Shown here: piece by piece, positions 1 to 64,000 of the stretch
Layout of the letters: every line of letters begins with the position of its first letter
Position numbering within the stretch: the first letter of the stretch is position 1
Translations under genes and position numbers: made by a program
Notes under the pieces: model-generated
Seen by the model: the letters and a program-made list of their open reading frames with translations, nothing else
Database searches by the model: none
Told to the model about the DNA's origin: nothing
From: Acidobacteriota bacterium
GTDB taxonomy: Bacteria > Acidobacteriota > UBA6911 > JACOSC01
NCBI GenBank assembly: GCA_016179055.1
Contig: JACOSC010000071.1
Coordinates: 947 to 64,946, forward strand
Direction of reading: 5' to 3'
Length of the DNA: 64,000 nucleotides

Positions 1-143
1 GAACAACGATTAGCGGGGTTTTTGGATATGACTTTCCGCAAACAGGGCCAGGTTCTCCACTGGAATTCATAAGAGCAAACTATCGACCCGGGACGTATCT
101 GTTTAGCGTTGGACTGGAGTTCGTCGATGAACTCAACAGACGT

Positions 144-3100
144 GTGGTATCCGAGGCGCTGCGCGAGCACTTTCGAAGCCGCGGCAGGGCTCTCACCCCA
201 CCGATCCTGGTGGAAGTGGAACAGGCCGGAAGCAGATGGAGGATTTTCGATGTCAATACAAGATTCTACATACGAAATGAAGACCGGATGCTAAATGTGC
301 ACCTCGAGACTATCGTGTTTATTGTGGGACACAGCTATGGGGGAAATAGAGCAAGACTGCTTGCCGACCAACTTAGACAGGAAAATATTCCTGTTGCGGC
401 GCTTGTGCCCATCGATCCAATAGACTGGAATCTATGTCCTCCAATTAACCTTTTGGCGGCAGTGATAATAACATTAAATTGTACCATACCTATTAGTAAC
501 TGCAGACAGGCCGAGTTTCCTTACCAAGCACCACCCGGCGTGCGTTTAGTAGGTTCCTTTACCCAAACACGTACGCGCTGTTTGCGGGGTTATACTATTA
601 CCCATGTTGGCGAGGAATCATCTACGTATAATGATCCAAACGTAGACCACACTGATATTGACGGGGATAGCTGGGTCCACCAGAGTATTCTTGATAAGCT
701 TGTATACCTATGCAAATATACACCCGGTCGCGGTCCGGTAGAGCTCGATCCATCCGCATTCCAGAACGCATATAACCGTGCTGGTGGGCGGCCAGTTCTT
801 GGCTGTCCCGTTGCCCCCGTCCAAGATAGTTTTACTTCGTACTTCCGCACTTCTAGTCACTACCAGCGTTTTAAGCGCGGTGGTGCCATATTTGACCACC
901 ATGATGGTCCCCACGTGGGGCAAGCGTTTGCTGTGGTTGAACCATTATACTCAAGATGGGCAATGGTCGGACTTCCGGATGCCCGCAATCCGCTTGGGCT
1001 GCCGATTGGGGACCTTTCTGCTACCAGTCAAGCAAGATACACCCGCACAGGGTTTCGTAGTCAAAGATTTGAAGGTGGGTCCATAGTATGGCACCAGGAT
1101 GGGGAACGCAGGGACCAACTGTTTGAGGTTTACGACAAGATTGACACCAAGTGGAGACGCCTTGGGTACGCAGATTGGTTCGGCGGCTTGCCGATCAGTG
1201 ACGAATTTGACGCACCGAGATCACCGACGGCAAGAACCGGACGTGTAAGCGTATTCGAACAGGGTCATATTTTCTGGCGGAGGGACGATCCTGAAGCGTT
1301 CGCGACGCACGGTGATATTAACAGGGTCTATGCCTTGATGGGCAGCAGCGGAAGCTGGCTTGGTTTCCCAGTGACTGATCAATTCGTCAACGCATGCAGC
1401 CGGCCGCAGAGCAACTTTGAAAACGGTTACATAACTACGCTCGATGGCACCAATTTTCAGGCATTTCGCTACGAATGCACTTACGGCATCGCGCCCACGA
1501 GCCAACCCTTTGGAACCGCTGGCGGGAGTGGGAGTGTAAGTGTGACGGCGGGGTGTGGCTGTGCATGGACAGCGAGTAGCAATGCAGGTTGGATCACCAT
1601 TACCTCCGGCGGTATCGGCACTGGCAACGGAACGGTGAGCTACACGGTGGCCGTAAATACGAGCCCCAGTCTCCGGATAGGGACGCTGACCATTGCTCGT
1701 CAGACCTTCACCGTAATTCAGGACGGAGCCGCTTGCGCGTATTCCATCCTTCCGACGAGCCAATCTTTTGGGGCCGGTGGCGGGAGCGGTAATGTAAGTG
1801 TGACAGCGGGCAGCGGCTGCAGCTGGACCGCGAGCAGCAATGACGATTGGATCCGCATCACCTCCGGCAGCAGTGGCATCGGCAATGGAACGGTCAACTA
1901 CACGGTAGCGGCAAACACCAGTGGCAGTTCCCGGACGGGGACACTGCTTATTGCCGGCCGGACTTTTACGGTGACCCAGGCTGGAACCGCTTGTACGTCT
2001 ACCATCTTACCTACAAGTCAATCCTTTGGGGGCAGTGGCGGAGGCGGCAATGTGCGTGTGACGACGCAGAGTGGCTGCCTGTGGCAGGCCCTTAGCAACG
2101 TCGGTTGGATCAGCATCACCTCCGGCAGCAGCGGCAGTGGCGATGGAACGGTGACCTACCTGGTAGCTGCGAATTCGGGACCCGCACGAACGGGTACGCT
2201 GACCATTGCCAATCAAACCTTCACCGTGACCCAGGCGGGCACCCCTTCCACATATCGCCTGTTCGCCGCCCTGAGGGGCAGCGGGACCATGACAAGCAAC
2301 CCACCTGGGATTAGCTGTCCGGACGACTGCTACGAAGACTATCTAAGTGGAACACAGGTAACCCTGACGGCCACGCCGGCCAGCGGATGGCGCTTTACCG
2401 GCTGGGACGGCGCTTGCAGTGGGCTCGGCGCTTGTGTGGTCAGCATGACTGTTGACCGTACGGCCATAGCCGCTTTCGAGAGGACAAATCCGCCGAGAAT
2501 TGGGTTAAGTCCTACAAGCTTTATGTTCACGAGCCTGCTGGGAGAACCAAGCCCCCCCAATCAGACGTTGACCATTACAAACATAGGCGGCCTGGTATTA
2601 AACTGGAACGCCAGCACCAGCCCGGGGTGGTTATCGGTTAGTCCAAGAAACGGTAGTCTGACCAGCGGCGCCTCCACTCCGATTACTGTGTCGGTAAATA
2701 CCAGCGGTCTGCCGGAAGGCAGCCATAGCGGAGAGATTCTGATCGAAGCGCCGGGCGCCATAGGCACGCCCCAAACCGTTCCCGTAACGGTGGTCGTCAT
2801 AAGAAGCCCAGCCTACGGTTGGGGGCCGTTACGCACGCTCGGATTCGGATTCGGCTCCATAATGACCATGCGCCAAGTGGCCTACAGCCCGGACGGTGCC
2901 CGCTTGGCCATCGTCGGTAATACCGCCATCGTAATTTGGAACGTGGGGAACGCGGCCGTAGAAAATGTGCTGGCCGGGCATACCGGTCCCATACGCTCGG
3001 CGGCGTGGTCGCCCGATGGCAGTCTGATCGCCTCCGGCGCCGAGGACCGTACGATTAGAATCTGGGATGCAGAAACGGGACAAGTTAGGGGCATTCTCAC

Positions 3101-6100
3101 CGGCCACACGAATTGGGTGGCGTCGGTCGCCTGGTCGCCGGACGGCAGCCTGATCGCATCGGGCGCCGAGGACTCGACCCTCCGAATTTGGGATGCGCAA
3201 ACGGGACAGCTTCTGCGCACGATTCCGCATACGGACTGGGTGTTGACGCTGGCCTGGTCGCCCGACGGGACTATGCTGGCGTTCGGCTCCCCGGATCGGA
3301 CCGTCCGTCTATGGGAAGCATCCAGTGGACAAGTGATAGAAATTCCCCGGGATCACACCGCCACCATAATGTCCGTGGCCTGGTCGCCCGATGGCAAGTG
3401 GATTGCCTCGGGTTCTCAGGATAGGACCATCAAGATCTGGGATGTAGCGGGTAGGCGACTCGAAAGAACGCTCACTGGGCACCGTTATCAGGTGACAGCC
3501 GTAACATGGTCACCGAACTCGCAGATGATCGCTTCCGGCTCATATGACGGCACCGGCATCGTCAACCTCTGGAACGTGTCAACGGGTCGGGTTATTCTAA
3601 CGATGACTGGCCATACCGACTATGCTCTGTCCGTGACCTGGTCACCCGATGGCAGTACGATTGCGTCTGCCTCCTATCAAGAGGTCATAATCTGGGATGC
3701 GCTGCAGGGAGACAGACTGATAACGTTTACCGGCGGAGATTCGGTGTCTTCGGTGGCGTGGTCGCCGGATGCCGGCAGGATCGCGGCGGGTTCCCGAAAT
3801 AACACCATACGGATCTGGGACGCTCAAAGCGCGCAACCGATGGGAACGCCCCTAACGGGGCATAAGTCTGGGGTGCTGTCGGTGGCATGGTCGCCCGACG
3901 GGACGATGATTGCGTCCGGTTCCAGGGACGCAACCGTCAAGATTTGGAACGTAGAATTCGGCCTGCTGATAAGAATCTTTACGGAACCCACGGCTCCGGT
4001 GAGCGCCGTGGCCTGGTCGCCGGACTCCACTAGAGTCGTTGCCGGCTGTGATGATACCTTCATCCGAATCTGGAATGTGCGGACCGGCCGCTTGATAGCA
4101 AGGCTTGGGGGGCCGCCTGTGGGGCACACCTCGCACGTGCTGTCGGTGGCGTGGTCGCGCGACGGTAGATACATTGTCTCCGGGTCCCGAGACAGCACGA
4201 TCATAATCTGGAAGGAAGACGGCGGATTCGAAAGAAGGCTCAACGGGCACACAGGCGCGGTGTATTCTGTGGCGTGGTCGCCGGACTCCCGTTTGATCGC
4301 TTCGGGCGGGCAGGACCGAACCGTTAAGATCTGGGATGCGCAAAGCGGCGTCCTGCTCCGAACGCTCACCGGGCACGCCGATGAGGTGCTGTCGGTGACG
4401 TGGTCGCCCGATGGTCGCATGATTGCGTCGAGTTCGGGCAATCGAGACCGGACCGTAAAAATCTGGGATGCGCAAAACGGTCAAGTTCTAAAAACTCTCA
4501 CCGGGCATCTCGATTCCGTATACTCCGTGGCCTGGTCGCCCGACGCTAGCGCAATTGCTTCAAGTTCGGGGGATGGCGCGGTGAGGATTTGGGGCGCTCG
4601 TCCATCCAAGATTGGGTTATATCCACGATCTCTAACGTACACGGGCGTGTTGGGGGAACCCGATCCGCTTAGCCAGACACTGGAGATCGCAAACACGGGC
4701 GGCGGGATATTAAACTGGACGGCCACCGCCACTCCAGGCTGGTTATCGGTTAATCCTAGAAACGGTACACTGCTCAGCGATGCCTCAGGCACGATAGCGG
4801 TATCCGTAAGCATGAATGGTCTGCCGGAGGGAAGCCATACCGGAGAAATACGCATCGATGCGCCGGGTGCGGTGAACACGCCGCAAACGATCCCGGTGGC
4901 GCTGACTGTGATCCGGAGCCCTTTAGAAAACTTTGGGTCGTTGAGCATTCTGGGATTCGGATTTGGCTCCGTAATGACCTTGAGCCAGGTGGCCTACAGC
5001 CCGAACGGTACCCGCATAGCGGTGGCCGGCACTGCAGGCGTCGTGATCTGGAATACGGAGCAAGAAGCGGTGGAAAATGTTCTGGTGGGACATACCAGTG
5101 GCGTGCGATCCGTGGCCTTGTCGCCGGATGGCGGCAGGGTGGCTTCGGGATCCGCCGATAGAACCATCAAGATCTGGAATGCGCAAACGGGCGCTTTGAT
5201 ACGAACGCTGCAGGGGCATACCGGCACAGTATTGTCTTTAGCTTGGTCGCCTGATGATCGTTTGATCGCCTCCGGCTCCGCGGATTCGACCATTAAAATA
5301 TGGGATGCGCAAACCGGACAGTTCCTAAGAACTATTGCGCACACGGACCCGGTGTGGTCTGTGGCGTGGTCGCCTGACAGCCGCTGGATCGCGTCGGGCT
5401 CCGATGATAGAACCGTCCGCATTTGGGAAGCGGGGACAGGTGTCTTGATTCGGACGCTGAGCGGGCATACGGCACCGGTGCAGACTGTCGCCTGGTCGCC
5501 CGATGGAAGCATGATCGCTTCCGGTGCCGGGGGATTAGATAGAACCATCAAGATCTGGAATGCGGAAACGTGGGGCCTGATGCACACATTGACGGGGCAC
5601 GGTCACTGGGTGGAATCGGTGGCGTGGTCGCCCGATTCGGGTAGGATTGCCTCCGGCTCGCAGGACACTACGCTCAGAATCTGGGATGCATCAACGGGCG
5701 AGCAGCTCCAAATGGTGATTGCCCACCCGTCACATACACTGTCCGTGACGTGGTCGCCGGACGGCGGTACGATCGCTTCCAGCTCTTATCAAGAAGTCAA
5801 GATCTGGGACGCGTCGAGTGGCATCTTGATACGAACGCTTACCGGAAATTCTATATCTTCCGTGACGTGGTCGCCCGACGCTACTTTGATTGCTTCGGGC
5901 TCTCAGGATAAGACCGTCAAAGTCTGGGATGTGTTCAGCGCGCAGGTTGTCAGAACGCTGAGCGGGCACACGGCGCCGGTGCTGGCAGTGGCGTGGTCGC
6001 CGAACGGTCGTATGATTGCTTCCGGTTCCGGGGGATTGGATAGAACCGTCAAAATCTGGGATGCGCAAACCGGCGCTGAGCTCCGAACGCTGGCGGGGCA

Positions 6101-6701
6101 CGGCCATTGGGTAGAGTCCGTGGCCTGGTCGCCGGATTCGAGCAGGATTACGTCCGGCTCGGATGATACCGAAATCAGGATCTGGGATGCGCAAAGTGGG
6201 GCGCTGATCCGAAGGCTAACCGGACACACGTCGCATGTATTGTCCGTGGCGTGGTCGCCCGACGGCAGCCTGATCGCTTCCGCTTCCAGAGATGGCACCA
6301 TTAGAATATGGGACGCGTCACGCGGCACGCAGCTCCTCATGCTGACGGGACACATGAGTGCCGTGCTTTCTGTAACATGGTCGCCGGACTCCCGTCTGAT
6401 CGCTTCGGGCGCGGAGGATCGGACCGTCAAAATCTGGGACGCGCAAGCCGGCCGCTCGATCAGAACCCTGAGAGGGCACACGGACAGCGTGTTATCCGTG
6501 GCGTGGTCGCCCGACGCCTTCATGATCGCATCGAGCTCGGCGGACAAGACCGTCAAAATCTGGGACGCGCAAACCGGGCTGGCGATAAGACATCTTACCG
6601 GACACATTGATGCAATAAACTCCGTAGCCTGGTCGCCGGATGCCGGCGCGTTAGCCTCTGGTTCGGGCGACGGGTCCGTCAGACTTTGGGGTTATCGTTA
6701 A
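144..6701 (+). CDS. Giant multidomain repeat protein: alpha/beta-hydrolase remnant, 4x LGFP, 3x BACON/Ig-like, InlB-B-like module, then 2x [Ig-like + 14 WD40 blades]
   Basis: Uninterrupted 2185-aa ORF. Motifs read from the translation: FIVGHSYGG (GxSxG nucleophile elbow) only about 65 aa after the first possible start; LGFP-type repeats ([29 protein letters not shown]); three 86-aa tandem units starting at 1476, 1734 and 1992 ([31 protein letters not shown]); and 28 WSPDG/IWD-type WD40 blades. The frame is open back to a TAG at 12-14. The first start codon is GTG 144 (ATG at 288). No signal peptide is visible. Confidence 0.85.
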
Positions 6702-6768
6702 AGTCCTAATCAAACTCTGTGTAGCAGGCTCTCGAATGGCATATAGAACAGGATTAGGTGCCTGACAC

Positions 6769-7312
6769 ATGGCTGCGACTCCTTTCACGGCGCAGATGCT
6801 TGCGGCTATATTACGCCGCTGGACGGCCGTAAGGACGGTGCCGGTGGGGTTTTTTCTGCGCGGCGCGGTGCTGGTGCCGACCATTCCTGACAGCGGTCAA
6901 GCCTTTTGGCGATTTCGTTGCTACCGCTTATTCTCTCACCAATTGGCAGAGCGGTCCCTACACGGCGGGGCTTCCTATGGCACTATGCGCGCGCTGCTTG
7001 TCAATATATGCTGCGATCTGTGCGGTAGGTGTGGTGTACTGAGGGGTGCGGCAGTTTGCGCGGCCGCGCCATCGCCGCAGCCTTATACTCTGTCTGTTGC
7101 CGCTGTTGATAGATGGCTTGACCCAACTGATGGGATGGAGGACCAGCACAAATTGGTTGCGAATGCTCACCGGGTCCTTAGCCGGGCGAGGATGGGCGTG
7201 TTTGCGTATCCACTGCTTGACCAGGCCATGCGTGCGCGGCGGCCGGGCGGCATCGCCAATCCGAGCAGTCGCGAAAAGGCATTTCGCTTTGAATGCAAAA
7301 CAAGGAGGATAA
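6769..7312 (+). pseudogene. DUF2085-like membrane protein gene, disrupted by one frameshift and one in-frame TGA
   Basis: Family hallmarks are split across frames. FSHQLAERSLHGG lies in the frame of 6769. GLPMALCARCLSIYAAICAVGVVY, then TGA(7040-7042), then GVRQF..LLPLLIDGLTQLMGWRTSTNWLRMLTGSLAGRG lie in the frame of 7046. The frame switch coincides with the G4 run at 6967-6970. Confidence 0.55.
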
Positions 7313-7316
7313 TCCA

Positions 7317-7814
7317 ATGATGCAAAAGATTCACAACCTTGTAATTGGTTTTGTCGTGGTCCTATCCGTAGTGTTGCTCGCGCAGGTCTCCGTCCAGGGT
7401 CAAAGCCGCAAAGCACGGCGCGAGGCAAACGCCGAAGAATCGGCGAAGCCCAAGAAAGTGTCTGGCGGCGAAACCTTCCAAACCAGCAACCCCTATGACA
7501 AAGCTTACGATTTAACTCTCAATTTTTTCAAGAAGCAGGATTACACGATGGACTCAGCCAGCCGAGAGATCGGGCAAATCATTACCGCCATGTCCATCGA
7601 AGGGGGGTACAGGCAAACGGGCACAAGAGTACAGATTACACTCATAAAAGAGAGTGAAACATCAACCACCGTCCGGGTAGCGGTCGCGAAACAGAAACGT
7701 TATAAAGCGCTGCAGGTAGAGCCTTGGGGAGACCCCAAAGTGGACGCCAAGGAATCGGCCAAGCTGGCGGACGACCTTAAGACGACTCTCAAAGCGGCTG
7801 AACTAGCTAAATAA
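7317..7814 (+). CDS. Small secreted protein, unknown function
   Basis: AAGGAGG at 7302-7308 lies 8 nt before ATG 7317. There is an N-terminal signal-like helix (MMQKIHNLVIGFVVVLSVVLLAQVSVQG). No catalytic motif recognised. Confidence 0.7.
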   Translation: MMQKIHNLVIGFVVVLSVVLLAQVSVQGQSRKARREANAEESAKPKKVSGGETFQTSNPYDKAYDLTLNFFKKQDYTMDSASREIGQIITAMSIEGGYRQTGTRVQITLIKESETSTTVRVAVAKQKRYKALQVEPWGDPKVDAKESAKLADDLKTTLKAAELAK

Positions 7815-7947
7815 AAGCCTCGTTCGCACTCTTAACTCCAGATCTGGATGCGCTTCAAATGTAGGGGCATACGGTGGGTCATTGGAAAGAATTTAGCAAT
7901 CAGTCACGTTTGACTCAGAAATTTTCGACCAAGGGAGGATGTCACGT

Positions 7948-8397
7948 ATGAATAGGTTTAAAAAACTCGGTGGCACCGGCCTCGCGGTGTTTTTGCTGTT
8001 GCTGAACCTGACCGCTATTGCGCAGAAGAGCGAGACGGTGACGCTGAAAGAAGGCACTGAGGTGAAGCTCAAGTTTGCGGAATCGCTCAGCTCCAAGACG
8101 GCGAAGGAAGACGACACGGTGAATTTGGTGCTGGATGAAGATTTGCGCGTGGGGGAGGTGGTCGTCGTCCGGGCCGGTGCGAAGGCCCTCGGCACCATTA
8201 CACACGCCAAAACGTCGGGCCGCATGGGCAAGGGCGGCGAACTGAACATGCGCCTGGAATACCTCAAGGCCGGTGATACGCGTATACGTGTGCGCGGCAG
8301 CAAGGGCAAAGAAGGGGAAGGCAAGGAGGGGACGGCGATTACGCTGACGGTGCTGTTCGGGCCTCTGGGCCTTCTCAAGCGCGGTAAAGAGGTGTAA
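7948..8397 (+). CDS. Small secreted protein, unknown function
   Basis: GGGAGG at 7933-7938. The second ATG (7948) has better spacing than ATG 7939. Signal peptide LAVFLLLLNLTAIAQ. Lys/Gly/Glu-rich C-terminus. Confidence 0.65.
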   Translation: MNRFKKLGGTGLAVFLLLLNLTAIAQKSETVTLKEGTEVKLKFAESLSSKTAKEDDTVNLVLDEDLRVGEVVVVRAGAKALGTITHAKTSGRMGKGGELNMRLEYLKAGDTRIRVRGSKGKEGEGKEGTAITLTVLFGPLGLLKRGKEV

Positions 8398-8398
8398 T

Positions 8399-8749
8399 GC
8401 GGCGTCTGACACCATCTCGGTGATCGAGACGGCGACCAACACCGTAGTGGCCACTATACCAGGCAATAGCCCCAGGGGCGTGGCCTTCACGCCGGACGGG
8501 TCCTACGCCTATGTGACGAATTTTACCTCCAATTCGGTCTCCGTGATCGACACGGCATTATACAAAGTTGTGGCCAATGTCGAGGTTGGATCTGACCCGG
8601 TAGGAGTGGCCATAACCGCGGACGGCGCCTACGCCTTCGTGGCCAACAGCACGGCCCACACCGTCTCGGTGATTGACACGGCGACCCTTAGCGTGGTGCG
8701 CACCATACCAGTGGGACTCTTTCCTTCAGGGGTGGCTATTAAGCCGTAG
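8399..8749 (+). pseudogene. 5'-truncated YVTN-type beta-propeller repeat gene fragment
   Basis: About 2.5 units of a roughly 42-aa repeat (AYVTNFTSNSVSVIDTALYKVVANVEVG / AFVANSTAHTVSVIDTATLSVVRTIPVG). The repeat frame (NAASDTISVIETATNTVVATIP) runs without a plausible start or RBS right up to the stop of the upstream gene at 8395-8397. Confidence 0.55.
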
Positions 8750-9190
8750 GCCCACTTCAAACAGAGCCCGTGCCCGGCACCGCTTGTTGAAATCAAGATA
8801 AGGCCGTCAGAAGCCGGGAGTAGTCAAACTATGAAGGCATGTTTGAATCGAGGTCCCGAACATGACCGGTGCCGCATTTTGAATCGAAAATAATGCTTGC
8901 GCTCCCACTCATTCTTTCATAGTATGGGGACGTGAGGCGTATAGGCCTTCACTCCGGTGGAACCCTAAAACGATTGGAACCAAGCGGGAAAGCTTCGATC
9001 CATTGTAGCATTTGTTTGATGTTGAATGTTTGACCCTTTGTGAATGTTGAACAACGCCTCTACTAATTTTGGTGTAACGAGTTGAAGCTGATGGTTGTTC
9101 AGCAGTGTCTGGTTCGATAAGACCGGTTTCTATAGTGATCGGCCGCTAACGACCGTATCATTGTACAGCTTCCAACCAAATGAGGGAATT

Positions 9191-10186
9191 ATGAGACGAA
9201 TGGTTTGTTTGGCGTTGGTTTTTAGCTTGACGGCCGGCATAATGGTTGGCCAGGCGCCTACAAAGAACCCTGGAAAAAAACCGCCGGAAAAAACGGCGTC
9301 CAGCTCGCAATTCACGGTCGACACTGTTATTCGCCTGCACAAAAGCGGCATTTCCGAAGACATTCTCATCACCAAGATTAAGCAGAACAATAAGCCGTTC
9401 GATCTGTCTGCCGACGAGATTCTTAAGCTGCAAGAGGCCAAGGTGTCCGACCGGGTCATACAGATGCTCATGGATCCGACGTTGGACCCTAAAACCGCGG
9501 AGGGCAAGACGGCCCCGGCCCCGTCCGCCCGGCCCATCGCGCTGCCAGGCGTGAGTGTCGGCAAGCCCACCGGCGCCACGCCAGACGGCGCCACCCCAGC
9601 CGGAGATCCCAACGATCCGGCGACGACGCACGATTCCGGGATTTATCTTTACCAGGAAGGACAGCGCGCGCCGAAAATGACCTTGCTCGAGCCCGCGGCC
9701 TACACCGGGGCGAAAACCGGCGGTGTGTTCGTGTCGGCGGTGACGTACGGACTGAAAAAAGCGAAACAGAAAGCCGTACTGCAAGGCGCGCGCGCCAATA
9801 TCCGCGCGGCCGACAAAAACCCCGTTTTTTATTTCTATTTCGAGGACAAGGCCGCTGCACTGGGCAAGAGCGGATTTCACGGCGCGGGCACCATCAGCAG
9901 CCCGAACCAGTTCGTGTGCATCAAATTGGAAGAAAAGAAATCGGCGCGGGAGACCATCGTGATGGAGATGGGATCCCTGGGCACTTCGTCGGGCACGCAC
10001 GAAAAATCGATCGTAGGCTTTAAGAGTGAAAAACTTCGCCCTGGCATATACAAAGTAATCTTCAACAAGAGCCTGGAACCCGGCGAATACGCGTTCATTG
10101 TCGGCATGACCATTGGCGGGGCGTCCGCCGCGGGCGCAGCCCTGCCGCTACAAATTTTTGATTTTGGCGTCAGCTCCCGGGAGTAG
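9191..10186 (+). CDS. Secreted protein, unknown function
   Basis: GAGG lies 5 nt upstream of ATG 9191. Signal peptide MRRMVCLALVFSLTAGIMVGQAP. Contains the motif SGISEDILITKIKQNNKPFDLSADEILKLQEAKVSDRVIQML. No enzymatic motif. Confidence 0.7.
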   Translation: MRRMVCLALVFSLTAGIMVGQAPTKNPGKKPPEKTASSSQFTVDTVIRLHKSGISEDILITKIKQNNKPFDLSADEILKLQEAKVSDRVIQMLMDPTLDPKTAEGKTAPAPSARPIALPGVSVGKPTGATPDGATPAGDPNDPATTHDSGIYLYQEGQRAPKMTLLEPAAYTGAKTGGVFVSAVTYGLKKAKQKAVLQGARANIRAADKNPVFYFYFEDKAAALGKSGFHGAGTISSPNQFVCIKLEEKKSARETIVMEMGSLGTSSGTHEKSIVGFKSEKLRPGIYKVIFNKSLEPGEYAFIVGMTIGGASAAGAALPLQIFDFGVSSRE

Positions 10187-10261
10187 CTCGCCAGCGGTCA
10201 TTTCGGTAGTGAACCGGTGTCGGGCACGTCCCCGGCACCGCTCTAATGAGGAGGAAAAAAC

Positions 10262-10859
10262 ATGAGCTTTAGACAAAATCATTTGGTTTTATGTCTTTTT
10301 CTGATTGCAGTCTGCTGTGGACTTTGGGCAAGTCTTTGGGCCCAAATGGCAGGTCCGGTCTACATAGCAAACGAGCCAGTTCCTGGAGCGCCCCCGGTCT
10401 CTATTACCCCAGTGACAATAGACCCCTCAGGCCAGTTCGTCTATTCCGCGATTGAGACGTACATGGGTCGAGTCTTGGGGTACCGCATCGATGCTGCTAC
10501 AGGAGCGCTGATGCCAATCCCCGGGTCCCCATTCGGCGCTCCTGAATTTTGCGGGCACCGGCCCGCTGCGCATGCTGCTGGAAAAAATTGGCTTCGCACA
10601 GGGGTTTCGATTCTCCATCGCGCGGAACGGCCGTTCCTTTCCCGTGGAGCTCACGGCAATCATGCGGGATGAGAATGGCGCCGGTTTTGTTTCCGGGGCG
10701 CTCAACCTGCTTAAAGGATTGCCCATGCTGGCGCCCCGCGGCGATATGCGACCGGCAGACCAGGAAGCTATGGCCAGTTTTCAAAGCATGTCCGTCACGC
10801 GAGAGGGCCTGACCCTGTCCATTGAGCTGGCGCTGCATGAGCGGGATTTAGTACGCTGA
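10262..10859 (+). pseudogene. Chimeric remnant: signal peptide plus one lactonase-like propeller blade, joined out of frame to the C-terminal end of an unrelated gene
   Basis: A strong SD (GAGGAGG) and signal peptide are followed by IDPSGQFVYSA..VLGYRIDAATGALMPIPGSPF, a lactonase/7-blade propeller-type blade. Sequence then degenerates after about 10540. A second frame (10572-10859, open from about 10530) carries an unrelated C-terminal sequence ending LTLSIELALHERDLVR. Confidence 0.4.
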
Positions 10860-10921
10860 TTTATGGAGGGTCGCGTGGCCGCGGTGAGCCTCAATTTTTC
10901 TGTGAAAAGGAGGTATACCCC

Positions 10922-12022
10922 ATGACCCAACCACTGAAGGACCTGCAAAGTATTTTGTTAAAAGCGGCGGAAAGCGCAGCCGATCCTGTACGGCTCAAGT
11001 TCGCCGCTCAGGGAAACTTTCTGGTGGCCCTTTTCTCAACCATGCTGATTTTTTTCGCCACGCAGATGAGCACCGAGCAGGCGCGCAATACCTTGTTCCT
11101 GCTGGGATTGGCCATAACCGGCATGATGACGGGAATCCTCATCCTGGGCATGGCCTATATAACGGCCGAAGCCAACGCCGGTCGGCCGCCGCGGACGAAA
11201 ACGGAGGTTCTGGTTTACAGCCTGTCGAACTTTTCCGGCGCAGTGGGGGCTCCGGCGTTGTTTATGGGCGCCATGGTCTTGGCCCTGTTCCTGGAGGCCT
11301 TGCTTTTCAGCATTGGGAAAATCGAAAACTTCGGCGAGATTTTTGTGGCCCTCTTGTTTATGCCCTTCCTTCTGATCAACGTCGGCCTGGGGGCCTGCGT
11401 CCTGGCGGGGCTTTGGCTGGGGGCCGCGGCCGTGGTGGGTCAAGGCGCCGGCGGATGGGAAACGTTCAAGAGCGTGGCGCGGCTGTTGCGCGCGCACGCC
11501 CTTCGGATTATTCCATTTTTCCTGTTCCTCTTCCTATTAACCGCGCTATTTGCCTCGCTATACTGGTTCGCCATCGCGCTCTCCTTCTCGATCACACTTT
11601 GGACCGCGCAAACGGCCGTTCCGGGCATGCGACTGGCGCTGGTGACGGGACTGCCGCAAATGATCCTTGGCTCCATAGGACCCTTTGGCGGCATGATGAC
11701 GGGTTGGATGGGCGGCTCGAGCCTTTCCATGCAGTTGGCGAGCTTGATCTTTCTATCTTTGTTTTTGCTGGTGGCGGCCGGGGCCGCGGCATGCCCATTC
11801 GTTTTTCTGTCCCAGGCGGCTTACATGATTTCTGAGAGTCACCGAGATGCGATCCAGCCGATAGTGAGGGCGCCGTACGCGGCGGCGGCGGCCGCTTCGG
11901 TGGGGACCGACCGGTTTTACCAGGCCAATATGCCGGCGGCTCCCAAGTGTCCAAAATGTTCCGCCGAATTGGATCCGGCCAGTGTGTTCTGCGGAAGCTG
12001 TGGGGCGCGGCTTGGTCAGTGA
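10922..12022 (+). CDS. Polytopic membrane protein with C-terminal zinc ribbon
   Basis: AAGGAGG lies before ATG 10922. There are about 8 hydrophobic segments. The C-terminus reads CPKCSAELDPASVFCGSCGARL (CxxC..CxxC). Confidence 0.75.
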   Translation: MTQPLKDLQSILLKAAESAADPVRLKFAAQGNFLVALFSTMLIFFATQMSTEQARNTLFLLGLAITGMMTGILILGMAYITAEANAGRPPRTKTEVLVYSLSNFSGAVGAPALFMGAMVLALFLEALLFSIGKIENFGEIFVALLFMPFLLINVGLGACVLAGLWLGAAAVVGQGAGGWETFKSVARLLRAHALRIIPFFLFLFLLTALFASLYWFAIALSFSITLWTAQTAVPGMRLALVTGLPQMILGSIGPFGGMMTGWMGGSSLSMQLASLIFLSLFLLVAAGAAACPFVFLSQAAYMISESHRDAIQPIVRAPYAAAAAASVGTDRFYQANMPAAPKCPKCSAELDPASVFCGSCGARLGQ

Positions 12023-12025
12023 GGG

Positions 12026-12532
12026 ATGCGTCGAAATATTGTTAGGTGTATTGCCGGCTTTCTGTCGGTGCAAGGGCTTTACCTTTTCCTGGTGGTCATG
12101 CCGGATGATCTTATCGCCAGCAGGTACAGAATTGCTCTTAACAGGTATAGACTTGCTCTTAATAAGGATGGAAGCGGAAGCGTTACCTTGACATCTGAAC
12201 TTACAAAAGAATCGGTTGAGCACGGATGGACGACCGCAAGATTAAAATCCGTCTTGGAAGCGGAAATGGGGCTCAAGCGCCCCGGTGTTGTGTTCATCCA
12301 AAGTAGAGCACAAAACGGGAATGAATATATCTCGGCGATGTTTCCATTTCAAAATGTCGAGGAAAGCAACAACAAAGAAGCTGCCGGTTTTCAGCTCAGC
12401 TTCGAAGAGATACCGAATCTGAATCAGTGTGTTTTTCGGTTCAAGAGATACGTGGATCCGTCCCTGCTAAATGTGCATAGCCTTGAGGTTCAAATGCCGG
12501 GAAGAATTTTTGATTCGAATAAGGTAACTTAG
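12026..12532 (+). CDS. Hypothetical protein with N-terminal hydrophobic segment
   Basis: ATG lies 3 nt after the stop of the upstream gene. The ORF is 168 aa and visibly AT-richer than its neighbours. No motif recognised. Confidence 0.5.
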   Translation: MRRNIVRCIAGFLSVQGLYLFLVVMPDDLIASRYRIALNRYRLALNKDGSGSVTLTSELTKESVEHGWTTARLKSVLEAEMGLKRPGVVFIQSRAQNGNEYISAMFPFQNVEESNNKEAAGFQLSFEEIPNLNQCVFRFKRYVDPSLLNVHSLEVQMPGRIFDSNKVT

Positions 12533-12564
12533 CCACTTGGTCCTTTGAATCCCTTTACAAGATC

Positions 12565-12867
12565 TTGAACACAGAGCTCGCCGAGACCGGAGCCTACGCT
12601 CGATCTGAAATCTCCACGTTGCCGGTTGGCAATGAATCGATTATTGCGCTCGTCTCCGTCCTTCTCCTCGCCACTGTGATTTTTTTCGTGATTAAGCGCC
12701 TCAGAAGAAGTCCAGCCGAGGGCTTAAGGCCGGTTACGGTAGCTCAGAATCCGGACTTACCTTTGTCCCCCCACCAGCCTGCGGCAGAAATTGTCTATTG
12801 CGGTGACTGCGGAGGGCAGAACCGGTCTGCATCCAAATACTGCATTCGATGTGGCACGGCTCTCTGA
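12565..12867 (+). CDS. Small single-pass membrane protein with C-terminal zinc ribbon
   Basis: TM segment IIALVSVLLLATVIFFVI followed by YCGDCGGQNRSASKYCIRCGTAL. Only a TTG start is available and the frame is open from 12523, so the start is uncertain. Confidence 0.45.
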   Translation: MNTELAETGAYARSEISTLPVGNESIIALVSVLLLATVIFFVIKRLRRSPAEGLRPVTVAQNPDLPLSPHQPAAEIVYCGDCGGQNRSASKYCIRCGTAL

Positions 12868-12896
12868 GCAGACCGCCAGCGAAGAGGCGAAAGTTT

Positions 12897-14192
12897 ATGC
12901 AATGTTTAAAGTGTGGCACTGAAGCTAAAGCCGGGAAGAAATTCTGTCCCCAATGTGGAGCCCATTTGGATCAGCCCAAAGAATTCACCGGATCCAGGGA
13001 AGCCATCCCTACGGCGGATGCGCCGCCGGCTGGAGATAGCCTCGTCTGTTCCGGATGCGGCGCGCGCATCCCGGCGGGAAGGAAGTTTTGCCGCGCGTGT
13101 GGAACGCCCGTGACGGCAACGGCGCCGCCGCCTTCCGGTCTGAAAATGGAATCGCCCGTCGCTCCGCCGCCCAAGCCGCTCCCGTCGGAGTTTCGAGAAG
13201 GGGCGGGCCCGGGTGCCGGAGCCGGTCCGCCAGAAGTCGTTCCGGATAAGAAGACCTGCGCCGCTTGCGGCGCTTCCGTGGCGGCGGGAAAGAAATTCTG
13301 CCCCTCCTGCGGGTGCCCGTTCGCGGCCGGCGCACCCACGGCCCCCGGATTATCAACTCTAGGCGCTCCGCCGTCCGAGGTCGCTGGAGCGGTCCCTCCG
13401 ACACCGGCGCGCCCGGCCGCCCCAGGGCACCAGGAAACGCCGCCGCCATCGGCCCGCCCCGGCCCGACGGCGGGCATACGGACGGCGGGCCCCCGGCCGA
13501 AGGCCCGTTTCCGCCCGCCCTTTATCGTTGCGGCCGTCCTTGCGGTCACGGTATTGGCGGGAGGGATAACATATTATGTAATGCGCTGGCGGGGCGTCGC
13601 GGAAAGGCCGCCCGCCTCCGTATCTAAAATCGAACCGCCTCCCGCGCCGGTGGGCGGGCAGAGCCCGGATAGCGTGGCGCCGCCCGAGCCGAAAGCGGAA
13701 CAGAAAGCAGAAACAGCGCCGCCGCAAGAAAAAGCCGAGCCGGAGAAGCCCCACCCCGCGGAGCCCTCGAAGCCTGCCGAAGCAAAACGCGAGGCTGAAG
13801 TGAAACGCGAGCCAGCCCTCCGCGCGCAGCGCGAACAAGAAGCCCAGCGCCAGCGGCAGACCGAGGCGCAGGAGCGCGCCCTTGCCGAGCTTAAGGCCAA
13901 AAATGAAGAGCAAGCGAGGCAGCTTGAAGAAGAGCGGCGACGGCGGGCGGAGCTGGAGGCAAAGCAACAGGATGATGAGCGGCGACGGCAAGAGGAAGCG
14001 GCGCTCGCCGCGGCGGCCAAGCCGGAACCGGCGCCGCGCCCGGCCCAGGCGTATACCGGCCCGTCGTCCGGGACCCTTGTTTGGGAAGGTATCGTCCGCG
14101 GCGAGAGTCGCATCAGGAAGAACGTGCCTGGCACTCTTGCTTCGACGGCTTTTATTTTATCGGGCCATGTTATTGGACCCTTCATTGTATAG
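12897..14192 (+). CDS. Triple zinc-ribbon single-pass membrane protein with Pro-rich and E/R/K/Q coiled-coil regions
   Basis: GAAGAGG lies before ATG 12897. Three ribbons: CLKCGTEAKAGKKFCPQCG, CSGCGARIPAGRKFCRACG, CAACGASVAAGKKFCPSCG. TM segment FIVAAVLAVTVLAGGITYYV. There is a long charged coiled-coil-like stretch. Confidence 0.75.
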   Translation: MQCLKCGTEAKAGKKFCPQCGAHLDQPKEFTGSREAIPTADAPPAGDSLVCSGCGARIPAGRKFCRACGTPVTATAPPPSGLKMESPVAPPPKPLPSEFREGAGPGAGAGPPEVVPDKKTCAACGASVAAGKKFCPSCGCPFAAGAPTAPGLSTLGAPPSEVAGAVPPTPARPAAPGHQETPPPSARPGPTAGIRTAGPRPKARFRPPFIVAAVLAVTVLAGGITYYVMRWRGVAERPPASVSKIEPPPAPVGGQSPDSVAPPEPKAEQKAETAPPQEKAEPEKPHPAEPSKPAEAKREAEVKREPALRAQREQEAQRQRQTEAQERALAELKAKNEEQARQLEEERRRRAELEAKQQDDERRRQEEAALAAAAKPEPAPRPAQAYTGPSSGTLVWEGIVRGESRIRKNVPGTLASTAFILSGHVIGPFIV

Positions 14193-14358
14193 TCGGAGAA
14201 ATCTCTGAAATATTTCGCGCTATTTTCTACTTTCCTGGCTGACCGGATGTATACAGCAGATTTCAATGGCATGCACCCACCTACAGGATATACCGGCGGC
14301 GCTTTACTCGACTTGGCGAAGACGCTTTACAGAGCAGTTGTACATGCTCCGGCGCCGC

Positions 14359-15324
14359 TTACGGGCTTACTACCTCGAAATGATAGTCGCCCACAGGTTC
14401 CAGCCGCCGATCGGCCCTAGCTCCATTCAGCGTCAGGATATAATAGCCCCTACGGAAGAGGCGGGAGGGTAGCCGCAGGACAACGGCTGGGCCGGGCTCG
14501 GCGACGCGGGTGGAACGCCAATTCCGGCTCCAGATCACGACTTTTTCCACGGATCGAAGTTCTACACGATAGCTTTGGTACGCTTCGTCGTCGGCAAGCT
14601 CCAGTTGAAGTTCAATCTGATGTGCGTCAGGTAAAATAGACAACTTTGGGATAGCGCCTCTATCTGAGCTGGGATCTCTGCGAAGGTTAATGGTGGGTGA
14701 AAGCGCGAACGAAAGGATGAGGGGTTGGGGGGACGGCGTCTTCCCTCGCTGCTCCAACTGGACGAGTCGGTCCTGCCCGCGCCGGAGTTGCTCGGCCAAT
14801 TCGTCGCTGCGCGCGCGTTGCTGCTCGAATTTTTGTTGCCGCTCTTGTTCCTGCCGCTGCTGCGACTGCTGCTCCGTCTGAAGACGCTCAACCTGGGTAG
14901 TCAGCTTCTGGTTTTTCACCATCAGCCACGAGCCGCCGGCCACGACCACCAGCACGGCAGCGGCCGCCAGAGACCAGCCTATCGCCGGTCGCCGCGCCCT
15001 CCACGCGCCGGGTGCATGGACAGTGGGAGCGCCCGCCGCTGATTTCTCGTTAAGCACTTTCAGCACGACTTTGGCGGATTCAAGCTGCCGGCGCCGATGC
15101 GGTACACTCAGAAAGATCTTCTCAAATTTCTCGCGCTCGGTCGGCGAAAGCTCGTCCCTCACATATTGGTCGATGAGTTCCGTCTCCATGGCGAGGAATC
15201 GATCAAACCATTCCTCATCGAGCATAAGCCGATCGTCCAATGACGCTTTCTCCACATCGGACAGGTCCCCCAGCAAGTATCGGACGATCTGTTTTTCAAT
15301 CTCCGCGTCTTGTCGCATGCTCAA
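14359..15324 (-). CDS. Putative membrane anti-sigma factor (cytoplasmic N-domain, TM, coiled coil, extracytoplasmic C-domain)
   Basis: Lies directly downstream of the sigma-like gene. N-terminus IVRYLLGDLSDVEKASLDDRLMLDEEWFDRFLAMETELID. TM segment WSLAAAAVLVVVAGGSWLMV. Q/E/R-rich coiled coil. Confidence 0.6.
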   Translation of the reverse strand: MSMRQDAEIEKQIVRYLLGDLSDVEKASLDDRLMLDEEWFDRFLAMETELIDQYVRDELSPTEREKFEKIFLSVPHRRRQLESAKVVLKVLNEKSAAGAPTVHAPGAWRARRPAIGWSLAAAAVLVVVAGGSWLMVKNQKLTTQVERLQTEQQSQQRQEQERQQKFEQQRARSDELAEQLRRGQDRLVQLEQRGKTPSPQPLILSFALSPTINLRRDPSSDRGAIPKLSILPDAHQIELQLELADDEAYQSYRVELRSVEKVVIWSRNWRSTRVAEPGPAVVLRLPSRLFRRGYYILTLNGARADRRLEPVGDYHFEVVSP

Positions 15325-15384
15325 ATCGCTGCTCTCCGCAATATAGTGTGGAAAACCTCCAAATATTTCATCAAGAATGGCGTT

Positions 15385-15981
15385 TTATTTGGCGTATCCC
15401 TCTCTCTCCAGACACTTCGTGACGCATTCTTCCAGGTTCACTCGGATCCGATGCACTCGAAGCGTTAAGTTACAGAGCGTTGTCTTCAAACGCGCAGCCA
15501 TTATTTTTCTCGCTTCGGCTTGCGTGCGTCCCTGGCCTTGATAATACTCTATAACCAGCGCGCGGCTTTCCGGGCGAAGTTCCCACAGGCAATGCTCCAT
15601 ACACGCGATCCGGCGCTCCCGTTCGGTGTGGTCTTCCGCTGGCGGGTCCGGGAACTGGGACTCGTCACCGATCAGCGGTTGTTCTTTACTCTCCCGTGCC
15701 ACGTCCAGCCAAACTAAATAAGCCACTCGGCGGAAAAAAGCAGGGATGTTATTAATCTTCTCCCCTTGGATTATTTTTTGGGCGCCCCGATCAATGGCCT
15801 TATCGGCGATACTTTCCGGCCACTGGCAGCTCCAGCGCCGGAGGTTTCTTATTAAACCCTGCCGAAGTACTTCATAGCTCTCCGCGGCGCGCGCCGGGTC
15901 CGCATCCAGCGCCTGTAGCAATGCGTCAAACGCCTCCTGGGTCAGAGTATAGTCTTTCTTTCGAGGAGGAGATTTGTCCAT
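15385..15981 (-). CDS. ECF-like sigma-70 family factor
   Basis: 198 aa. Region-2-like FFRRVAYLVWLDVARE and region-4-like RALVIEYYQGQGRTQAEARKIMAARLKTTLCNLTLRVHRIRVNL. Starts 12 nt after the CHAT ORF stop. Confidence 0.6.
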   Translation of the reverse strand: MDKSPPRKKDYTLTQEAFDALLQALDADPARAAESYEVLRQGLIRNLRRWSCQWPESIADKAIDRGAQKIIQGEKINNIPAFFRRVAYLVWLDVARESKEQPLIGDESQFPDPPAEDHTERERRIACMEHCLWELRPESRALVIEYYQGQGRTQAEARKIMAARLKTTLCNLTLRVHRIRVNLEECVTKCLEREGYAK

Positions 15982-15993
15982 ATGTTGCCCGCC

Positions 15994-16980
15994 TTACTTC
16001 CATTCACCCTGCAGCGTAAATGCCGCCCAATAATAGGGCGCTTCCCAACCCTTCGTCTTCCACATGGCGATCTGTGCCTGGCGCAACGCCGCCGCGGGGC
16101 TCAGCCGTTCCCGGCCCAGCAAACCCCGGTAGAAGTGGGCCATCAGCTCGGCTGTAGCGCGATCCTCGACCTGCCACAAGCTGGCCATCACGCGGCTGGC
16201 GCCGGCGTACATAAACCCCCGCGTCAGGCCCACCAGCCCTTCGCCTTTAATCTCTTTTCCCAAGGCCGTTTGACATCCGCTCAGCACCACCAGTTCCGCC
16301 GGCAGGTCCAGATTGTATATTTTGTGCAGTTGCAGGAAGCCGTTTTGCGGCGCGCCCTGCTCGTCCACCAGCGATAACACAAGTCCCGACAACTCCGGAT
16401 GCTCGCTGTTGAGGAACCCATGCGTAGCGAAATGCACAATACGAAATTGGCGAAGCGCGACGCTCGTTGCAGTTGCCAGGCTCGCCGAAAAATCCACGGC
16501 TTTCATCCCATCTCCGGGAGAGGTCATAGCTAGGATGGCCTCTGCCTCCCGGCGCGTGAAGGGCAATCGCCGGAAACGCCAACCCGTTTCCGCGAGGCTC
16601 GCTTCCCTGGCCGAGCGCTTCCCGTCGAAGATTGGAGAATACTCCCGGACCTCGGGCTTCCGGGTCCCTGCCGCGGGCCGGACCGCCGGTCGAATTCGTG
16701 TGTCCTCCTTATCGTAAACCGGATCGGCCAGCACAGCCACCTTTCTGGTCGCCGGTGGGCGGCCGGCCCGCTCCCGCCGCAGCACCGCCAGCGTAGACGC
16801 CGACGGCAAACTCACGATTTCATGCCCCACCATGAGCGGGACCCCTGGCTCTGTCTCCGGGCCGGCGCCGGCCGTGGGCGGCCGCGGCAGCGCGGCAAAC
16901 GGTACATATTGCAGAGCGCCATCGCTCACGATCAGCAAGCGTTTCTTTCCCAACTGAGCCGCCACCGGTCCGAGCAGCAT
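15994..16980 (-). CDS. CHAT (caspase-like) protease domain, the 3' part of a frameshifted TPR-CHAT gene
   Basis: KRLLIVSDGALQYVPFAALP, catalytic-type His (VHFATHGF) and Cys (LVVLSGCQTALG), and the tail YYWAAFTLQGEW. The same frame stays open upstream ([16 protein letters not shown]..) into the end of the TPR ORF. Confidence 0.8.
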   Translation of the reverse strand: MLLGPVAAQLGKKRLLIVSDGALQYVPFAALPRPPTAGAGPETEPGVPLMVGHEIVSLPSASTLAVLRRERAGRPPATRKVAVLADPVYDKEDTRIRPAVRPAAGTRKPEVREYSPIFDGKRSAREASLAETGWRFRRLPFTRREAEAILAMTSPGDGMKAVDFSASLATATSVALRQFRIVHFATHGFLNSEHPELSGLVLSLVDEQGAPQNGFLQLHKIYNLDLPAELVVLSGCQTALGKEIKGEGLVGLTRGFMYAGASRVMASLWQVEDRATAELMAHFYRGLLGRERLSPAAALRQAQIAMWKTKGWEAPYYWAAFTLQGEWK

Positions 16981-17003
16981 CCGGCTCAGATCGGCGGCGG
17001 CTT

Positions 17004-19409
17004 CTAGATACTGCGCGCGTCGGCGGCCGCCGCGCGCGCCCGTCCTTGCTGGGTGGTTTCTCCCTTCACTGGCCGGTTGCGCGCCGTCAACCGCTCATAG
17101 ACCCGTCGGACGGCCGCCTCCACCACAGAGCGTTTCGACAGATCAAAGCCGGTGATGCTCGTTGGCGCTACGACCCAGAGAAAGCTGCGTTCATCGCCCA
17201 GGGCGTACTCCAGTATCAGGGTGTCGGAGTCGAGCACGTGCTGTTGAATCTCCGATAAGCTTAAGGGCTGAGGCTGTGTCAGCGCGGCGTAGCGCGGGCT
17301 GGAAGCGCGAATCTGCGCTTGGGCCTCCTTGTACTCTTCTACCAGTGCGACCAGTTTCTTTTTCACAGTCTGTGCTTGTTCCTCGCTGGGCTTGCCGCTA
17401 AGCATCAGCGTCTGACGTTCTACCTGAACGTTCAGTAGCGCCTGCAACCGGCGTTCACGTTCAAGCAACGCGGGATCGACGCCCTGACGAATGTCCACGC
17501 GGGCCTCTCCTAGCATTTCGATCAAAGTACGCGCGCGCGCGCGCTCACTAGTCTGGAACGCGGCCGCCAGATAGCCCTCCCCGGGATGGCGCGCATGCAG
17601 GCGCATCAGCAGATCCGTGTAGAACTCGTAATATTGCCGCACCGTGGCAAAGTAAGACGCGCGCAGTTCAGGGCTGACGATTTTGGCGCGTAAAGACTCA
17701 ATGACGTTGAGCCCCGACTCAATGCACGACCGCGCCTCCCCGATCTGACCGCGCTCGCGTTCCAGGTGCGCGATCGCGTAAAGCGTCGGCACCTCAATCG
17801 TTCGATCTTCGACTGCGCGACTAAGCTGAAGCGCCTGGCCATAGTAATCGAGCGCCCTTGGATTCTCTCTTAACAAGGCATAGACCGCGCCCATATTCCG
17901 GAGAGTGATGGCTTCTCCTCGACGATCCACGATCGCTCGCAGGCGAGCGAGCGCCTGATGATAGCAGTCCAGCGCCTTTTGCTGGTCCCCGATCTCGCTG
18001 TAAACTCTACCAATGTTGTTGAGCGCACGGGCTTCTCCGCGACGATTGTCGGCATCTCGATACAATTCAATCGATCGGGTGTAGTGATCGATCGCCCTCT
18101 GTCTCTCGCCTAATGCCTGAAAGGCAGCGCCCATATTGTTAAGCACGGAAGCTTCTCCACCGCGGTTGCCCGCCGAGCGAAACAATTGAAGCGCTTCGTT
18201 AAAGTAGTCGATCGCCCTCTCTTTCTCATCCAAGTCGTGATAAGTTTTGCCGAGGTTATTCAGCGTGGAAGCTTCCCCGAAGCGGTCCTCCAGGGCTCGC
18301 ATTAGGGGCAATGCCTGGCTGAAGTATTTCTGCGCCGCTTGAATATCACTCGACGACTGGCAGTATGATGCCAGATTCAGCAACGCCACCGCTTCTCCGC
18401 GCCGGTATCCCACGGCTCGCATAAGCGCAAGCGCCTGGTCCATATGCTGAAACGCTTTCTGATTCTCGCCCAGGTCGTAGTGGACTTTGCCAAGGTTTAG
18501 GATTGTGGCGGCTTCTCCCCGTTTGTCTCCCACAGAGCGTCGGAGGGTGATCGCTTGAGTATAGTAGTCGATCGCCTTCTGTTTTGTATCCCGCGCTGAA
18601 TACACGGCGGCAATGTTATGAGTGGTCTCCGCTTCGCCATAGAGGTCTCGTGCGGCCCTCCGAAGCGTGAGCGCCTTTTCATAATACTCCAGGGCTTTCT
18701 CATTCTGGTTCAAACGCTCGTAAATAGTACCCAGACTATTAAGGGTTTGAGATTCCCCGAAGGTATCCCCCGTGGTTCGCCAGTGTATAAACGCTTCTTG
18801 GTACTTCGCAATCGCTCGTTGTAGGGTGGCGGCCGTAGCGGTCGTATGCAGTTGCTTCGCCTCTGTTGAAACTCGCTCGGCAGCCATCCAGTGCTGATCC
18901 TGCGGTATACTGCCGCGTCGCTCTTCAATTCTGATTTGGTACCGCACGGCGAGCGCCATTTTTTCAACCACGCTCACTTCCAGCCGATAAACCCCGGACG
19001 TCGGCGCTATCAGTGAGACCGGTTCCGGTCCGTACCAGCGACTGTCGAATTTAGCGTGGAGTTTATTGTTCGGCTCCCAGAGTGTTACTGATAAATCAAC
19101 GTTTCCTTGATCGATCACGACGTGCAGGTACTGACCCGCGGCTAGGGTAACAAGATAGGAATGCTTTTCGCCTCCGGTCAACACCTGTTCCATGGACGCA
19201 CCAGGTTCCAGCAGAGACGTTTCTGGGCCAGACTGAGTGGCATGATTTGGAGGCGCAAGACTCTGGACAAGCCGTGCGGACGCCATGCGGTGCGGCCAGC
19301 CTGCCAGTTCAAACAGGAACAAAAAACTCAAGAAGAGACTTAACGTGCATTGAGCAACCCGCCGGGTTGGATCACACGCCATCATGCACCGTTTGATCCG
19401 CTGAGACAT
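17004..19409 (-). CDS. Signal/anchor sequence, PPC-like beta-sandwich and about 10 TPR units; the 5' part of the frameshifted TPR-CHAT gene
   Basis: GGGGGAGG lies before ATG 19409 (the ORF track begins at 19475). Hydrophobic N-terminus [17 protein letters not shown]. Repeated A..YY..AL.L.R..GDR.GEA..LNN.G units. Ends in TAG at 17004-17006 inside a GC-dinucleotide run. Confidence 0.8.
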
Positions 19410-19947
19410 GCTAACACCTCCCCCCTGGACTGATCCGAAACTTTTGTGCTTATTTCGTCCCATCCAACGCCACATGCCCTAACTTCACCAACCCTGCCCG
19501 CTGACATAACCGCAGCGCTTGAACGAAATTGTTGGCTCATGCCTTCATACTATCTATTCCCATCCTTCTGTCAAGAACATTTTAGACATTCCACAAAAGA
19601 TTTCTCATTTCCTCCGACCCATCCAAATCCATCCCCGACACGTTCCTTGGCGGCGGGCTGGTAGTTGGAATGCCGGGAATGGCACTGGATCGGCTGGTTT
19701 AACAGGCTTTTTTTCCACCATGGATGCCTGATGGCGCTGAGCAAATTTTTAAGAGGATCGATGCGGCTGGGCGCCTATCTGATCTCAACTTTACCGAAAC
19801 TTCCTGACCTGAGCTGGATTGATATAAGGTGAGCGAGACAAAAAAATTCAGAGAGGCTCAACTGATAATAGAGCGCTATACAGACACGGCGATTAGTGTG
19901 CCTGCAGCGACCTGGCTGGACTGCGGCGACATAAAGGAGTGCTGGCC

Positions 19948-20208
19948 ATGATCGTACCTATACATGATAAAAACAGAACCTTGATGGTCTCGGAGACGAC
20001 GCCTCCGGCTCACGATGCCGTCGAGACCTGGATTAGTGATTACCTACAAATATACCCAAAGTTCTCTCCGGCGGCCAACGCTCTGGCTCGCCTACTCGAA
20101 GCCGGTTTGCGGGACAAAGAAGAAATCAATCAGGCTATGGGATCTCTAGGATTCTCGGTCCCCAACCTTGATTTGATGTTGCAGTCCATGCATTTGATGG
20201 CCTCTTGA
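19948..20208 (+). CDS. Small hypothetical protein
   Basis: AAGGAG lies 8 nt before ATG 19948. 86 aa. No motif. Confidence 0.4.
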   Translation: MIVPIHDKNRTLMVSETTPPAHDAVETWISDYLQIYPKFSPAANALARLLEAGLRDKEEINQAMGSLGFSVPNLDLMLQSMHLMAS

Positions 20209-20319
20209 GCGCCGACGTCGGCGCATCGCTTTCGCGGAACAGCGCAGGCGAGGCGCGGAGATCGGCGACGCTACCCACCGGAAATCAGCCACCGGCGCAT
20301 GCCCCTCGGTCCTGGCATT

Positions 20320-20937
20320 TCAAAAATACTCACGGCCTTCTTTGACTTCTCCGTTATCCACGATAGTAGGCTTGGCCAATGCCGTCACTACATTGAAGGC
20401 GACAATGGTTTTCTTGACCGATTTACCGTGATGGCTAAATCTGGGCGATGCATAGGGATCAAACGTAATTTTCTCCAAGGGACTTTTCGCCTTATCTTCA
20501 AACTCGCATTCAACGAATACCTTTGAATTGGTTAAATTCTTTCCGTTGGTCGTCTGCACGGACCCGCCACGGCGCACTTCCAAGATTTTCCAACGCATCT
20601 TAGGGTAAAGAAAGATTCCGCTGGGATTGAAATTAAACATACTCCCATTCTGTATGGGCACCTGGTTAATGGCGTCCTCGAATCGGCTTTTGTACTTCAA
20701 CTTAAGTTTGGCCTTCTCCTTTTCCCATATTATTTTGGGTTGGTTTTCTTCTACCATGTCGGTATCCGCCACGTAATAGTAGTCCGATTTAAGATAAGCG
20801 TCAAAATTTTTTCGCTGTATGGCTTGTATGCGTTCCTCAACCACAGTAATAAAATCCTGTTCGGTTGCGCATGAGGCGGTTAGGAGTAACCAAAGGGCAA
20901 GCGCTGCGCTTTTGATTGCTGTCGCCATTTTGTTCAT
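20320..20937 (-). CDS. Lipoprotein, unknown function
   Basis: Lipobox LLLTASC after MNKMATAIKSAALALW. AT-richer coding sequence. Confidence 0.65.
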   Translation of the reverse strand: MNKMATAIKSAALALWLLLTASCATEQDFITVVEERIQAIQRKNFDAYLKSDYYYVADTDMVEENQPKIIWEKEKAKLKLKYKSRFEDAINQVPIQNGSMFNFNPSGIFLYPKMRWKILEVRRGGSVQTTNGKNLTNSKVFVECEFEDKAKSPLEKITFDPYASPRFSHHGKSVKKTIVAFNVVTALAKPTIVDNGEVKEGREYF

Positions 20938-21151
20938 ACCTTTGCTTCGGATTCCTCTGCTAAGTGGCGGTTTAGAAGATGGCATTATAACGCCTGCCGG
21001 CCACCTTAGCAAGCGGGCCGGCAGTGCGGCAGGAATTCCCGCTCTGGGAATGTGCCCTCTGCGTGGGAATTCCCAGAACTCTTGCCTATTCGGCCCTATT
21101 GCGCTATATTTGCCGTAGCTTCCGGGTACACTTCCTCAGCGCGGTGAGTCT

Positions 21152-22108
21152 ATGGCCTTAGCGGGAAATTTGGAAACAGCATCGCTGGAAAATATACTCC
21201 AGATGTTGAACATGAACAAATCCACCGGCGAGCTGGTGCTTATTCGCGGGTCAAAGCGGATCGGAATCTTCTTTATCGACGGCGCCATTGTTTATTCACA
21301 ATCCACCATCCCCGCCCATGGCATGGAGACTATTCTAATTCGGCGCAGACGGCTCAGCCAAGCCGATTTACAAATGTACATGGCCCTACAGAAGCACTCT
21401 AACAAAGACCTGCTGGCCGTGCTGCTTGAGAATAACGTGATGACGCGACGCGAATGCGTGGTCTGTCTCGATTTCCAAACCGATCAAATCATTTTTGAGG
21501 CGTTAGGATGGGAAGAGGGCACGTTTTATTTTGAAGAGGGCCGTCATCCTGATAAAACCGTTATCCTCATATCTCGAAATCCCATCGACCTTGTGCTTGA
21601 AGGCTTACGCTGTATCGATGAGTGGCGCGAGATTCGAAAGCAATTACCGGCGCGCGATAGTATACTGGAGATCGATTTCAAGGAGAACAGAGATTCCCAA
21701 GCGCTCTCCTTGACTCAGGCGGAATTTAATTTGGCACTTCTTATGAATGGTTCTCGAACACTCAATGACCTGTGCGCGCTCAGTTCGGCTTCCGAGTTTG
21801 ACACCTGCAAGGCCGTGCTGCAATTAATGAGCACAGGGATGGTGAGAGTCAAACGGACCGGAGATGGTCAGCCGGTCAGGCCGTCTACGACTTCTGGGCC
21901 GCATGCGTCGTCTGAGCGAACCTTTGAGGAGACTATCTCGCTGGCGCCGGCGTTGTTGACCACCACCACGTACCGTAGGGCGGCCGTGAAGGTTAAAGGA
22001 TTGGCCAAAGGGAGAGGGCTGCCCTTCACCCATGCATCGCCGGATCCCAGAGTGAGTATTGGTCGGATTAAAGGTCTAGTTGCCACTGTGTTTAAGCCGC
22101 GCAAATAG
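21152..22108 (+). CDS. DUF4388 (PATAN-like) domain protein
   Basis: The N-terminus GNLETASLENILQMLNMNKSTGELVLIRGSKRIGIFFIDGAIVYS is the typical DUF4388 signature. The C-terminal half is low complexity. Confidence 0.7.
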   Translation: MALAGNLETASLENILQMLNMNKSTGELVLIRGSKRIGIFFIDGAIVYSQSTIPAHGMETILIRRRRLSQADLQMYMALQKHSNKDLLAVLLENNVMTRRECVVCLDFQTDQIIFEALGWEEGTFYFEEGRHPDKTVILISRNPIDLVLEGLRCIDEWREIRKQLPARDSILEIDFKENRDSQALSLTQAEFNLALLMNGSRTLNDLCALSSASEFDTCKAVLQLMSTGMVRVKRTGDGQPVRPSTTSGPHASSERTFEETISLAPALLTTTTYRRAAVKVKGLAKGRGLPFTHASPDPRVSIGRIKGLVATVFKPRK

Positions 22109-22337
22109 CGGACGGCGGGCGATGAGGCTCGGGCGTATGCCAACGTGGTGGCCCGCCGGCGCGCACTTTATACCATAGTCCGTTTGTGCTGAGATTCTTG
22201 CCAAAATGGAAAAAGAAATTAATGGCAGAAAGATTTAATTACGGTTAGTCTGGATTTGTTATTCAGTAAATCTTTTGGGTGGTGGCTCGTCTGGGTTACG
22301 TATCTAACTATTTATAGGTTGACACACGTACATAAGT

Positions 22338-22642
22338 CGGCCGCGTAGCGGCCTAATGACTCTAGCCGTGCTTTTCAAGGCACGGTAGGTTCGGCGGCGG
22401 AAATCTCTTTCGTCGCGGAGCGACGATTGAACCACAGCTACGGGATTGAAATTAAGGCCAGTACCTACACTGCACGCCACTTCCGCAGCGTCGAGCGTTA
22501 TTGAGGGAACTGAATTTTCTAGGGGGCCGTAGAACGCCAGGATCGGCGGAATCAATCGTCGCTGACGCGACGGAGCCTGCCGCGGGCTCATGGCCCCGTG
22601 CCCTAAAGGGCACGGCTAAAGTCATTAGGCCGCTACGCGGCC
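22338..22642. repeat. About 305-bp long-palindrome element (MITE-like)
   Basis: Terminal arms ggccgcgtagcggcctaatgact(c/t)tagccgtgc..gcacgg are inverted at 22338-22385 and 22596-22642. Inner arms cgtcgcggagcgacgattga and tcaatcgtcgctgacgcgacg are also inverted. Confidence 0.7.
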
Positions 22643-22816
22643 CGTTGATCCGGCCATCGAGTCGGTCTTCATCATCTGGGTAAGGGCAAGGCGGACGAAT
22701 GGAGCTATTCCGTGGCGGCCCTGCAGGCCTGTCCCCTATGGGTTACTCAGATTTATTGAGAGCCTACAACTTTCAACCTGGTGGGCTCCGGCTCGTCCGG
22801 GTTAGGTTATTAGTCG

Positions 22817-23317
22817 GTGATGAAAGAGAGCCAAATTCGAGAGCAGATTGCCGCCATTGAGGGAACCCTGGTTTCTTGGTTCCCTTATACTTTGCCCAAT
22901 CATTACCCTAATCTTCGTGTTAGCCTGCTTACCGTTTTCTTGCGTCTTCCCGAAGATATTTTGGAAACCTTTCGTGAGCGATTTCACTTTGTGATAGAAG
23001 TGCTGCCGTCCGACACGGAATCCGTGTCCGTCGTGTCGCCTCCGCCGATTGAGCGCGTTCGCTTTGAAGGGGACTATGTCCCTGGGCATTTGCTGAAGCA
23101 GGAAAGCGCGAGAGTCTATCATTATATTTTATTTCTGGAATCGGTGGCGCTGAATAAGTCTTCCGAGTACTTGATGGGGACTATGATTCGCTATCTTGCC
23201 GATGCCTATATCCGTTTTGTGATAAGGAAGCCCTCTTCCCCCGGAGAAGGGGCGGAAACCTTAGCCAAAGAATGGGGATTCACGGCGGAGATCTTGGCCT
23301 ACTTAAAGGAGAAGTAA
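22817..23317 (+). CDS. Hypothetical protein
   Basis: 166-aa ORF, convergent with the kinase-like gene. No motif recognised. Confidence 0.5.
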   Translation: MMKESQIREQIAAIEGTLVSWFPYTLPNHYPNLRVSLLTVFLRLPEDILETFRERFHFVIEVLPSDTESVSVVSPPPIERVRFEGDYVPGHLLKQESARVYHYILFLESVALNKSSEYLMGTMIRYLADAYIRFVIRKPSSPGEGAETLAKEWGFTAEILAYLKEK

Positions 23318-23353
23318 TGGGGTTACAACCGGGCGAGTTTGCGACGGGGTGAG

Positions 23354-25897
23354 TTACAGTGTGCTCATTTCTACGCGCAGCACCGAATTGCCGACGCGGG
23401 CCCCATAGAGAACCTTGCGAGAGTCCGGCGAAAACACCGGCCGCCAGACCTCATCCAAGGCCGGGCCTCTCTTATTGCCGACAACGATAAACTGCTTGCC
23501 CGCATCCTTGGCGATGTAGGCCACCTGCTGGCTGTCGGAGCTAAAAGTTAGACCGGAAATTTGCTCGAAGACTGGGCCTTTCTGGCCTTCAAGCAGGACG
23601 AACGCTCGGCCGTCCTGGTGGGCCACATAAGCGGAGGCCTGATTGTTTGGACTAAAGGTAAAGTCTGAAATGGCTTCGAATTCAGGTCCATAGTTGTCAC
23701 CGCTTACCAAGAAGGCCTTGCCGCTACGGTGCGCGATGTAGCTTATGGTCTTACCATCGGGCGAGTATCTTAGCCCCGAAATACTATCGTATGCGGCGCC
23801 GCTCGGATGATTATCGGTGACAATAAATTCATGGTCGTCCTTCCTGGCCACATAGGCTATATTCTTGCTGTCCGGGCTAAAAACGGGATTTGAAACTTTG
23901 TCATAAGCCTCTCCGCGTTCTTCGCCAACGACGAGCACTTCGTGGTTGCCTTCACGTGCCGCGTAGGCCAGGCGCAGACTATCGGGGCTAAATACCAAAT
24001 CGCCGATGGCGGCGAACTCTTGCCCCTTTTCTTTCCCAAAGACAACAAAAGCTTTTGCCCCTCTCTTGGCGGCATAAGCTATCTTACGGCTATCCGGGCT
24101 AAAAACCATATGGCCGACCCAGTCGTACTCCGATTCCCTCCTATTGTTGCTGACGACAAAAAATTTCTTAGCCTGACGTGCAATATATGCGAGGATCGCC
24201 CCGTTAGGGCTAAAGCTGAGGGTGTCGACGCCGTCAAACAGCGGCCCGCTCTTTTGATTAAGGACAGTCAGTTCGCGTCCGTCCTGCCCGGCCTTGTAAG
24301 CGACTTTGTTCTTCTCCGCGCTAAAGATCACCTGATCTACGGAATCAAATGCAGGACCGCGTTGTCCACCAATCGCGACGTGCCAGAACTGACCCAGCCG
24401 CACTTTGTAAGTCACCTTCGATGTGTCTGGGCTAATATGAATGTCTTGCACGGCGTCGGCAGCATCATGCTCGACGGTCGTGAGCGTGCTTTCACGCACC
24501 CTGAATTCCAATCCGGCGGTCTGTGGCGGGATAATGCCAGTAGTTTGGATCGACCCCGAGGGATCCAATCCGCCGGCCTTCGCGGCTTTGGCCATTTCTT
24601 CCTGGTTTAATTTATAGACAAAGAGGGTAAGAAGTACCCCCATCAGGACAGTTATGCTAACGCTCCACATCCGAACAAATGAGCCATTCTCCACCGTGGC
24701 CCGCTCTTCGCGTTTCTTGATTTTTGAGGCAAAGTGGTCCGCCTCAATTCGTAGAATTTCCGCTCGCTCCTTTTTCTCTTGTTCACTGCTGTACGTTTCT
24801 TCGAGGAATTTTAACCGGCTGTTTTCATGCTCGACCCTCTTCAACTCTTTATATAAAGAGCGTTCCGCGGGATTAAATTCTTCAAGCTGATTCTGCCCCT
24901 CTATCCACTTTCTATACTCATCCAAGAGAGAAGGTCCATCCTGACTCTCTCCTCGCCGGCGGTTGAATGCTTTTTCCTCCGAGTCCTCGTGGCTTTCTTC
25001 CACGGACAAGTTGTCGTACGCCGAGAGGGGCTGGGCTCCTTGATGGCCGCTCAGGGCGGCTCCCATTTCGGCGGCCGTATTCCAACGCTGACTCTTGTCT
25101 TTGGCCAGCGCTTTCTGTAGCACCGCGTTGATCGATTCCGCGACGCCGGCTAGTGGGGCAGGCGTCTCGGTCAGAATGGCTTGGCGTAAGTTGCACCCGG
25201 AAAGTGGGGGTTTCCCCGAAAGCAACTGGTAAAGAATGCAGCCAAGGGCGTAAATGTCGCTACGGGGATCGCTTTCTTCTCCGAGAAGCTGCTCAGGGGC
25301 CATGTTGACCAAAAGCCGGCTGCTGTCGCTGCTCGTTAGGCGAGTCGTCAGGGCACGTGCCACCTTGCCGACGCCAAAGCCTCCCAGCTTGATAGTCCCG
25401 CCCCCGGTCAGTAGAATATTTTTCAGTTTTAGATCTAGATGTGGGATCTTGCGGCTATGCGCGTACTCAAGGCCTCGTATGATTTGTTCTGCAAAATTTA
25501 AAGCGGTCTCAATCGGGATTTTGCCGGCCGGTAATGTGGTCATGAGATCCGCCAGCGATGAGGCGTCCGCATACTCCATGGTCAGGAATTTGCGCTCGCC
25601 GTCGTCACGGACACCAAACAAACGAATAATGTTCTTATGATTAAGAATCGTTGCCTTTTCAATATGGCGAAGCAATTCTCGAACGATCGCGCGGTCTTGA
25701 GCGACAAGGCTATTAAAGACCTTGATAGCGATCTCCGTACTGGTTTCCGTGTCGTAAGCTTGGTATACCGTGCCAAAGAGGCCGGAGCCAATAGTCCTGC
25801 GGACATGATAACGGCTCATGAGTACGGTGCTCGGCGCCAATTCCTTTTCAGCTACTCGTAGGATATCCAATAAGTCAATAGGTTGATCTTCCGCCAT
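23354..25897 (-). CDS. Membrane Ser/Thr kinase-like protein (DFG replaced by GFG) with about 10 PD40-like propeller repeats
   Basis: GSGLFGTV, AIKV, HLDLKLKN and MAPE are present, but KLGGFGVGK stands where DFG is expected. Coiled coil. TM segment ITVLMGVLLTLFVY. Ten units of roughly 36 aa of the type VFSPDS..IAYAA. Confidence 0.85.
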   Translation of the reverse strand: MAEDQPIDLLDILRVAEKELAPSTVLMSRYHVRRTIGSGLFGTVYQAYDTETSTEIAIKVFNSLVAQDRAIVRELLRHIEKATILNHKNIIRLFGVRDDGERKFLTMEYADASSLADLMTTLPAGKIPIETALNFAEQIIRGLEYAHSRKIPHLDLKLKNILLTGGGTIKLGGFGVGKVARALTTRLTSSDSSRLLVNMAPEQLLGEESDPRSDIYALGCILYQLLSGKPPLSGCNLRQAILTETPAPLAGVAESINAVLQKALAKDKSQRWNTAAEMGAALSGHQGAQPLSAYDNLSVEESHEDSEEKAFNRRRGESQDGPSLLDEYRKWIEGQNQLEEFNPAERSLYKELKRVEHENSRLKFLEETYSSEQEKKERAEILRIEADHFASKIKKREERATVENGSFVRMWSVSITVLMGVLLTLFVYKLNQEEMAKAAKAGGLDPSGSIQTTGIIPPQTAGLEFRVRESTLTTVEHDAADAVQDIHISPDTSKVTYKVRLGQFWHVAIGGQRGPAFDSVDQVIFSAEKNKVAYKAGQDGRELTVLNQKSGPLFDGVDTLSFSPNGAILAYIARQAKKFFVVSNNRRESEYDWVGHMVFSPDSRKIAYAAKRGAKAFVVFGKEKGQEFAAIGDLVFSPDSLRLAYAAREGNHEVLVVGEERGEAYDKVSNPVFSPDSKNIAYVARKDDHEFIVTDNHPSGAAYDSISGLRYSPDGKTISYIAHRSGKAFLVSGDNYGPEFEAISDFTFSPNNQASAYVAHQDGRAFVLLEGQKGPVFEQISGLTFSSDSQQVAYIAKDAGKQFIVVGNKRGPALDEVWRPVFSPDSRKVLYGARVGNSVLRVEMSTL

Positions 25898-26625
25898 ACT
25901 AAGAAACCTGTTTCACAGTGACTTCGTTAATTCCGAACTTTCCGCCACACCGATGTTCGAGCATAAGTGCCCTTATGTTATTAATAGGACGGGTCAGGTG
26001 GTCGAAGCTAAGCGTTCCCTAAACATGAAAATTTTACCATTACTAAACAAGGCAATGCAAGAGAAATATTTGGGCGGTGGATTCCCTCATTTACCGTGGT
26101 GGTTCTTGGTGGGAGGTTCGCATCCGAATACATCCCGGAGTTTCCTTTGATGAATTTTTTTAATCGCCGGTGTCTCCAGCCGATGTCCCATTGGCTATAG
26201 CCTCTGCCACGCCATCACTGTTCGCCCGTTATTATTATCTTGGCTTTAAGCAGGTTATCGAGATCCGCGGGAAGTACCTTTCTGGTTAGAGATTTGGATA
26301 ACAACAGAGTCCTGCTTGCTTATCGGATCTGATTTTGTTGGTACAGTAGCTGGCTGCATGACGACCGCGGCGGGTCGGGCAGTCTAATAATACAGGAGGG
26401 TCATCGATGAGGTTTGTGTAATGCCCAAACGGAGCCCTCCCCGACGGTCGGGCTACGGCCCCCGGCTGCGCCCTCTTACGGTGCTTAACTTACCCACAAA
26501 TTTGACGCGCGACCCACATGCGGGGGAAGTTCCGGCCTGCGTGGCAGGGTACACCTCGCATGATAGGCATCAGGCATGAATTGATGGGACCTATCGATCA
26601 GCGCCCCCCTACAGCATCATTATCA

Positions 26626-28104
26626 TCAGAAAACGGTTTGGAGTTGCAAAAGGGGAAAGCCAATGACCCCTGACCGAGCTAACCCTCTGCCGGCCGAGGT
26701 TGTCGGATGCTGAAGATCTTGAACATAATAGTTCATCTGCAGCCTGAGCCGTTTATGGAAATAGGCATTTGCTCCGATGACAACCGTCGTCATTCGATTG
26801 CCGGCGATGTTAAAAGGGTTTCCGAAAAGTTGGCTCGGAAGAACAGGATTCATGGCCGCGAGGACCACGTTCTTTCCAGAATTAATCGACAAGCGATCGA
26901 CGCGGGCAATGAATTGCAATCCTCTGAGTTCGCTCCCGGTCAAAAATACTCCGCCGGAGGCCATGATGCCCCGGCGAACAAAATCGGGAAGGTCAAAAAC
27001 AAGGACGGTGCCGACAGGGATTCGTTCTCGCCGTTGCACTTCACGTACATATTCCCCTTGAAAAAAGGCGAGATGCGAACCGACGGTGAAGTCCCAACGG
27101 AAATCCGCGCCGCTGCGCGTCCGTAGTCCCTGTGTGGCGAGAGTGCCACTCGGAAGGACATTGGGTGGCAGGTTACTTCCCCCGAAAATAAAAGTGGATT
27201 CGGTGGGAAGGACGGGTCGTGTTTCGGCGCCTCGAAGATTGAGCGGTTGCTTGCCAAGTTGCAAACTCCCCGCGAGACTGAGGCCCGATCCGGCGTTAAT
27301 GGCAACTCTCCCGGCGAAATCCATCGCTCCATTGTCGTTAAGCGCATTGGCTAAATTGATGCCATTTCCATTGATAATCGCCGCATCCCACTTAAGCCGG
27401 TCGCCGAGAGCGAGCCCGCCGAAACCAATCCCGATGTTTCGAGCCGTTGTAATAGAATTCAGATTCGATTTCTCAATAAAATCAAGCGTCAGCCTGGAAT
27501 AGATAAACGATTCGCGCCCAAAAGGAGTTTTGAATTGACCGGCTCGGATGAAGAAGTGTTTGCCCAGGCCGGTATAATCAACATAGGCATTTTGCAAAAG
27601 GGCCTGCCCGCCTGTCAGATCGAATCCAAAATTATACTTAAATGCTTGGAAGACAGTCCCCATAAATTCAGGGCGAATCCGGCGAATAGAGAAGGTAGTA
27701 TTTTCACTCGCGCTTCTCGGATATACGACCCATTGCGTGTGAAGGCCTGTCAGGACCTGAAGTGAAAACTTGTTGTCGGAGGTTCGAACCTGTAATCCGT
27801 CACCGCTATAACTGACGCTCGCCGATGGTTGCTTTTTTGTTTCCTTCTGCTTAGGCGCCGCGGACTCTGTGGAGGAAGGCTGCGGTTCGGCGATTGTAAC
27901 GGCGGGCCTAGAAAGGTCATCCAGGCGCTTCTGAATCGCCTGCAGTTGCGTCTGAAGCGCGGACATCTGATTTCGCAACGCATTGATTTCGGCGTCTCGA
28001 TCCGGCGTCGCCCATGCCATCCAAGGAAAACAGGCGGCAAAAAAGACCGTCAAATAAACATATGGAATTTGTCTGCACGTTGATAAAAAGGATGCACGGT
28101 GCAT
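26626..28104 (-). CDS. Phosphate-selective porin O/P family outer-membrane channel
   Basis: GGGAGG lies before ATG 28104. Signal peptide ending WMAWA. Coiled-coil linker. Family-type stretches FSIRRIRPEF and FIRAGQFKTPFGRESF. C-terminal F. Confidence 0.8.
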   Translation of the reverse strand: MHRASFLSTCRQIPYVYLTVFFAACFPWMAWATPDRDAEINALRNQMSALQTQLQAIQKRLDDLSRPAVTIAEPQPSSTESAAPKQKETKKQPSASVSYSGDGLQVRTSDNKFSLQVLTGLHTQWVVYPRSASENTTFSIRRIRPEFMGTVFQAFKYNFGFDLTGGQALLQNAYVDYTGLGKHFFIRAGQFKTPFGRESFIYSRLTLDFIEKSNLNSITTARNIGIGFGGLALGDRLKWDAAIINGNGINLANALNDNGAMDFAGRVAINAGSGLSLAGSLQLGKQPLNLRGAETRPVLPTESTFIFGGSNLPPNVLPSGTLATQGLRTRSGADFRWDFTVGSHLAFFQGEYVREVQRRERIPVGTVLVFDLPDFVRRGIMASGGVFLTGSELRGLQFIARVDRLSINSGKNVVLAAMNPVLPSQLFGNPFNIAGNRMTTVVIGANAYFHKRLRLQMNYYVQDLQHPTTSAGRGLARSGVIGFPLLQLQTVF

Positions 28105-28137
28105 AGGATGTATTTCCTCCCTCACACTGGCACAAAA

Positions 28138-28186
28138 ACACGAAGGAACACAAAAGAGTCGTTTGTGATTCTTTGTTCCTTCGTGT
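28138..28186. repeat. 13-bp-stem hairpin repeat between the gamma and porin genes
   Basis: acacgaaggaaca (28138-28150) pairs with tgttccttcgtgt (28174-28186). Confidence 0.6.
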
Positions 28187-28241
28187 CTTTGTGGTGAAAT
28201 ATTTTTGGTTGCGGCTCTGCTGCGCTGTGTTCTCGGTGTCT

Positions 28242-28520
28242 CTTCCAGCGTGAATCTCTCGATCTTGATCAGGACGCGTTGGATCGTCCAAGCGTCGTTG
28301 TCGGTTGCCCCTTCGAGAAGGTTATAGGTAAAGTGTCCTTGGACGCGATTCTGGAGATGGATTTGGTTGTTCCCGTCTCCCATCTTGAGGCCGTCCCCGA
28401 CCTCGTATGGGGACCGCGAGCCGTTTTCCTCGGCGCTGAGGGTGCGGCCTGCGAGGAACAAGCTCGGCTCGATTAAGACCGCCGTGATCTTTGTGACTTT
28501 GGTTTCACTCGCTTCCCCTT
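28242..28520 (-). pseudogene. Possible remnant of a second porin O/P gene (N-terminal barrel segment only)
   Basis: In frame upstream of the porin: YEVGDGLKMGDGNNQIHLQNRVQGHFTY..WTIQRVLIKIERF parallels YSGDGLQVRTSDNKFSLQVLTGLHTQ..FSIRRIRPEF of the intact porin. No start codon or signal peptide. Confidence 0.3.
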
Positions 28521-30005
28521 TTAATTTTTTACTCCGTCGAAACGATAGGGCAGCCACTCCGACACGCTCTTCTGGCCATCGCGGTCCCTGGCCGATCCGT
28601 CCCACACCGCGACTGCGAGCTTCCCAGCGGTGCGCAGGTCGGCGTCGCCGCCGTAGCGAGTCTCGATGTCCCGCACGAAGACGACCCTCCAGCGGCCGTC
28701 GCGCCAAGCGCCGGTGCCGCTGACGTTCTGTTCCGCCGCCGGCTGCGGCGTCAGGGAACCGGGGCCAATCGCGTTCAAGTCCTCGATCGGCGAGCTGCGT
28801 TTGGCGGCGGCCATCGCGTTGCCCACCGCACCGGCGCGGACAGCGGTCGCTTTGCCGGCGATCTGGCTCGACAGCTCGAGCTGCCAGTCAGCTTTCCAGT
28901 GCCAGATGTTGACCGGCCCCGAGTGCATCCCCATACCGTAAAAGCTCCGCTCGGCCGCGCCCTCGCCCTGTTGGAGCGGAAACTCCAGCGCCACGCCGTC
29001 GCGGAAGTCCTCGATGCGCAGCGGCCGGGCATCCTGGGACGAATCGCGCCATTCGACGCGCACTGCCAGCCGCTTGCCGTCGCTCACGGCACGAACCTCC
29101 GCGGCATCCGGCGCCGCGTCGCGCGCGTACAGAGCCCGCAGCAGAACGGTCGCCGGCGTCGCGCGGTCGAAAATCGTGTCATCGGGGGTTACGCTGGGCG
29201 GCAGTTGCTCGCGAGCTATCACCAGCTCGCGGCTCGGCGCCGGCGGCGGCGCGCCGGACTTGCCGAGCTCCTGGACGAAGCAAGCCAGCGCCCACAGATC
29301 CTCGTCCGGGTAGGAGCCCTGGTAGGCGGGCATCGGCGTACCGCTCAGGCCGGTCGAGAACGTCCGGTAAATGTCCTCGAGCTTGCTGCCGCCCTTCATG
29401 CGGCCGCCGTGGGTGAAATCGTACGCGCGGATCGGATCGCCACGGTCGTCCTTGAGGGTCGTCGACGATGGACCATCGCCCTTGCCGCCCTCGCCGTGGC
29501 ACTTGGCGCAGCCCGCCTTGACGTACACCTGTGCCCCCCTGTCGGTGAGGGAGGCGCAGCTCGGGGCTTTCCCGATGGCGATCGGCGCCGCCGGCGTGCG
29601 CTCCTTCCACTCATTGGAGAATGTCTTGATGTGGGCAATCACCGCGCGCCGCTCGGCGTCGGTCAGTTGAGCCCACGACGGCATCGACGTGCCCGGGACG
29701 CCGTTATCGAGCGTGCGGAGCAGGTCGGCGTCGGTCGGCAACTCGCCCGACGGTGTCGAGCGGAACTTGAACACCGCGCGCGTGAAGTCGCGTGGCCGCG
29801 GCGATAACAAATATGCGATGCTGCCCTTGCCGTTGCCGCGGTCGCCGTGGCAAACGGCGCATTGCGCTTGGTATATCGCCTTGCCGGCGGCGACGGTAGC
29901 AGCAGTCTCACTGCTCTGTCGCGCCGCGCGCCGCGCCACCATGACCGCCACACCCGCGGCGACAAGCACCAGCACCGTGACGGTAAGCGCGATCCTGCGT
30001 CTCAT
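28521..30005 (-). CDS. Gamma subunit: membrane-anchored di-haem cytochrome c fused to an EB_dh-like haem b domain
   Basis: Start ATG 30005 overlaps the delta stop (ATGA). Anchor IALTVTVLVLVAAGVAVMV. Two CxxCH motifs (CAVCHG, CAKCHG). C-terminal domain VRVEWRDSS..DGVALEFPL..YGMGMHSGPVNIWHWKADW..VAVWDGSARDRDGQKSVSEW, as in the gamma subunits of type II DMSO-reductase enzymes. Confidence 0.8.
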   Translation of the reverse strand: MRRRIALTVTVLVLVAAGVAVMVARRAARQSSETAATVAAGKAIYQAQCAVCHGDRGNGKGSIAYLLSPRPRDFTRAVFKFRSTPSGELPTDADLLRTLDNGVPGTSMPSWAQLTDAERRAVIAHIKTFSNEWKERTPAAPIAIGKAPSCASLTDRGAQVYVKAGCAKCHGEGGKGDGPSSTTLKDDRGDPIRAYDFTHGGRMKGGSKLEDIYRTFSTGLSGTPMPAYQGSYPDEDLWALACFVQELGKSGAPPPAPSRELVIAREQLPPSVTPDDTIFDRATPATVLLRALYARDAAPDAAEVRAVSDGKRLAVRVEWRDSSQDARPLRIEDFRDGVALEFPLQQGEGAAERSFYGMGMHSGPVNIWHWKADWQLELSSQIAGKATAVRAGAVGNAMAAAKRSSPIEDLNAIGPGSLTPQPAAEQNVSGTGAWRDGRWRVVFVRDIETRYGGDADLRTAGKLAVAVWDGSARDRDGQKSVSEWLPYRFDGVKN

Positions 30006-30658
30006 GGCACCAAACCTCCGCTGTTCAGAATGGCGAGCCGCTCGGTTCCTTCGGTCACCGCCTTCTGCAAGTAGTCGCGATGGTTGAGGAGCAAAACCTC
30101 CAGGCATGCGCCGGCCCTGGTGTAGAACAGCTCCCGCGTCGCGCCAGGCAGGCGTCGATTGACGAGCGGGAACCAGGCCCCAAGGTGTCGCTCAAGGAAA
30201 TCCCGCTGGGCAAGCCGGAGAGCCTGCAGCTTCGCCTCCGTTCCGTCAGCCTTGGTTTCCTCCTCAGCCAGGTAAGCCATGAGCTCCAACTCCACACACA
30301 GGTGATCGGGATACTCTCGCGGTTCCTCGCACAGGTGCACGCCGAGGTGATCGTAAAACCTCATCAGGTCCATAAAGAGCGCCTGCCGCGTTCCGTCTTG
30401 CACGATCAACCCCTCGTGCAGGGGACAAGCCGGGGCCACATCGAACGCATTGATGTACTCCGGCTCAACTTCTTCCCACGGTAGGGAGAAGCGCAGATCC
30501 TCGTTCAAGGCCACGCAGAACGGCAACCGCGAGAACACTCCCCGGAGCCACGCCTGCGACGCTTCCGAGGCAAGGAGATCGTAGAAATCCTTGCTCGGAT
30601 ACGAAAAGGCCTGAGCGGCGAACATGTACGCTTGTGCGACGGGGTTCACGAGCTCCAT
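30002..30658 (-). CDS. Delta subunit: TorD/NarJ-family maturation chaperone
   Basis: 218 aa with EPEYINAFDVAP..PLHEG and YPDHLCVELELMAYL, typical of redox-enzyme maturation proteins. Sits between beta and gamma. Confidence 0.75.
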   Translation of the reverse strand: MELVNPVAQAYMFAAQAFSYPSKDFYDLLASEASQAWLRGVFSRLPFCVALNEDLRFSLPWEEVEPEYINAFDVAPACPLHEGLIVQDGTRQALFMDLMRFYDHLGVHLCEEPREYPDHLCVELELMAYLAEEETKADGTEAKLQALRLAQRDFLERHLGAWFPLVNRRLPGATRELFYTRAGACLEVLLLNHRDYLQKAVTEGTERLAILNSGGLVP

Positions 30659-31867
30659 TCACTTGCCCCCTTCATTGCCGGCGGCGGTGTCCTTGGAAGG
30701 AGGAACAAACTGCGTAGCCACCGGCTGCACCTCTTCGGGAAGCCGGAAGGGCGCCCCGCCAACGTTGAGCTGGAATCGATCCGCTGTGTCGAAACCGATG
30801 AGGATCTCGCACAGCTCCGACCGTTCGCCTCGCCGCACCCTCTCCTTCTCGGCGGTCAGCGTATCGAGGGCCTTTTTTACATTTTCCACGCCACCGAAAA
30901 GGCGGCCAAGATACTCGATGGGGATCCGGCGCTCCTTGAGCACTTCGCCTTTCGGGCCGAACTTGAACGACCCGATCGGGGGCACGTAGAAAACGTTGGG
31001 CCCGGTGCCGTACTCCGGGTGGAGGGGGAGGGCGACCTTCCAATCGTGGATGAGTTTGCGGACGGCGCTCTTGGGATCGTCCTTCCACCCGAGGAATCGT
31101 ATACGGCCCGGGCACTGCCAGAAGCAAGCCGGCGGTACCCCCTTCTCCACTCTCGGGTAGCATAGGAGGCACTTCTCGGACTTGCCCGTGGCAGGGTTGA
31201 AGAACACCTTTTTGTAGGGACAGGCGGTCACGCAGTGCCGATAGCCGCGGCACCGCTCCTGGTCAATCAGTACGATGCCGTCTTGTTTCCGCTTGTAGAT
31301 GGCTTTGCGCGGACATGCCGCAAGACAGGCCGGCGTCGTGCAATGGTTGCAAATCCGGGGCATGCTGAAGACCCAGTGATTGGGCCAATCGCCGGCGCCC
31401 TGGTCTTCCTCCCAGTTTGGGCCCCACTTGGGACGGACTTCCTTCCCTTGCCAGAGCGGGGCTACCCTCCTGGCGCGCGGATCATCGAAGGTCTGCCCCG
31501 GTTCGTAGACGCCCCCGTAGTCGTATTCCCAGGGAAGGCCGTAGTGGTCTTCCATCGTCGGGAGCGCTCCAAGCTGTACTTCTCCCCTGCTCTTGACGGC
31601 GCCGTCCGTGTGGCCCACTTCCAGGACGACGTCGGCGAAGCCTCCGCCCAGCACGTCGCCGGCGCCGTCGGCCGTCTGGTTCGTTCCGGCTCCCCACCCC
31701 TTCGGAAAGCCGTGACCCGGCATCGATTCCACGTTGTTCCAGTACATGTAGTCGCGGCCGTTCCGGTTCGTCCACATGAGCTTGCACGCCACGCTGCACG
31801 TGTGGCATTCAAGACACTTGTTCAGGTCGAACACTGCGGCCAGTTGTCGGCCCTCAAGCTCCGGCAT
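30659..31867 (-). CDS. Beta subunit: four-cluster Fe-S protein (NarH/EbdB/SerB-like)
   Basis: CLECHTCSVACK, CNHCTTPACLAACP, CRGYRHCVTACP, CLLCYPRVEKGVPPACFWQCP. Confidence 0.9.
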   Translation of the reverse strand: MPELEGRQLAAVFDLNKCLECHTCSVACKLMWTNRNGRDYMYWNNVESMPGHGFPKGWGAGTNQTADGAGDVLGGGFADVVLEVGHTDGAVKSRGEVQLGALPTMEDHYGLPWEYDYGGVYEPGQTFDDPRARRVAPLWQGKEVRPKWGPNWEEDQGAGDWPNHWVFSMPRICNHCTTPACLAACPRKAIYKRKQDGIVLIDQERCRGYRHCVTACPYKKVFFNPATGKSEKCLLCYPRVEKGVPPACFWQCPGRIRFLGWKDDPKSAVRKLIHDWKVALPLHPEYGTGPNVFYVPPIGSFKFGPKGEVLKERRIPIEYLGRLFGGVENVKKALDTLTAEKERVRRGERSELCEILIGFDTADRFQLNVGGAPFRLPEEVQPVATQFVPPSKDTAAGNEGGK

Positions 31868-31870
31868 GGC

Positions 31871-34828
31871 TCACACTCCCTCCGCTTTCTCGATATCCAC
31901 GCCCGTCTCGTAATAAATGCGGTTGCTGGTGTGGTTGCCCGAGAAGGCGTAGTGACCCTTGGTCGCACCCGCGAGCTCCAGCGGGTTCAGGAATTCGCAG
32001 TTAAGATTGTTGTAGTGGGTCCAGTTCTTACACATATAATGTTCCCATCCATGCTCCGTGAAGACCATGTAGGGGGGAAGCCCCGGCCACGACTTGGCCC
32101 GCGCGTACCACTCGCCCATGTGGTTGTAGACGCGCACCATGTCCATGTCCTCGATGCCCCTCTCCTTCATGACCTTGGGATTGAGGTATAGGTACACATC
32201 ACCGCGCTGGAGGCGCATCAGCCACCGGTTGTTCCGGTAGGCCGAGTGGATGCCCCACTTGGTGTGGGGGTAGTTCATGACGAACGGGTAGGCACTTCCG
32301 TTCGGCCGACGCGGCGACTGGGGCCCGCCCCGCCACTTGTCCGTGTACTGGGGCCTGGGCGTCGCCATGGCGAACTTGAGGTAGTAGTCGTGGTCCACGT
32401 AGAACTGGAAGCGGCCCGTGTTAGTTTTGGCCGGTTTCTTGTCGACAACCTGGTAGCGCAGAGAGCGAGCGGGGGCGTCGTCCTCGTAGTTGCCGTACTT
32501 GGCCGCGCCTCCGAACTTTACGTAGCCGTCCCGAACGAGTTTCTCGTGCCCTTCTTTTCCGATGCCCTTGGACTTCTCGTTGTGCCACTGGACGGCTTTC
32601 TCGTCCGTGTCAAGCGCGCCGTTGAGGATGTACTCGTCGTAGATCGTGTCCAGGTCGATGGTCCTTTTGACTGTCTTCTGTCCGTTCCAGTACTCGAAGA
32701 CGGTGCGCTTGAGGCCCCGCGCCCGCGCCTTCTCCTGAATGGCCTTGCATAGTCCCATATAGATCTGCCAGTCTGACTTGCGCTCGTACATCGGGGGAAC
32801 GGCGCGCCCGAACAGGGTGAGGAAGGGGTTCGTGGTCGTTTCCCGAAGGTCCCAGCGCTCGTAGTCGGTGGCAGCGGCGAGAACGTAGTCGCACGACTGC
32901 ATGGAAGACGTCATACGGATGTCGGCGCCGATGAGGAGCTCCACCTGGGGGAGGAACTTCTCGCGGAACCACTGCTGGCCCACCTTGTTGCGGTAATTGT
33001 TGCAGGAGTGCCAGAGGGCGATCTTGGGAGGTCGCATGTCGGGAAGGTACTTTTTCGCCAGCGCGTCCTTCAGGTAGACCTCCATGTCGTTCGCGTCGAA
33101 GCCGATCTGCTCCTTGAGCGGAGCCTTGGCGAAGTATTGCTTCGTGCGCTCCAGCCCCTTCCCGTAGACGAACTCGTAGGCAAGACCCACGGTAATCGGC
33201 TTTTTCCCGCCCTTCTTGGCCTCGATGCCCAACTCCGCGACCGCGGGCTGGTCGGGGTAATGGAGACCCCCGTCCGTCCTGCCGCCCTCGAGTTTCATTC
33301 CCTCGTAGGTCTGGTGGTAGGCCCCGCTGCCCCCGAGCTGCCCGGTCAGGACGAGGATGAGGATCTTGAGCCGCTCGGACTGGTGGCCGTCGTAGTGCTT
33401 CTGACAGTTGTACCCGTTGGTGATGTGCAGGGACTTGGACTCATAGATCCAGTCCACCATGGTCCGGATCACGGACGGGTGGAGGCCGGTGGCCTCTCGT
33501 ACCAGGTCGCTGTCGAGTGGATATTTTTTGAGACCGATCTTGACAAGCTCGAAAACAGTCGTGCACTTTGCCGTGCGGCCATCGGCAAGGGTGACGGTAA
33601 ACTGCCCCTCGAGGGCGGGCAAGTAGCCGAGCTTGGCGATGTCCAGGGTCTTGCGGTCCGCGGAGCTCTCGAGGCAACCCGGCGCCTCGACCGCCTGGCT
33701 GGTCTTGGTGTCCCAGAAGTAGTACTGGAGTTCTTTCCCATCGCGCTTCACATCCTTCTGGGTCAGGAACTTCTGGGTGTCCAGCCGCACCAGGAAAGGC
33801 AGGTCCGACTGCTCCTTCATGAACTCCTCGTCATACCTCTTCTCCTTGATGATCGTGTGGCAAATGGCAGCGGCGAGGGCAGCGTCGCCTGCCATCCGTA
33901 TGGGAACGAAAAGGTCGGCGGCCTGCGCCGCGGTGACGTTGTGGTTCGGGTCCACGACGATGACGCGCGCACCGTTGTACTTCGCCTCCGTTGCGAAATG
34001 CGCATCCGGCATGCGCATGGCGATGAAGTTCTGCGTCCAGGAGATGAGGAGATCAGCGGTGAACCAGTCATCCAGGTTAGAGCCGACGCGCCCGATGAGG
34101 ACCGTGTGCCCGGCGGGGTAGGCATCGCCTACCATCGCCGACACGGGGATGATCTGTCCGCCCAGGAGCCCCGTGAAGCGCTCAGAGCCGCCCTTGCTGA
34201 GCTGCGAAAAAGGCCGCGAGGTCGTAACCAGCGCACCGGGGTCCCGCGCAGTGATGTCAATGATCTTTTCCGCGATCTCGTTGAACGCTTCATCCCAACT
34301 GATCCGCTTCCACTTTCGTTCGCCTCGCTCGCCGGCTCGTTTGAGAGGGTACCGGAGGAAATCGGCCTGTAGTCTCCAGTCGGAGTATAGGCAACCCTTC
34401 TGGCAGCCACGGGGCGAGAAGGAAGGGATTCGGCCGAAGGGGCCGTAGCGTACGTATTCTCCCCGATCTTTGCCCATGATCGCATAAGTGTACTTGCCGG
34501 GAGTGTGTTTGCCATAGGCGGGGTAGGTCGCCGTCTGTTCCTCCCGCAGCGGAATTCCGCTTTTGGAATAGACCTTCCATGAACACTTGCCGACGCATCC
34601 CACGCTGTGGGTCGCGTACTGCACCCGATCCCAGACCCATTCCTTCCGGTAAAGGTCTTCCCATCGCTGGTAGTCCCACTCGGCGCCCTGCCAAGGGGGT
34701 TCCTGCGAAGGGACGATGAACCTAAACACCGCATAACCCACGGCCCCAACTGCCGCACCTCCGGCGGTCATCAGGAATCCACGCCGCGTGATTAGGCGCC
34801 GCGGGTCTTGCTCATTTTGCTGTGTCAT
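31871..34828 (-). CDS. Alpha subunit: Tat-exported molybdopterin oxidoreductase, type II (Nar-like) DMSO-reductase family
   Basis: GGAGG lies before ATG 34828. Twin-arginine leader RRLITRRGFLMTAGGAAVGAVG. FS0 motif HSVGCVGKC (H-x3-C-x3-C). 985 aa. Confidence 0.9.
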   Translation of the reverse strand: MTQQNEQDPRRLITRRGFLMTAGGAAVGAVGYAVFRFIVPSQEPPWQGAEWDYQRWEDLYRKEWVWDRVQYATHSVGCVGKCSWKVYSKSGIPLREEQTATYPAYGKHTPGKYTYAIMGKDRGEYVRYGPFGRIPSFSPRGCQKGCLYSDWRLQADFLRYPLKRAGERGERKWKRISWDEAFNEIAEKIIDITARDPGALVTTSRPFSQLSKGGSERFTGLLGGQIIPVSAMVGDAYPAGHTVLIGRVGSNLDDWFTADLLISWTQNFIAMRMPDAHFATEAKYNGARVIVVDPNHNVTAAQAADLFVPIRMAGDAALAAAICHTIIKEKRYDEEFMKEQSDLPFLVRLDTQKFLTQKDVKRDGKELQYYFWDTKTSQAVEAPGCLESSADRKTLDIAKLGYLPALEGQFTVTLADGRTAKCTTVFELVKIGLKKYPLDSDLVREATGLHPSVIRTMVDWIYESKSLHITNGYNCQKHYDGHQSERLKILILVLTGQLGGSGAYHQTYEGMKLEGGRTDGGLHYPDQPAVAELGIEAKKGGKKPITVGLAYEFVYGKGLERTKQYFAKAPLKEQIGFDANDMEVYLKDALAKKYLPDMRPPKIALWHSCNNYRNKVGQQWFREKFLPQVELLIGADIRMTSSMQSCDYVLAAATDYERWDLRETTTNPFLTLFGRAVPPMYERKSDWQIYMGLCKAIQEKARARGLKRTVFEYWNGQKTVKRTIDLDTIYDEYILNGALDTDEKAVQWHNEKSKGIGKEGHEKLVRDGYVKFGGAAKYGNYEDDAPARSLRYQVVDKKPAKTNTGRFQFYVDHDYYLKFAMATPRPQYTDKWRGGPQSPRRPNGSAYPFVMNYPHTKWGIHSAYRNNRWLMRLQRGDVYLYLNPKVMKERGIEDMDMVRVYNHMGEWYARAKSWPGLPPYMVFTEHGWEHYMCKNWTHYNNLNCEFLNPLELAGATKGHYAFSGNHTSNRIYYETGVDIEKAEGV

Positions 34829-34932
34829 GGTCCTCCGTCCGCTGCCGATAGAGGGCAGCCGTCACTGGCGTTGGCATCGCAAGCTATCCGGAGCCGCGCC
34901 GGCGGCGACTTGTCGGACAAGCCGAGGCTCGG

Positions 34933-34947
34933 GCAAGAACCGTGCCA
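34933..34947 (-). promoter_or_regulatory. Sigma54 (-24/-12) promoter of the Mo-enzyme operon
   Basis: The minus strand reads TGGCACggttcTTGC, an exact match to the TGGCAC-N5-TTGC consensus. It lies about 105 nt upstream of the alpha ATG and directly downstream of an NtrC-type activator gene. Confidence 0.8.
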
Positions 34948-35100
34948 CGACAGGCATGGGACGGCCGACGACGGATTCGACTTTGCAATCAGTTGTTTAT
35001 CTGACCATTGGCGCGACGCCGGCGGCGTCGGTTTCGCACGTGTGCAAGGAAGTCCTGGTGATCCCTCTTGCGCCGCTGCGAGACGCATCGTGAGCGCCCG

Positions 35101-36456
35101 CTATTCCGGACTACGGTCAACCGTGGAGAGCTTGCGGTAGAGCGTGGCGGGATCAATCCCGAGGCGCCGCGCCGCCTCTTCCTTATTGCCTCCGACGGCG
35201 TCGAGCACATGCCGAATGTGCTCCTGCTCGTAGACTCGCAACGCCGCGCGCAGGTCGTCGGCCACCACACGCTTCGGCCCCTTGCCCGAAAGCCTTTCCG
35301 GCAAGTGCTCCACGGCGATCATTCCGTCCTGCGTCAAGATGGCGGCACGCTCGATGACATTCTGGACCTCGCGCACATTGCCGGGCCACTGGTAGGCGAG
35401 AAGGAGCTGCATGGCGGCGCGATCGATGATGCGAATCTCGCGCTTCAGGTCCGCGCTGAACTTGCGACGGAAGTGCTCGGCGAGGAGCGGTATATCCTCC
35501 CTGCGTTCTCTCAGTGGTGGGAGGTGCAACTCTATGACGGAGAGGCGAAAGAAAAGATCTTCTCGAAAGGTTCCCGCCTTCACGCACTCGGCGAGGTTGC
35601 GGTTGGTAGAGGCGACAATGCGCGTGTCTACGGTTCTCGGCTGAGTTGCGCCGAGAGGCAAGACCTGCTTCTGTTCCACAACGCGCAGGAGCTTCGCCTG
35701 CGTTTCGATACTCATCTCGCTTATTTCGTCGAGGAAGAGAGTCCCGTCCTTGGCGGCCTCAACGAGACCGATCCGGTCTCGCACCGCTCCAGTGAACGCC
35801 CCGCGCAAGTGCCCGAACAGCTCGCCCTCCAACAAGGAATGAGGCAGAGCTGCACAGTTGACGGCAACGAACCGCTCCTCCCGACATGGACTGGCCTGAT
35901 GAAGCAGCCGTGCAACAACTTCCTTACCGGTCCCCGTCTCGCCCGTGATAAGCACGGTCGTCCGTGTCGGTGCAACACGCTTGATGAGCTCGTACACTTG
36001 AGCCATTGCCCGACTCTTCCCAACGAGCCCAGTGACCTCGGTTGTGCGGACGAGCTCCCGGCGAAGCGCACGCAGCTTCGCGAGCGCCTCCTGGTGATCC
36101 AGGAACCGGCGTACTTTGCGGTCGACCTCGTCGGCGTTCAGGGGTTTGAGGAGATAATCCACGGCTCCTGCCCGAAACGCTTCCATTGCCGTCTCGAGTG
36201 AACCAAAGGCCGTCATCACAAAAACACCTACCTCCGGCTTCCCTCCGATCTCTCGCAGCAGCGCCAAGGCGCCCCCTCCAGGCATAACAACGTCGCAAAG
36301 AACCACGCTCGAGCCCAGCGCCTGCACGGTCTTAACGGCAGTCTCGATGTCACCGGTCGTGCGGCACTCGAAACCGCGACGACGAAGGAGTCTCGCCAGG
36401 TCTTCTCGAAAAGGTTCCTCGTCATCTACGATGAGCAGATTCGGCTTCATGTTCAC
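35101..36456 (-). CDS. Sigma54-dependent response regulator (NtrC family)
   Basis: Receiver NLLIVDDEEP, Walker A GETGTGKE, sigma54-contact loop GAFTGA, C-terminal Fis-type HTH AARRLGIDPATLYRKL. Confidence 0.9.
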   Translation of the reverse strand: MNMKPNLLIVDDEEPFREDLARLLRRRGFECRTTGDIETAVKTVQALGSSVVLCDVVMPGGGALALLREIGGKPEVGVFVMTAFGSLETAMEAFRAGAVDYLLKPLNADEVDRKVRRFLDHQEALAKLRALRRELVRTTEVTGLVGKSRAMAQVYELIKRVAPTRTTVLITGETGTGKEVVARLLHQASPCREERFVAVNCAALPHSLLEGELFGHLRGAFTGAVRDRIGLVEAAKDGTLFLDEISEMSIETQAKLLRVVEQKQVLPLGATQPRTVDTRIVASTNRNLAECVKAGTFREDLFFRLSVIELHLPPLRERREDIPLLAEHFRRKFSADLKREIRIIDRAAMQLLLAYQWPGNVREVQNVIERAAILTQDGMIAVEHLPERLSGKGPKRVVADDLRAALRVYEQEHIRHVLDAVGGNKEEAARRLGIDPATLYRKLSTVDRSPE

Positions 36457-36491
36457 TCTTCACCGTCAGTGGGTTCTGGCTCGGCTCGACC

Positions 36492-38465
36492 TTAGCTAAG
36501 GTGTGCCGTGGCCGGCAAAACAATCTCGAACCGGCTGCCTTGTCCGGGTTGCCCGTCCCCGCGCATGGCTCCCCCAAGCTCGCAGACGATTTTGTGACTG
36601 AGGAACAAGCCGAGGCCGGTTCCTCCTTTCTTGGTGGTGAAAAAAGGCCGAAAGAGGTTTGTCTTCGCTTCCTCGCTCAGGCCGCACCCCGAATCGGCGA
36701 ACTCCACCCGAACCTTGTTTGCGCTGGCCTGGACGCGAATGCCAAGGCGTCCCCCGCCCGGCATGGCCTCCAGACCATTCAAAGCGACGTTGAGAAACAC
36801 CTGGCTGAGCTGGTCGGTGGATGCCTTCACCCACGGCAGAACGTCCGGCGACTGTAACTCAATGAGAACATCTCGGGCGCGGGGGTCCATTCGGATCATG
36901 GAGATGATCTGAACGAGCACGTCCCCCGGATTGCAGATAGACGAAGACGGAGCGGGCGCGGCAAAGCGCGTGACGCTGTGGACGAGGCGGCGGATTCGCT
37001 CGATCTGCTCTCGCAGAAGTTGTGCGCTCTCACGCGCGAACACCGCGCCACCCTCCTCTTCTTCCATGAGCTGAAGCCGCGTCACCATCGAAGCGATCGG
37101 GTTGCCGATCTCATGCGCCAACGCAGTCGCCATGCGCCCGAGGGCCGCCATCTTTGTGGCGTGGAGGACCTCCGCCTCCATGGCCTTCTGGTCCGTGACA
37201 TCGTGCACGAGCTCCAACACCTGCGGCGACTTTCCGCTGTCCATTTGCAAGGGAATCGCCTGGATGCGGAGGATGCGGCCACGACCGTCGGGAAGAGGGT
37301 GGGGTGTTTCTATGGCAACGGATTCTCCGCTGCGAAGCGCCCGTGCCGTGGCGCATTCCCGGCATGCCGCGCGGGTGTTCGTCGCGTGTGGAAAAAGTGG
37401 ACAGGCGTCGGGCTGCGCGCCTTCACCGTCTGGAAACTTGAACCACTGGCGGGCCAGCTGATTACACCAGATCAGGCGATGATCATTCGACCACAGGAGC
37501 AAAGCCGCGCCCATCGAGTTGACGACCGCCGTAAGCCTTTGCTCCGATGATCCGAGTTTTTCCGCCGAGCGCAAGAGATCGAGATCCCGAAGCTGCAGTT
37601 GTTCGCGCAGCAATACCGCAAAGTAGGCGGTGACCCAGAACACGAGGAGGCAGGACGTCACCTTGCCGAGCACGAAGGGCATGTAGACCGCGGCATAGTC
37701 CCTCGCACCGGCCTGAGCCGAGTAGGGAAATAGGGCGATCGGATAATGAGGCAGGAGCCCCGTTGCTTCCGCAACAGCCATGGCGGCGAGCAGTAATGAA
37801 GCCCATGCCACAATCGCATAGGCCGTGCGCGCCTGAAAGAGGATCGCGGCGATTACGATATGGAATATAAAGACGCGGGAGAACGGATTCTCGATGCCGC
37901 CGGAGAAGTGCAGGAGCCCCGTTAGAAACACGAGGTCCAAGCCGACTTGAAGAATGAGGAAACGATCGAGACGTCGCACCCGCCGAAGCGCGAGAGAGAA
38001 GGCCAGATTGCTCAAAGCAAGTCCAGCGATCGTTCCAAGCAGGGGCGCAAGGACATCGGTAGGGAGGAGGTCGAAGTACCGAACTCCCAACAACGTCGCG
38101 AGGAGCGTCACGATCACGACAGCCCAGCGCATGGTAATGAACCAACGAGCGTTCTGCCGAAGCGTCGCTTCGATATGCGATGCGGGTGACGTGAGACGCG
38201 GGGCAATCTCCTGGGACGGGAAAATGCGCGGCGCCCACCGCAGCAGGAACCATCCGACCACGAGGCCCACTAGCATCGAGGTTCCAAGTCCTCGAACCAG
38301 GTGGAGCACCCGGAGGAGATCGGAGTTCGCATCGCGCAACCACAGCCGCTCAACGACTTCATAGCCGCCGAAGATGCCGATGATGCCCAAGCCGCAAAGC
38401 AACGCGAGCCAGCCGACTGCCTGCGGTTTCGATTCCTGGTCCGATCCTTTGCCTGTTCTGTTCAT
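36492..38465 (-). CDS. Multi-TM sensor histidine kinase with Cys-rich PAS domain
   Basis: About 7 N-terminal hydrophobic segments. PAS-like region with C334, C355, C368 and C371. H-box LAHEIGNPI. HATPase motifs (GGTGLGL). Confidence 0.85.
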   Translation of the reverse strand: MNRTGKGSDQESKPQAVGWLALLCGLGIIGIFGGYEVVERLWLRDANSDLLRVLHLVRGLGTSMLVGLVVGWFLLRWAPRIFPSQEIAPRLTSPASHIEATLRQNARWFITMRWAVVIVTLLATLLGVRYFDLLPTDVLAPLLGTIAGLALSNLAFSLALRRVRRLDRFLILQVGLDLVFLTGLLHFSGGIENPFSRVFIFHIVIAAILFQARTAYAIVAWASLLLAAMAVAEATGLLPHYPIALFPYSAQAGARDYAAVYMPFVLGKVTSCLLVFWVTAYFAVLLREQLQLRDLDLLRSAEKLGSSEQRLTAVVNSMGAALLLWSNDHRLIWCNQLARQWFKFPDGEGAQPDACPLFPHATNTRAACRECATARALRSGESVAIETPHPLPDGRGRILRIQAIPLQMDSGKSPQVLELVHDVTDQKAMEAEVLHATKMAALGRMATALAHEIGNPIASMVTRLQLMEEEEGGAVFARESAQLLREQIERIRRLVHSVTRFAAPAPSSSICNPGDVLVQIISMIRMDPRARDVLIELQSPDVLPWVKASTDQLSQVFLNVALNGLEAMPGGGRLGIRVQASANKVRVEFADSGCGLSEEAKTNLFRPFFTTKKGGTGLGLFLSHKIVCELGGAMRGDGQPGQGSRFEIVLPATAHLS

Positions 38466-38534
38466 AAAGAACGAGTTTTAACAACCTAATCGTGTAGTTT
38501 TCCACTGGTCGTTGGGTAGATAGGAAATCGCTTT

Positions 38535-38724
38535 GAAACCGTTCACGGGGATCGGGGGTCAGGGATCAGAGACTGAGTGCCCGGGGTGCCGATGACTGTT
38601 AGGAATTATCGTGATTTAGAGATTGGGTAGTGGGGCGGATGCTTAACGGATTGCGGAAGTCATTGAAAAAGAAATCCAACCAATATCGCCCGATCCCCGA
38701 CCCCTGACCCCCGTGAACGGTTAC
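38535..38724. mobile_element. MITE copy A (190 bp) with terminal inverted repeats and 8-bp target duplication
   Basis: Ends are gaaaccgttcacgggg .. ccccgtgaacggttac. A perfect direct repeat atcgcttt abuts both ends (38527-38534 and 38725-38732). The internal sequence is near-identical to 50998-51180. Confidence 0.85.
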
Positions 38725-39479
38725 ATCGCTTTTTTCCCGCGGGAGTACTATAGCATATTCGAGGACGGAAAAGCAGAAAAATTTGGACGTGCGCTGGGAG
38801 AAGTTGCACGGGTCCCGACATGTCGGGATTGCCGAGGGCCCGGCCGGTCGGACGCGGTGCGGACCGCCCCCTTTTTCCGCCCGCCGCTCTATTTTGGCCG
38901 GCATGCGATAGACCCGGACCGTGAAGCGGCACCGAGCATCTGAATGCTGAAAAGCATTCAGAATAAATCTTGCCATCCCGCTAAGGCGGGAACACAAAGG
39001 CACTCAGCTCACAAAACCATTACCAGAAAATTCCCAGGGTTGATTCAAACCACCAACAAATTTGACGCACATCCGTTTACTGAGCACTCATCTTCTATTT
39101 CCTTTTCCACGGTAACTAAATTGTGAAAGGAAACGGCTGGTGCAATCATGCCCGCTTGTTAGTATTCGTTTCGCTCACGTTCTAAATTTGAGGCTCCAAC
39201 ACATCGGCGCAGCCGCGCGATTTCCGACTCCAAACCAGCGGCGCCCAGCCGCGAGTCATACTAAGCGACATATTCAGCGGCGTTCATGCATGACCCTGTA
39301 CGGGCTAGCCCGAGTTTACTACCCCGGCGTTTGAAGTCCCACTAGGTTTCCGCTCGAAAAACCGCGAACAGGGCGTCTTTCCGTCTCATGGAGGATACGC
39401 CAAATAGTGCTTAAAATGTATGACCTAAATGAGGAAGAATCGTAACTGTTCTCGGGGTTCACTGAGACCGCACCAGAGA

Positions 39480-39657
39480 CCCCCAGCGGAAGCTGGGGGA
39501 GACTCAGGCCCGGCCTACTCCGGCGACGCCCCACTCCCCCAACCCCCTCTCCCCGCCGGGCGGGGAGAGGGGCCAGGGGGTGAGGGGCTTGATCTAGGCT
39601 GGAGCTTGAAGCTCCCCCGGCTTCCGCCGGGGGTATCCACCCCCCGTGAACGGATAC
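39480..39657. repeat. Cluster of four GC-rich hairpins plus a solo MITE end
   Basis: cccccagc-ggaa-gctggggg; cccctctccccgcc-g-ggcggggagagggg; ggagctt-g-aagctcc; cccccggc-ttcc-gccggggg. Then cccccgtgaacggatac, matching the right end of MITE copy A at 16 of 17 positions. Confidence 0.6.
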
Positions 39658-39753
39658 GAAGAATCTTATTAGGGCATACACCTCATACCCTATGAAACCC
39701 GCTGCAGAACGGCATTCCCGCATCAATTCGCCTATCAGGGTGGTAAACTCGGG

Positions 39754-40104
39754 CTAGAAGACAAGTATCTTATCTGCGTCCTGCGTCCACGCGGCGAGTT
39801 CTTCCATTGAGCTTCGGCGAGCGCTTTCCAGCAGAGACTCGGCTTTGAGTCCGCGGGCATCCATACAGGACCCGCACACGCCGATCTTCGCACCCTTGAT
39901 CGCCAGAGTCTTCAACATCCGCTCGATGTTGTAGTACCCATAGGGTGTCGTTTGCCCAACAACAGCACAACCCACGCCATCACCGATCAGAAAAACAGAG
40001 ACGTAAGTGGCTTCGGCCTTTGCCATCGAACTCGCCAGCCGCAATCCGTTATAACTGCGTTCCGTCCCGTAGGGCGGATCGTTTAGAATAACCAGATACT
40101 TCAT
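39754..40104 (-). CDS. DsrE/DsrF-like sulfur-relay family protein
   Basis: AAGGAAG lies before ATG 40104. MKYLVILNDPPYGTERSYNGLRLA..FLIGDGV..IGVCGSCMDARG is typical of the DsrE family. Confidence 0.7.
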   Translation of the reverse strand: MKYLVILNDPPYGTERSYNGLRLASSMAKAEATYVSVFLIGDGVGCAVVGQTTPYGYYNIERMLKTLAIKGAKIGVCGSCMDARGLKAESLLESARRSSMEELAAWTQDADKILVF

Positions 40105-40136
40105 ACGGCTACTTCCTTTCCGCGCGTTGTTGTCCG

Positions 40137-41363
40137 CTACCATCCGAAATGCAACGGAGGCCAATCGTGGCGAATCCGGGCAAGGTAGTACTTCTCAAAA
40201 ACCAGTTTCAGGTACCGCGCCCACTTTCCTTTCTTGTGGATCACTTTGTTACGCGGCGGCAGAAATGGATCCGCGTACAGATAGAACGCCGTGTCGCCCG
40301 CATCGGCGATACAAGTCGCCGGAAGCGCGAGCCCGTCTACCTTGGTACCACCGTGTAGCTCGGCCACGATGTTGTGTACCGCCGCGTGAGCCATCAGTTC
40401 GGTCATGTGACCGGTCTTGGGAACTGCCACAGGGACTAGAGTTTTACCCGGAGGAGGAATGGCGACTGCGACACCGACCGCGTAAATGTTTTCGAACTTT
40501 GGGCTCGTCAGTTGTGACGTGACCGAAACAAATCCTCTCGGATTGGCCAGCCCCTCGACCCCACGGACGAACCCGGCGCCAAGAAAGGCGGGGATCACCA
40601 GCGAGAAGTCGAAGCGGCGCTCGCACCCGTCCTGGAGTACCAATCGGTCTGGACGGGCCTCAACGATCTTCGCGTCGACGATTGGCTCAATATCGCGGTC
40701 GGCAAATTCATCCTCGATCATCCGCGGAGCCATGCCGATGCCACCTACTCCGAAATGACCCAGGAACGGTTCGGGTGTGATGAAGCTGAGCGTGAATTGA
40801 TGACGCTGCTTCGCCTTCCTGAGCACGGTGTCGATCATCATGGCGATCTCGTAGGCAGGACCAATGCAGCTCGCTCCGGCCGTCGCGCCGACGACAATGC
40901 GTCCTGACTCGCCGGCAATGACACGCGCCAGCGCCTGGCGAGCGCAGACCGCCTCCTCGACGGTGAAGGTCGATTGAATATGTCCTGCGGCGGGACCCAG
41001 GCCGGGCACCGCCGCCCAGTCCAGCTCGGCGCCCGAAGCGATCAGCAATATGTCGTAAGGAAACGTTGCGGACTCGGTACGGACTTCACCCTTATCCGGG
41101 TACAGCTCGCGGACCTCGCCGTGAACGAAGCGGACGCCGCGGCGGGTGAGCGTAGAATCGAGCGGCACCTGAAGCCGTGCAGGGTCGCGCCATCCAAGAA
41201 TCACCCACGGCAGCGAAGGAAGGAAGGTGAACGCCGCGTCCCTGGAGATCAACGTGATCTCAGCTTGATCGCCCAGCCGCCGACGGAGAGCGTAAGCCGC
41301 GTTGATCCCGCCAAACGATCCCCCGACGATCACGATCTTCTTATGGCTGGAACTCATATTCAT
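40137..41363 (-). CDS. sqr: Sulfide:quinone oxidoreductase
   Basis: KKIVIVGGSFGG, GATAGASCIGPAYEIAM, VIPAFLGAGFVRGVEGLANPRGFV, VPKTGHM and CIADAGD align stretch by stretch with my recollection of type I SQR (Acidithiobacillus enzyme), including the two redox Cys. Confidence 0.85.
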   Translation of the reverse strand: MNMSSSHKKIVIVGGSFGGINAAYALRRRLGDQAEITLISRDAAFTFLPSLPWVILGWRDPARLQVPLDSTLTRRGVRFVHGEVRELYPDKGEVRTESATFPYDILLIASGAELDWAAVPGLGPAAGHIQSTFTVEEAVCARQALARVIAGESGRIVVGATAGASCIGPAYEIAMMIDTVLRKAKQRHQFTLSFITPEPFLGHFGVGGIGMAPRMIEDEFADRDIEPIVDAKIVEARPDRLVLQDGCERRFDFSLVIPAFLGAGFVRGVEGLANPRGFVSVTSQLTSPKFENIYAVGVAVAIPPPGKTLVPVAVPKTGHMTELMAHAAVHNIVAELHGGTKVDGLALPATCIADAGDTAFYLYADPFLPPRNKVIHKKGKWARYLKLVFEKYYLARIRHDWPPLHFGW

Positions 41364-41409
41364 CGCATCTCCATGCTTCGTTAGCGAGTTGGTTCTTTAC
41401 TCGCGCCGA

Positions 41410-42744
41410 TTAGAAATCGTAGCGGACTCGGAAGAATACGTTATCGCTTCTGTTCAACTGTCCGAAGAAGGTCGTCTCGCTTTTTCCGCCGAAGATGTTG
41501 GCGCCCGCGGAGACGCCCAGGTTGTCGGTGAGTTTGTGTGAGACCTCAGGCTGGAGGAAGTAGTCGTTGTCTGTGGGGCTGTAAGCCGCAAACAGCGATA
41601 GCGTCCACGTCTGATACTTCAGCATTCTGGTCAACCGGGCCGAGACCACGCCGCGAAACCGGTCCTGTTGCGGCATCCCGGCTGGGAGTGAATCGCGATA
41701 GGCCCGATAGTCGTTCATGATCTCCCCATAAACCTGAACCCCGGCCGTGAAGTCCTGGGCCAGTTCGCGTTGGTATCCGGCGAGCACACGCCATTGCGAG
41801 TTCGGGATGGCAGCATCGCGGCCACTCCGGTCTTGCCGCGAGTCGTAGTAGCCTGCCTCGAGACTGAAAACGCCTTCGAAAAAACCCCGCTGTGCGCTTA
41901 AGCCATATACGGAGAGCTCCGGATAGAATCGTGTTGCGGTGGTTGGGGCGGCCAGGTTGTCGAGTCGCGCACCCGGAGAGCGCCAGTAACCTCGATAGGC
42001 GTAAACTGAAACGTCGTACTCGGCCAGCTTTCGATAAACTCGCAGAGCCACTTCGGTGTTTGCGGCGCCGACGGCGGGCTTCTCTTCACGCTGGTTCCGG
42101 ACCGTGGCGAACGGATCGAAAAAGAAAAACCTCTTGGCTGACGGCAAGCTATCAGGCGTGAAGAAAGGAACTGCGACGATCTCGGCATTGAGGCTGCTTC
42201 CAGAATAACGGATACGCGCCCCATCGACGCCCCGCTTCAGGTACTCCATCGGCCGGCCCGAAAAGAACGACTCCCAATCCTTGGGAAAGACGTCGTTGAC
42301 GAAGAAGAGATCGCCGACGCCCCAGGTGATAATCTGGCGGCCCAGGCGAAGATCAAGAGGTCCTCGGCTATAGCCTGCATACCCTTCGCGAAGCTCGCCG
42401 GCGAATCTCTTTGCGATGGCATCGTAGAAGGTGTCGCCCTTCGTCACGAAGTAACCCTTGCCTGACCGGGTCGCCCCGCTGATATCGAGACGCAGCCGCC
42501 CCTCACCTAGCACGAAGTTCCCGCCCTCTCCTTTAAACGGGCGCTCGCCGGTAGTACGCACCGCGACATCACCCAGCAGGAACCCGTGAATCTCGACAGG
42601 AATCTTCTTCTCCTTTCCTGTCTGCGCCGAGTTCGCAACGTCAGACGTGGGCGCGGCTGGCCCGTCCTGCGCCATAGAAGCGGAAGCAATTAAACAGGTA
42701 AGCGCCACTGATAGCAGTAAGAAAGTAGCTTTCATTTTATCCAT
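41410..42744 (-). CDS. Outer-membrane beta-barrel protein (DUF1302-like)
   Basis: Signal peptide ending SMAQ, LRLGRQIITWGVGDLFFVNDVF, C-terminal RYDF. Confidence 0.65.
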   Translation of the reverse strand: MDKMKATFLLLSVALTCLIASASMAQDGPAAPTSDVANSAQTGKEKKIPVEIHGFLLGDVAVRTTGERPFKGEGGNFVLGEGRLRLDISGATRSGKGYFVTKGDTFYDAIAKRFAGELREGYAGYSRGPLDLRLGRQIITWGVGDLFFVNDVFPKDWESFFSGRPMEYLKRGVDGARIRYSGSSLNAEIVAVPFFTPDSLPSAKRFFFFDPFATVRNQREEKPAVGAANTEVALRVYRKLAEYDVSVYAYRGYWRSPGARLDNLAAPTTATRFYPELSVYGLSAQRGFFEGVFSLEAGYYDSRQDRSGRDAAIPNSQWRVLAGYQRELAQDFTAGVQVYGEIMNDYRAYRDSLPAGMPQQDRFRGVVSARLTRMLKYQTWTLSLFAAYSPTDNDYFLQPEVSHKLTDNLGVSAGANIFGGKSETTFFGQLNRSDNVFFRVRYDF

Positions 42745-43550
42745 TGCTGTGGTGGGTTCTGCAGCGAGCGCTCGCTGAAGATGCCGTCGTCAAGCCCTAT
42801 ATCATAAGCCACACGGGTTATGGTCACATCGGTCCGGTGGCCGCTTTTCACGTTTTTCATGGTTCGTTTCGTCGCCGTTTGATAGCTCTTTTTTCCGCCT
42901 TGTCCGGCAACGTTCTCGATTTTGTCTGCCGTGAAGAGGCGAGCGAGTTGGTTCTGCGCGTCGTAGTATTCTTCCTTCAGCGGCAGGAACGTTTTTTTGT
43001 CGATCCAGGCCAGTTTCTTGGTGTACTCCGTCGCCGCCTTGGGCACGCTCTGGATGACGTAGCAATCCGCATCGCCCAGTCTTTCCTCGCGCAGCAGGGT
43101 ATGAGTGTCCGCAGGCACATCCCGGCCTGAGATGTCCTCGTAGGTGAAGTCCGATCCGACAAAACTCGACCGGCTATCTTTGGCGGCGACCCTTCGTACC
43201 ATGTTCACAGCCGGGATGAAGATCCACCGGTCATCGTCCTTCTCCGGATACTTCCAAACCAGGAACGCCATGCGGCGAACGTCGCCGGGCTCGTGAAAGT
43301 ATAGGAAGTATTTCTGATTGGCGGTCCCGGGATCGTTCCTCCGTAGCATTGTAAGCACGCGCGTTCGCTTCTTTCCGTCCGCCGTGATGAGTTCCATCGT
43401 CACGTTGGACTTCATATCGTTCCCGGAGTAGTAGAACGCCTCTTGCGATTTCTGGACGATTTCTGTTGCGGCCGGCTTGTTCTGAGCAAAGGCGTGAATG
43501 CAGGGAAGGACCGGCATAAGAAGCATGAACGATAATGTCGTATATCTCAT
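42732..43550 (-). CDS. LolA-like outer-membrane lipoprotein-sorting family protein
   Basis: Signal peptide. 272 aa. Start overlaps the RND stop (ATGA). Family call rests on overall resemblance only. Confidence 0.6.
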   Translation of the reverse strand: MRYTTLSFMLLMPVLPCIHAFAQNKPAATEIVQKSQEAFYYSGNDMKSNVTMELITADGKKRTRVLTMLRRNDPGTANQKYFLYFHEPGDVRRMAFLVWKYPEKDDDRWIFIPAVNMVRRVAAKDSRSSFVGSDFTYEDISGRDVPADTHTLLREERLGDADCYVIQSVPKAATEYTKKLAWIDKKTFLPLKEEYYDAQNQLARLFTADKIENVAGQGGKKSYQTATKRTMKNVKSGHRTDVTITRVAYDIGLDDGIFSERSLQNPPQQWIK

Positions 43551-45859
43551 AGTAGTTTTCCTTTCAGTAAGACTCGGTGGAAAAGGTGAATGAGACCGGG
43601 AAGGTAAATGACGCTCATCAGCGCAGAAAGCAGCATGATGGCAACCATGAAGACCCCCACGGTGATGTAAGGCGTGAGATCGGCGAAGACCATAACGGCA
43701 AAACCCAGGGCAAAGAGGATGGCGTTGAAGAATATTCCCTTACCCGGCCGCGCAACTGTCCACACCAGAGCCTCGCGCAAGTTCGGATGTTCCCGATAGC
43801 GCTGCTGGAAACGGCCCACGAAGTGTATGGCAAAATCGATGGCCATGCCTAAAGAGAGCGTCGAAAGGACCGCGACGGGCATGTCGAAGTCTTTGCCCAC
43901 CAGGCCTACCACGCCATAGATGAGGGCGATGGTGAACAGCAGCGGAAGGAAGGTGAGGATGCCCCAGAAGAGCGAGCGCGTCTGTACTACGAGCAGGATC
44001 AGGACAAGCACCAGACCTGCGAGGAAGCTCTCGAGCATTCCCCACAAAACCTCGTCGCTCCACACGAGGTTGAAGTAAGCAACGCCTGCAGGCCGGACCT
44101 TTGCTCCGCCCGGCAAGGGATGCGCCGCCAGGTAAGCCTCTGTCCGCCCGATCACGTCGCGCATCACGCCGGCGTCCCAGCTTTTCAACTGAAGCAGGAG
44201 GTTGGCCTTCTGGAAGGGATAATCCACGACGTTGTCCAGATCGCTCGGCCTGGCGGAAGTTCCAAAGAGGAAAAGGTACTGCCCCACCTCTTCCGCCGAA
44301 TCGGGGATGCGCTCGAAGGCCGGATCGTCGTTGTGGAGCACCCGGTTGATTCGCCTCACGTAGTCCACTACTGAAAAGGTCTTTCCCACGCGCGGGTCCT
44401 TCTCCAGTTCACGCTGAAGACCCTCGATGCCGCGCAGCATCACCGGGTCTTTCATGGCGTCCTCATTTTCACTCTGGCTGACGAGGTAGGCCGTGGAGGT
44501 ACCACCGAGGCGTTCATTCATGATCCGGTCTGCCGTTCGCACGGCGCTCTCAGTTTTGAACCAATGGACCATGTTGTTGTTGACTCGTATGCGGGAGAGT
44601 CCGATGCCTGCGACCAAAAAAAACGCACCGCCTATTAGAGCAATCATCCCGGCGCGGCGCACGCAGACTTCTCCGAGGCGCGCTAAGCTTGACGGGTGAG
44701 TTGCATGGCTCTCGTCCAGGCTGCGCGCGGCTTTTGGTATGCGCTCCTCTCGAATCAGTATGAGAATCGCCGGCACCAGCGTGAAGCTCATCAGCAGGAT
44801 CACCAGAGTTCCGAAACCGACGACGAGGCCGAAGATCTTGACGGGGACAATAGTCGCGGTCGCCAGCGAGGCGAACCCGACGGCCGTGGCCACGTCGGAG
44901 TAGAAGATCGGCTTCCCTACAGTGGCCATCGTGTCGAGCAGCGCCCGTCGCTTGTCCCGCATCTCGCCGAACCGGAAGGCAAACTCGTTGAAGATATGCA
45001 CGCTGTCGGTGGCAATGGCCATGAGGAAGACCGGGCTCATCGAACTCATGATGTGGACCGGGTATCTTAGGCCGATCAGCAGCCCCATGGACCATATGAT
45101 GCTCACTAGGGCCACGGACATGTTCGCCACGACCATCGGCACGCTGCGGAACATGAGCCAGAGAGCAATGCACATCACCAGGCCGGCAATGGGCGAGAAC
45201 AATCCCATCTGGCGGAACATCTCTGCGCCAAACGTATCCCGCGCAATGGGATCACCTGCCAGCAGGTACTGGTCGTCGCCGGGGTCCGGCGGGAGGAGCT
45301 TACGGATCTCATCAGCGATCAGTTTGCCGTTGGCCGTCGGCTCGATCGGAACGTAAATCGCGGTAGCCGTTCCATCAGGAGAGACGATGCGGTTGATGAA
45401 CAGCGGATTTTCCAGGAGGGTCCTGCGCAAGGCCTCCAGGTCGGCCGCCGACTCCGGGATACGTTCCAGCACGGGACGGACCGCCAGATCGCTGCCCTGA
45501 GCCGTGACGTTATCAATGGTCGTGAAGCTCATCACGTCGCGCGCGATGACGCCAGGCATCTTCTGGATTTCACGGGTCAGCTCAGCGATTCGCGAGAGGG
45601 TAGTTCGGTTGACGATGCCCTGCTTGTTGACGATACCGAGCGCGATGACGTCTGCGTGCAGGGCAAATTCTCTCTCAACCTGATCGTTATATTGACGCAC
45701 CGGGGAGGTCACCGGCAGCATGTGCTTGGGATCGGTATCGATGGTGATCTTGGGAAACTGCGCGGCGAACGCTACTGTTGCAACCACAGTCAGTCCGATC
45801 ACCCACCAGGGATGTGTGACCGAAAAGTTAGTCAACCGCTTGATTGATCTGTCGAGCAT
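43547..45859 (-). CDS. RND-superfamily exporter (MMPL/HpnN-like, 12 TM)
   Basis: 770 aa with two blocks of 6 hydrophobic segments, each preceded by a large loop. Confidence 0.8.
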   Translation of the reverse strand: MLDRSIKRLTNFSVTHPWWVIGLTVVATVAFAAQFPKITIDTDPKHMLPVTSPVRQYNDQVEREFALHADVIALGIVNKQGIVNRTTLSRIAELTREIQKMPGVIARDVMSFTTIDNVTAQGSDLAVRPVLERIPESAADLEALRRTLLENPLFINRIVSPDGTATAIYVPIEPTANGKLIADEIRKLLPPDPGDDQYLLAGDPIARDTFGAEMFRQMGLFSPIAGLVMCIALWLMFRSVPMVVANMSVALVSIIWSMGLLIGLRYPVHIMSSMSPVFLMAIATDSVHIFNEFAFRFGEMRDKRRALLDTMATVGKPIFYSDVATAVGFASLATATIVPVKIFGLVVGFGTLVILLMSFTLVPAILILIREERIPKAARSLDESHATHPSSLARLGEVCVRRAGMIALIGGAFFLVAGIGLSRIRVNNNMVHWFKTESAVRTADRIMNERLGGTSTAYLVSQSENEDAMKDPVMLRGIEGLQRELEKDPRVGKTFSVVDYVRRINRVLHNDDPAFERIPDSAEEVGQYLFLFGTSARPSDLDNVVDYPFQKANLLLQLKSWDAGVMRDVIGRTEAYLAAHPLPGGAKVRPAGVAYFNLVWSDEVLWGMLESFLAGLVLVLILLVVQTRSLFWGILTFLPLLFTIALIYGVVGLVGKDFDMPVAVLSTLSLGMAIDFAIHFVGRFQQRYREHPNLREALVWTVARPGKGIFFNAILFALGFAVMVFADLTPYITVGVFMVAIMLLSALMSVIYLPGLIHLFHRVLLKGKLL

Positions 45860-45879
45860 AAGTCCCTCTTAGTAAGCTT

Positions 45880-46287
45880 TCATCGCAAGGTCACCGGCCG
45901 TTTTTGCAGCCGCCTCATGGTTTTCGCCCGTTCTCGCCCCAGGTGCCTGGAGAGGATGCCTTCTTGGCTCATCTGTTCGTACAGTACGTCCCGTATGAGA
46001 TCGAACGCTCTGAGCATCCTTGCGTTGGCGAGGCGGTAGAAGACCTGGTTTCCCTGTTTGCGGGATACGAGCACACGCTGCCTCTTCATCATCAGAAGGT
46101 GAGGCGAGACGGTGCCGATCGCGCGCCCGAGTTTATCGGCTAAGGCAGCCACGGTCATTTCCGTATCGCGCAGAACGTTCAGTATCATCAGACGCGTCGG
46201 ATTTGAGAAAACTTTGCACATCTCGGCGTGGCGCTCGTAAAGCGCCCTGGACAAGTCGTCGGCCGCCTCTGGCCTTTGAGAAGGCAT
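45880..46287 (-). CDS. ArsR/SmtB-family transcriptional regulator
   Basis: Winged HTH: CKVFSNPTRLMILNVLRDTEMTVAALADKLGRAIGTVSPHLLMMKRQRVLVSRKQGNQVFYRL. Confidence 0.85.
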   Translation of the reverse strand: MPSQRPEAADDLSRALYERHAEMCKVFSNPTRLMILNVLRDTEMTVAALADKLGRAIGTVSPHLLMMKRQRVLVSRKQGNQVFYRLANARMLRAFDLIRDVLYEQMSQEGILSRHLGRERAKTMRRLQKRPVTLR

Positions 46288-46577
46288 CGCTTACCTCCGT
46301 AATCTATAAATCAAGTAATCTACGGATATATAGAATACTCAGATATCATTGGTTGTCAATGACCTGTTGTCAGCGGCGAGGAAAGTCGGCGTCTCGGGGT
46401 AACGGACGCCTACTGTGACTCAGTTGTGACTGGAGAGTTTTGAGCATTTGTAATTCCAATTCGACTAAAGCGTTGGCAGCGGATAGCCAGTCCCCCCTGC
46501 GGCACAATTGCCGGTCGGTTTTTCAAGTTCGAGCCTCAACGCAAATCAGATACTCTTGGCAAATGGCCCGAATAACT

Positions 46578-46606
46578 TTGACATTTTGGGCCTACTGAAT
46601 TATAAT
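46578..46606 (+). promoter_or_regulatory. Consensus sigma70-type promoter of carD
   Basis: TTGACA (46578-46583), 17-nt spacer, TATAAT (46601-46606). GGGAGGTGGGG RBS and ATG at 46632. Confidence 0.7.
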
Positions 46607-46631
46607 CTAAGAAATTGACGGGAGGTGGGGT

Positions 46632-47141
46632 ATGGAATTCATTATTGGTGAACGTGTCGTATATCCGAACCACGGTGTAGGGATTGTTGAGGAATTAACA
46701 CGGCGTTACATTTCAGGGCAGCCCGAAGAATTCATTCTATTAAGAATCCAGTCGACCAACTCACTAGTTCTGGTTCCTACCTCAAACGTCGAGAGTGTTG
46801 GCCTTAGAAAGGTCATTAACAAGTCGGATGTCGGCCAGCTCTTTCGACTTTTGAAAGGTGGGTTCCGGGAGCCTCCAAATGATTGGAAAGATCGTTACAA
46901 AGAAAATTGCGAAAAGATGAGAAGCGGCTCGATCTATCAGGTCGCGGAGGTACTTAAGAACTTAGTGTATCTCAGCTTTCGCAAATCGCTCTCCTTTCGA
47001 GAAAAAAGAATGCTGGAAAAGGCCAAGCAATTGGTCATTGGTGAAATAGCCATCGTACGAAACGAAACTGAAGACCGCGTGGAAAACTTGATCGACAAAG
47101 CGTTGGGCGAGGCTTGCCATCGCAGACGCGGCTCCGCGTAA
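46632..47141 (+). CDS. carD: CarD/CdnL-family RNA polymerase-binding regulator
   Basis: N-terminus FIIGERVVYPNHGVGIVEEL (the TRCF-RID-like domain signature). 169 aa. Confidence 0.85.
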   Translation: MEFIIGERVVYPNHGVGIVEELTRRYISGQPEEFILLRIQSTNSLVLVPTSNVESVGLRKVINKSDVGQLFRLLKGGFREPPNDWKDRYKENCEKMRSGSIYQVAEVLKNLVYLSFRKSLSFREKRMLEKAKQLVIGEIAIVRNETEDRVENLIDKALGEACHRRRGSA

Positions 47142-47534
47142 AGCTAATTGTGCACACGCCAATCACCTTTCTTTGTCGGACCGAGATGAGAAGAAATGGC
47201 TCGTCGGGATAAACCGATAACAGATGTCGGTCAACCGTTACTCCTGTGGCTCATCGAATTTCGTCTGATGTCATGAGCCCATGTATTCCACGGTCATCCT
47301 CATTACGATCTCCCTAATTCTTATCTTTTTTGATTTCTGTTCTCTTCGCCATCGCAAAGACCTCTCTCATGCCTTCAAACCTGGTCGCCATACATCGACT
47401 CGCAAAAAAATACTTCGCCGCCGTACAACTTGTTAAGGATCACATTCTACAGCCGGGCCGATGCCTGGATACATCTTATAAGTCGTGGACCCTATTCTGA
47501 ACATTGATCTCACCATTCTTCTCCCTTGAAAATA

Positions 47535-47740
47535 CCTGGGAGCGCCGGCTTCCAGCCGGCCTCATCCGAGCCCGCGCACGGGTCTGCCGGCAAGATGCCG
47601 GCGCTCCCAGGGCGTCGTTCTGATTTTCATTGTTCGTGGTGCCCCCACCAAGGGGCATGAAGCTCGGCCACCCGCCCGCTACCGCAGGCGGTTCTGTTTT
47701 TCATTCGTCGGAGTGCCCCACCAGGGGCATGAACAACTCC
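47535..47740. repeat. Composite of REP-like hairpin units
   Basis: 15-bp stem cctgggagcgccggc / gccggcgctcccagg (47535-47611). Two tandem units gttctg.ttttcatt..tcg...tgcccc(a)cca(a)ggggcatgaa (47617-47661 and 47691-47740). The second unit plus its spacer is near-identical to 61128-61205. Confidence 0.7.
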
Positions 47741-47841
47741 TTAGATAACATAAGAATGTCTCTCTTCCGCGGAGTTGTATCCCCGCCAAGCCGAGCGGTC
47801 GGAATCGCTGAGGGCCGGAGCTTCGGCAGGGCCAAAAAATT

Positions 47842-50800
47842 CTAGAGGGCCTCCTGCTTCTTATCGAACTCTTCCCTGCTTAGAATCTTGATCGGCTCGA
47901 GTTTTTTGCCTTTTAAGCTGGTGTTGATCCCATCTAATTCTTTGCCGATGATGGCTTCAAACGCCCCATTAGATTTTTCAATTTCCTGCTCTAGCGAAGC
48001 CAGGCGCGATAGCTGAGAGCGTGTGGGTCTTCCACCGTAGTTGCTGATGGCGCCATAGAGATCTACTACATGCTCCCGCAATTGCTCCTCCCCGGTGATC
48101 GCCGTGCCTTCTTTGCTGGCCGCCAGGGTCTTGCGCAGCGCGTCCAGTTTCCCCGCAAAAGCCGCGAGCGTCGAGGCCAGTTTGTCGCCAGACGGCAGCT
48201 TGCGGTTGCGCGCCTGGTCGCGCGCATCGGTCACCGCCGCGGCGATAAAGGCCAACCGTTCCTGCATACGATAGAGTTTCATGACGGCCTCACGCTGCAC
48301 GGTGCGGTCCTCCGTCGAATGCGGTAACCTGGGATCGGCAATAAGCCGTAGGCTGCCCGTGTAAGTCTCACTTCCCTTCAGAAGTTTAACGGTGTAAGTT
48401 CCCTCCGGCGCCATCGGCCCGAATAGAGCCCGCGCCGCCAAGGTAGGCGCCGGCGGAACCTTGGGAGGTTTCAAACGCATCTGCCAGGACACTCGATTGA
48501 TCCCGCGGCGCTTGCCGCCCGGTAGTGTGGCGATCAGTTTACTCTCAGTATCATAGATCTCCAATTTGAGGTCGCCAAATATGTGGCGGTCTTTTAGGTA
48601 ATATGTGATCGTGGCGGTTTCGCTCGGATTGGGACCTACATACTCCGCGTCGCCGGGGAACTCCTGCGCCCCCGCGGGGATGATGATTCGGGAAGGGCGG
48701 GCTTCCAAGATGTACGCGGTCGCCTCCAACACCTTGGACGTGATCTGGCGCAAGGGCGTGATGTCGTCGATGATCATAAGTCCGCGGCCGTGGGTCGCTA
48801 GAATCATATCCGATGCGCGCGGGTGTATGACGAGGTCGCGAATCGCCACATTCGGCAGCTTGCCCGTGAATTGCGCCCATTGCTCACCGCCATCGACCGA
48901 AAGAAAAAGGCCGAACTCCGTACCCAGAAACAACAACTCGGAGTTGACCGGATCCTGCCGGATGACATGGGCGTATCCGGAGAGGGTTTCCGTCGCCAAT
49001 GATTTCCATGTCTTGCCGAAATCCATGGTCTTGAAGACATAGACTTTCATGTCGCCGGTATGGTGGCCGTCAAATACCGCATAGGCTGTGGCGAGGTCTT
49101 GCCTCCCCGCTTCCACACCGGTACACCAGGTGTTGGCCGGTAGGCCGGAAATATTCTTGATTACGTTGGTCCAGGTTTTTCCGCCGTCGCGAGTGACCTG
49201 TAGATTTCCGTCATCCGTGCCCACCCATATGACCTTTTCGTCTCGCAGAGACTCGCTGATCGTAAAAATCGTGCAATGATTTTCTGCCGTAGAATTATCT
49301 GTGGTCAGGCCGCCCGATTCTTCCTGTTTCTGCTTTTCGGGATCGTCGGTGGTGAGATCCCCGGAGATCCGTTCCCATGATTCGCCTTTGTCGGAGGAGC
49401 GAAATAAAAATTGGCCGCCCACATACATCACACGAGGATTGCTCGGGCTGAAGGCGATCGGCGTGTTCCAGTTAAACCGCAGTTTGGGCTCGCCCGCCGA
49501 GGGGAACGGTCTTATCTCCTTGGTTTCACGGGTTGACTTATGGTGTCGAATCAGCCGCCCGCCTTGCGATTCCGCATAGATGATATCTTTGTCGGTCGGG
49601 TCTGGAAAAACATAAAACCCGTCGCCGAACCCTACATTGCGCCAATCCTTGTTGGTAATGCCATTCGGACTCTGCGAGGGGCCCACCCAGGAGCCATTAT
49701 CTTGCAGTCCGCCATAGACGCGATAAGGATCCTCGAGATCGAAGGCCACGTGATAAAACTGGGACACCGGCAAATTGTTCAAGTACATCCAGGTATTGCC
49801 TTGGTCGTGCGAAACGTAAATTCCGCCATCGGTGCCCAAGAGCATTTCCATGGGATTATGCGGATGGATCCACAGGGCATGGGCATCGGAATGCACACGT
49901 CCCCCTTCGCCCGAGAACGGCGAGGTGAACGAGCGGCCGCCGTCGTGGCTGACCGAGAGCGAGTAACCCGGCTTGTAAACCCGATTGTAATCTTTGGGAT
50001 CGACGACCAGATGGCTGAAATAAAAGGGACGCGCCTTCACATTGAACGATGAATTAACCTCGGTCCAATTCTCCCCGAGATCATCGGAGCGAAACAAGGC
50101 GGTCTTCTTGGATTCGACATTGGCATAGATCACGCTGGGCCTGGAAGCAGCCACGGCGATGGCGATGCGACCCAGCGGCCCCTCCGGCAGTCCGCGGGCG
50201 AGTTTCTTCCACGTCTTGCCGCCGTCCGTGCTCTTGTGCAGACCGCTGCCGGCTCCCCCGGAGGAAAAGAAATAGGCCTGGCGACGAAACTGCCACAGCG
50301 CGGCATATACTATGTTTGGATCTTGGGAGTCGATGGCCAGGTCACTGCCCCCGATGTTCGGACCCATATAGAGGATGCGCTTCCAAGTCTTACCGCCATC
50401 TTTGGTCTGATAGACGCCACGCTCTTCGCTGTCATCCCACAGGTGGCCCGGCACCGCCACATAAACCGTATCAGAATTGTTGGGATGCACCACAATGCGG
50501 CTGATCCGCTCGGACTGCTCTAACCCGACTCGCAGCCAGGTTTCTCCGGCATCGCTGCTTTTGTACAGACCGGTTCCCACAGAGGCGCTATTGCGCGTGC
50601 ACGACTCGCCAGTGCCCACCCAGATCGTCTCCGGATGGGACTGGTCGATGGCGATGGCGCCGATCGACATCGTGTGCTTGTCAAATATCGGCTTGAACGT
50701 TGTGCCGGCATTGGTCGACTTCCAAACCCCGCCAGTGGCCGTTCCGACATAGATCACCCGCGGGTCCGAACTGACGGCATCAATGGCCATGATCCGACCG

Positions 50801-50946
50801 CCCATAACCGCCGGGCCTATGCTGCGCGCCTCGATGGCGCCAAAGACGCTGGAATCGATTTTAATCGCGCCGTGCAGTCGTATCCCGGAAAAAAGCGCGG
50901 CGGTCAATACGATTGGCAAAGCAATCGTCCACTTGTTCATGCGCAT
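47842..50946 (-). CDS. Secreted BNR/Asp-box (sortilin-Vps10-like) repeat protein
   Basis: Signal peptide. Ten S/T-x-D-x-G-x-T/S-W boxes (SSDAGETW, TKDGGKTW, STDGGKTW, SDDLGENW, SHDQGNTW, SSDKGESW, TRDGGKTW and others). Confidence 0.85.
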   Translation of the reverse strand: MRMNKWTIALPIVLTAALFSGIRLHGAIKIDSSVFGAIEARSIGPAVMGGRIMAIDAVSSDPRVIYVGTATGGVWKSTNAGTTFKPIFDKHTMSIGAIAIDQSHPETIWVGTGESCTRNSASVGTGLYKSSDAGETWLRVGLEQSERISRIVVHPNNSDTVYVAVPGHLWDDSEERGVYQTKDGGKTWKRILYMGPNIGGSDLAIDSQDPNIVYAALWQFRRQAYFFSSGGAGSGLHKSTDGGKTWKKLARGLPEGPLGRIAIAVAASRPSVIYANVESKKTALFRSDDLGENWTEVNSSFNVKARPFYFSHLVVDPKDYNRVYKPGYSLSVSHDGGRSFTSPFSGEGGRVHSDAHALWIHPHNPMEMLLGTDGGIYVSHDQGNTWMYLNNLPVSQFYHVAFDLEDPYRVYGGLQDNGSWVGPSQSPNGITNKDWRNVGFGDGFYVFPDPTDKDIIYAESQGGRLIRHHKSTRETKEIRPFPSAGEPKLRFNWNTPIAFSPSNPRVMYVGGQFLFRSSDKGESWERISGDLTTDDPEKQKQEESGGLTTDNSTAENHCTIFTISESLRDEKVIWVGTDDGNLQVTRDGGKTWTNVIKNISGLPANTWCTGVEAGRQDLATAYAVFDGHHTGDMKVYVFKTMDFGKTWKSLATETLSGYAHVIRQDPVNSELLFLGTEFGLFLSVDGGEQWAQFTGKLPNVAIRDLVIHPRASDMILATHGRGLMIIDDITPLRQITSKVLEATAYILEARPSRIIIPAGAQEFPGDAEYVGPNPSETATITYYLKDRHIFGDLKLEIYDTESKLIATLPGGKRRGINRVSWQMRLKPPKVPPAPTLAARALFGPMAPEGTYTVKLLKGSETYTGSLRLIADPRLPHSTEDRTVQREAVMKLYRMQERLAFIAAAVTDARDQARNRKLPSGDKLASTLAAFAGKLDALRKTLAASKEGTAITGEEQLREHVVDLYGAISNYGGRPTRSQLSRLASLEQEIEKSNGAFEAIIGKELDGINTSLKGKKLEPIKILSREEFDKKQEAL

Positions 50947-50997
50947 GGGAATCTCCCTCTTTAACAGTTGGTACTGTTTTAACGGTTTAAACTATTA

Positions 50998-51180
50998 GTA
51001 ACTGTTCACGGGGGTCGGGGTCAGTGATCAGGGGCCAAGGGCCCGGTGATACTGATGACTGTTAGGAATTATCGTGATTTAGAGATTGGATATTGGGGCG
51101 GATGCTTAACGGATTGCGGAAGTCTTTGGAAAAGAACTCCAAGCAATATCGCCCGACCCCCGACCCCTGTGAACAGTGAC
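50998..51180. mobile_element. MITE copy B (183 bp) with 8-bp target duplication
   Basis: Ends are gtaactgttcacggggg .. cccctgtgaacagtgac. A perfect direct repeat aactatta lies at 50990-50997 and 51181-51188. Same orientation as copy A. Confidence 0.85.
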
Positions 51181-51277
51181 AACTATTAGAAGGATATCTA
51201 TCCTTAGCCTATCCCAAATCCAAGTCGCACTCTGCCCAGCCGTCTTCTAATTCGGAAATCTGAACAGAGGCGGCTGG

Positions 51278-52036
51278 CTATTTATCCGTCTTAGCCGGCG
51301 GCTTCTCGGGACTTTTGGCAGGCATCGTGAAAATGGCGTCCTCTGCCGGGTTATCCAGCTCCACTTTGACGATACTGACTTGTGCGACCGGCTGCCCCTT
51401 GCTTTTTCTCTCGATGGAATGCGGGATCATTAAGCCATTAACCGGTTTGTAGTCGCCATAAAAGATATCTACCTCCACATCACCCGCCGGGCGCTTCAAC
51501 TTAACGGTTTGTTTTAACTGAATGAAATTTTGACTGTCGAGATAGATATATTGAAGGTCGCCGCTCTTCAATGTGAGCTTTAATTTGTAAACGGGCGTGC
51601 CCTCCATATCTTCCTTGCCGATCAGCTCCACTTTATGGCCCTTGTCTTTATAATCGACCAGAGGCCCATCCATGTCGGCCTGCTGCATAACGCTGGTCGC
51701 CTCTTGCTGCGGCATTTTTTCGGCGTCGGTAGATCCCATAAAGGGCATGATCCACCACGCTGTCTCGCCGTCAAAGCCTTGCACCATGGTCTTCCCCTGA
51801 ATCGTCATTTCCACGCGAAGTTTATTCGGTCGCTTGGATTGCAGGTTCAGCGGCGCGTCCATGCCTTGGGTAATTATCTTTCCGGTCATTCTCATGGATT
51901 TAACGGCTTTAAGCTTGTCCAATCCGCCGCGTGCCTGATTATTCTTGCTGATCACTTCGTCCACGGTCTGCGCGGGTGATTCTAAAGCCAGCAGGCCCGC
52001 CGCCAATAGTCCAAAAATTGCTATTCGCTTCGACAT
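51278..52036 (-). CDS. LolA-like/outer-membrane lipoprotein-sorting family protein
   Basis: Signal peptide IAIFGLLAAGLLALESPAQ. 252 aa. Family call by overall resemblance. Confidence 0.6.
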   Translation of the reverse strand: MSKRIAIFGLLAAGLLALESPAQTVDEVISKNNQARGGLDKLKAVKSMRMTGKIITQGMDAPLNLQSKRPNKLRVEMTIQGKTMVQGFDGETAWWIMPFMGSTDAEKMPQQEATSVMQQADMDGPLVDYKDKGHKVELIGKEDMEGTPVYKLKLTLKSGDLQYIYLDSQNFIQLKQTVKLKRPAGDVEVDIFYGDYKPVNGLMIPHSIERKSKGQPVAQVSIVKVELDNPAEDAIFTMPAKSPEKPPAKTDK

Positions 52037-52294
52037 GTCGCTTCCTCCTTAATTGAACCCGGGCTGAATGCCAAGGGTGTATGCTATCCTTTTGATATGG
52101 AAGAGATGCTTGTTCAACTCAAAGCGGCATCGTAGCAGTTTTGTCGGATGATGTCAAAAGAGAATGGACAGTATGGCGGTTGGATAGGCTGGTCCATCCT
52201 ATAAACTAGGATCTCTCCACAGAGTGGAGTTTAACACCGTTCATCCTTTTCTGAATTTGTTGCATCTTGATGAAAGGTAGGAGAAAATAAACAT

Positions 52295-53332
52295 ATGTGG
52301 AAAACCTATATAACCGGGATGGTCTGGTTGATCACCTTGGGCATGGTCGTGGCTGGGCAGACGGCGAGCAGCGGCTCCAGTGAGATTGATTACCAGAAAA
52401 TGGGCGATTCCCTGCTCAGAGCCATACTAAGAGGCGCCCTCGATGACTATAGACCCATTCTTACCGAGTCCGCCACCGGCACGCTGACCCGAGAGACCGT
52501 CGCCAAAATAGGCGCCGAGCTTACCGCACGCTATGGTCAATTACTCCACCTCGGCGCCGGTGAACATCAAAAGACAGATCAATTCCACCGGGTGCTCTTC
52601 CAGTGCACATTTGCCAAGGGCGCAACGACGATGATCATCGTACTGGAAAACGAAACCAAGGTGGCGGGCATTATCTTCCCGGATGTACCGCTCCCCAAAC
52701 CCAACCGGCAACCTCCCGCGACTCCTCGGCCGGCCGTGGCCGACCGCTCCCAGCCGGCGATTAAGAGCCATTTGCGACTACCCTTCACCGGTAAATGGAA
52801 GGTCGTTAACAGCGGCAAAGACAGCGGACGCAATCGCCACGCCTCGAGCCGCGCCGAACGCTTTGGCTATGATTTCATATTGGTTGGGATTGATGACCGG
52901 TCCTTCCGTACCACCGGCAAGAAGAGTGAGGATTATTACGCCTATGAGAAGGAAGCGCTGGCCCCGGCCGCCGGTGTGATCGTCCAAGTGATTAACGGCA
53001 TCGAAGACAATCTTATCGGTCAGACCAATCTTTACAATCCGCTGGGAAACCTGGTGGTCATCGATCATCAAAACGGCGAATTCAGCGTACTGGCGCACCT
53101 GGCCAAAGGTTCCTTACGAGTCAAGGAGCGGCAAAAAGTCAAGGCAGGCGACCCCTTAGCGCTTTGTGGGAATTCCGGGGATTCGCCGGAACCGCACCTC
53201 CATTACCACTTGCAGGACCACGCCCGCCTAAGCCAGGCCAACGGACTCCAGATTATTTTCGAGAACTACTACAGCGGCAACAAGCCCGTCGAGAAAGGCA
53301 TCCCCGAGCTCAATGAACTCGTCGCCAACTAA
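52295..53332 (+). CDS. M23-family metallopeptidase with N-terminal accessory domain
   Basis: Signal peptide. C-terminal LCGNSGDSPEPHLHYHLQD (HxH motif) preceded by GNLVVIDHQNGEFSVLAHL. Confidence 0.8.
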   Translation: MWKTYITGMVWLITLGMVVAGQTASSGSSEIDYQKMGDSLLRAILRGALDDYRPILTESATGTLTRETVAKIGAELTARYGQLLHLGAGEHQKTDQFHRVLFQCTFAKGATTMIIVLENETKVAGIIFPDVPLPKPNRQPPATPRPAVADRSQPAIKSHLRLPFTGKWKVVNSGKDSGRNRHASSRAERFGYDFILVGIDDRSFRTTGKKSEDYYAYEKEALAPAAGVIVQVINGIEDNLIGQTNLYNPLGNLVVIDHQNGEFSVLAHLAKGSLRVKERQKVKAGDPLALCGNSGDSPEPHLHYHLQDHARLSQANGLQIIFENYYSGNKPVEKGIPELNELVAN

Positions 53333-53827
53333 CAAAGTCTCCGCTCTTATGCCGACGAGGAAGCCGTACACTTTAAACTCATCCATCACTCTTCCCTGTG
53401 GTTGATCTTTCCGGATTGCGCTGTAGGATCTCATGGACGGACACAAAGGTTAGTACCTTGGTTTGTTCATAGTCAGACCGATTATAGTCAATGGCCATTC
53501 AGTCCTGAAGCGCTACGGCGGCTTGCGACTATAAGCCGAATTCGTTATTCTATACCGCTTAAAGCTATCACTCGACGGTTATCAAAGGTTGGCATGACCG
53601 GTAGAATCATTTCCGTCCCCATGGATCCCCCCGTGGCCTTTCCACGGATTCCGGCCAAGCCACGGTTCCGTATTCATCGTACAGGGGGCTTGGGCATTCC
53701 GGCGGTACGGATAGCGATCTGTGAGATAGCCACAAAAGTGGAATTTGTTTCGCCGTAAACGGATTTGTGTGAGTATGAAATTCGATCATAAGGATCATTA
53801 TTTGGCAGGGGCTGGTGTTACTAATCC

Positions 53828-54196
53828 CTGGAGTTTGGACATTGGCCGCAGTACTCGCGGCGCGGCACTATAGCTTGAAGCTTGTTCTCGTAGCTCCGAA
53901 GGAGCGAGCTATAATAGCCAGGGGCAAGCGCAGCGCAGCCCCTGGTATGTGACATGGCCGAAGCTGTGCGCCCTGAAAGGGCGCGCTACCCTTCTGCTCG
54001 ATGACTACGTATGGAAGACAATGAAGGCGGCCTATAAATTGATCTTCATTAGTGCGCCCTTTCAGGGCTGGCGAGCTTGGAATGCTCTCTTTCCAGGGGC
54101 TGCGCTCCGCTTAGCCCCTGGCTATTATAGCTCGCTCCTTTGGAGCTTTGGATTGTAAGCGGCACTCCACTCCATACCAAATGTCCAAACTCTAGG
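53828..54196. mobile_element. Long-palindrome element, copy 1 (369 bp)
   Basis: Ends are ctggagtttggacattgg .. ccaaatgtccaaactctagg. The two halves are inverted copies of each other (agccaggggc..gcccctgg, gcgccctgaaagggcgc sub-hairpins). Confidence 0.7.
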
Positions 54197-54372
54197 ACCC
54201 CGCGGGGCTGGATTTTGGAATCCGTGCGTTTCTTATGAACGAACTTCAGGGGTGACTATGATTTCTTGACCTTGCCCGGCTTTGTCCGGGTTATATTTTT
54301 ACCCTGCGCATGAGCGGCGCTTTTTGTTTTTAAGGGCGCCAAGGCAACATTCTTCGGTAATAGGCGGCCCGT

Positions 54373-55524
54373 ATGATTTTCGAACCGTTTGAATTGGAGC
54401 GCTGGCAATCGCACTGGGAACATTCGGTCCACTTCAACTTGTCAGAAAGTGGCGTGCACTCCATGCCCGTCGATGCGTTGGTGGAAAGCTCGGATATTTT
54501 GGATCAAGTTCTCAACCAGCCTTTGGCCTATGCTCCCACCAATGGTAGCGAGGCCTTGCGGGCGCAGATCGCCGGCCTCTATACAGGCGCGCAGCCTGAA
54601 AATGTTTTAGTCACGACCGGATGCGCTGAGGCCAACTTCCTTACGGTCACCACGCTGACCGACAAACGGGACCATGCCGTTGTCATGATGCCGAATTACA
54701 TGCAAGTATGGGGTCTGCTCAGTCGTTTGGGGGCTCGCCCCAAGCCCTGGCGCCTCCAGCAAAAGCTTCGTTGGGCGCCAAATCCGGAGGACCTTAGTAA
54801 ATTAATTACTGATCGGACCCGGCTCATTGCCGTTTGTAACCCGAACAACCCCACCGGCGCGATTTTAGATAAGGAGATCATGGTTGAGATATGCCGAGCG
54901 GCCGCCCGCGTGGGCGCATGGATCCTCGCGGATGAAATTTATCACGGGACCGAGCGCAATGGCAAAGCGGCCCCTTCCTTTTGGGGACTCTATGACAAAG
55001 TCATTGTGACCAACGGCCTCTCTAAGGCCTATGGTTTGCCCGGCCTCCGTATCGGATGGATGGTGGCGCCCAAAGACCACATTGAAACCTGCTGGGGTCA
55101 GAAGGATTATACCAGCATCAGCCCAAGCATACTGAGCGATCGCCTCGCCCGTCTAGCGTTGGCCGAGCGAAAGCGGGCGCAGATATTGGAGCGCACCAGC
55201 GCCATCCTTAATAATAATTACGCGCTCTTAAAAGCGTGGCTCGCCGGTCATACGGAGCTATTGCAGTGCGTGTTGCCCCTGGCCGGCGCCAGCGCCTGGA
55301 TACGGTATAACACCGCCATTCCATCGGCCGATTTGGCGCGGCGACTTCTGCAAGAGAAAAGCCTGCTGGTGGTTCCGGGCGCTCACTTTCTGATGGAGGG
55401 GTTCCTGCGTGTCGGATTTGGGTGCCCACAGCCACAGCTCAAGACCGCGCTTGAGATCTTGTGGCAGTTCTTCTTGGATTTAAACGGAGGGCATCAGGAT
55501 GCCGTAGCGCATCCGGTTCCGTGA
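54373..55524 (+). CDS. Class I/II PLP-dependent aminotransferase
   Basis: NPNNPTG, ILADEIY, and the Lys motif NGLSKAYGLPGLRIGW. Confidence 0.85.
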   Translation: MIFEPFELERWQSHWEHSVHFNLSESGVHSMPVDALVESSDILDQVLNQPLAYAPTNGSEALRAQIAGLYTGAQPENVLVTTGCAEANFLTVTTLTDKRDHAVVMMPNYMQVWGLLSRLGARPKPWRLQQKLRWAPNPEDLSKLITDRTRLIAVCNPNNPTGAILDKEIMVEICRAAARVGAWILADEIYHGTERNGKAAPSFWGLYDKVIVTNGLSKAYGLPGLRIGWMVAPKDHIETCWGQKDYTSISPSILSDRLARLALAERKRAQILERTSAILNNNYALLKAWLAGHTELLQCVLPLAGASAWIRYNTAIPSADLARRLLQEKSLLVVPGAHFLMEGFLRVGFGCPQPQLKTALEILWQFFLDLNGGHQDAVAHPVP

Positions 55525-55590
55525 ATAATATCGCCTTCTTCTTTTAGCGCACGCGTTGGAAGCGAAATGAGCGCAGAACCGCGGAGTAAG

Positions 55591-55679
55591 GCACCCCTGA
55601 GAGCCAGGCCTCTTGCCGGCAAAGGCCCCTGGGGATAGCCGACGTCCCGGCTGGAAGCCGGCGCTCCAAGGAAGGGTGC
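55591..55679. repeat. Hairpin repeat related to 47535-47611 (opposite orientation)
   Basis: Shares tcttgccggca and ccggctggaagccggcgctcc with the reverse complement of 47535-47611. Closed by gcaccc/gggtgc. Lies 26 nt upstream of the rqcH ATG. Confidence 0.5.
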
Positions 55680-55704
55680 GTGCCATTGCAACTCTGTAGA
55701 CACC

Positions 55705-57489
55705 ATGGAAGATTTTGTTTTAACGGCGTTAGCCGAAGAATTAAAACCGCAGCTCGTCGGATATTCGCTGGAAGCCGTCCACCAAATCGGTATGACCGAA
55801 TTCATATTCAGCGTGGCACGTGGCGCCGGCCGCGTTACTCGTCTATTGGTTTCTTTGGATCAATCTGGACCCAGGATCTATCGGGTCGGCGCCGACTGGC
55901 GGAGCGATTCCCCCCCGCAGGAAACCTCGTTTTCGGCGCGCCTGATGAATGCCTTGGCCGACCACGAAGTGGTCAGTCTCGAAAAGCTCCCGTTTGATCG
56001 CGTCCTGAAAATTAGCTGGGTTAATCCATTTCAGCGAGAGCTAGGCGCCTCTTCCCTTTATATTGAGCTCATCAGCCAAGGGCCAAACGTCTTCCTGGTG
56101 GATTGCGCAGGAATTGTGCAGGAGGCTTTTCATTCTGATTTTGACCGGAAGCGCGCCCTAACCCTCAACGCGCTTTACGGCCACCGCCCGCAACCCCTAA
56201 AACTCGATCCGCGCGCCTGCACAGAAATGGAGTTCTACGAAGCCATGGGCGACATGGGACGGCCCTGTGCCGTGTGGCTAAAAGCGCTAACCACCGCTTT
56301 CCTTGGCGTAAGTCCCACGTTGGCCAAGGAAGCGGTCTTCCGCGCCGGCGAAGATCGCCGGCTGCTCTTTCGCTCTTTCCGAGAAGTCATCGTGGAAGGC
56401 TATGAGCAATCTCCGCATCCTTGCCTTTTTGTCGCGCCTGGATTAACGGAGGATCTTGGCGAAGAACGTCTGTCATCGCGGAACATGCTCGTGTCTACCA
56501 TCGCCGTGCGCCATTTATCAGCATGGCGGGCCGACCCATTCCCTACCGTCAATGATGCGGTACGGGTGTACTACGAGCGACTGGCCGAGGAAAGGGCCTA
56601 CCGCGCGCTGCGTCTCCAACTGCTGCCGCCGCTCAGCCGGCAGCGCGCCAAGTTGGAGCGATTGTTGGCGCACTTTACGGCGAGCCGCGCGGATTTTAAC
56701 GCCTCCGAAATTCTAAGAATCAAGGGCGAATTGTTGTTGGCTAATCTGCATCGCCTGCGGAGTCAATGGCACATTGACCCGCGCGGAGAGCCCTTAACGA
56801 TTACCCTTGAGAATTATTACGAGACGCCGCCGAGCGCTGTGGAAGTGACGGTCGATCCCAAAGTGTCCTTGCAGGCCAACGCCGATCGTTACTTCAAGCA
56901 GTATCGCAAAGCCAAGCGCGGTTGGCAAATCTTGGAAAAAAAGATTCCGGCCACGCACTCTCAACTCAAGCGTCTGAGCGAAGCGGCAGAGGCCATCGGC
57001 AAGGCCAAGACGCTGCCGGCGTTGCAAGCGGTGGCCGCAACGTGCCGATGGGAAAAGCCGATTCGGCGTCAGCGCATCGAGATACGGAAATCTAAGCGAA
57101 AGGTCGAGGAAATTGCCGTGCGCCGCTTCGTCACCTCCGATACGCTGGAGGTTCTGGTGGGACATACCGCCCGCGAGAACGATGAATTGACCTTTCGCGT
57201 GGCGGCCCCGCACGACGTGTGGATGCATACTGCCGATTATCCCGGTTCTCACGTCGTCATTCGCAATCCGAAAAAGAGTTCAGTTCCGGAGCGGTCGATT
57301 CGGGAAGCGGCTCAAATTGCCGCTTATTACAGCCAGGCGCGCAATAATGGAAAGGTGACCGTCCATCATACGCTGCGCAAATTTGTCCACAAGCCGCGTC
57401 ATGCCGCGCACGGGCTGGTAACCCTATCGCAGTTTAAGTCGATTACTGTAGCGCCCAAGAAAACCATCACTCCGGCGGAACCTACATAA
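55705..57489 (+). CDS. rqcH: NFACT-family ribosome quality control protein RqcH (FbpA/DUF814)
   Basis: NFACT-N with the DR motif (LPFDRVLKI). Central coiled coil. NFACT-R/DUF814 (VLVGHTARENDELTF..WMHTADYPGSHVVIRNP). Confidence 0.8.
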   Translation: MEDFVLTALAEELKPQLVGYSLEAVHQIGMTEFIFSVARGAGRVTRLLVSLDQSGPRIYRVGADWRSDSPPQETSFSARLMNALADHEVVSLEKLPFDRVLKISWVNPFQRELGASSLYIELISQGPNVFLVDCAGIVQEAFHSDFDRKRALTLNALYGHRPQPLKLDPRACTEMEFYEAMGDMGRPCAVWLKALTTAFLGVSPTLAKEAVFRAGEDRRLLFRSFREVIVEGYEQSPHPCLFVAPGLTEDLGEERLSSRNMLVSTIAVRHLSAWRADPFPTVNDAVRVYYERLAEERAYRALRLQLLPPLSRQRAKLERLLAHFTASRADFNASEILRIKGELLLANLHRLRSQWHIDPRGEPLTITLENYYETPPSAVEVTVDPKVSLQANADRYFKQYRKAKRGWQILEKKIPATHSQLKRLSEAAEAIGKAKTLPALQAVAATCRWEKPIRRQRIEIRKSKRKVEEIAVRRFVTSDTLEVLVGHTARENDELTFRVAAPHDVWMHTADYPGSHVVIRNPKKSSVPERSIREAAQIAAYYSQARNNGKVTVHHTLRKFVHKPRHAAHGLVTLSQFKSITVAPKKTITPAEPT

Positions 57490-57586
57490 TGATGCGCTAG
57501 ACGTAAGGCCTGGTTACATAGTACATCGTTTCATAAATTCATTAACGTATTTTTCAAATGGGTGGCGCAGACCTTTATGTCTGCGA

Positions 57587-58028
57587 CTGGAGTTTGGACA
57601 TTTGCCGCAACCGCGCGACGCTCCGCCATAGCCCGAAGCTTGTTCTCTTAGCTCCGCAGGAGCGTCATATAATAGCCAGGGGCAGAGTCCCGCTACTGCG
57701 GGATCGCCCCTGGTATGAAAGACTATAGAAGTAATAAGCCCTGAAAGGGCGCGATACCCATCGGCGAAACTACCGACCTCCATCCCGGACATAACGCTCA
57801 TCCAACCTGACCCCGTTTTTCCAGCACAAGACGCGCAGCTCATACAGAAACTAGTGGCGCAGGTGTACGTATTGATCGTCGTTAGTGCGCCCTTTCAGGG
57901 CTGGCGTGCTTAGGACGCTTTCTTTCCAGGGGCGGCGCTGCGCTTGCCCCTGGCTATTTTATCTCGCTCCTGCGGAGCTTTGGATTGTATGCGGTACTCC
58001 ACTCACAACCAAATGCCCAATCTCTAGG
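57587..58028. mobile_element. Long-palindrome element, copy 2 (442 bp), flanked by a duplicated 21-nt hairpin
   Basis: Same ends as copy 1 (ctggagtttggacattt .. ccaaatgcccaatctctagg). cgcagacctttatgtctgcga occurs at 57566-57586 and again at 58029-58049. Confidence 0.75.
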
Positions 58029-58068
58029 CGCAGACCTTTATGTCTGCGATTAACTGATTAGTTCCATC

Positions 58069-58092
58069 GACGAAGACCTGAAGGTCTTCGTC
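58069..58092. terminator. 10-bp-stem hairpin between convergent genes (possible bidirectional terminator, no U-tract)
   Basis: gacgaagacc-tgaa-ggtcttcgtc, lying between the rqcH stop (57489) and the DUF2784 stop (58148). Confidence 0.3.
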
Positions 58093-58147
58093 ACCCAGTG
58101 ACGATAATACGTTAGCGTAATAATGAATCAGAATACTAAGTCAACAG

Positions 58148-58585
58148 CTAAGGACGCCTCCTTTTTGTCAAGCGCGACGGCCGGCGCGGCGGAACTAAAA
58201 AATAGAGCAGGATGATGGCGATGGTTAAAAGAGTGGTAGGCACAGCAATCCAAATCATCGGCACGTCAATATAAATCAAGCGCTCGCCATAGTGCGGGAT
58301 AAAGCCGCCCAGGTAAGTCAGCGCCGGATCGTGATGGGCTCGGAGCCATTTTTCAAGATCCGTCAATGGGCAGTTCCGCCCTGACCACTCTAGGCTCACG
58401 ACGATAACTATACCAGCCATATGAATTGTTCGCAGCCAGAAGGAGCCAATGATGCGCCAACCCCGCCACCATCCCATGAGAATGATCAAGAAGCCGATGA
58501 TCACAAAGGTCACCCATAGGACGTGCAGTGCCACAACGAAATCAGCCAGTAATCGGTAGATCATAGTCCTATACGGTGACACCAT
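58148..58585 (-). CDS. DUF2784-like small membrane protein
   Basis: The internal ATG 58585 gives MVSPYRTMIYRLLADFVVALHVLWVTFVIIGFL.. with 4 hydrophobic segments. The upstream part of the track ORF (GTG 58729) is low complexity. Confidence 0.65.
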   Translation of the reverse strand: MVSPYRTMIYRLLADFVVALHVLWVTFVIIGFLIILMGWWRGWRIIGSFWLRTIHMAGIVIVVSLEWSGRNCPLTDLEKWLRAHHDPALTYLGGFIPHYGERLIYIDVPMIWIAVPTTLLTIAIILLYFLVPPRRPSRLTKRRRP

Positions 58586-58725
58586 GATTTGTTGTCGGAG
58601 TCTTAGCCGGTTATTCCACGTCGGCGCCGGCGCTGCGCTGGGATAAGGCGAGAGTGAAGAGAAGTGCGAAGATCGTATCCGCTCATTTTTCTTTTCTCTA
58701 TTCTCACGGCGGCTTCCGCGCAAAG

Positions 58726-60096
58726 TCACGGTAATTCAGCCAGCCGGACCGTTTCCAGGTGGGGATTGTCGCAGGCCCGCCGGCCCACTTTCGCCATGGG
58801 GTACCAGCGGCCGTTAACTTTGACTCGAACAATGTCCGCGGTAAAGTCCGTGTTGGTTCCACAGTGGTCGCAGTTAGACAAGAGATAAGTTCCTACCCCA
58901 TATATGTCCACGGGTGTGTTCAGCTCTTCGAATCGTTGGATCTTTTCCGGATTAAATCCGCCGCTCACCACAATCTTGATTTCTCGGCAGTACGTTTTGG
59001 CGAGACCAATAAATTCAAAGGGCAAGTCCCATCCTTCGTAGGCGGTGTCGAGAGCCTGGCGAACTACCATCACCAAACGGGGATTTACACCGCAGTCCAA
59101 TTTCTTGTCGCCGATCGGCGGCAAGCTGATGTCCCGTACATTCCCGGAAGTGTCTAGCCGCACCGCGAAAAGCTTGAACCGCTTGGCTTCTTCGTGCCGA
59201 TTGGACATGACCAACTCGGCGTATTTAAGAAACAAGCGTTGGGCGGACTGCAACGAATCGCCGACGGAATCGTTCTTAAAATCCACCAGGGCGATGCGAG
59301 GGATTTCCGGTGGGCGTGTCGCGGCAAACGCCATCATGGCTTCCGCCGTGTCGCCGAGAAAGCAAGCAATGGCGGCGTGGGCCACCGTGCCGCCACCGGC
59401 GCCTCCCCACCAATCCCCCTGCGCATCCGTGGAAACAAACGATCCCAGCGATTGACCGTAAGTATGGTTGAACAACTCTACGGCGATCCGGTAGGCGTAG
59501 CCGTCCGCGGCTTGGACCTCATGGGCGTCAAATCGCGCTGGGAAGAACAGGACCGGCTTACCGCGCGCGGCGCGCAAGACCTCGTAGACATTGGTCGCCA
59601 CGCGCGTGCCGCGCGAAAGCGCCCCAAGCACCGGCGTTTCCAACATAGCAAAATCAACGTAACGGCCTCGCACTTTGAGCACCGGAAAAACGCGCGTGGT
59701 TTCGCCTTCGTAAGGGGCCTGTACACCGTCATGCACCGCCTCAACTTCGATGGTATCGGCCTTGTTAATGAACTGCCCGTTCTGGTCGAAATACCCGGAG
59801 CACAATTTTAGAATGGCTAATGCCTTATCCACGCCGGCCACGACGGCAAAAGGCCGCCGCCGCGTAAAAAACTGCATTTCGACCTCACTATTGCCGACAT
59901 CCATCTGAGACAAGTCCACCTCGACATCCGACAGGTCCGGGCATTTTCCGCCAAAGCGATAGCCTTGATTGGCCAAGTCCGAAAGGATTGCCACAATATT
60001 GCTGAAATACTTATCCGAGTACCAACCGGAGCACATGCGCGGGCCATCCAGCTTAAAGCCGGTGGTCGGCAGCCGCTTCTTATCAAATACGCTCAT
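58726..60096 (-). CDS. pncB: Nicotinate phosphoribosyltransferase family protein
   Basis: 456 aa. Type II PRTase-like stretches (MLETPVLGALSRGTRVATN, VRLDTSG, VVSGGFNPEKI). Lies in an operon with pncA, nadE and nadD. Confidence 0.7.
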   Translation of the reverse strand: MSVFDKKRLPTTGFKLDGPRMCSGWYSDKYFSNIVAILSDLANQGYRFGGKCPDLSDVEVDLSQMDVGNSEVEMQFFTRRRPFAVVAGVDKALAILKLCSGYFDQNGQFINKADTIEVEAVHDGVQAPYEGETTRVFPVLKVRGRYVDFAMLETPVLGALSRGTRVATNVYEVLRAARGKPVLFFPARFDAHEVQAADGYAYRIAVELFNHTYGQSLGSFVSTDAQGDWWGGAGGGTVAHAAIACFLGDTAEAMMAFAATRPPEIPRIALVDFKNDSVGDSLQSAQRLFLKYAELVMSNRHEEAKRFKLFAVRLDTSGNVRDISLPPIGDKKLDCGVNPRLVMVVRQALDTAYEGWDLPFEFIGLAKTYCREIKIVVSGGFNPEKIQRFEELNTPVDIYGVGTYLLSNCDHCGTNTDFTADIVRVKVNGRWYPMAKVGRRACDNPHLETVRLAELP

Positions 60097-60235
60097 TAGC
60101 CCTCTTGCACTTTATGATTGTCTTGTCATTTCGTTCACGATCAATAGACTTTTCAACTCCAGCGACTCGCTGTGGCCTTCACAGCGCATCTAGGAAATGT
60201 TTTTTCGTAACTGTTCCGGGGGTGTCTGCACTGAT

Positions 60236-60310
60236 ACAGAACCGGAGCGGTAGCGACCGGGTCTATGCATCAGAAGCCTCGTACCCGGTCGCTACCGCTC
60301 CCGGTTCTGT
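60236..60310. repeat. 27-bp-arm hairpin repeat (acagaaccggagcggtagcgac family)
   Basis: acagaaccggagcggtagcgaccgggt pairs with acccggtcgctaccgctcccggttctgt. Lies in the nadD-pncB spacer. Confidence 0.75.
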
Positions 60311-60438
60311 ATCGACTGGCTGCCCAAAGGCGCGGGTGGTTGAGCGCAGCGATACCATCCGTTTTTCGATCGGTGACAGGTGGTGTCGCGGCGCTCGGCC
60401 GTCGGCTAATGGCTTGACCGGGCAAGCTGAATAGTTGC

Positions 60439-61026
60439 TTACCTTTTATAAAGGCCATGGCGCTCGATGTAAGCGATGACGCCCGTGGGGATAAGCCCTC
60501 CCAAGTTCTTTCCTTTTGCAATCAGGTCGCGCACGGTGGAACTGGATACATCGGTTTGATAATTGGAGTGCACCACGCGCATGCCGTTCGGCAAAGGGTC
60601 AGGTAGTTGGCAACCCAATCGAGGCAAGACCAGGAATGGTGTGGACGCCAGCAGTTCCAGGCCGCGCTGCCAACTCGGGATCTGTTCGATCAAGTCGGCG
60701 CCAATGATGACTAAGAAAGTATGATCGGAATGTCGTCTCTGAAGTTCTTCGACTAAATCGATCGTAGTGGACGGAGTGTCGGGCTTATCCAGCTCGGTCG
60801 TGTCGATACGCACCGGCGCGCCGGCTCCAAAGTTCTCCGCCCGCATAATCTCAACCATCCTCCGGCGATGTTCCGCCGAGGCCATGGTTTGCTTGAAACG
60901 ATGACGGCCGGTAGGCGCCAGCCAGACTTCATCAACCCATACGGAGTTGATCACCGCGGTGATGTTCAAGATATGCCCGATATGAGGCGGATCAAACGAT
61001 CCACCAAACAACCCAATTGCTTTCAT
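60439..61026 (-). CDS. nadD: Nicotinate-nucleotide adenylyltransferase
   Basis: MKAIGLFGGSFDPPHIGH (HxGH nucleotidyltransferase motif). Confidence 0.85.
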   Translation of the reverse strand: MKAIGLFGGSFDPPHIGHILNITAVINSVWVDEVWLAPTGRHRFKQTMASAEHRRRMVEIMRAENFGAGAPVRIDTTELDKPDTPSTTIDLVEELQRRHSDHTFLVIIGADLIEQIPSWQRGLELLASTPFLVLPRLGCQLPDPLPNGMRVVHSNYQTDVSSSTVRDLIAKGKNLGGLIPTGVIAYIERHGLYKR

Positions 61027-61077
61027 CGTAGTATTGCAGCGGACTTCCGTTTCCCCTCTGAAAATAAACACGGCGAA

Positions 61078-61205
61078 ACAGAACCGGGAGCGGTAGCGAC
61101 TGGGTGAAAAACGGCCTTGGCCTACCCGGCTCGGTCACCCGCCCGCTACCGCAGGCGGTTCTGTTTTCATTCTTCGTGGCGCCCCAAACGGGGCATGAAC
61201 AACTC
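61078..61205. repeat. Composite hairpin repeat of the same families as 60236-60310 and 47662-47740
   Basis: acagaaccgggagcggtagcg pairs with cgctaccgcaggcggttctgt, followed by the ttttcattcttcgtggcgccccaaacggggcatgaacaactc unit. Lies in the nadE-nadD spacer. Confidence 0.75.
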
Positions 61206-61215
61206 TCTTGTTCCT

Positions 61216-62880
61216 TCAAGTGGACTCCGGTCGCCCCTGTCTCCAACTGTATTTTTGCGCGATGGGCATACGGCGGCCCACGCCAAAGGCCTTTGAGGTG
61301 ATGCGCAACCCGGGCGCCGCCTGTTTGCGTTTGTATTCGTTGGCATCGACGCGTCGTATGACATCTTCGACCATCGTACGGGCGTAGCCGGCGGCCACGA
61401 TGTCGCCAATGCTTTTTAATTCTTCAATGTACATCCTTAGTATTCCATCAAGAATGTCGTAGGGGGGTAAGCTGTCCTGATCGCACTGGTTCGGACGCAG
61501 CTCGGCGGACGGCGGCTTGGTGAGGCTGGCCTGGGGAATCAGCTCGCCGTTTCGATTGACGTAGCGCGCCAATTGATAGACCATGGTTTTGGGAACATCT
61601 GAAATGACCGCCAGCCCCCCGGACATATCGCCGTAAAGCGTGCAGTAGCCGGTGGCCAACTCGGACTTGTTCCCGGTGCTGAGCACCAAATAGCCAAACT
61701 TGTTGGAGAGCGCCATCAGCAGCGTGCCGCGTATACGCGCTTGCAGATTCTCTTCCGTAACGTCCTCCCCGCGGCCGCTGAACGCGGGTCGCAAAGTATT
61801 TTTATAGCTTTGGAAGATTTCGGTGACGGGGAGGGTCAGGCACTCAACGCCCAGATTCTTGGCTAGGACGGCGGCATCGGCCGTGCTGCCCGGCGACGAG
61901 TAGGGCGAAGGCATGGCTACTGCCAGCACGTTTTCCGATCCCAACGCCGCTACCGCCAGCGCCGCGGTCAGCGCCGAGTCAATTCCTCCGGAGACGCCTA
62001 AGACAACTTTGCGGAAACCGCACTTGCGTACGTAGTCGCGTAGGCCCAGCACCAGCGCCTTATACACGTCTTCCAATTCATGAATGCTCGCATCGGGAAT
62101 CGTCTTGGTGAGTCGGGCTGTGTCGATAATCACCAAATCTTCGGCGAAACGTTCGGCGTGGGCGATAAGTTGCGCTTGATCATTGAGCGCGACACTGCCG
62201 CCGTCAAAAATGATGTCGTCATTGCCGCCCACCTGATTTATGTAAAGCAAAGGTAATCGGAATTTCCGCGCGGTATGTTTGAGCATACGCCATTTGAGAT
62301 TTTGTCTTCCGATGGCGAAGGGAGAAGCTGAGAGATTAATCAGCAAATTTGCTCCGCCTTGCGCCAGGGTTTCCACGGGATCGCTCGGATAAAGCGGCTC
62401 CGGCCAAAAATCCCGGTCATTCCACATGTCCTCGCAGATGGTAATCCCCAGCCGATAATCCTGAAAGTCAAAAACGGAAATGGCGGCGGCGGGCTCGAAA
62501 TAGCGCGCTTCATCAAAGACGTCGTAGGTAGGCAGAAGCGACTTGTGCTGAATGAATACCACACGACCCTGATGGAGCAAGGCGGCGGCATCAAACACGC
62601 GCTTTCCCTTTTTCATGTGGTTGCGATCAACAAAACCGACCAGCATCGCCGGCGTGGTTACCGTCTGCCGCGCCAGCTCGTCGAGGGCTTTAAGGTTGCT
62701 TTCAATAAACGCATCAATGTCAAGCAGGTCTTTGGGGGGATAGCCCACGAGCGATAGCTCGGGAAACACGATAAGATCGGCACCGTGTCGACCGGCCTCC
62801 GTCGCATAGTCGCTCATCTTGGCCACGTTGCCGAGTATGTCCCCAACGGTGGGATTGATCTGGCCCATGGCAATCTTCAT
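61216..62880 (-). CDS. nadE: Glutamine-dependent NAD+ synthetase (nitrilase-like domain + NAD synthase domain)
   Basis: N-terminal CN-hydrolase part (MKIAMGQINPTVGD, ICEDMW) and C-terminal SGGIDS PP-loop. Confidence 0.9.
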   Translation of the reverse strand: MKIAMGQINPTVGDILGNVAKMSDYATEAGRHGADLIVFPELSLVGYPPKDLLDIDAFIESNLKALDELARQTVTTPAMLVGFVDRNHMKKGKRVFDAAALLHQGRVVFIQHKSLLPTYDVFDEARYFEPAAAISVFDFQDYRLGITICEDMWNDRDFWPEPLYPSDPVETLAQGGANLLINLSASPFAIGRQNLKWRMLKHTARKFRLPLLYINQVGGNDDIIFDGGSVALNDQAQLIAHAERFAEDLVIIDTARLTKTIPDASIHELEDVYKALVLGLRDYVRKCGFRKVVLGVSGGIDSALTAALAVAALGSENVLAVAMPSPYSSPGSTADAAVLAKNLGVECLTLPVTEIFQSYKNTLRPAFSGRGEDVTEENLQARIRGTLLMALSNKFGYLVLSTGNKSELATGYCTLYGDMSGGLAVISDVPKTMVYQLARYVNRNGELIPQASLTKPPSAELRPNQCDQDSLPPYDILDGILRMYIEELKSIGDIVAAGYARTMVEDVIRRVDANEYKRKQAAPGLRITSKAFGVGRRMPIAQKYSWRQGRPEST

Positions 62881-62952
62881 TGGCCGCTCCTATGGTTGGC
62901 ATGCCTACTTTGCGAGGCGACGGGTTTATTGCAGGGAATCGCTCTCGAGCGC

Positions 62953-63594
62953 CTAGTCGTCGCCACCCGCCAATTCCTCGGCGGATGTAGCTCCGATAAT
63001 TTCCGCGGTCTTTATCAGTTGCGCGCCACGCGCTACCATCGCTTGCACGGCTTGTTGGCCGCTTTCAGGATTTACCGGACGAATCGCGTCTTCAACTAAC
63101 CGGACCCGGTAACCTCGATCCAGCAAACCGGTCACCGCCGCTTTCACACAATAATCCGTGGCGACTCCGTACACGACAGCGTCTCGGCAAGCCTCATGGG
63201 ATAATATCAAATCGGCATTGGGATTGCTAAAGAGGTCGAAGGCCTGCTTTTCAAATATCAACCCTTTTTTTTCTCGAAGGGCCTCCACAACATTTTGCGA
63301 AAGCAGCGAATGACTGGGAATGCCGGTCATGCCTCCTGGGATAATCGTCTCGGGAATTTTCTGTTGGCCCAAGGTGCCTTTGATACAATGCGGGGGGAAC
63401 TGAGCAAATTCCGGGTCCTGCAGATCGTGCGCATCGCAGGAGGCAAATATGCGCACGGCGGGATGGCAGGCCGCATAGGCGGAAAGTCCGGCCAGGTTTC
63501 TTCGAATGGACTCGGCGCCAGGCACATACAACCTGCCATCGAGCTGCATGAAGTCCACCTGAGTGTCAATGTCAAAGAATATTTGCGGCCGCAT
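62953..63594 (-). CDS. pncA: Nicotinamidase/isochorismatase-family hydrolase
   Basis: FFDIDTQVDF (Asp), ATDYCVKAAV (Cys). AAGGAG RBS. Confidence 0.75.
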   Translation of the reverse strand: MRPQIFFDIDTQVDFMQLDGRLYVPGAESIRRNLAGLSAYAACHPAVRIFASCDAHDLQDPEFAQFPPHCIKGTLGQQKIPETIIPGGMTGIPSHSLLSQNVVEALREKKGLIFEKQAFDLFSNPNADLILSHEACRDAVVYGVATDYCVKAAVTGLLDRGYRVRLVEDAIRPVNPESGQQAVQAMVARGAQLIKTAEIIGATSAEELAGGDD

Positions 63595-63629
63595 GGTGAG
63601 GCTCCTTCACTTAGTGTAAATCGGACACT

Positions 63630-63659
63630 ATTATAATGATCGTCGTTTGAGGTTGTCAA
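63630..63659 (-). promoter_or_regulatory. Consensus sigma70-type promoter of the pncA-nadE-nadD-pncB operon
   Basis: The minus strand reads TTGACA, 18 nt, TATAAT (63659-63654 and 63635-63630), about 35 nt upstream of ATG 63594. Confidence 0.65.
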
Positions 63660-63732
63660 GGCGCAAGCATCGTTGCTGAGATTCGATCATAAGCCAATCA
63701 GACGATATCGGAGCCGGCCCCGCACGGGGGCT

Positions 63733-63772
63733 CTGGAGTTTGGACATTGGCCACAGCCCTGCGCCATCCTCT
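63733..63772. repeat. Truncated copy (left end only) of the long-palindrome element
   Basis: ctggagtttggacattggcc.. matches the left ends at 53828 and 57587. Similarity stops at about 63772, where the IS630-like sequence begins. Confidence 0.55.
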
Positions 63773-63802
63773 AGTGTAGTGTCCCGTAAATAGCTAGACA
63801 TA

Positions 63803-64000
63803 TCACTCTTCCCGTTTACGGCGGGAGGGCTGCGTGCAACCCGGCTGGATGGACTCCAGTTTCGCCCTGGCTCGCTCGATCTTTCGCAGGATGTCTTCCA
63901 ACTGGGCCGTCCAGACAAACGGCTGCGGATCGGCATTCCAGGCGGCCAGAAAGTCTTCGATCGCCTGCCCCAAAGCCGGTACGCTGAAAAAAGCGCCGCG
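63803..64000 (-). mobile_element. IS630-family transposase gene, 3' end (continues beyond the window)
   Basis: The minus-strand frame, not listed in the ORF track, reads RGAFFSVPALGQAIEDFLAAWNADPQPFVWTAQLEDILRKIERARAKLESIQPGCTQPSRRKREE-stop. The ..L..AI..F....N....PF.WT.....IL.K...... pattern is the typical C-terminus of IS630-family transposases. Confidence 0.65.

Follow-up and report, generated by a model that had tools for sequence, protein, structure and literature searches.

A conserved cassette of a predicted exported TPR-CHAT protease, a divergent ECF-type sigma factor and an anti-sigma-like membrane protein, found mainly in Acidobacteriota

Single-pass anti-sigma factors are classically controlled by regulated intramembrane proteolysis, as in RseA/DegS/RseP and RsiW/PrsW/RasP. 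The Myxococcus xanthus DdvA-DdvS system pairs an ECF sigma factor with a transmembrane anti-sigma factor that carries a periplasmic TPR-CHAT module (PDB 8ROT/8RW5) (PMC11506125). This module blocks cleavage by RseP, and its removal leads to RseP-dependent degradation; site-1 cleavage mediated by CHAT has been proposed by the authors, still as a hypothesis (PMC11506125). That study left open whether CHAT makes the first cut that frees the ECF sigma factor; in the fused DdvA the protease is inseparable from its substrate. DdvA-like proteins have been reported only from Myxococcota and one Comamonas (PMC11506125). A TPR-CHAT protein, Csx29, is also part of the type III-E Craspase system, together with Cas7-11, Csx30 and CASP-sigma (PMC10028731), while the ECF54 group of Actinobacteria has a conserved genomic context with CHAT, carboxypeptidase and subtilase genes, from which proteolytic regulation was proposed on the basis of synteny (PMC8999054).

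The locus described here lies in a window of 64,000 nucleotides, the whole stretch of DNA that was analysed, from an Acidobacteriota bacterium. ORF analysis places three consecutive genes on the minus strand, encoding a TPR-CHAT protein, a 198-aa sigma factor and an anti-sigma-like protein, with intergenic gaps of 12 nt and 60 nt, exactly as described in an initial reading made from the letters without database searches (the sequence-only reading). The protease is encoded by one broken gene, represented by two ORFs (17004..19475 and 15994..16980, minus strand): the upstream one gives 823 aa from its first ATG or 801 aa if read from the ATG at 19409, which follows a Shine-Dalgarno sequence, and the downstream one the 328-aa CHAT part. 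The sigma ORF (15385..15981, minus strand) encodes 198 aa, and the anti-sigma ORF (14359..15324, minus strand) 321 aa from a TTG codon or 319 aa from the ATG at 15318.

The gene start of the protease and a signal-peptide-like segment occupy 19275..19409 (minus strand), where the ATG at 19409 follows GGAGGTG and a basic n-region and a hydrophobic core precede 'MASA' and R46. According to a hydropathy heuristic (not SignalP), the hydrophobic segment and the 'ASA' motif resemble a signal peptide, a feature shared by most homologues; the protease is predicted to be exported, with the TPR-CHAT module in the periplasm. Protease and anti-sigma C-domain would thus share this compartment. The next domain is a PPC-like beta-sandwich (residues ~60-183; 18861..19232, minus strand), whose Pfam PPC match is weak and below the cut-off (E 0.022, 16 bits, profile positions 3-69 of 70); jackhmmer recovered the domain in 22 of 28 adjacent CHAT homologues. 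The TPR array comprises about 9-10 forty-residue units (17556..18833, minus strand; TPR_12 E 1.9e-68, with matches to other TPR models) and resembles LGN/Pins-type TPR structures in the PDB. A helical region of 37-59% identity to homologues (17007..17555, minus strand) precedes the CHAT domain and ends at a premature TAG (17004-17006) caused by a frameshift. The caspase-like CHAT protease domain itself (15994..16980, minus strand; Pfam CHAT E 2.8e-70) contains a catalytic dyad, with the His codon at 16420-16422 and the Cys codon at 16273-16275, which is invariant in all 38 sigma-linked CHAT homologues, a fused one included. The domain calls made from the letters alone (signal-like N-terminus, PPC-like domain, about 10 TPR units, CHAT with a His/Cys dyad, sigma factor, single-pass anti-sigma) hold, the PPC match being the weak one.

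As a unit of three genes the cassette is genuine and conserved. Among 57 genomic loci found through the sigma factor, the anti-sigma gene is adjacent to the sigma gene in 54 (60 nt downstream in the window), 37 have a TPR-CHAT gene right beside the pair in the same orientation, and about 10 more have one within 8 kb; the synteny in other genomes that the sequence-only reading had asked for is thus seen. The order is CHAT-sigma-anti in 32 of the 37 and sigma-anti-CHAT in four (plus L020, cut by a contig end), and the remaining one is a fusion; CHAT is usually the first gene, separated from sigma by a few nucleotides, and JGI contigs show the same gene order. As the arrangement recurs in dozens of loci whose sigma factors are only 32-40% identical to that of the window, it is far beyond chance, and the adjacency is ancient. 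In the fused locus, L056, a single ORF of 1215 aa beside a sigma factor of the same family contains an anti-sigma domain (ASD), a membrane helix, TPRs and CHAT, an architecture found neither in the window nor in the other 36 adjacent loci. Its ASD shares the YLLGEL...DLID.Y pattern with the split anti-sigmas, but it lacks the beta-sandwich present in every one of them; the fusion ties the protease functionally to the anti-sigma factor. In the reverse direction the association is weak: of 47 close CHAT homologues (52-63% identity) followed by 2 kb or more of sequence, about 21-24 have this sigma factor nearby, and the rest have unrelated neighbours, so this protease family also has further roles or substrates. 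The cassette is distributed mainly in Acidobacteriota, and is found as well in one or more unrelated lineages that are poorly sampled. Thirteen related loci have another clan-CD protease gene, Peptidase_C11, just upstream.

The 198-aa protein is an ECF-type sigma factor by family profile and modelled fold; it is divergent, with sigma2 at 15682-15945, a linker, and sigma4 at 15394-15630. The sequence-only reading had called it ECF-like and staked the call on sigma-70 region 2/4 HMMs: the assignment stands on the family profile and the AF2 and Foldseek results, whereas that particular test failed, as no Pfam model, Sigma70_r2 and Sigma70_r4/r4_2 included, matches at E<0.01. NCBIfam scores for the window protein also remain below cut-off (TIGR02937, 20.5 bits vs 42.9; TIGR02989, 32.2 vs 124.6), and among 121 sigma relatives r4_2 is matched by 62 and r2 by only four. 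The family profile retrieves ECF sigma factors from the PDB at E-values of 2.9e-5 to 1e-4 (SigL 2.9e-5, RpoE 8.7e-5). In the AF2 model (pLDDT 90.5), helices at residues 15-100 and 118-196 are joined by a low-confidence linker, giving the two-domain sigma2-sigma4 architecture with neither sigma1.1 nor sigma3, and the top Foldseek matches in the PDB are all ECF sigma factors (SigL, SigH, SigE, AlgU, and RpoE; probability 1.0, ~180 columns). Two conserved CxxxC motifs (C127/C131 and C186/C190) are present. The family is large, with 1483 clusters at 50% identity scoring E<=1e-30 against the sigma profile, and ECF surveys probably count too few of its members, since the standard Pfam sigma models miss them.

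The third protein (14359..15324, minus strand) comprises a cytoplasmic helical domain (15037-15318), a membrane helix (14911-14979), a long helix rich in Q, E and R (14746-14910), and a beta-sandwich (14362-14727). Its N-domain alone matches zf-HC2 (PF13490) with 27.1 bits and E 4.5e-6 against a cut-off of 22.2 (full protein 23.0 bits), and forms five helices within residues 2-94 of the AF2 model. Hydropathy and AF2 agree on one hydrophobic helix, at residues ~114-136, whose N-terminal flank is the more basic one. A profile search of the PDB with the N-domain returned no significant match to a solved anti-sigma structure. The HxxxCxxC motif of the ZAS subclass is absent; with no Cys and a single His, the domain would be a non-zinc ASD at best. 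The beta-sandwich, carried by all split anti-sigma homologues, has generic Ig/cupredoxin-like fold matches. These features support an anti-sigma architecture, and the protein may bind the sigma factor; the earlier description as a single-pass, anti-sigma-like membrane protein agrees with the zf-HC2 match, the one membrane helix and the model.

The closest known system is DdvA-DdvS and not Craspase, as indicated by the fused anti-sigma-TPR-CHAT protein of L056, a cassette relative with the same ASD-TM-TPR-CHAT architecture as DdvA. In both systems an ECF-type sigma factor would be held by a single-pass anti-sigma factor, and both have a periplasmic (in the window, predicted) TPR-CHAT module with conserved His and Cys, presumed to act as sensor and site-1 protease. 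In the window, however, TPR-CHAT is a separate, predicted secreted protein, and the anti-sigma has a periplasmic coiled helix and beta-sandwich of its own. The ASD of DdvA has a CHCC site, whereas that of the window has no Cys/His zinc motif and it is the sigma factor that carries two CxxxC motifs. In sequence the two have next to nothing in common: DdvA is matched by the L056 fusion over the TPRs alone, with E 4.6e-4, and DdvS is not among the proteins that the sigma profile retrieves. The DdvA type is further characterized by control of an adjacent CBASS/CRISPR defence island, of which there is none near the window cassette, and the cassette differs in belonging mainly to Acidobacteriota. 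ECF54 shares the genetic link between an ECF sigma factor and a CHAT-domain protein, but is described without an anti-sigma factor and from another phylum, while the window family has one in 54 of 57 loci. The proposed order of events, in which a single-pass anti-sigma factor is cut first at site 1 in the periplasm and then at site 2, so that the sigma factor is released, is that of canonical proteolysis, except that the site-1 enzyme would be a cysteine protease of clan CD, caspase-like, equipped with a TPR sensor and encoded in the same operon, instead of a serine protease or metalloprotease.

The protease gene of the window is interrupted within a GC-rich run (GGGCGCGCGCGGCGGCCGCCGACGCGCGCAG; 17007..17035, minus strand), where translation can go on from the upstream frame only after a -1 shift (the equivalent of a 2-nt insertion or 1-nt deletion). 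Deleting one GC dinucleotide joins the two halves into a single protein that starts at ATG 19409 and is 1137 aa long, close to the roughly 1130 aa expected by the sequence-only reading once the frame is mended, and the junction sequence parallels homologues. That reading had simply repaired the frameshift, which cannot be waved away: two independent Logan assemblies from different runs (SRR12113389 and SRR12113411), which match the window at 100% identity along 6.4 and 5.4 kb, have the same split into 801 and 328 aa, so that, counting the window, the break occurs in three assemblies and is no isolated artefact of assembly. The site shows no slippery heptamer of the kind used in programmed frameshifting, and the downstream CHAT ORF has neither a signal peptide of its own nor a clear Shine-Dalgarno sequence. 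Sensor and protease are thus not found in one intact exported polypeptide in the window copy (801 + 328 aa), which, given the reproducible frameshift, is probably disabled and yields no exported active protease; the pathway in this genome is probably locked off or decaying.

For the family, the best explanation appears to be a three-component envelope signalling module in which an exported TPR-CHAT protease cleaves the anti-sigma factor in trans, a reading to which we give a little less than an even chance. The cytoplasmic helical domain of the anti-sigma would hold the divergent ECF-type sigma factor inactive; the co-operonic TPR-CHAT protein would use its TPR and PPC-like domains to sense a signal and, as site-1 protease, cut the periplasmic long helix and beta-sandwich, and intramembrane proteolysis would then release the sigma factor. 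Such a module would be a split, two-polypeptide form of the DdvA-DdvS design. Points against it are the weak reverse association of the CHAT homologues with this sigma factor, the lack of an ECF-type autoregulatory promoter, the failure of the window sigma in the Pfam region 2/4 HMMs, an anti-sigma N-domain that matches no solved anti-sigma structure by profile, an export signal predicted by hydropathy only, and the frameshifted protease gene of the window. Cleavage, binding and signal are what we infer here from the observed gene set, conservation, folds, predicted topology, dyad intact across the family, and fused variant. The natural split provides protease and substrate as two proteins, making the idea directly testable in vitro and genetically, and known TPR-CHAT-linked sigma control is extended from a few Myxococcota to many Acidobacteriota and at least one unrelated lineage. 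A more far-reaching version, that a large, hitherto undescribed ECF-like family employs a secreted, caspase-like TPR-CHAT protein as a dedicated trans-acting site-1 protease for its beta-sandwich anti-sigmas, with the two CxxxC motifs in sigma4 adding a redox or metal input, is possible though doubtful; if it holds, soil bacteria would widely sense the state of their envelope by letting caspase-type proteolysis gate transcription, independently of CRISPR and phage defence.

TPR-CHAT could instead be the output of the system: the sigma/anti-sigma pair would answer another envelope signal via a conventional site-1 protease encoded elsewhere, and would switch on the co-transcribed, exported protease, whose substrates would be others. 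The roughly half of close CHAT homologues without the sigma factor show that the protease works independently of the pair, the Peptidase_C11 genes of the 13 related loci suggest protease batteries, and target genes are common within ECF operons. This explanation seems unlikely nevertheless, because the L056 fusion is hard to explain for a mere target and the DdvA precedent puts TPR-CHAT on the input side (PMC11506125). The usual first position of CHAT, a few nucleotides from sigma, also argues against it, as does the promoter. The sequence-only reading had suggested a search for an ECF-type promoter upstream of 19409, and no canonical one was found upstream of the window operon; the best candidate is sigma-70-like (TTGACA, 16 nt, TAGTAT; 19547..19574, minus strand; only a 10/12 consensus match), some 140 nt before the start codon of the protease gene. 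Nor was a conserved ECF-type motif recovered upstream of 32-47 related operons. Quite unlikely, too, is that TPR-CHAT acts without proteolysis, as a co-sensor or steric guard that binds the beta-sandwich and keeps other proteases away from it (as RseB does for RseA) or as a conformational relay of ligand binding, its catalysis being irrelevant to release or confined to self-processing. Binding is what TPR and PPC-like domains serve for, the DdvA module does block RseP sterically and its active site has an inactive geometry (PMC11506125), and a beta-sandwich universal in split anti-sigmas and absent from the fusion fits docking; an invariant His/Cys pair in 38 of 38 sigma-linked CHAT domains, on the other hand, argues that catalysis is under selection.

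Compatible with any mechanism at the family level is the improbable case that the window cassette is a non-functional remnant, its protease a recent pseudogene and its sigma and anti-sigma genes silent or being lost. The identical frameshift in three assemblies, the missing slippery heptamer and the poorly equipped CHAT ORF all fit; yet both protease halves are otherwise stop-free and the sigma and anti-sigma genes intact, so that any inactivation must be of very recent date; slippage within the (GC)n-type run that holds the break could restore the frame, and a single clonal population, sampled in one study, may underlie all three assemblies. Extremely improbable, and effectively refuted, is an origin as a degenerate or relocated accessory module of type III-E CRISPR (Craspase), the analogy drawn by the sequence-only reading. 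The parallel is only conceptual: in both systems the release of an ECF-type sigma factor has been proposed or demonstrated to depend on a TPR-CHAT protease that cuts its inhibitor (PMC10028731). Craspase, in contrast, is cytoplasmic, RNA-guided and Cas7-11-bound with a soluble Csx30, whereas the window protease has a predicted signal peptide and periplasmic location and the third gene encodes a membrane anti-sigma, not Csx30. In the PDB, searched up to E 1, the window CHAT domain matches separase alone (E 0.5) and shows nothing specific to Csx29; DdvA-DdvS, already published, is the nearer precedent. The sequence-only reading was right that cas genes and CRISPR arrays are lacking: the 64-kb window contains no CRISPR-like array, cas gene, Cas7-11, Csx30 or Rfam match, and PADLOC finds no defence system in it beyond generic TPR matches. 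The link between TPR-CHAT and sigma factor also occurs outside any CRISPR or phage-defence context, and the cassette is flanked in the window by zinc-ribbon, DUF4388, and kinase genes.

The cassette is composed of three minus-strand genes distributed over four ORFs at 14359-19475: a TPR-CHAT protease gene interrupted into a 5' ORF of 823 aa (17004..19475) and a CHAT ORF of 328 aa (15994..16980), a putative sigma factor of 198 aa (15385..15981) and a putative anti-sigma factor of 321 aa (14359..15324). The protease gene most plausibly begins at the ATG at 19409, with GGAGGTG before it; the three genes stand as the sequence-only reading gave them, with an upper coordinate of 19409 and intergenic gaps of 12 and 60 nt.

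The protease has two strong Pfam matches, TPR_12 (E 1.9e-68, approximately 9-10 units of 40 residues) and CHAT (E 2.8e-70). Both catalytic residues, His (HFATHG) and Cys (LSGCQT), can be identified, and they are unchanged in all 38 aligned CHAT domains that are linked to the sigma factor. The segment between the signal peptide and the TPR array, proposed earlier to be a PPC-like beta-sandwich, matches the entire Pfam PPC model at E 0.022, below the cut-off, so that the assignment is plausible but unestablished. The N-terminus contains basic residues, an 18-residue hydrophobic core and a 'MASA' motif, and most homologues have a similar hydrophobic segment followed by an AxA/AQA-type motif; on this heuristic, the protease is predicted to be exported.

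The 823- and 328-aa ORFs constitute a single gene, broken within a GC-rich run near 17007-17035, with the CHAT ORF in the -1 frame relative to the upstream ORF. Removal of one GC dinucleotide yields a continuous protein of 1137 aa from the ATG at 19409 (1159 aa if translation starts at the first ATG), whose junction resembles that of homologues. The break, initially treated as repairable, is nevertheless found in contigs assembled independently from SRR12113389 and SRR12113411, which match the window at 100% identity over 6.4 and 5.4 kb, encode an identical 198-aa sigma and show the same 801 + 328 aa split; it should therefore not simply be repaired. As predicted from the ORFs, the frameshift in this organism parts the CHAT domain from the exported, N-terminal half of the protein, which comprises the signal peptide, the PPC-like domain and the TPR array; the 328-aa ORF lacks both a signal peptide and a clear ribosome-binding site. 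Programmed frameshifting is unlikely, as a slippery heptamer is absent from the site. The simplest explanation is either slippage in the (GC)n-like run or a mutation that inactivated the gene recently, and the window copy of the cassette, with its reproducible frameshift, is probably inactive.

The 198-aa protein had been read as an ECF-like sigma, which Pfam sigma HMMs do not support (no Pfam matches at E<0.01), whereas family-level and structural comparisons do. Its NCBIfam matches are all sub-threshold (TIGR02989 at 9e-8, SigZ, and TIGR02937 at 2.8e-4), and a word-indexed database search returns just four relatives. An HMM built from these four recovers 5466 proteins at E<=1e-3 and 1483 at E<=1e-30 (50%-identity representatives); judged by these counts, the family is large. 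Sigma70_r4_2 is matched by 62 of 121 family members and Sigma70_r2 by only 4, while the 121-sequence profile finds SigL (2.9e-5) and Rhodobacter RpoE (8.7e-5) in the PDB over nearly the full length. The AlphaFold model (pLDDT 90.5) has four helices each in sigma2 and sigma4, with a flexible linker between them, and every Foldseek match to it is an ECF sigma (probability 1.0). Profiles and model together indicate a divergent ECF-type sigma overlooked by standard HMMs. The sigma family profile recovers no DdvS from the PDB even at E<=10.

Two near-invariant CxxxC motifs lie within the sigma4 region (15394-15630), C127/C131 in its first helix and C186/C190 in a C-terminal extension of its last helix, and both are kept in 62 of 64 locus homologues. 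The pairs may form a Zn(Cys)4 or redox site, placed on the sigma instead of on the cysteine-free anti-sigma. Several proteins recovered by the HMM search are much longer (P0105, 530 aa; P0015, P0111, P0121, P0125 and P0126, 323-350 aa), with N-terminal extensions of approximately 140 aa and, in one case, a C-terminal extension of approximately 290 aa; either fusions or wrongly called starts may account for this.

Homologues of the third gene product are annotated only as 'hypothetical protein'. Its first 100 residues alone exceed the gathering threshold of Pfam zf-HC2 (27.1 vs 22.2 bits), and since this domain is devoid of Cys, it is presumed to be a non-zinc anti-sigma domain (ASD). In the AlphaFold model (pLDDT 80), five helices (residues 2-94) are followed by a disordered segment, a single very long helix (116-191) that forms the membrane span and continues as a Q/E/R-rich periplasmic stalk, and a beta-sandwich (200-317), in agreement with the earlier description of a single-pass anti-sigma-like protein. 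Foldseek matches to the whole model are mostly generic beta-sandwiches (Ig, cupredoxin, CBM-like), and an N-domain sequence profile gave no significant match to solved anti-sigma structures (RslA, E 1.8), so the assignment derives from Pfam, topology and the unvarying position next to the sigma. A second anti-sigma-like match in the window, at 60442-61134, is a cytidylyltransferase and hence spurious.

The arrangement is conserved well beyond the window. A scan of one genome per species through the sigma yielded 57 loci, nearly all in Acidobacteriota MAGs (Blastocatellia, Pyrinomonadaceae, and a few Vicinamibacterales and Bryobacteraceae), often several within one genome. An anti-sigma homologue follows the sigma in 54 of the 57, and TPR-CHAT is adjacent or fused in 37, which bears out the expectation that the three genes are syntenic elsewhere. 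The order CHAT-sigma-anti-sigma occurs in 32 loci and is also that of the JGI contigs; sigma-anti-sigma-CHAT occurs in 4, plus L020, which is cut by a contig end, and a fused form occurs in one (L056). In nine loci, mostly of one orthologous subgroup, TPR-CHAT lies within 8 kb without being adjacent, and in 11 none is found in the available sequence, most of these ending at contig ends, with ample flanks only in L037, L038 and L041. CHAT adjoins the sigma pair in 65% of loci at a sigma identity to the window of just 32-40%, and since additional non-adjacent CHAT genes are rare (approximately 740 kb of flanks), this adjacency is far above chance.

Three precedents for an association of TPR-CHAT with ECF sigmas came out of the literature searched, namely Craspase (PMC10028731), DdvA-DdvS (PMC11506125, PMC6061681) and the ECF54 group, where CHAT genes belong to the gene context and an anti-sigma is absent (PMC8999054). 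DdvA-like anti-sigmas, in which protease and anti-sigma form one protein, have been reported only from Myxococcota and one Comamonas (PMC11506125); a periplasmic CHAT that cuts the linker leading to the membrane helix and so licenses RseP has been proposed for them, as yet unproven (PMC11506125). In L056, the sigma is followed by one ORF of 1215 aa that carries the family ASD motif, has its membrane helix at 129-147 and its TPRs from approximately 203, and includes a CHAT domain (7.7e-62), the catalytic dyad of which is intact. The architecture of DdvA has thus, by domain order, arisen inside the sigma/anti-sigma family of the window. The fusion is devoid of the beta-sandwich, which jackhmmer finds in all split anti-sigmas (58 ORFs); owing to this universality, a test for its co-variation with the PPC-like domain offered no contrast.

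The protease may alternatively be an effector of the sigma pathway and not its input. Among 79 metagenome loci picked by similarity to the window CHAT (52-63% identity), 47 have at least 2 kb downstream; this sigma is adjacent or close on the same strand in 21 of these and nearby in another arrangement in 3. About half of these close homologues (23/47) lack it, and their neighbours are unrelated (methyltransferase, AlkZ-like glycosylase, tricorn-like protease, DUF4384 and tandem CHAT genes), as would be expected of such an effector. Judged from gene neighbourhoods, dependence on the partner is far stronger for the sigma family than for the CHAT family, which fits a protease family with several uses, sigma gating among them. 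The strongest argument for a protease that acts on or with the anti-sigma, and is not a mere passenger, is the L056 fusion. Cleavage of the anti-sigma in trans by the TPR-CHAT protease is the likeliest single reading, inferred at a probability slightly short of even.

The sequence-only reading had cast the locus as a stand-alone version of Craspase logic, in which the protease releases the sigma by cutting the anti-sigma. The module is real on comparative grounds and its predicted topology is compatible, but DdvA-DdvS replaces Craspase as the comparator, and 'split DdvA-like system' is the most fitting description. The cassette differs from DdvA-DdvS in its non-zinc ASD, the added anti-sigma beta-sandwich, a cysteine-bearing sigma and the phylogenetic range. 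No sequence relation to DdvA, DdvS or Csx29 is detectable beyond shared superfamilies; the search for a CHAT link to Csx29 or DdvA matched only separase (E 0.5). No description of a split TPR-CHAT/sigma/anti-sigma cassette was found in the literature searched, the coverage of which is incomplete. The chief value of the family is a separable pair of protease and proposed substrate with which caspase-like site-1 proteolysis of an anti-sigma could be probed.

The ECF-type promoter motif sought upstream of 19409 was not found. The best operon promoter candidate is sigma-70-like (TTGACA, 16 nt, TAGTAT, 19574-19547), and no shared ECF-type motif emerged upstream of 32-47 related operons from bipartite k-mers or from GAAC...CGT patterns, unenriched against shuffles; the search recovered only coding-sequence and promoter conservation inside one orthologous subgroup. 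A sigma-first subgroup (L022, L035, L036, L037, L040, L052, L053 and L062), with a short anti-sigma and the CHAT gene approximately 5 kb off, has a conserved promoter-like element, TTGACA-N17/18-GCTAACTGTCTGCGAG, approximately 20-170 nt upstream of the sigma ORF. A Peptidase_C11 gene (clostripain family, clan CD), missing in the window, lies directly upstream of TPR-CHAT in 13 of the 57 loci (L007 2680-4248, L011 6295-8193, L016 1512-3362, L021 3051-4406 and 9 more), which hints at a two-protease arrangement. ARPP-1 domain (PF20208) genes occur at varying positions near the cassette in 13 loci (e.g., L014 405-1475, L022 9654-10751, L023 943-1995 and L027 1-1005), which may reflect a functional link or shared ancestry of orthologous regions.

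As already noted from sequence, the window contains no cas genes and no CRISPR-like array; there is also no Rfam match, and PADLOC defence models give generic TPR matches only. Genes for two zinc-ribbon (DZR) proteins, a DUF4388/PatA_N protein and a Ser/Thr kinase with PD40 repeats surround the cassette (10922-12022 (+), 12849-14192 (+), 21152-22108 (+) and 23354-25897 (-)), and none of them travels with it in other loci. The host lineage is poorly sampled: its NAD synthase at 61216-62880 (-) is 72% identical to one metagenome protein and at best 58-60% to named proteins, which belong to Brocadiia (Planctomycetota), whereas the cassette relatives are from Acidobacteriota. Horizontal transfer, or a lineage not yet sampled, may account for this. 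The minus-strand operon at 28521-34828 is a complete one of the type II DMSO-reductase family. It encodes an alpha subunit (TIGR03479, 843 bits), a Fer4_11 beta subunit, a Nitrate_red_del chaperone and an EB_dh-like gamma subunit to which a dihaem cytochrome c is fused, and it resembles nitrite-oxidoreductase and ethylbenzene-dehydrogenase enzymes. A porin O/P-like gene is downstream of it, and genes for a sigma-54 response regulator and a histidine kinase are at 35101-38465. A giant protein of 2185 aa (144-6701 (+)) consists mostly of WD40 beta-propellers (at least 25 repeats), with a 258-bp tandem repeat at 1497-2167 (2.6 copies) in the N-terminal part.

Follow-up and report, generated by a model that had tools for sequence, protein, structure and literature searches.

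Organization of the locus

In the 64-kb stretch of DNA that was analysed (the window), the whole operon region lies on the minus strand and encodes a sensor kinase, an NtrC-type response regulator, the alpha, beta, delta and gamma subunits of a molybdoenzyme (order ABDC) and an outer-membrane porin (Table 1). An earlier note on this DNA had listed this gene set with its spacing, and open reading frames and domain matches bear out both. As read off the sequence, the gap between the alpha and beta genes is 3 nt and that between beta and delta 0 nt, delta and gamma overlap in an ATGA, and 416 nt separate gamma from the porin gene. The ABDC genes are probably co-transcribed.

Table 1. Features of the molybdoenzyme locus and possibly associated genes (positions within the window).
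Feature	Position	Strand	Characteristics
Sensor histidine kinase	36492..38465	-	657 aa; PilS-like 6TM, PAS with four Cys, HisKA, HATPase (Pfam)
NtrC-type sigma-54-dependent response regulator	35101..36456	-	451 aa; Response_reg, Sigma54_activat, AAA_lid_14, HTH_8
Two palindromes, candidate activator-binding sites	35014..35047	.	CGACGCCG-N-CGGCGTCG and TTGCACACGTGCGAA
Sigma-54 -24/-12 element	34933..34947	-	TGGCACGGTTCTTGC; consensus match
Alpha, catalytic Mo-bisPGD subunit	31871..34828	-	985 aa
Beta, four-cluster Fe-S subunit	30659..31867	-	402 aa
Delta, NarJ/TorD-type cytoplasmic assembly chaperone	30002..30658	-	218 aa; PF02613, TIGR03482
Gamma, haem-b and dihaem cytochrome c fusion	28521..30005	-	494 aa
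OprO/P-family outer-membrane porin	26626..28104	-	492 aa; Porin_O_P, N-terminal coiled coil
HAE3/MMPL-type RND transporter, LolA-like periplasmic protein, DUF1302-like outer-membrane protein; possibly associated	41410..45859	-	Pfam, NCBIfam
SQR/FCSD-like flavoprotein and DsrE-like protein; possibly associated	39754..41363	-	408 aa and 136 aa

The beta subunit matches TIGR03478 with 448 bits and is 51% identical to ClrB, from which it differs by two insertions and a C-terminal extension of about 35 aa, being 74 aa longer overall. For gamma, the alpha-beta-delta-gamma assignment of the earlier note stands, but a dihaem cytochrome c fused to this subunit had been missed: an N-terminal hydrophobic anchor or signal is followed by two c-type cytochrome domains with two CxxCH motifs and by an EB_dh haem-b domain (Pfam), in which the Met/Lys haem ligands are conserved when aligned with EbdC. 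The PDB matches of gamma are 6h5l_B, a dihaem cytochrome of Kuenenia (E 1e-53), and 7b04_C (NxrC).

The porin gives a partial match to Porin_O_P (E 2.6e-14), and the composition of its gene is very different from that of the ABDC genes (GC3 of 0.54 versus 0.76-0.84). It may nevertheless be co-expressed with them. A homolog directly follows gamma in locus L005, and Porin_O_P genes adjoin alpha in L012/L024, L014, L016 and L023. The L023 porin matches ExtI, the porin of a selenite/tellurite operon, with a sub-threshold 68 bits (cut-off 150).

Promoter and regulators

The regulator and alpha genes are 272 nt apart, and between them, 105 nt before the alpha ATG, stands TGGCACGGTTCTTGC. This is the sole exact match to TGGCAC-N5-TTGC in 64 kb, and about 0.1 such matches are expected by chance according to an arithmetic estimate. 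The consensus sigma-54 element described earlier is indeed present. In L002, L005, L011, L012 and L016 the alpha gene is preceded by elements that agree with the consensus at 8-9 of 10 positions. The -24 element is itself preceded, at 70-110 nt, by the two palindromes, which could serve as binding sites for the activator.

The Sigma54_activat domain of the response regulator is recognised with an E-value of 4e-68 (229 bits, Pfam). Identity of the regulator is 61% to its ortholog in the planctomycete locus L005, and 38-43% to the alpha-adjacent regulators of L002, L011, L016 and L020. The kinase likewise has an ortholog at the equivalent position in L005 (55% identity, Cys motif kept). Its Cys-rich PAS domain may sense the redox state rather than the substrate. 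A gene for a binding protein partnering the kinase is absent from the window.

The catalytic subunit belongs to a sister branch of the chlorate and selenate reductases

Alpha carries the Tat leader motif TRRGFL and the FS0 ligands H74-x3-C78-x3-C82...C142, all invariant in an alignment of 19 clade members, and D235 as the Mo ligand typical of type II enzymes. These motifs agree with the earlier prediction of a Tat-exported type II enzyme. Members of the clade are 57-81% identical to alpha and form one 50%-identity cluster among about 15 billion proteins; so far they stem solely from uncultured bacteria, and the named relatives are mostly groundwater MAGs. None of the characterised enzymes exceeds about 43% identity to alpha: the closest is ClrA of Ideonella dechloratans (43.4%), followed by Ddh-type enzymes (35-37%) and fragments of EbdA (about 35%) and PcrA (34-36%, BLASTP). 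The score against TIGR03479 is 843 bits, below the cut-off of 985. PcrA is the best PDB match (373 bits).

A neighbour-joining tree recovers the clade as monophyletic, with the Ideonella ClrA/SerA clade as its sister group (bootstraps 100/100); the position of SerA is taken from Clark et al., who grouped SerA of Thauera selenatis with Ideonella ClrA (PMC3735179), the Thauera sequence itself being absent from our comparison. Phylogeny and identities thus place alpha outside every characterised clade, as the earlier note had suspected. Judged from these sequences, the clade is a small uncharacterised sister branch of the chlorate and selenate reductases with signatures of its own. The active-site stretch S-x-M/F-x-G-D-x-Y-P-G and the motif DDWFT(A/S)D are common to the clade and Clr/Ser, but are not found in Ddh, Ebd and Nar. 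Clr/Ser, Ddh and PcrA have a Trp in common (W461 of PcrA, altered in the mutant entry 5e7o) that is Met or Arg in the clade, with Met in the window alpha, and an insertion of about 22 aa (residues ~106-131) in the FS0 region is clade-specific. Since the Trp is lost and both FS0 and beta carry clade-specific insertions, the substrate or the kinetics may differ from those of Ser and Clr.

Comparison with known systems

The ClrABDC enzymes of I. dechloratans and Alicycliphilus denitrificans BC share with the locus the ABDC order, Tat export, the Asp ligand, FS0 and the EB_dh haem-b gamma subunit. Unlike them, the window locus has neither a linked cld gene nor a transposon context, and adds two c-haem domains to gamma as well as a sigma-54 two-component system and a porin. 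The differences in FS0 insertion, Trp loss, beta length and gamma c-haems apply to Ser in the same way. In Thauera, Lowe and colleagues (2010) reportedly described an electron path from the dihaem cytochrome c4 to SerABC. There the dihaem donor is a separate protein, whereas in the window locus such a cytochrome is fused to gamma, a domain arrangement that would match this path.

DdhABDC of Rhodovulum sulfidophilum belongs to the same supergroup and resembles the locus in its subunit set, in having haem b in gamma and in exchanging electrons with a c-type cytochrome, but falls on another branch and has FT-x-VGDL where the clade has SAMVGDAY. The perchlorate reductase genes pcrABCD of Azospira suillum PS encode a periplasmic type II enzyme. 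Their expression depends on pcrPSR, with a sensor kinase and a sigma-54-dependent response regulator, and on RpoN, a motif for which precedes pcrA (PMC3884062). In contrast to the window locus, the Pcr system includes cld and a NapC-type quinol dehydrogenase, and PcrC is a tetrahaem cytochrome, not an EB_dh protein. The view that the architecture is foreign to known members of the family does not hold, given pcrPSR and RpoN and the binding-protein, kinase and sigma-54-regulator genes beside the Clr/Ser-type genes of Sedimenticola selenatireducens.

Neighbourhoods of related loci

Among the 16 informative loci of the clade, a sigma-54 regulator is encoded in nine, a PhnD/PtxB/AioX-like periplasmic binding protein in eight and Porin_O_P in six. 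Regulators and porin thus recur with the enzyme genes, as proposed earlier. The same cassette is common to the clade and Clr/Ser-type alphas. In L026, a locus with a Clr/Ser-type alpha, the genes follow one another as binding protein, kinase, sigma-54 regulator, porin and ABDC; its porin is 82% identical to that of L023 and its binding protein 60% to that of L020, whereas the alphas are only 46% identical. Binding protein, kinase and sigma-54 regulator also flank the Clr/Ser-type genes of S. selenatireducens AK4OH1, a cultured selenate and (per)chlorate respirer whose alpha is about 45% identical to ours. The same S. selenatireducens gene shares 82% identity with a ClrA-type protein, P0054, which in turn is 93% identical to Ideonella ClrA. 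Further genes around it with counterparts in clade loci encode a methyltransferase of the UbiE type (also present in L004), a protein with the CarboxypepD_reg domain (which occurs near alpha in L004, L014, L016, L020 and L023) and DUF1302-like and LolA-like proteins that are homologous to those of the window (39% and 49% identity). The genome paper on S. selenatireducens ascribes selenate reduction to neither of the two paralogs in particular.

In L004 and L011, too, RND transporter, LolA-like and DUF1302-like genes adjoin those of the enzyme, and homologs of the SQR/FCSD-like flavoprotein are adjacent in L004 and L023. Rhodanese genes are found near clade loci as well. The earlier statement that companion genes betraying the substrate are missing is correct for chlorite dismutase and for hydrocarbon and sterol genes, but it overlooked the recurring DUF1302-like, LolA-like, MMPL, SQR/FCSD-like flavoprotein and DsrE genes.

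Putative function and alternatives

A type II enzyme that does not nest within a characterised clade, together with the recurring regulators and porin, makes an inducible periplasmic oxyanion enzyme the best reading, as the earlier note had proposed. We tentatively favour a cytochrome-c-linked oxidoreductase of the Clr/Ser/Ddh group that probably works as a reductase, with selenate as the leading candidate. The substrate, earlier called unassignable, can be narrowed down tentatively: the cassettes in common suggest one of the Ser/Clr class, and a selenate-like oxyanion is the most likely candidate. Speaking against selenate are the identity of at most about 43% to any characterised enzyme, the divergence of functions already seen within the Clr/Ser/Ddh group (chlorate, selenate, DMS) and the closeness of the S. 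selenatireducens gene to ClrA. Likewise, wiring to cytochrome c serves an oxidising enzyme equally well as a reductase.

It is rather unlikely, but deserves consideration, that the substrate is a reduced oxyanion, namely arsenite, sulfite, selenite, phosphite or nitrite, which the enzyme oxidises on the periplasmic side. Electrons would then pass via haem b and the c-haems to cytochrome c and on to a terminal oxidase or another acceptor, and the substrate would be a lithotrophic energy source. Compared with the PDB, the binding proteins of relatives hit PtxB, which binds phosphite, at 82 bits and AioX/ArrX at about 52 bits, and they adjoin the molybdoenzyme genes together with a kinase and mostly a sigma-54 regulator. 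AioXSR and ArxXSR, regulatory systems of arsenic-oxyanion molybdoenzymes, have this same layout of binding protein, kinase and sigma-54 regulator. ArrXSR, however, illustrates that such sensors also control reductases, the catalytic subunits of all these systems belong to other DMSO-reductase branches, and in the window the binding-protein gene is missing and the kinase has a PilS-like membrane domain. The clade loci encode c-type cytochromes and haem b proteins but no quinol dehydrogenase, and in L001 the enzyme genes are flanked on one side by a haem-copper oxidase and on the other by a bd-like oxidase cluster that includes an EB_dh protein of its own. Oxidation would also fit the SQR/FCSD-like flavoprotein, DsrE and rhodanese genes close by and hosts labelled as Nitrospiria, Nitrospinota and Rokubacteria MAGs, but several hosts carry anaerobe-type labels (Thermodesulfovibrionales, Thermodesulfobacteriota). 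Moreover, the nearest characterised relatives, Clr and Ser, are reductases, the cassette of binding protein, regulator and porin also serves Clr/Ser-type enzymes including that of a selenate respirer, and the Nar/Nxr active-site pattern is missing.

Reduction of chlorate or perchlorate, for respiration or detoxification, appears improbable. ClrA is the closest biochemically characterised homolog, many enzymes of the group reduce chlorate in vitro (PMC3735179), pcrABCD is a precedent for sigma-54/two-component control, and an SQR-like gene is adjacent. Yet cld is closely linked to the clr and pcr genes described so far (PMC3735179, PMC3884062), and neither the 64-kb window nor any retrieved clade locus encodes a chlorite dismutase homolog; chlorite would have to be cleared by a cld at another place in the genome or by abiotic reaction with sulfide. 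The aromatic gate of PcrA is not kept either (V, S and M/K stand in place of F164, Y165 and W461), and the gathered data give no sign that these uncultured organisms are supplied with chlorate.

We consider it very improbable that the enzyme dehydrogenates or hydroxylates an uncharged or hydrophobic compound, as do the DMS, ethylbenzene and sterol C25 dehydrogenases (Ddh, Ebd, S25dh) of the family. EbdA is the second-best PDB match of alpha (359 bits), and the recurring HAE3/MMPL, LolA-like and DUF1302-like proteins could handle such a substrate. Against this, alpha scores 372 bits with the EbdA equivalog model (cut-off 2000), the clade groups with Clr/Ser and not with Ddh or Ebd in the tree, porins of the anion type and binding proteins of the oxyanion type are recurrent partners, and hydrocarbon or sterol catabolic genes are found neither in the window nor in any related locus. 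A periplasmic nitrate reductase or nitrite oxidoreductase of the pNar or Nxr type is the least probable, since in spite of the common superfamily, the resemblance of the gamma haem-b and dihaem domains to Kuenenia NxrC and the Kuenenia cytochrome, and a host that is probably a relative of Brocadiia, alpha is only 31% identical to the archaeal pNarG of Haloferax, matches Kuenenia NxrA weakly (140 bits), has S-x4-D instead of the Y-x4-D pattern of Nar/Nxr (PMC6050957) and falls with its clade outside the Nar/pNar branches.

For the favoured selenate-type oxyanion reductase, the following scheme can be proposed. The kinase would phosphorylate the NtrC-type regulator, which would activate the sigma-54 promoter upstream of alpha. 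Alpha, holding Mo-bisPGD via Asp235 and FS0, would mature with the help of delta and be exported by the Tat system along with beta and its four Fe-S clusters. Gamma would be exported apart, and its haem b and two fused c-haems would connect the enzyme to the cytochrome c pool. For the substrate, an anion, the OprO/P-type porin would be the entry route into the periplasm, and a chalcogen product may be dealt with by the flavoprotein, DsrE and transporter encoded nearby. A high-potential oxyanion, selenate foremost, would thus be reduced as a respiratory acceptor.

Gene Organization and Predicted Control of the Locus

The gene set and coordinates proposed in the earlier note were borne out: all seven genes of the locus lie on the minus strand (table below). 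The same is true of the spacing, with 3 nt between alpha and beta, 0 nt between beta and delta, an ATGA overlap of delta and gamma, and 416 nt between gamma and the porin gene.

Features of the locus and its surroundings (positions refer to the window unless a relative's locus is named)
Feature	Position	Strand	Length	Domains and remarks
Locus, seven genes	38465-26626	-		
Sensor kinase		-	657 aa	PilS-like 6-TM, PAS, HisKA, HATPase domains
Four Cys of the kinase PAS domain	37353-37466	-		Kinase residues 334-371: C334, C355, C368, C371
NtrC-type response regulator		-	451 aa	Receiver, Sigma54_activat, AAA-lid, HTH_8
-24/-12 element	34947..34933			
Alpha		-	985 aa	
Beta		-	402 aa	
Delta		-	218 aa	
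Gamma		-	494 aa	Counted from internal ATG at 30005
Gamma-porin gap	28105-28520			
Porin		-	492 aa	N-terminal coiled coil, partial Porin_O_P match
HAE3/MMPL transporter, LolA-like protein, DUF1302-like outer-membrane protein	41410-45859	-		
ArsR/SmtB-type HTH gene	45883-46290	-		Small; upstream of MMPL gene
BNR/sortilin-repeat protein	47842-50946	-	1034 aa	
Second LolA-like gene	51278-52036	-		Weak match
ORF	144-6701	+	2185 aa	Unrelated large gene
Multi-zinc-ribbon protein	12849-14192	+		Unrelated large gene
CHAT protease beside TPR protein	15994-19475	-	823 aa (TPR protein)	Unrelated large genes
Ser/Thr kinase	23354-25897	-		PD40 repeats; unrelated large gene
Gene sets on both sides of the enzyme genes, relative L001	L001: 1-9934 and 17421-21238			321-kb contig
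Second gamma-like gene, planctomycete relative L005	L005: 4524-6473			Dihaem cytochrome c and EB_dh

The 272-nt gap upstream of alpha contains the element TGGCACGGTTCTTGC, whose distance to the ATG is 105 nt. An exact TGGCAC-N5-TTGC occurs nowhere else in the window, and two palindromes are found 70–110 nt further upstream. Both parts of the sigma-54 promoter reading of the earlier note, the -24/-12 element and the adjoining gene for an enhancer-binding protein, were present, and a sigma-54-dependent operon requiring RpoN is predicted from this combination. Rfam and tRNA scans of the window (e.g., for a Moco riboswitch) gave no match. Scanning 26.0–39.5 kb for terminators and sigma-70 promoters returned counts at the level of shuffled sequence, with nothing usable in the gamma-porin gap.

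A 693-aa ORF in the frame of the porin gene spans this gap, without any stop codon in the 600 nt that precede the porin ATG. Since its translation resembles the start of a porin barrel, we considered a porin remnant; tblastn against the window porin gave an E value of about 3 and Pfam no match, so that neither a longer porin nor a gene remnant is indicated by homology.

The four cysteines in the PAS domain of the kinase are conserved in its L005 ortholog. The kinases of L020 and L023 have a related C...C-x2-C pattern in their PAS domains, and the PAS-LuxR regulators of L006 and L008 show C...C-x3-C (all loci of relatives). By analogy to NreB, these residues could serve to bind a metal or Fe-S cluster or to sense the redox state, instead of recognising a substrate.

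The Alpha Subunit Belongs to a Sister Clade of the Clr/Ser Enzymes

Against TIGR03479, the model for Ser/Clr/Ddh/Ebd-type alpha subunits, alpha scored 843 bits and did not reach the cut-off of 985; it is a clear homolog that stands outside the curated core. Searching 5.8 billion proteins yielded 16 clusters with 71–100% and four with 57–59% identity to alpha, then a group at 44–48% annotated as chlorate reductase or DMS dehydrogenase, and then proteins of about 910 aa at 35–37%, including the Rhodovulum sulfidophilum protein, which is DdhA. The whole clade was one representative in a library of about 15 billion proteins clustered at 50% identity, where the next match fell from 1848 to 837 bits. 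By tblastn against plasmids, ClrA of I. dechloratans was 43.4% and pNarG of Haloferax mediterranei 31% identical to alpha; proteins of the 44–46% group share 84–93% identity with this ClrA.

The earlier note had proposed to place alpha in a phylogeny of type II catalytic subunits. We calculated an NJ tree from 71 sequences, with NarG as outgroup and Thauera SerA outside the set. The clade, whose members are 57–81% identical to the window alpha, was monophyletic and sister to the ClrA clade, and both together formed the sister group of the Ddh clade; all three results had 100 of 100 bootstraps. According to Clark et al. (PMC3735179), SerA of Thauera falls together with ClrA of Ideonella. By this literature placement, SerA would belong to the sister clade, which is about 43–46% identical to the window alpha. 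Based on the tree and the SerA placement, the clade is a separate sister of Clr/Ser and alpha nests in no characterised clade, that of ClrA included. Our literature search found no paper describing the clade; we regard it as a genuine and clearly bounded subfamily that has so far not been described.

Cofactor Motifs and Clade-Specific Signatures

The N-terminus of alpha reads ...RRLITRRGFLMTAGGAAVGAVGYA and contains the twin-arginine leader noticed previously (TRRGFL); from this signal, alpha is predicted to be exported by Tat and to belong to the periplasmic subgroup. The FS0 motif of the earlier note (H-x3-C-x3-C) was likewise recovered, with a further Cys, as H74, C78, C82 and C142, which are invariant in 19 clade members and align with the corresponding residues of PcrA, EbdA and NarG. 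At the Mo-ligand position, D235 aligns with D170 of PcrA, the GD of EbdA and the D of NarG, and is also invariant in the clade. These motifs assign the enzyme to the type II branch (Asp-ligand, Nar-like) of the DMSO-reductase / complex iron-sulfur molybdoenzyme family.

Mo-ligand and substrate-funnel residues had also been named earlier as worth comparing. The Asp ligand is kept and the Mo-site stretch is Clr/Ser-like; the PcrA gate and a conserved Trp are not retained. The stretch reads SAMVGDAYP(A/G)GH in the clade, like S-x-M/F-x-GDLYPG of Clr/Ser and unlike Ddh, Ebd, Pcr and Nar. The Trp of the Clr/Ser motif TYEG-W, which also occurs in Ddh, is replaced by Met in the main subclade and by Arg in the 57% subclade. 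In the MAFFT alignment this Trp corresponds to W461 of PcrA, which is altered in the mutant entry 5e7o, as visible from comparison with the PcrA structure 4ydd. F164, Y165 and W461, which reportedly form the aromatic gate of PcrA, correspond to V229, S230 and M511/K512 in the window alpha. Hallmarks of PcrABCD are the aromatic gate, the tetrahaem PcrC and a linked cld, and the locus has none of them. Between the third and fourth FS0 ligands the clade carries an insertion of about 22 residues (GKHTPGKYTY..GEYVRYG) that is absent from every other group. Given the missing Trp and the clade's own insertions, its specificity may be neither that of Ser nor that of Clr.

Beta with its four Cys groups, the NarJ-type delta and the EB_dh haem-b gamma were recognized by matches to TIGR03478, TIGR03482, TIGR03477 and PF09459, with a beta score of 448 bits versus the curated cut-off of 481. 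Compared to ClrB, beta has two insertions and a C-terminal tail of about 35 residues. Gamma occupies the place in the alpha-beta-delta-gamma order that the earlier note had given it, but its fused character had been missed: an N-terminal hydrophobic segment is followed by two c-type cytochrome domains (CAVCH, CAKCH) and then by the EB_dh haem-b domain. The cytochrome domains match the dihaem cytochrome 6h5l_B of Kuenenia (E 1e-53), the EB_dh domain matches Kuenenia NxrC and EbdC. A conserved Met and a conserved Lys of gamma align with the M of 'tMGatg' and the K of 'GrKsys' in EbdC, the positions of its haem ligands Met108 and Lys201.

Gene Neighbourhoods of the Relatives

The comparison covered 13 loci of GTDB species representatives plus a further dozen that came from metagenomes and other genome assemblies; about 16 of these, including the window, are independent and informative. 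The named hosts are MAGs, mostly from groundwater, labelled as Rokubacteria, Planctomycetota, Nitrospiria/Nitrospirae, Thermodesulfovibrionales, Nitrospinota, Deltaproteobacteria and Thermodesulfobacteriota. With alpha identities of 57–81% across these phyla, the module evidently moves horizontally.

Alpha-beta-delta is invariant. Cytochrome c and EB_dh parts occur in every locus; in 8 loci they are fused in the manner of the window gamma, and the remaining ones encode cytochrome c, EB_dh and further cytochrome c in genes of their own. The synteny check suggested earlier showed a sigma-54-dependent regulator and a kinase to be adjacent in 9 of 16 loci and Porin_O_P genes in 6 of 16. In L005, the kinase (55% identity) and the regulator (61%) resemble those of the window and the gene order is equal, including the porin gene directly after gamma. 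Upstream of alpha, -24/-12 elements matching 8–9 of 10 positions were seen in L002, L005, L011, L012 and L016, the background rate for such matches being 64 per 434,450 positions. Eight loci have a PhnD-family periplasmic binding protein next to the kinase, a layout also known from AioXSR/ArrXSR; the best PDB matches of these proteins are PtxB (phosphite), then AioX and ArrX. A NarL-type regulator is encoded in L004, and L008 has a kinase/regulator pair about 9 kb away. Further recurring genes encode a CarboxypepD_reg-like protein (5 loci) and an SQR/FCSD-like flavoprotein (3 loci, the window among them).

Genes annotated as rhodanese were considered as sulfur carriers near the locus; they are mostly ArsR-rhodanese regulators, which in L006, L008 and L009 lie directly upstream of alpha together with a PAS-LuxR gene. 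The small ArsR/SmtB-type gene of the window has no rhodanese part, while its homologs in these three loci are fused to one. A gene for an ArsR-type HTH-rhodanese protein, identified by Pfam only, is also present in L028, a locus of the Clr/Ser clade.

Some loci carry additional redox genes. In L001, one side of the enzyme genes is occupied by a haem-copper oxidase together with a second molybdoenzyme and its LytTR-type two-component system, and the other by a cytochrome bd-like oxidase with two cytochromes c and an EB_dh protein of its own, an arrangement also known from Nitrospira genomes. The second gamma-like gene of L005 is located upstream of the kinase, besides the one after delta, and L004 encodes an extra EB_dh protein.

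A similar cassette accompanies Clr/Ser-branch enzymes. The locus of the basal enzyme P0022, from Thermodesulfobacteriota/Deltaproteobacteria MAGs, has the order binding protein, kinase, sigma-54 regulator, Porin_O_P, alpha-beta-delta-gamma. Its porin shares 82% identity with the L023 porin and its binding protein 60% with the one from L020, both loci of the window's clade, whereas the alpha subunits are only about 46% identical. That sensing and uptake genes are common to both enzyme clades suggests that their substrates are of one class or of very similar classes.

S. selenatireducens AK4OH1 grows with selenate, nitrate or nitrite as acceptors and, on peptone, also with chlorate or perchlorate (PMC5052931). 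The flanks of its Clr/Ser-type genes encode a binding protein, a kinase, a sigma-54 regulator, a CarboxypepD_reg protein and, as in L004, a UbiE-type methyltransferase; the DUF1302-like and LolA-like proteins in the flanks are 39% and 49% identical to those of the window. For pcrABCD, which also encodes a type II enzyme, control by sigma-54 is already known (PMC3884062). Considering pcrABCD and the flanks in AK4OH1, the impression of the earlier note that the architecture is foreign to known members was not upheld.

Host and Remaining Genes of the Window

The NAD synthetase of the window is 58–60% identical to the proteins of Kuenenia, Brocadia and Jettenia, and 72% to one further sequence. 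As judged from this sequence comparison, the DNA probably comes from an uncultured planctomycete with affinity to Brocadiia, which fits with the Kuenenia-like cytochrome domains and with locus L005. GC3 is 0.82 for alpha, 0.78 for beta, 0.76 for delta, 0.84 for gamma, 0.72 for kinase and regulator, 0.54 for the porin gene, 0.60 for the next gene downstream and 0.52–0.75 for flanking genes. This pattern hints at, and is compatible with, acquisition of the operon and a separate history of the porin gene; the contrast is too modest for proof.

MMPL (HAE3), LolA-like and DUF1302-like genes recur in three loci (the window, L004 and L011), the fetched part of L004 covering the LolA-like and DUF1302-like genes only. 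One idea is that they export or handle an insoluble product. Just beyond them, the window encodes the BNR/sortilin-repeat protein and the second LolA-like gene.

Function of the Enzyme

Our best reading, a tentative one that falls slightly short of probable, is a high-potential oxyanion reductase with selenate as leading candidate substrate. It is based on the sister relationship to Clr/Ser and the resemblance of the Mo-site stretch to these enzymes, on the cassette common to both clades and the gene context in Sedimenticola, on the lack of cld in the window and the clade loci, and on the cytochrome fusion of gamma, which mirrors the reported path of electrons from cytochrome c4 to Ser. Parts list, cofactor motifs, promoter match, phylogenetic position and conserved neighbourhood were observed directly, and from these we infer the remaining mechanism: the kinase/regulator pair would activate the sigma-54 promoter, alpha-beta would be exported by Tat after delta-assisted maturation, gamma would connect the enzyme to cytochrome c, and the anion would enter via the porin.

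The main rival, that the enzyme oxidises a reduced oxyanion, we regard as rather unlikely; AioXSR-like sensors in relatives, wiring purely via cytochrome c, the oxidase genes around L001 and lithotroph-type hosts speak for it. It would support lithotrophy in uncultured, mostly groundwater lineages. More generally, it is possible, if doubtful, that the clade catalyses a reaction new to type II DMSO-reductase enzymes, either cytochrome-c-reducing oxidation of arsenite, sulfite, selenite or phosphite, or reduction of an oxyanion other than selenate, chlorate and nitrate; in that case, FS0 insertion, Trp loss and the cytochrome fusion of gamma would reflect adaptation to the new reaction.

Chlorate reduction, the annotated function of some of the nearest relatives, is less likely: tblastn with Ideonella Cld detected no chlorite dismutase homolog in any clade locus or in the 64-kb window, in line with its absence there according to the earlier note. 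DMS or hydrocarbon oxidation is less likely as well; the Ddh clade branches outside the pair formed by this clade and the ClrA clade, the score with the EbdA equivalog NF042978 was 372 bits versus a cut-off of 2000, and alpha is on a different branch of the tree from Ebd. Nitrate or nitrite chemistry is also less likely, as NarG and other specific NCBIfam models scored far below their cut-offs, and alpha, with S230-x4-D235, does not follow the Y-x4-D pattern of Nar/pNar/Nxr (PMC6050957), Ser replacing the Tyr that NarG and pNarG sequences have at this position of the alignment.

Many DMSO-reductase clades are unassigned, and the general mechanism of this locus is conventional. A directed biochemical test is worthwhile because the neighbourhood yields a short, concrete list of substrates. 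In the Clr/Ser/Ddh group, small sequence changes switch a molybdoenzyme among chlorate, selenate and DMS chemistry. The sister clade, with signatures of its own (FS0 insertion, Trp to Met, extended beta, cytochrome-fused gamma), is a clean target for new specificity and allows testing of which residues set substrate choice. Horizontal transfer has distributed it over uncultured Planctomycetota, Nitrospirota, Nitrospinota, Rokubacteria and Desulfobacterota-type bacteria. If its members reduce selenate, Ser-type selenium respiration would extend to lineages in which pipelines label the enzyme 'chlorate reductase', 'DMS dehydrogenase' or nothing. The cassette of binding protein, kinase, sigma-54 regulator and porin could also be used to recognise periplasmic oxyanion respiration in genomes.
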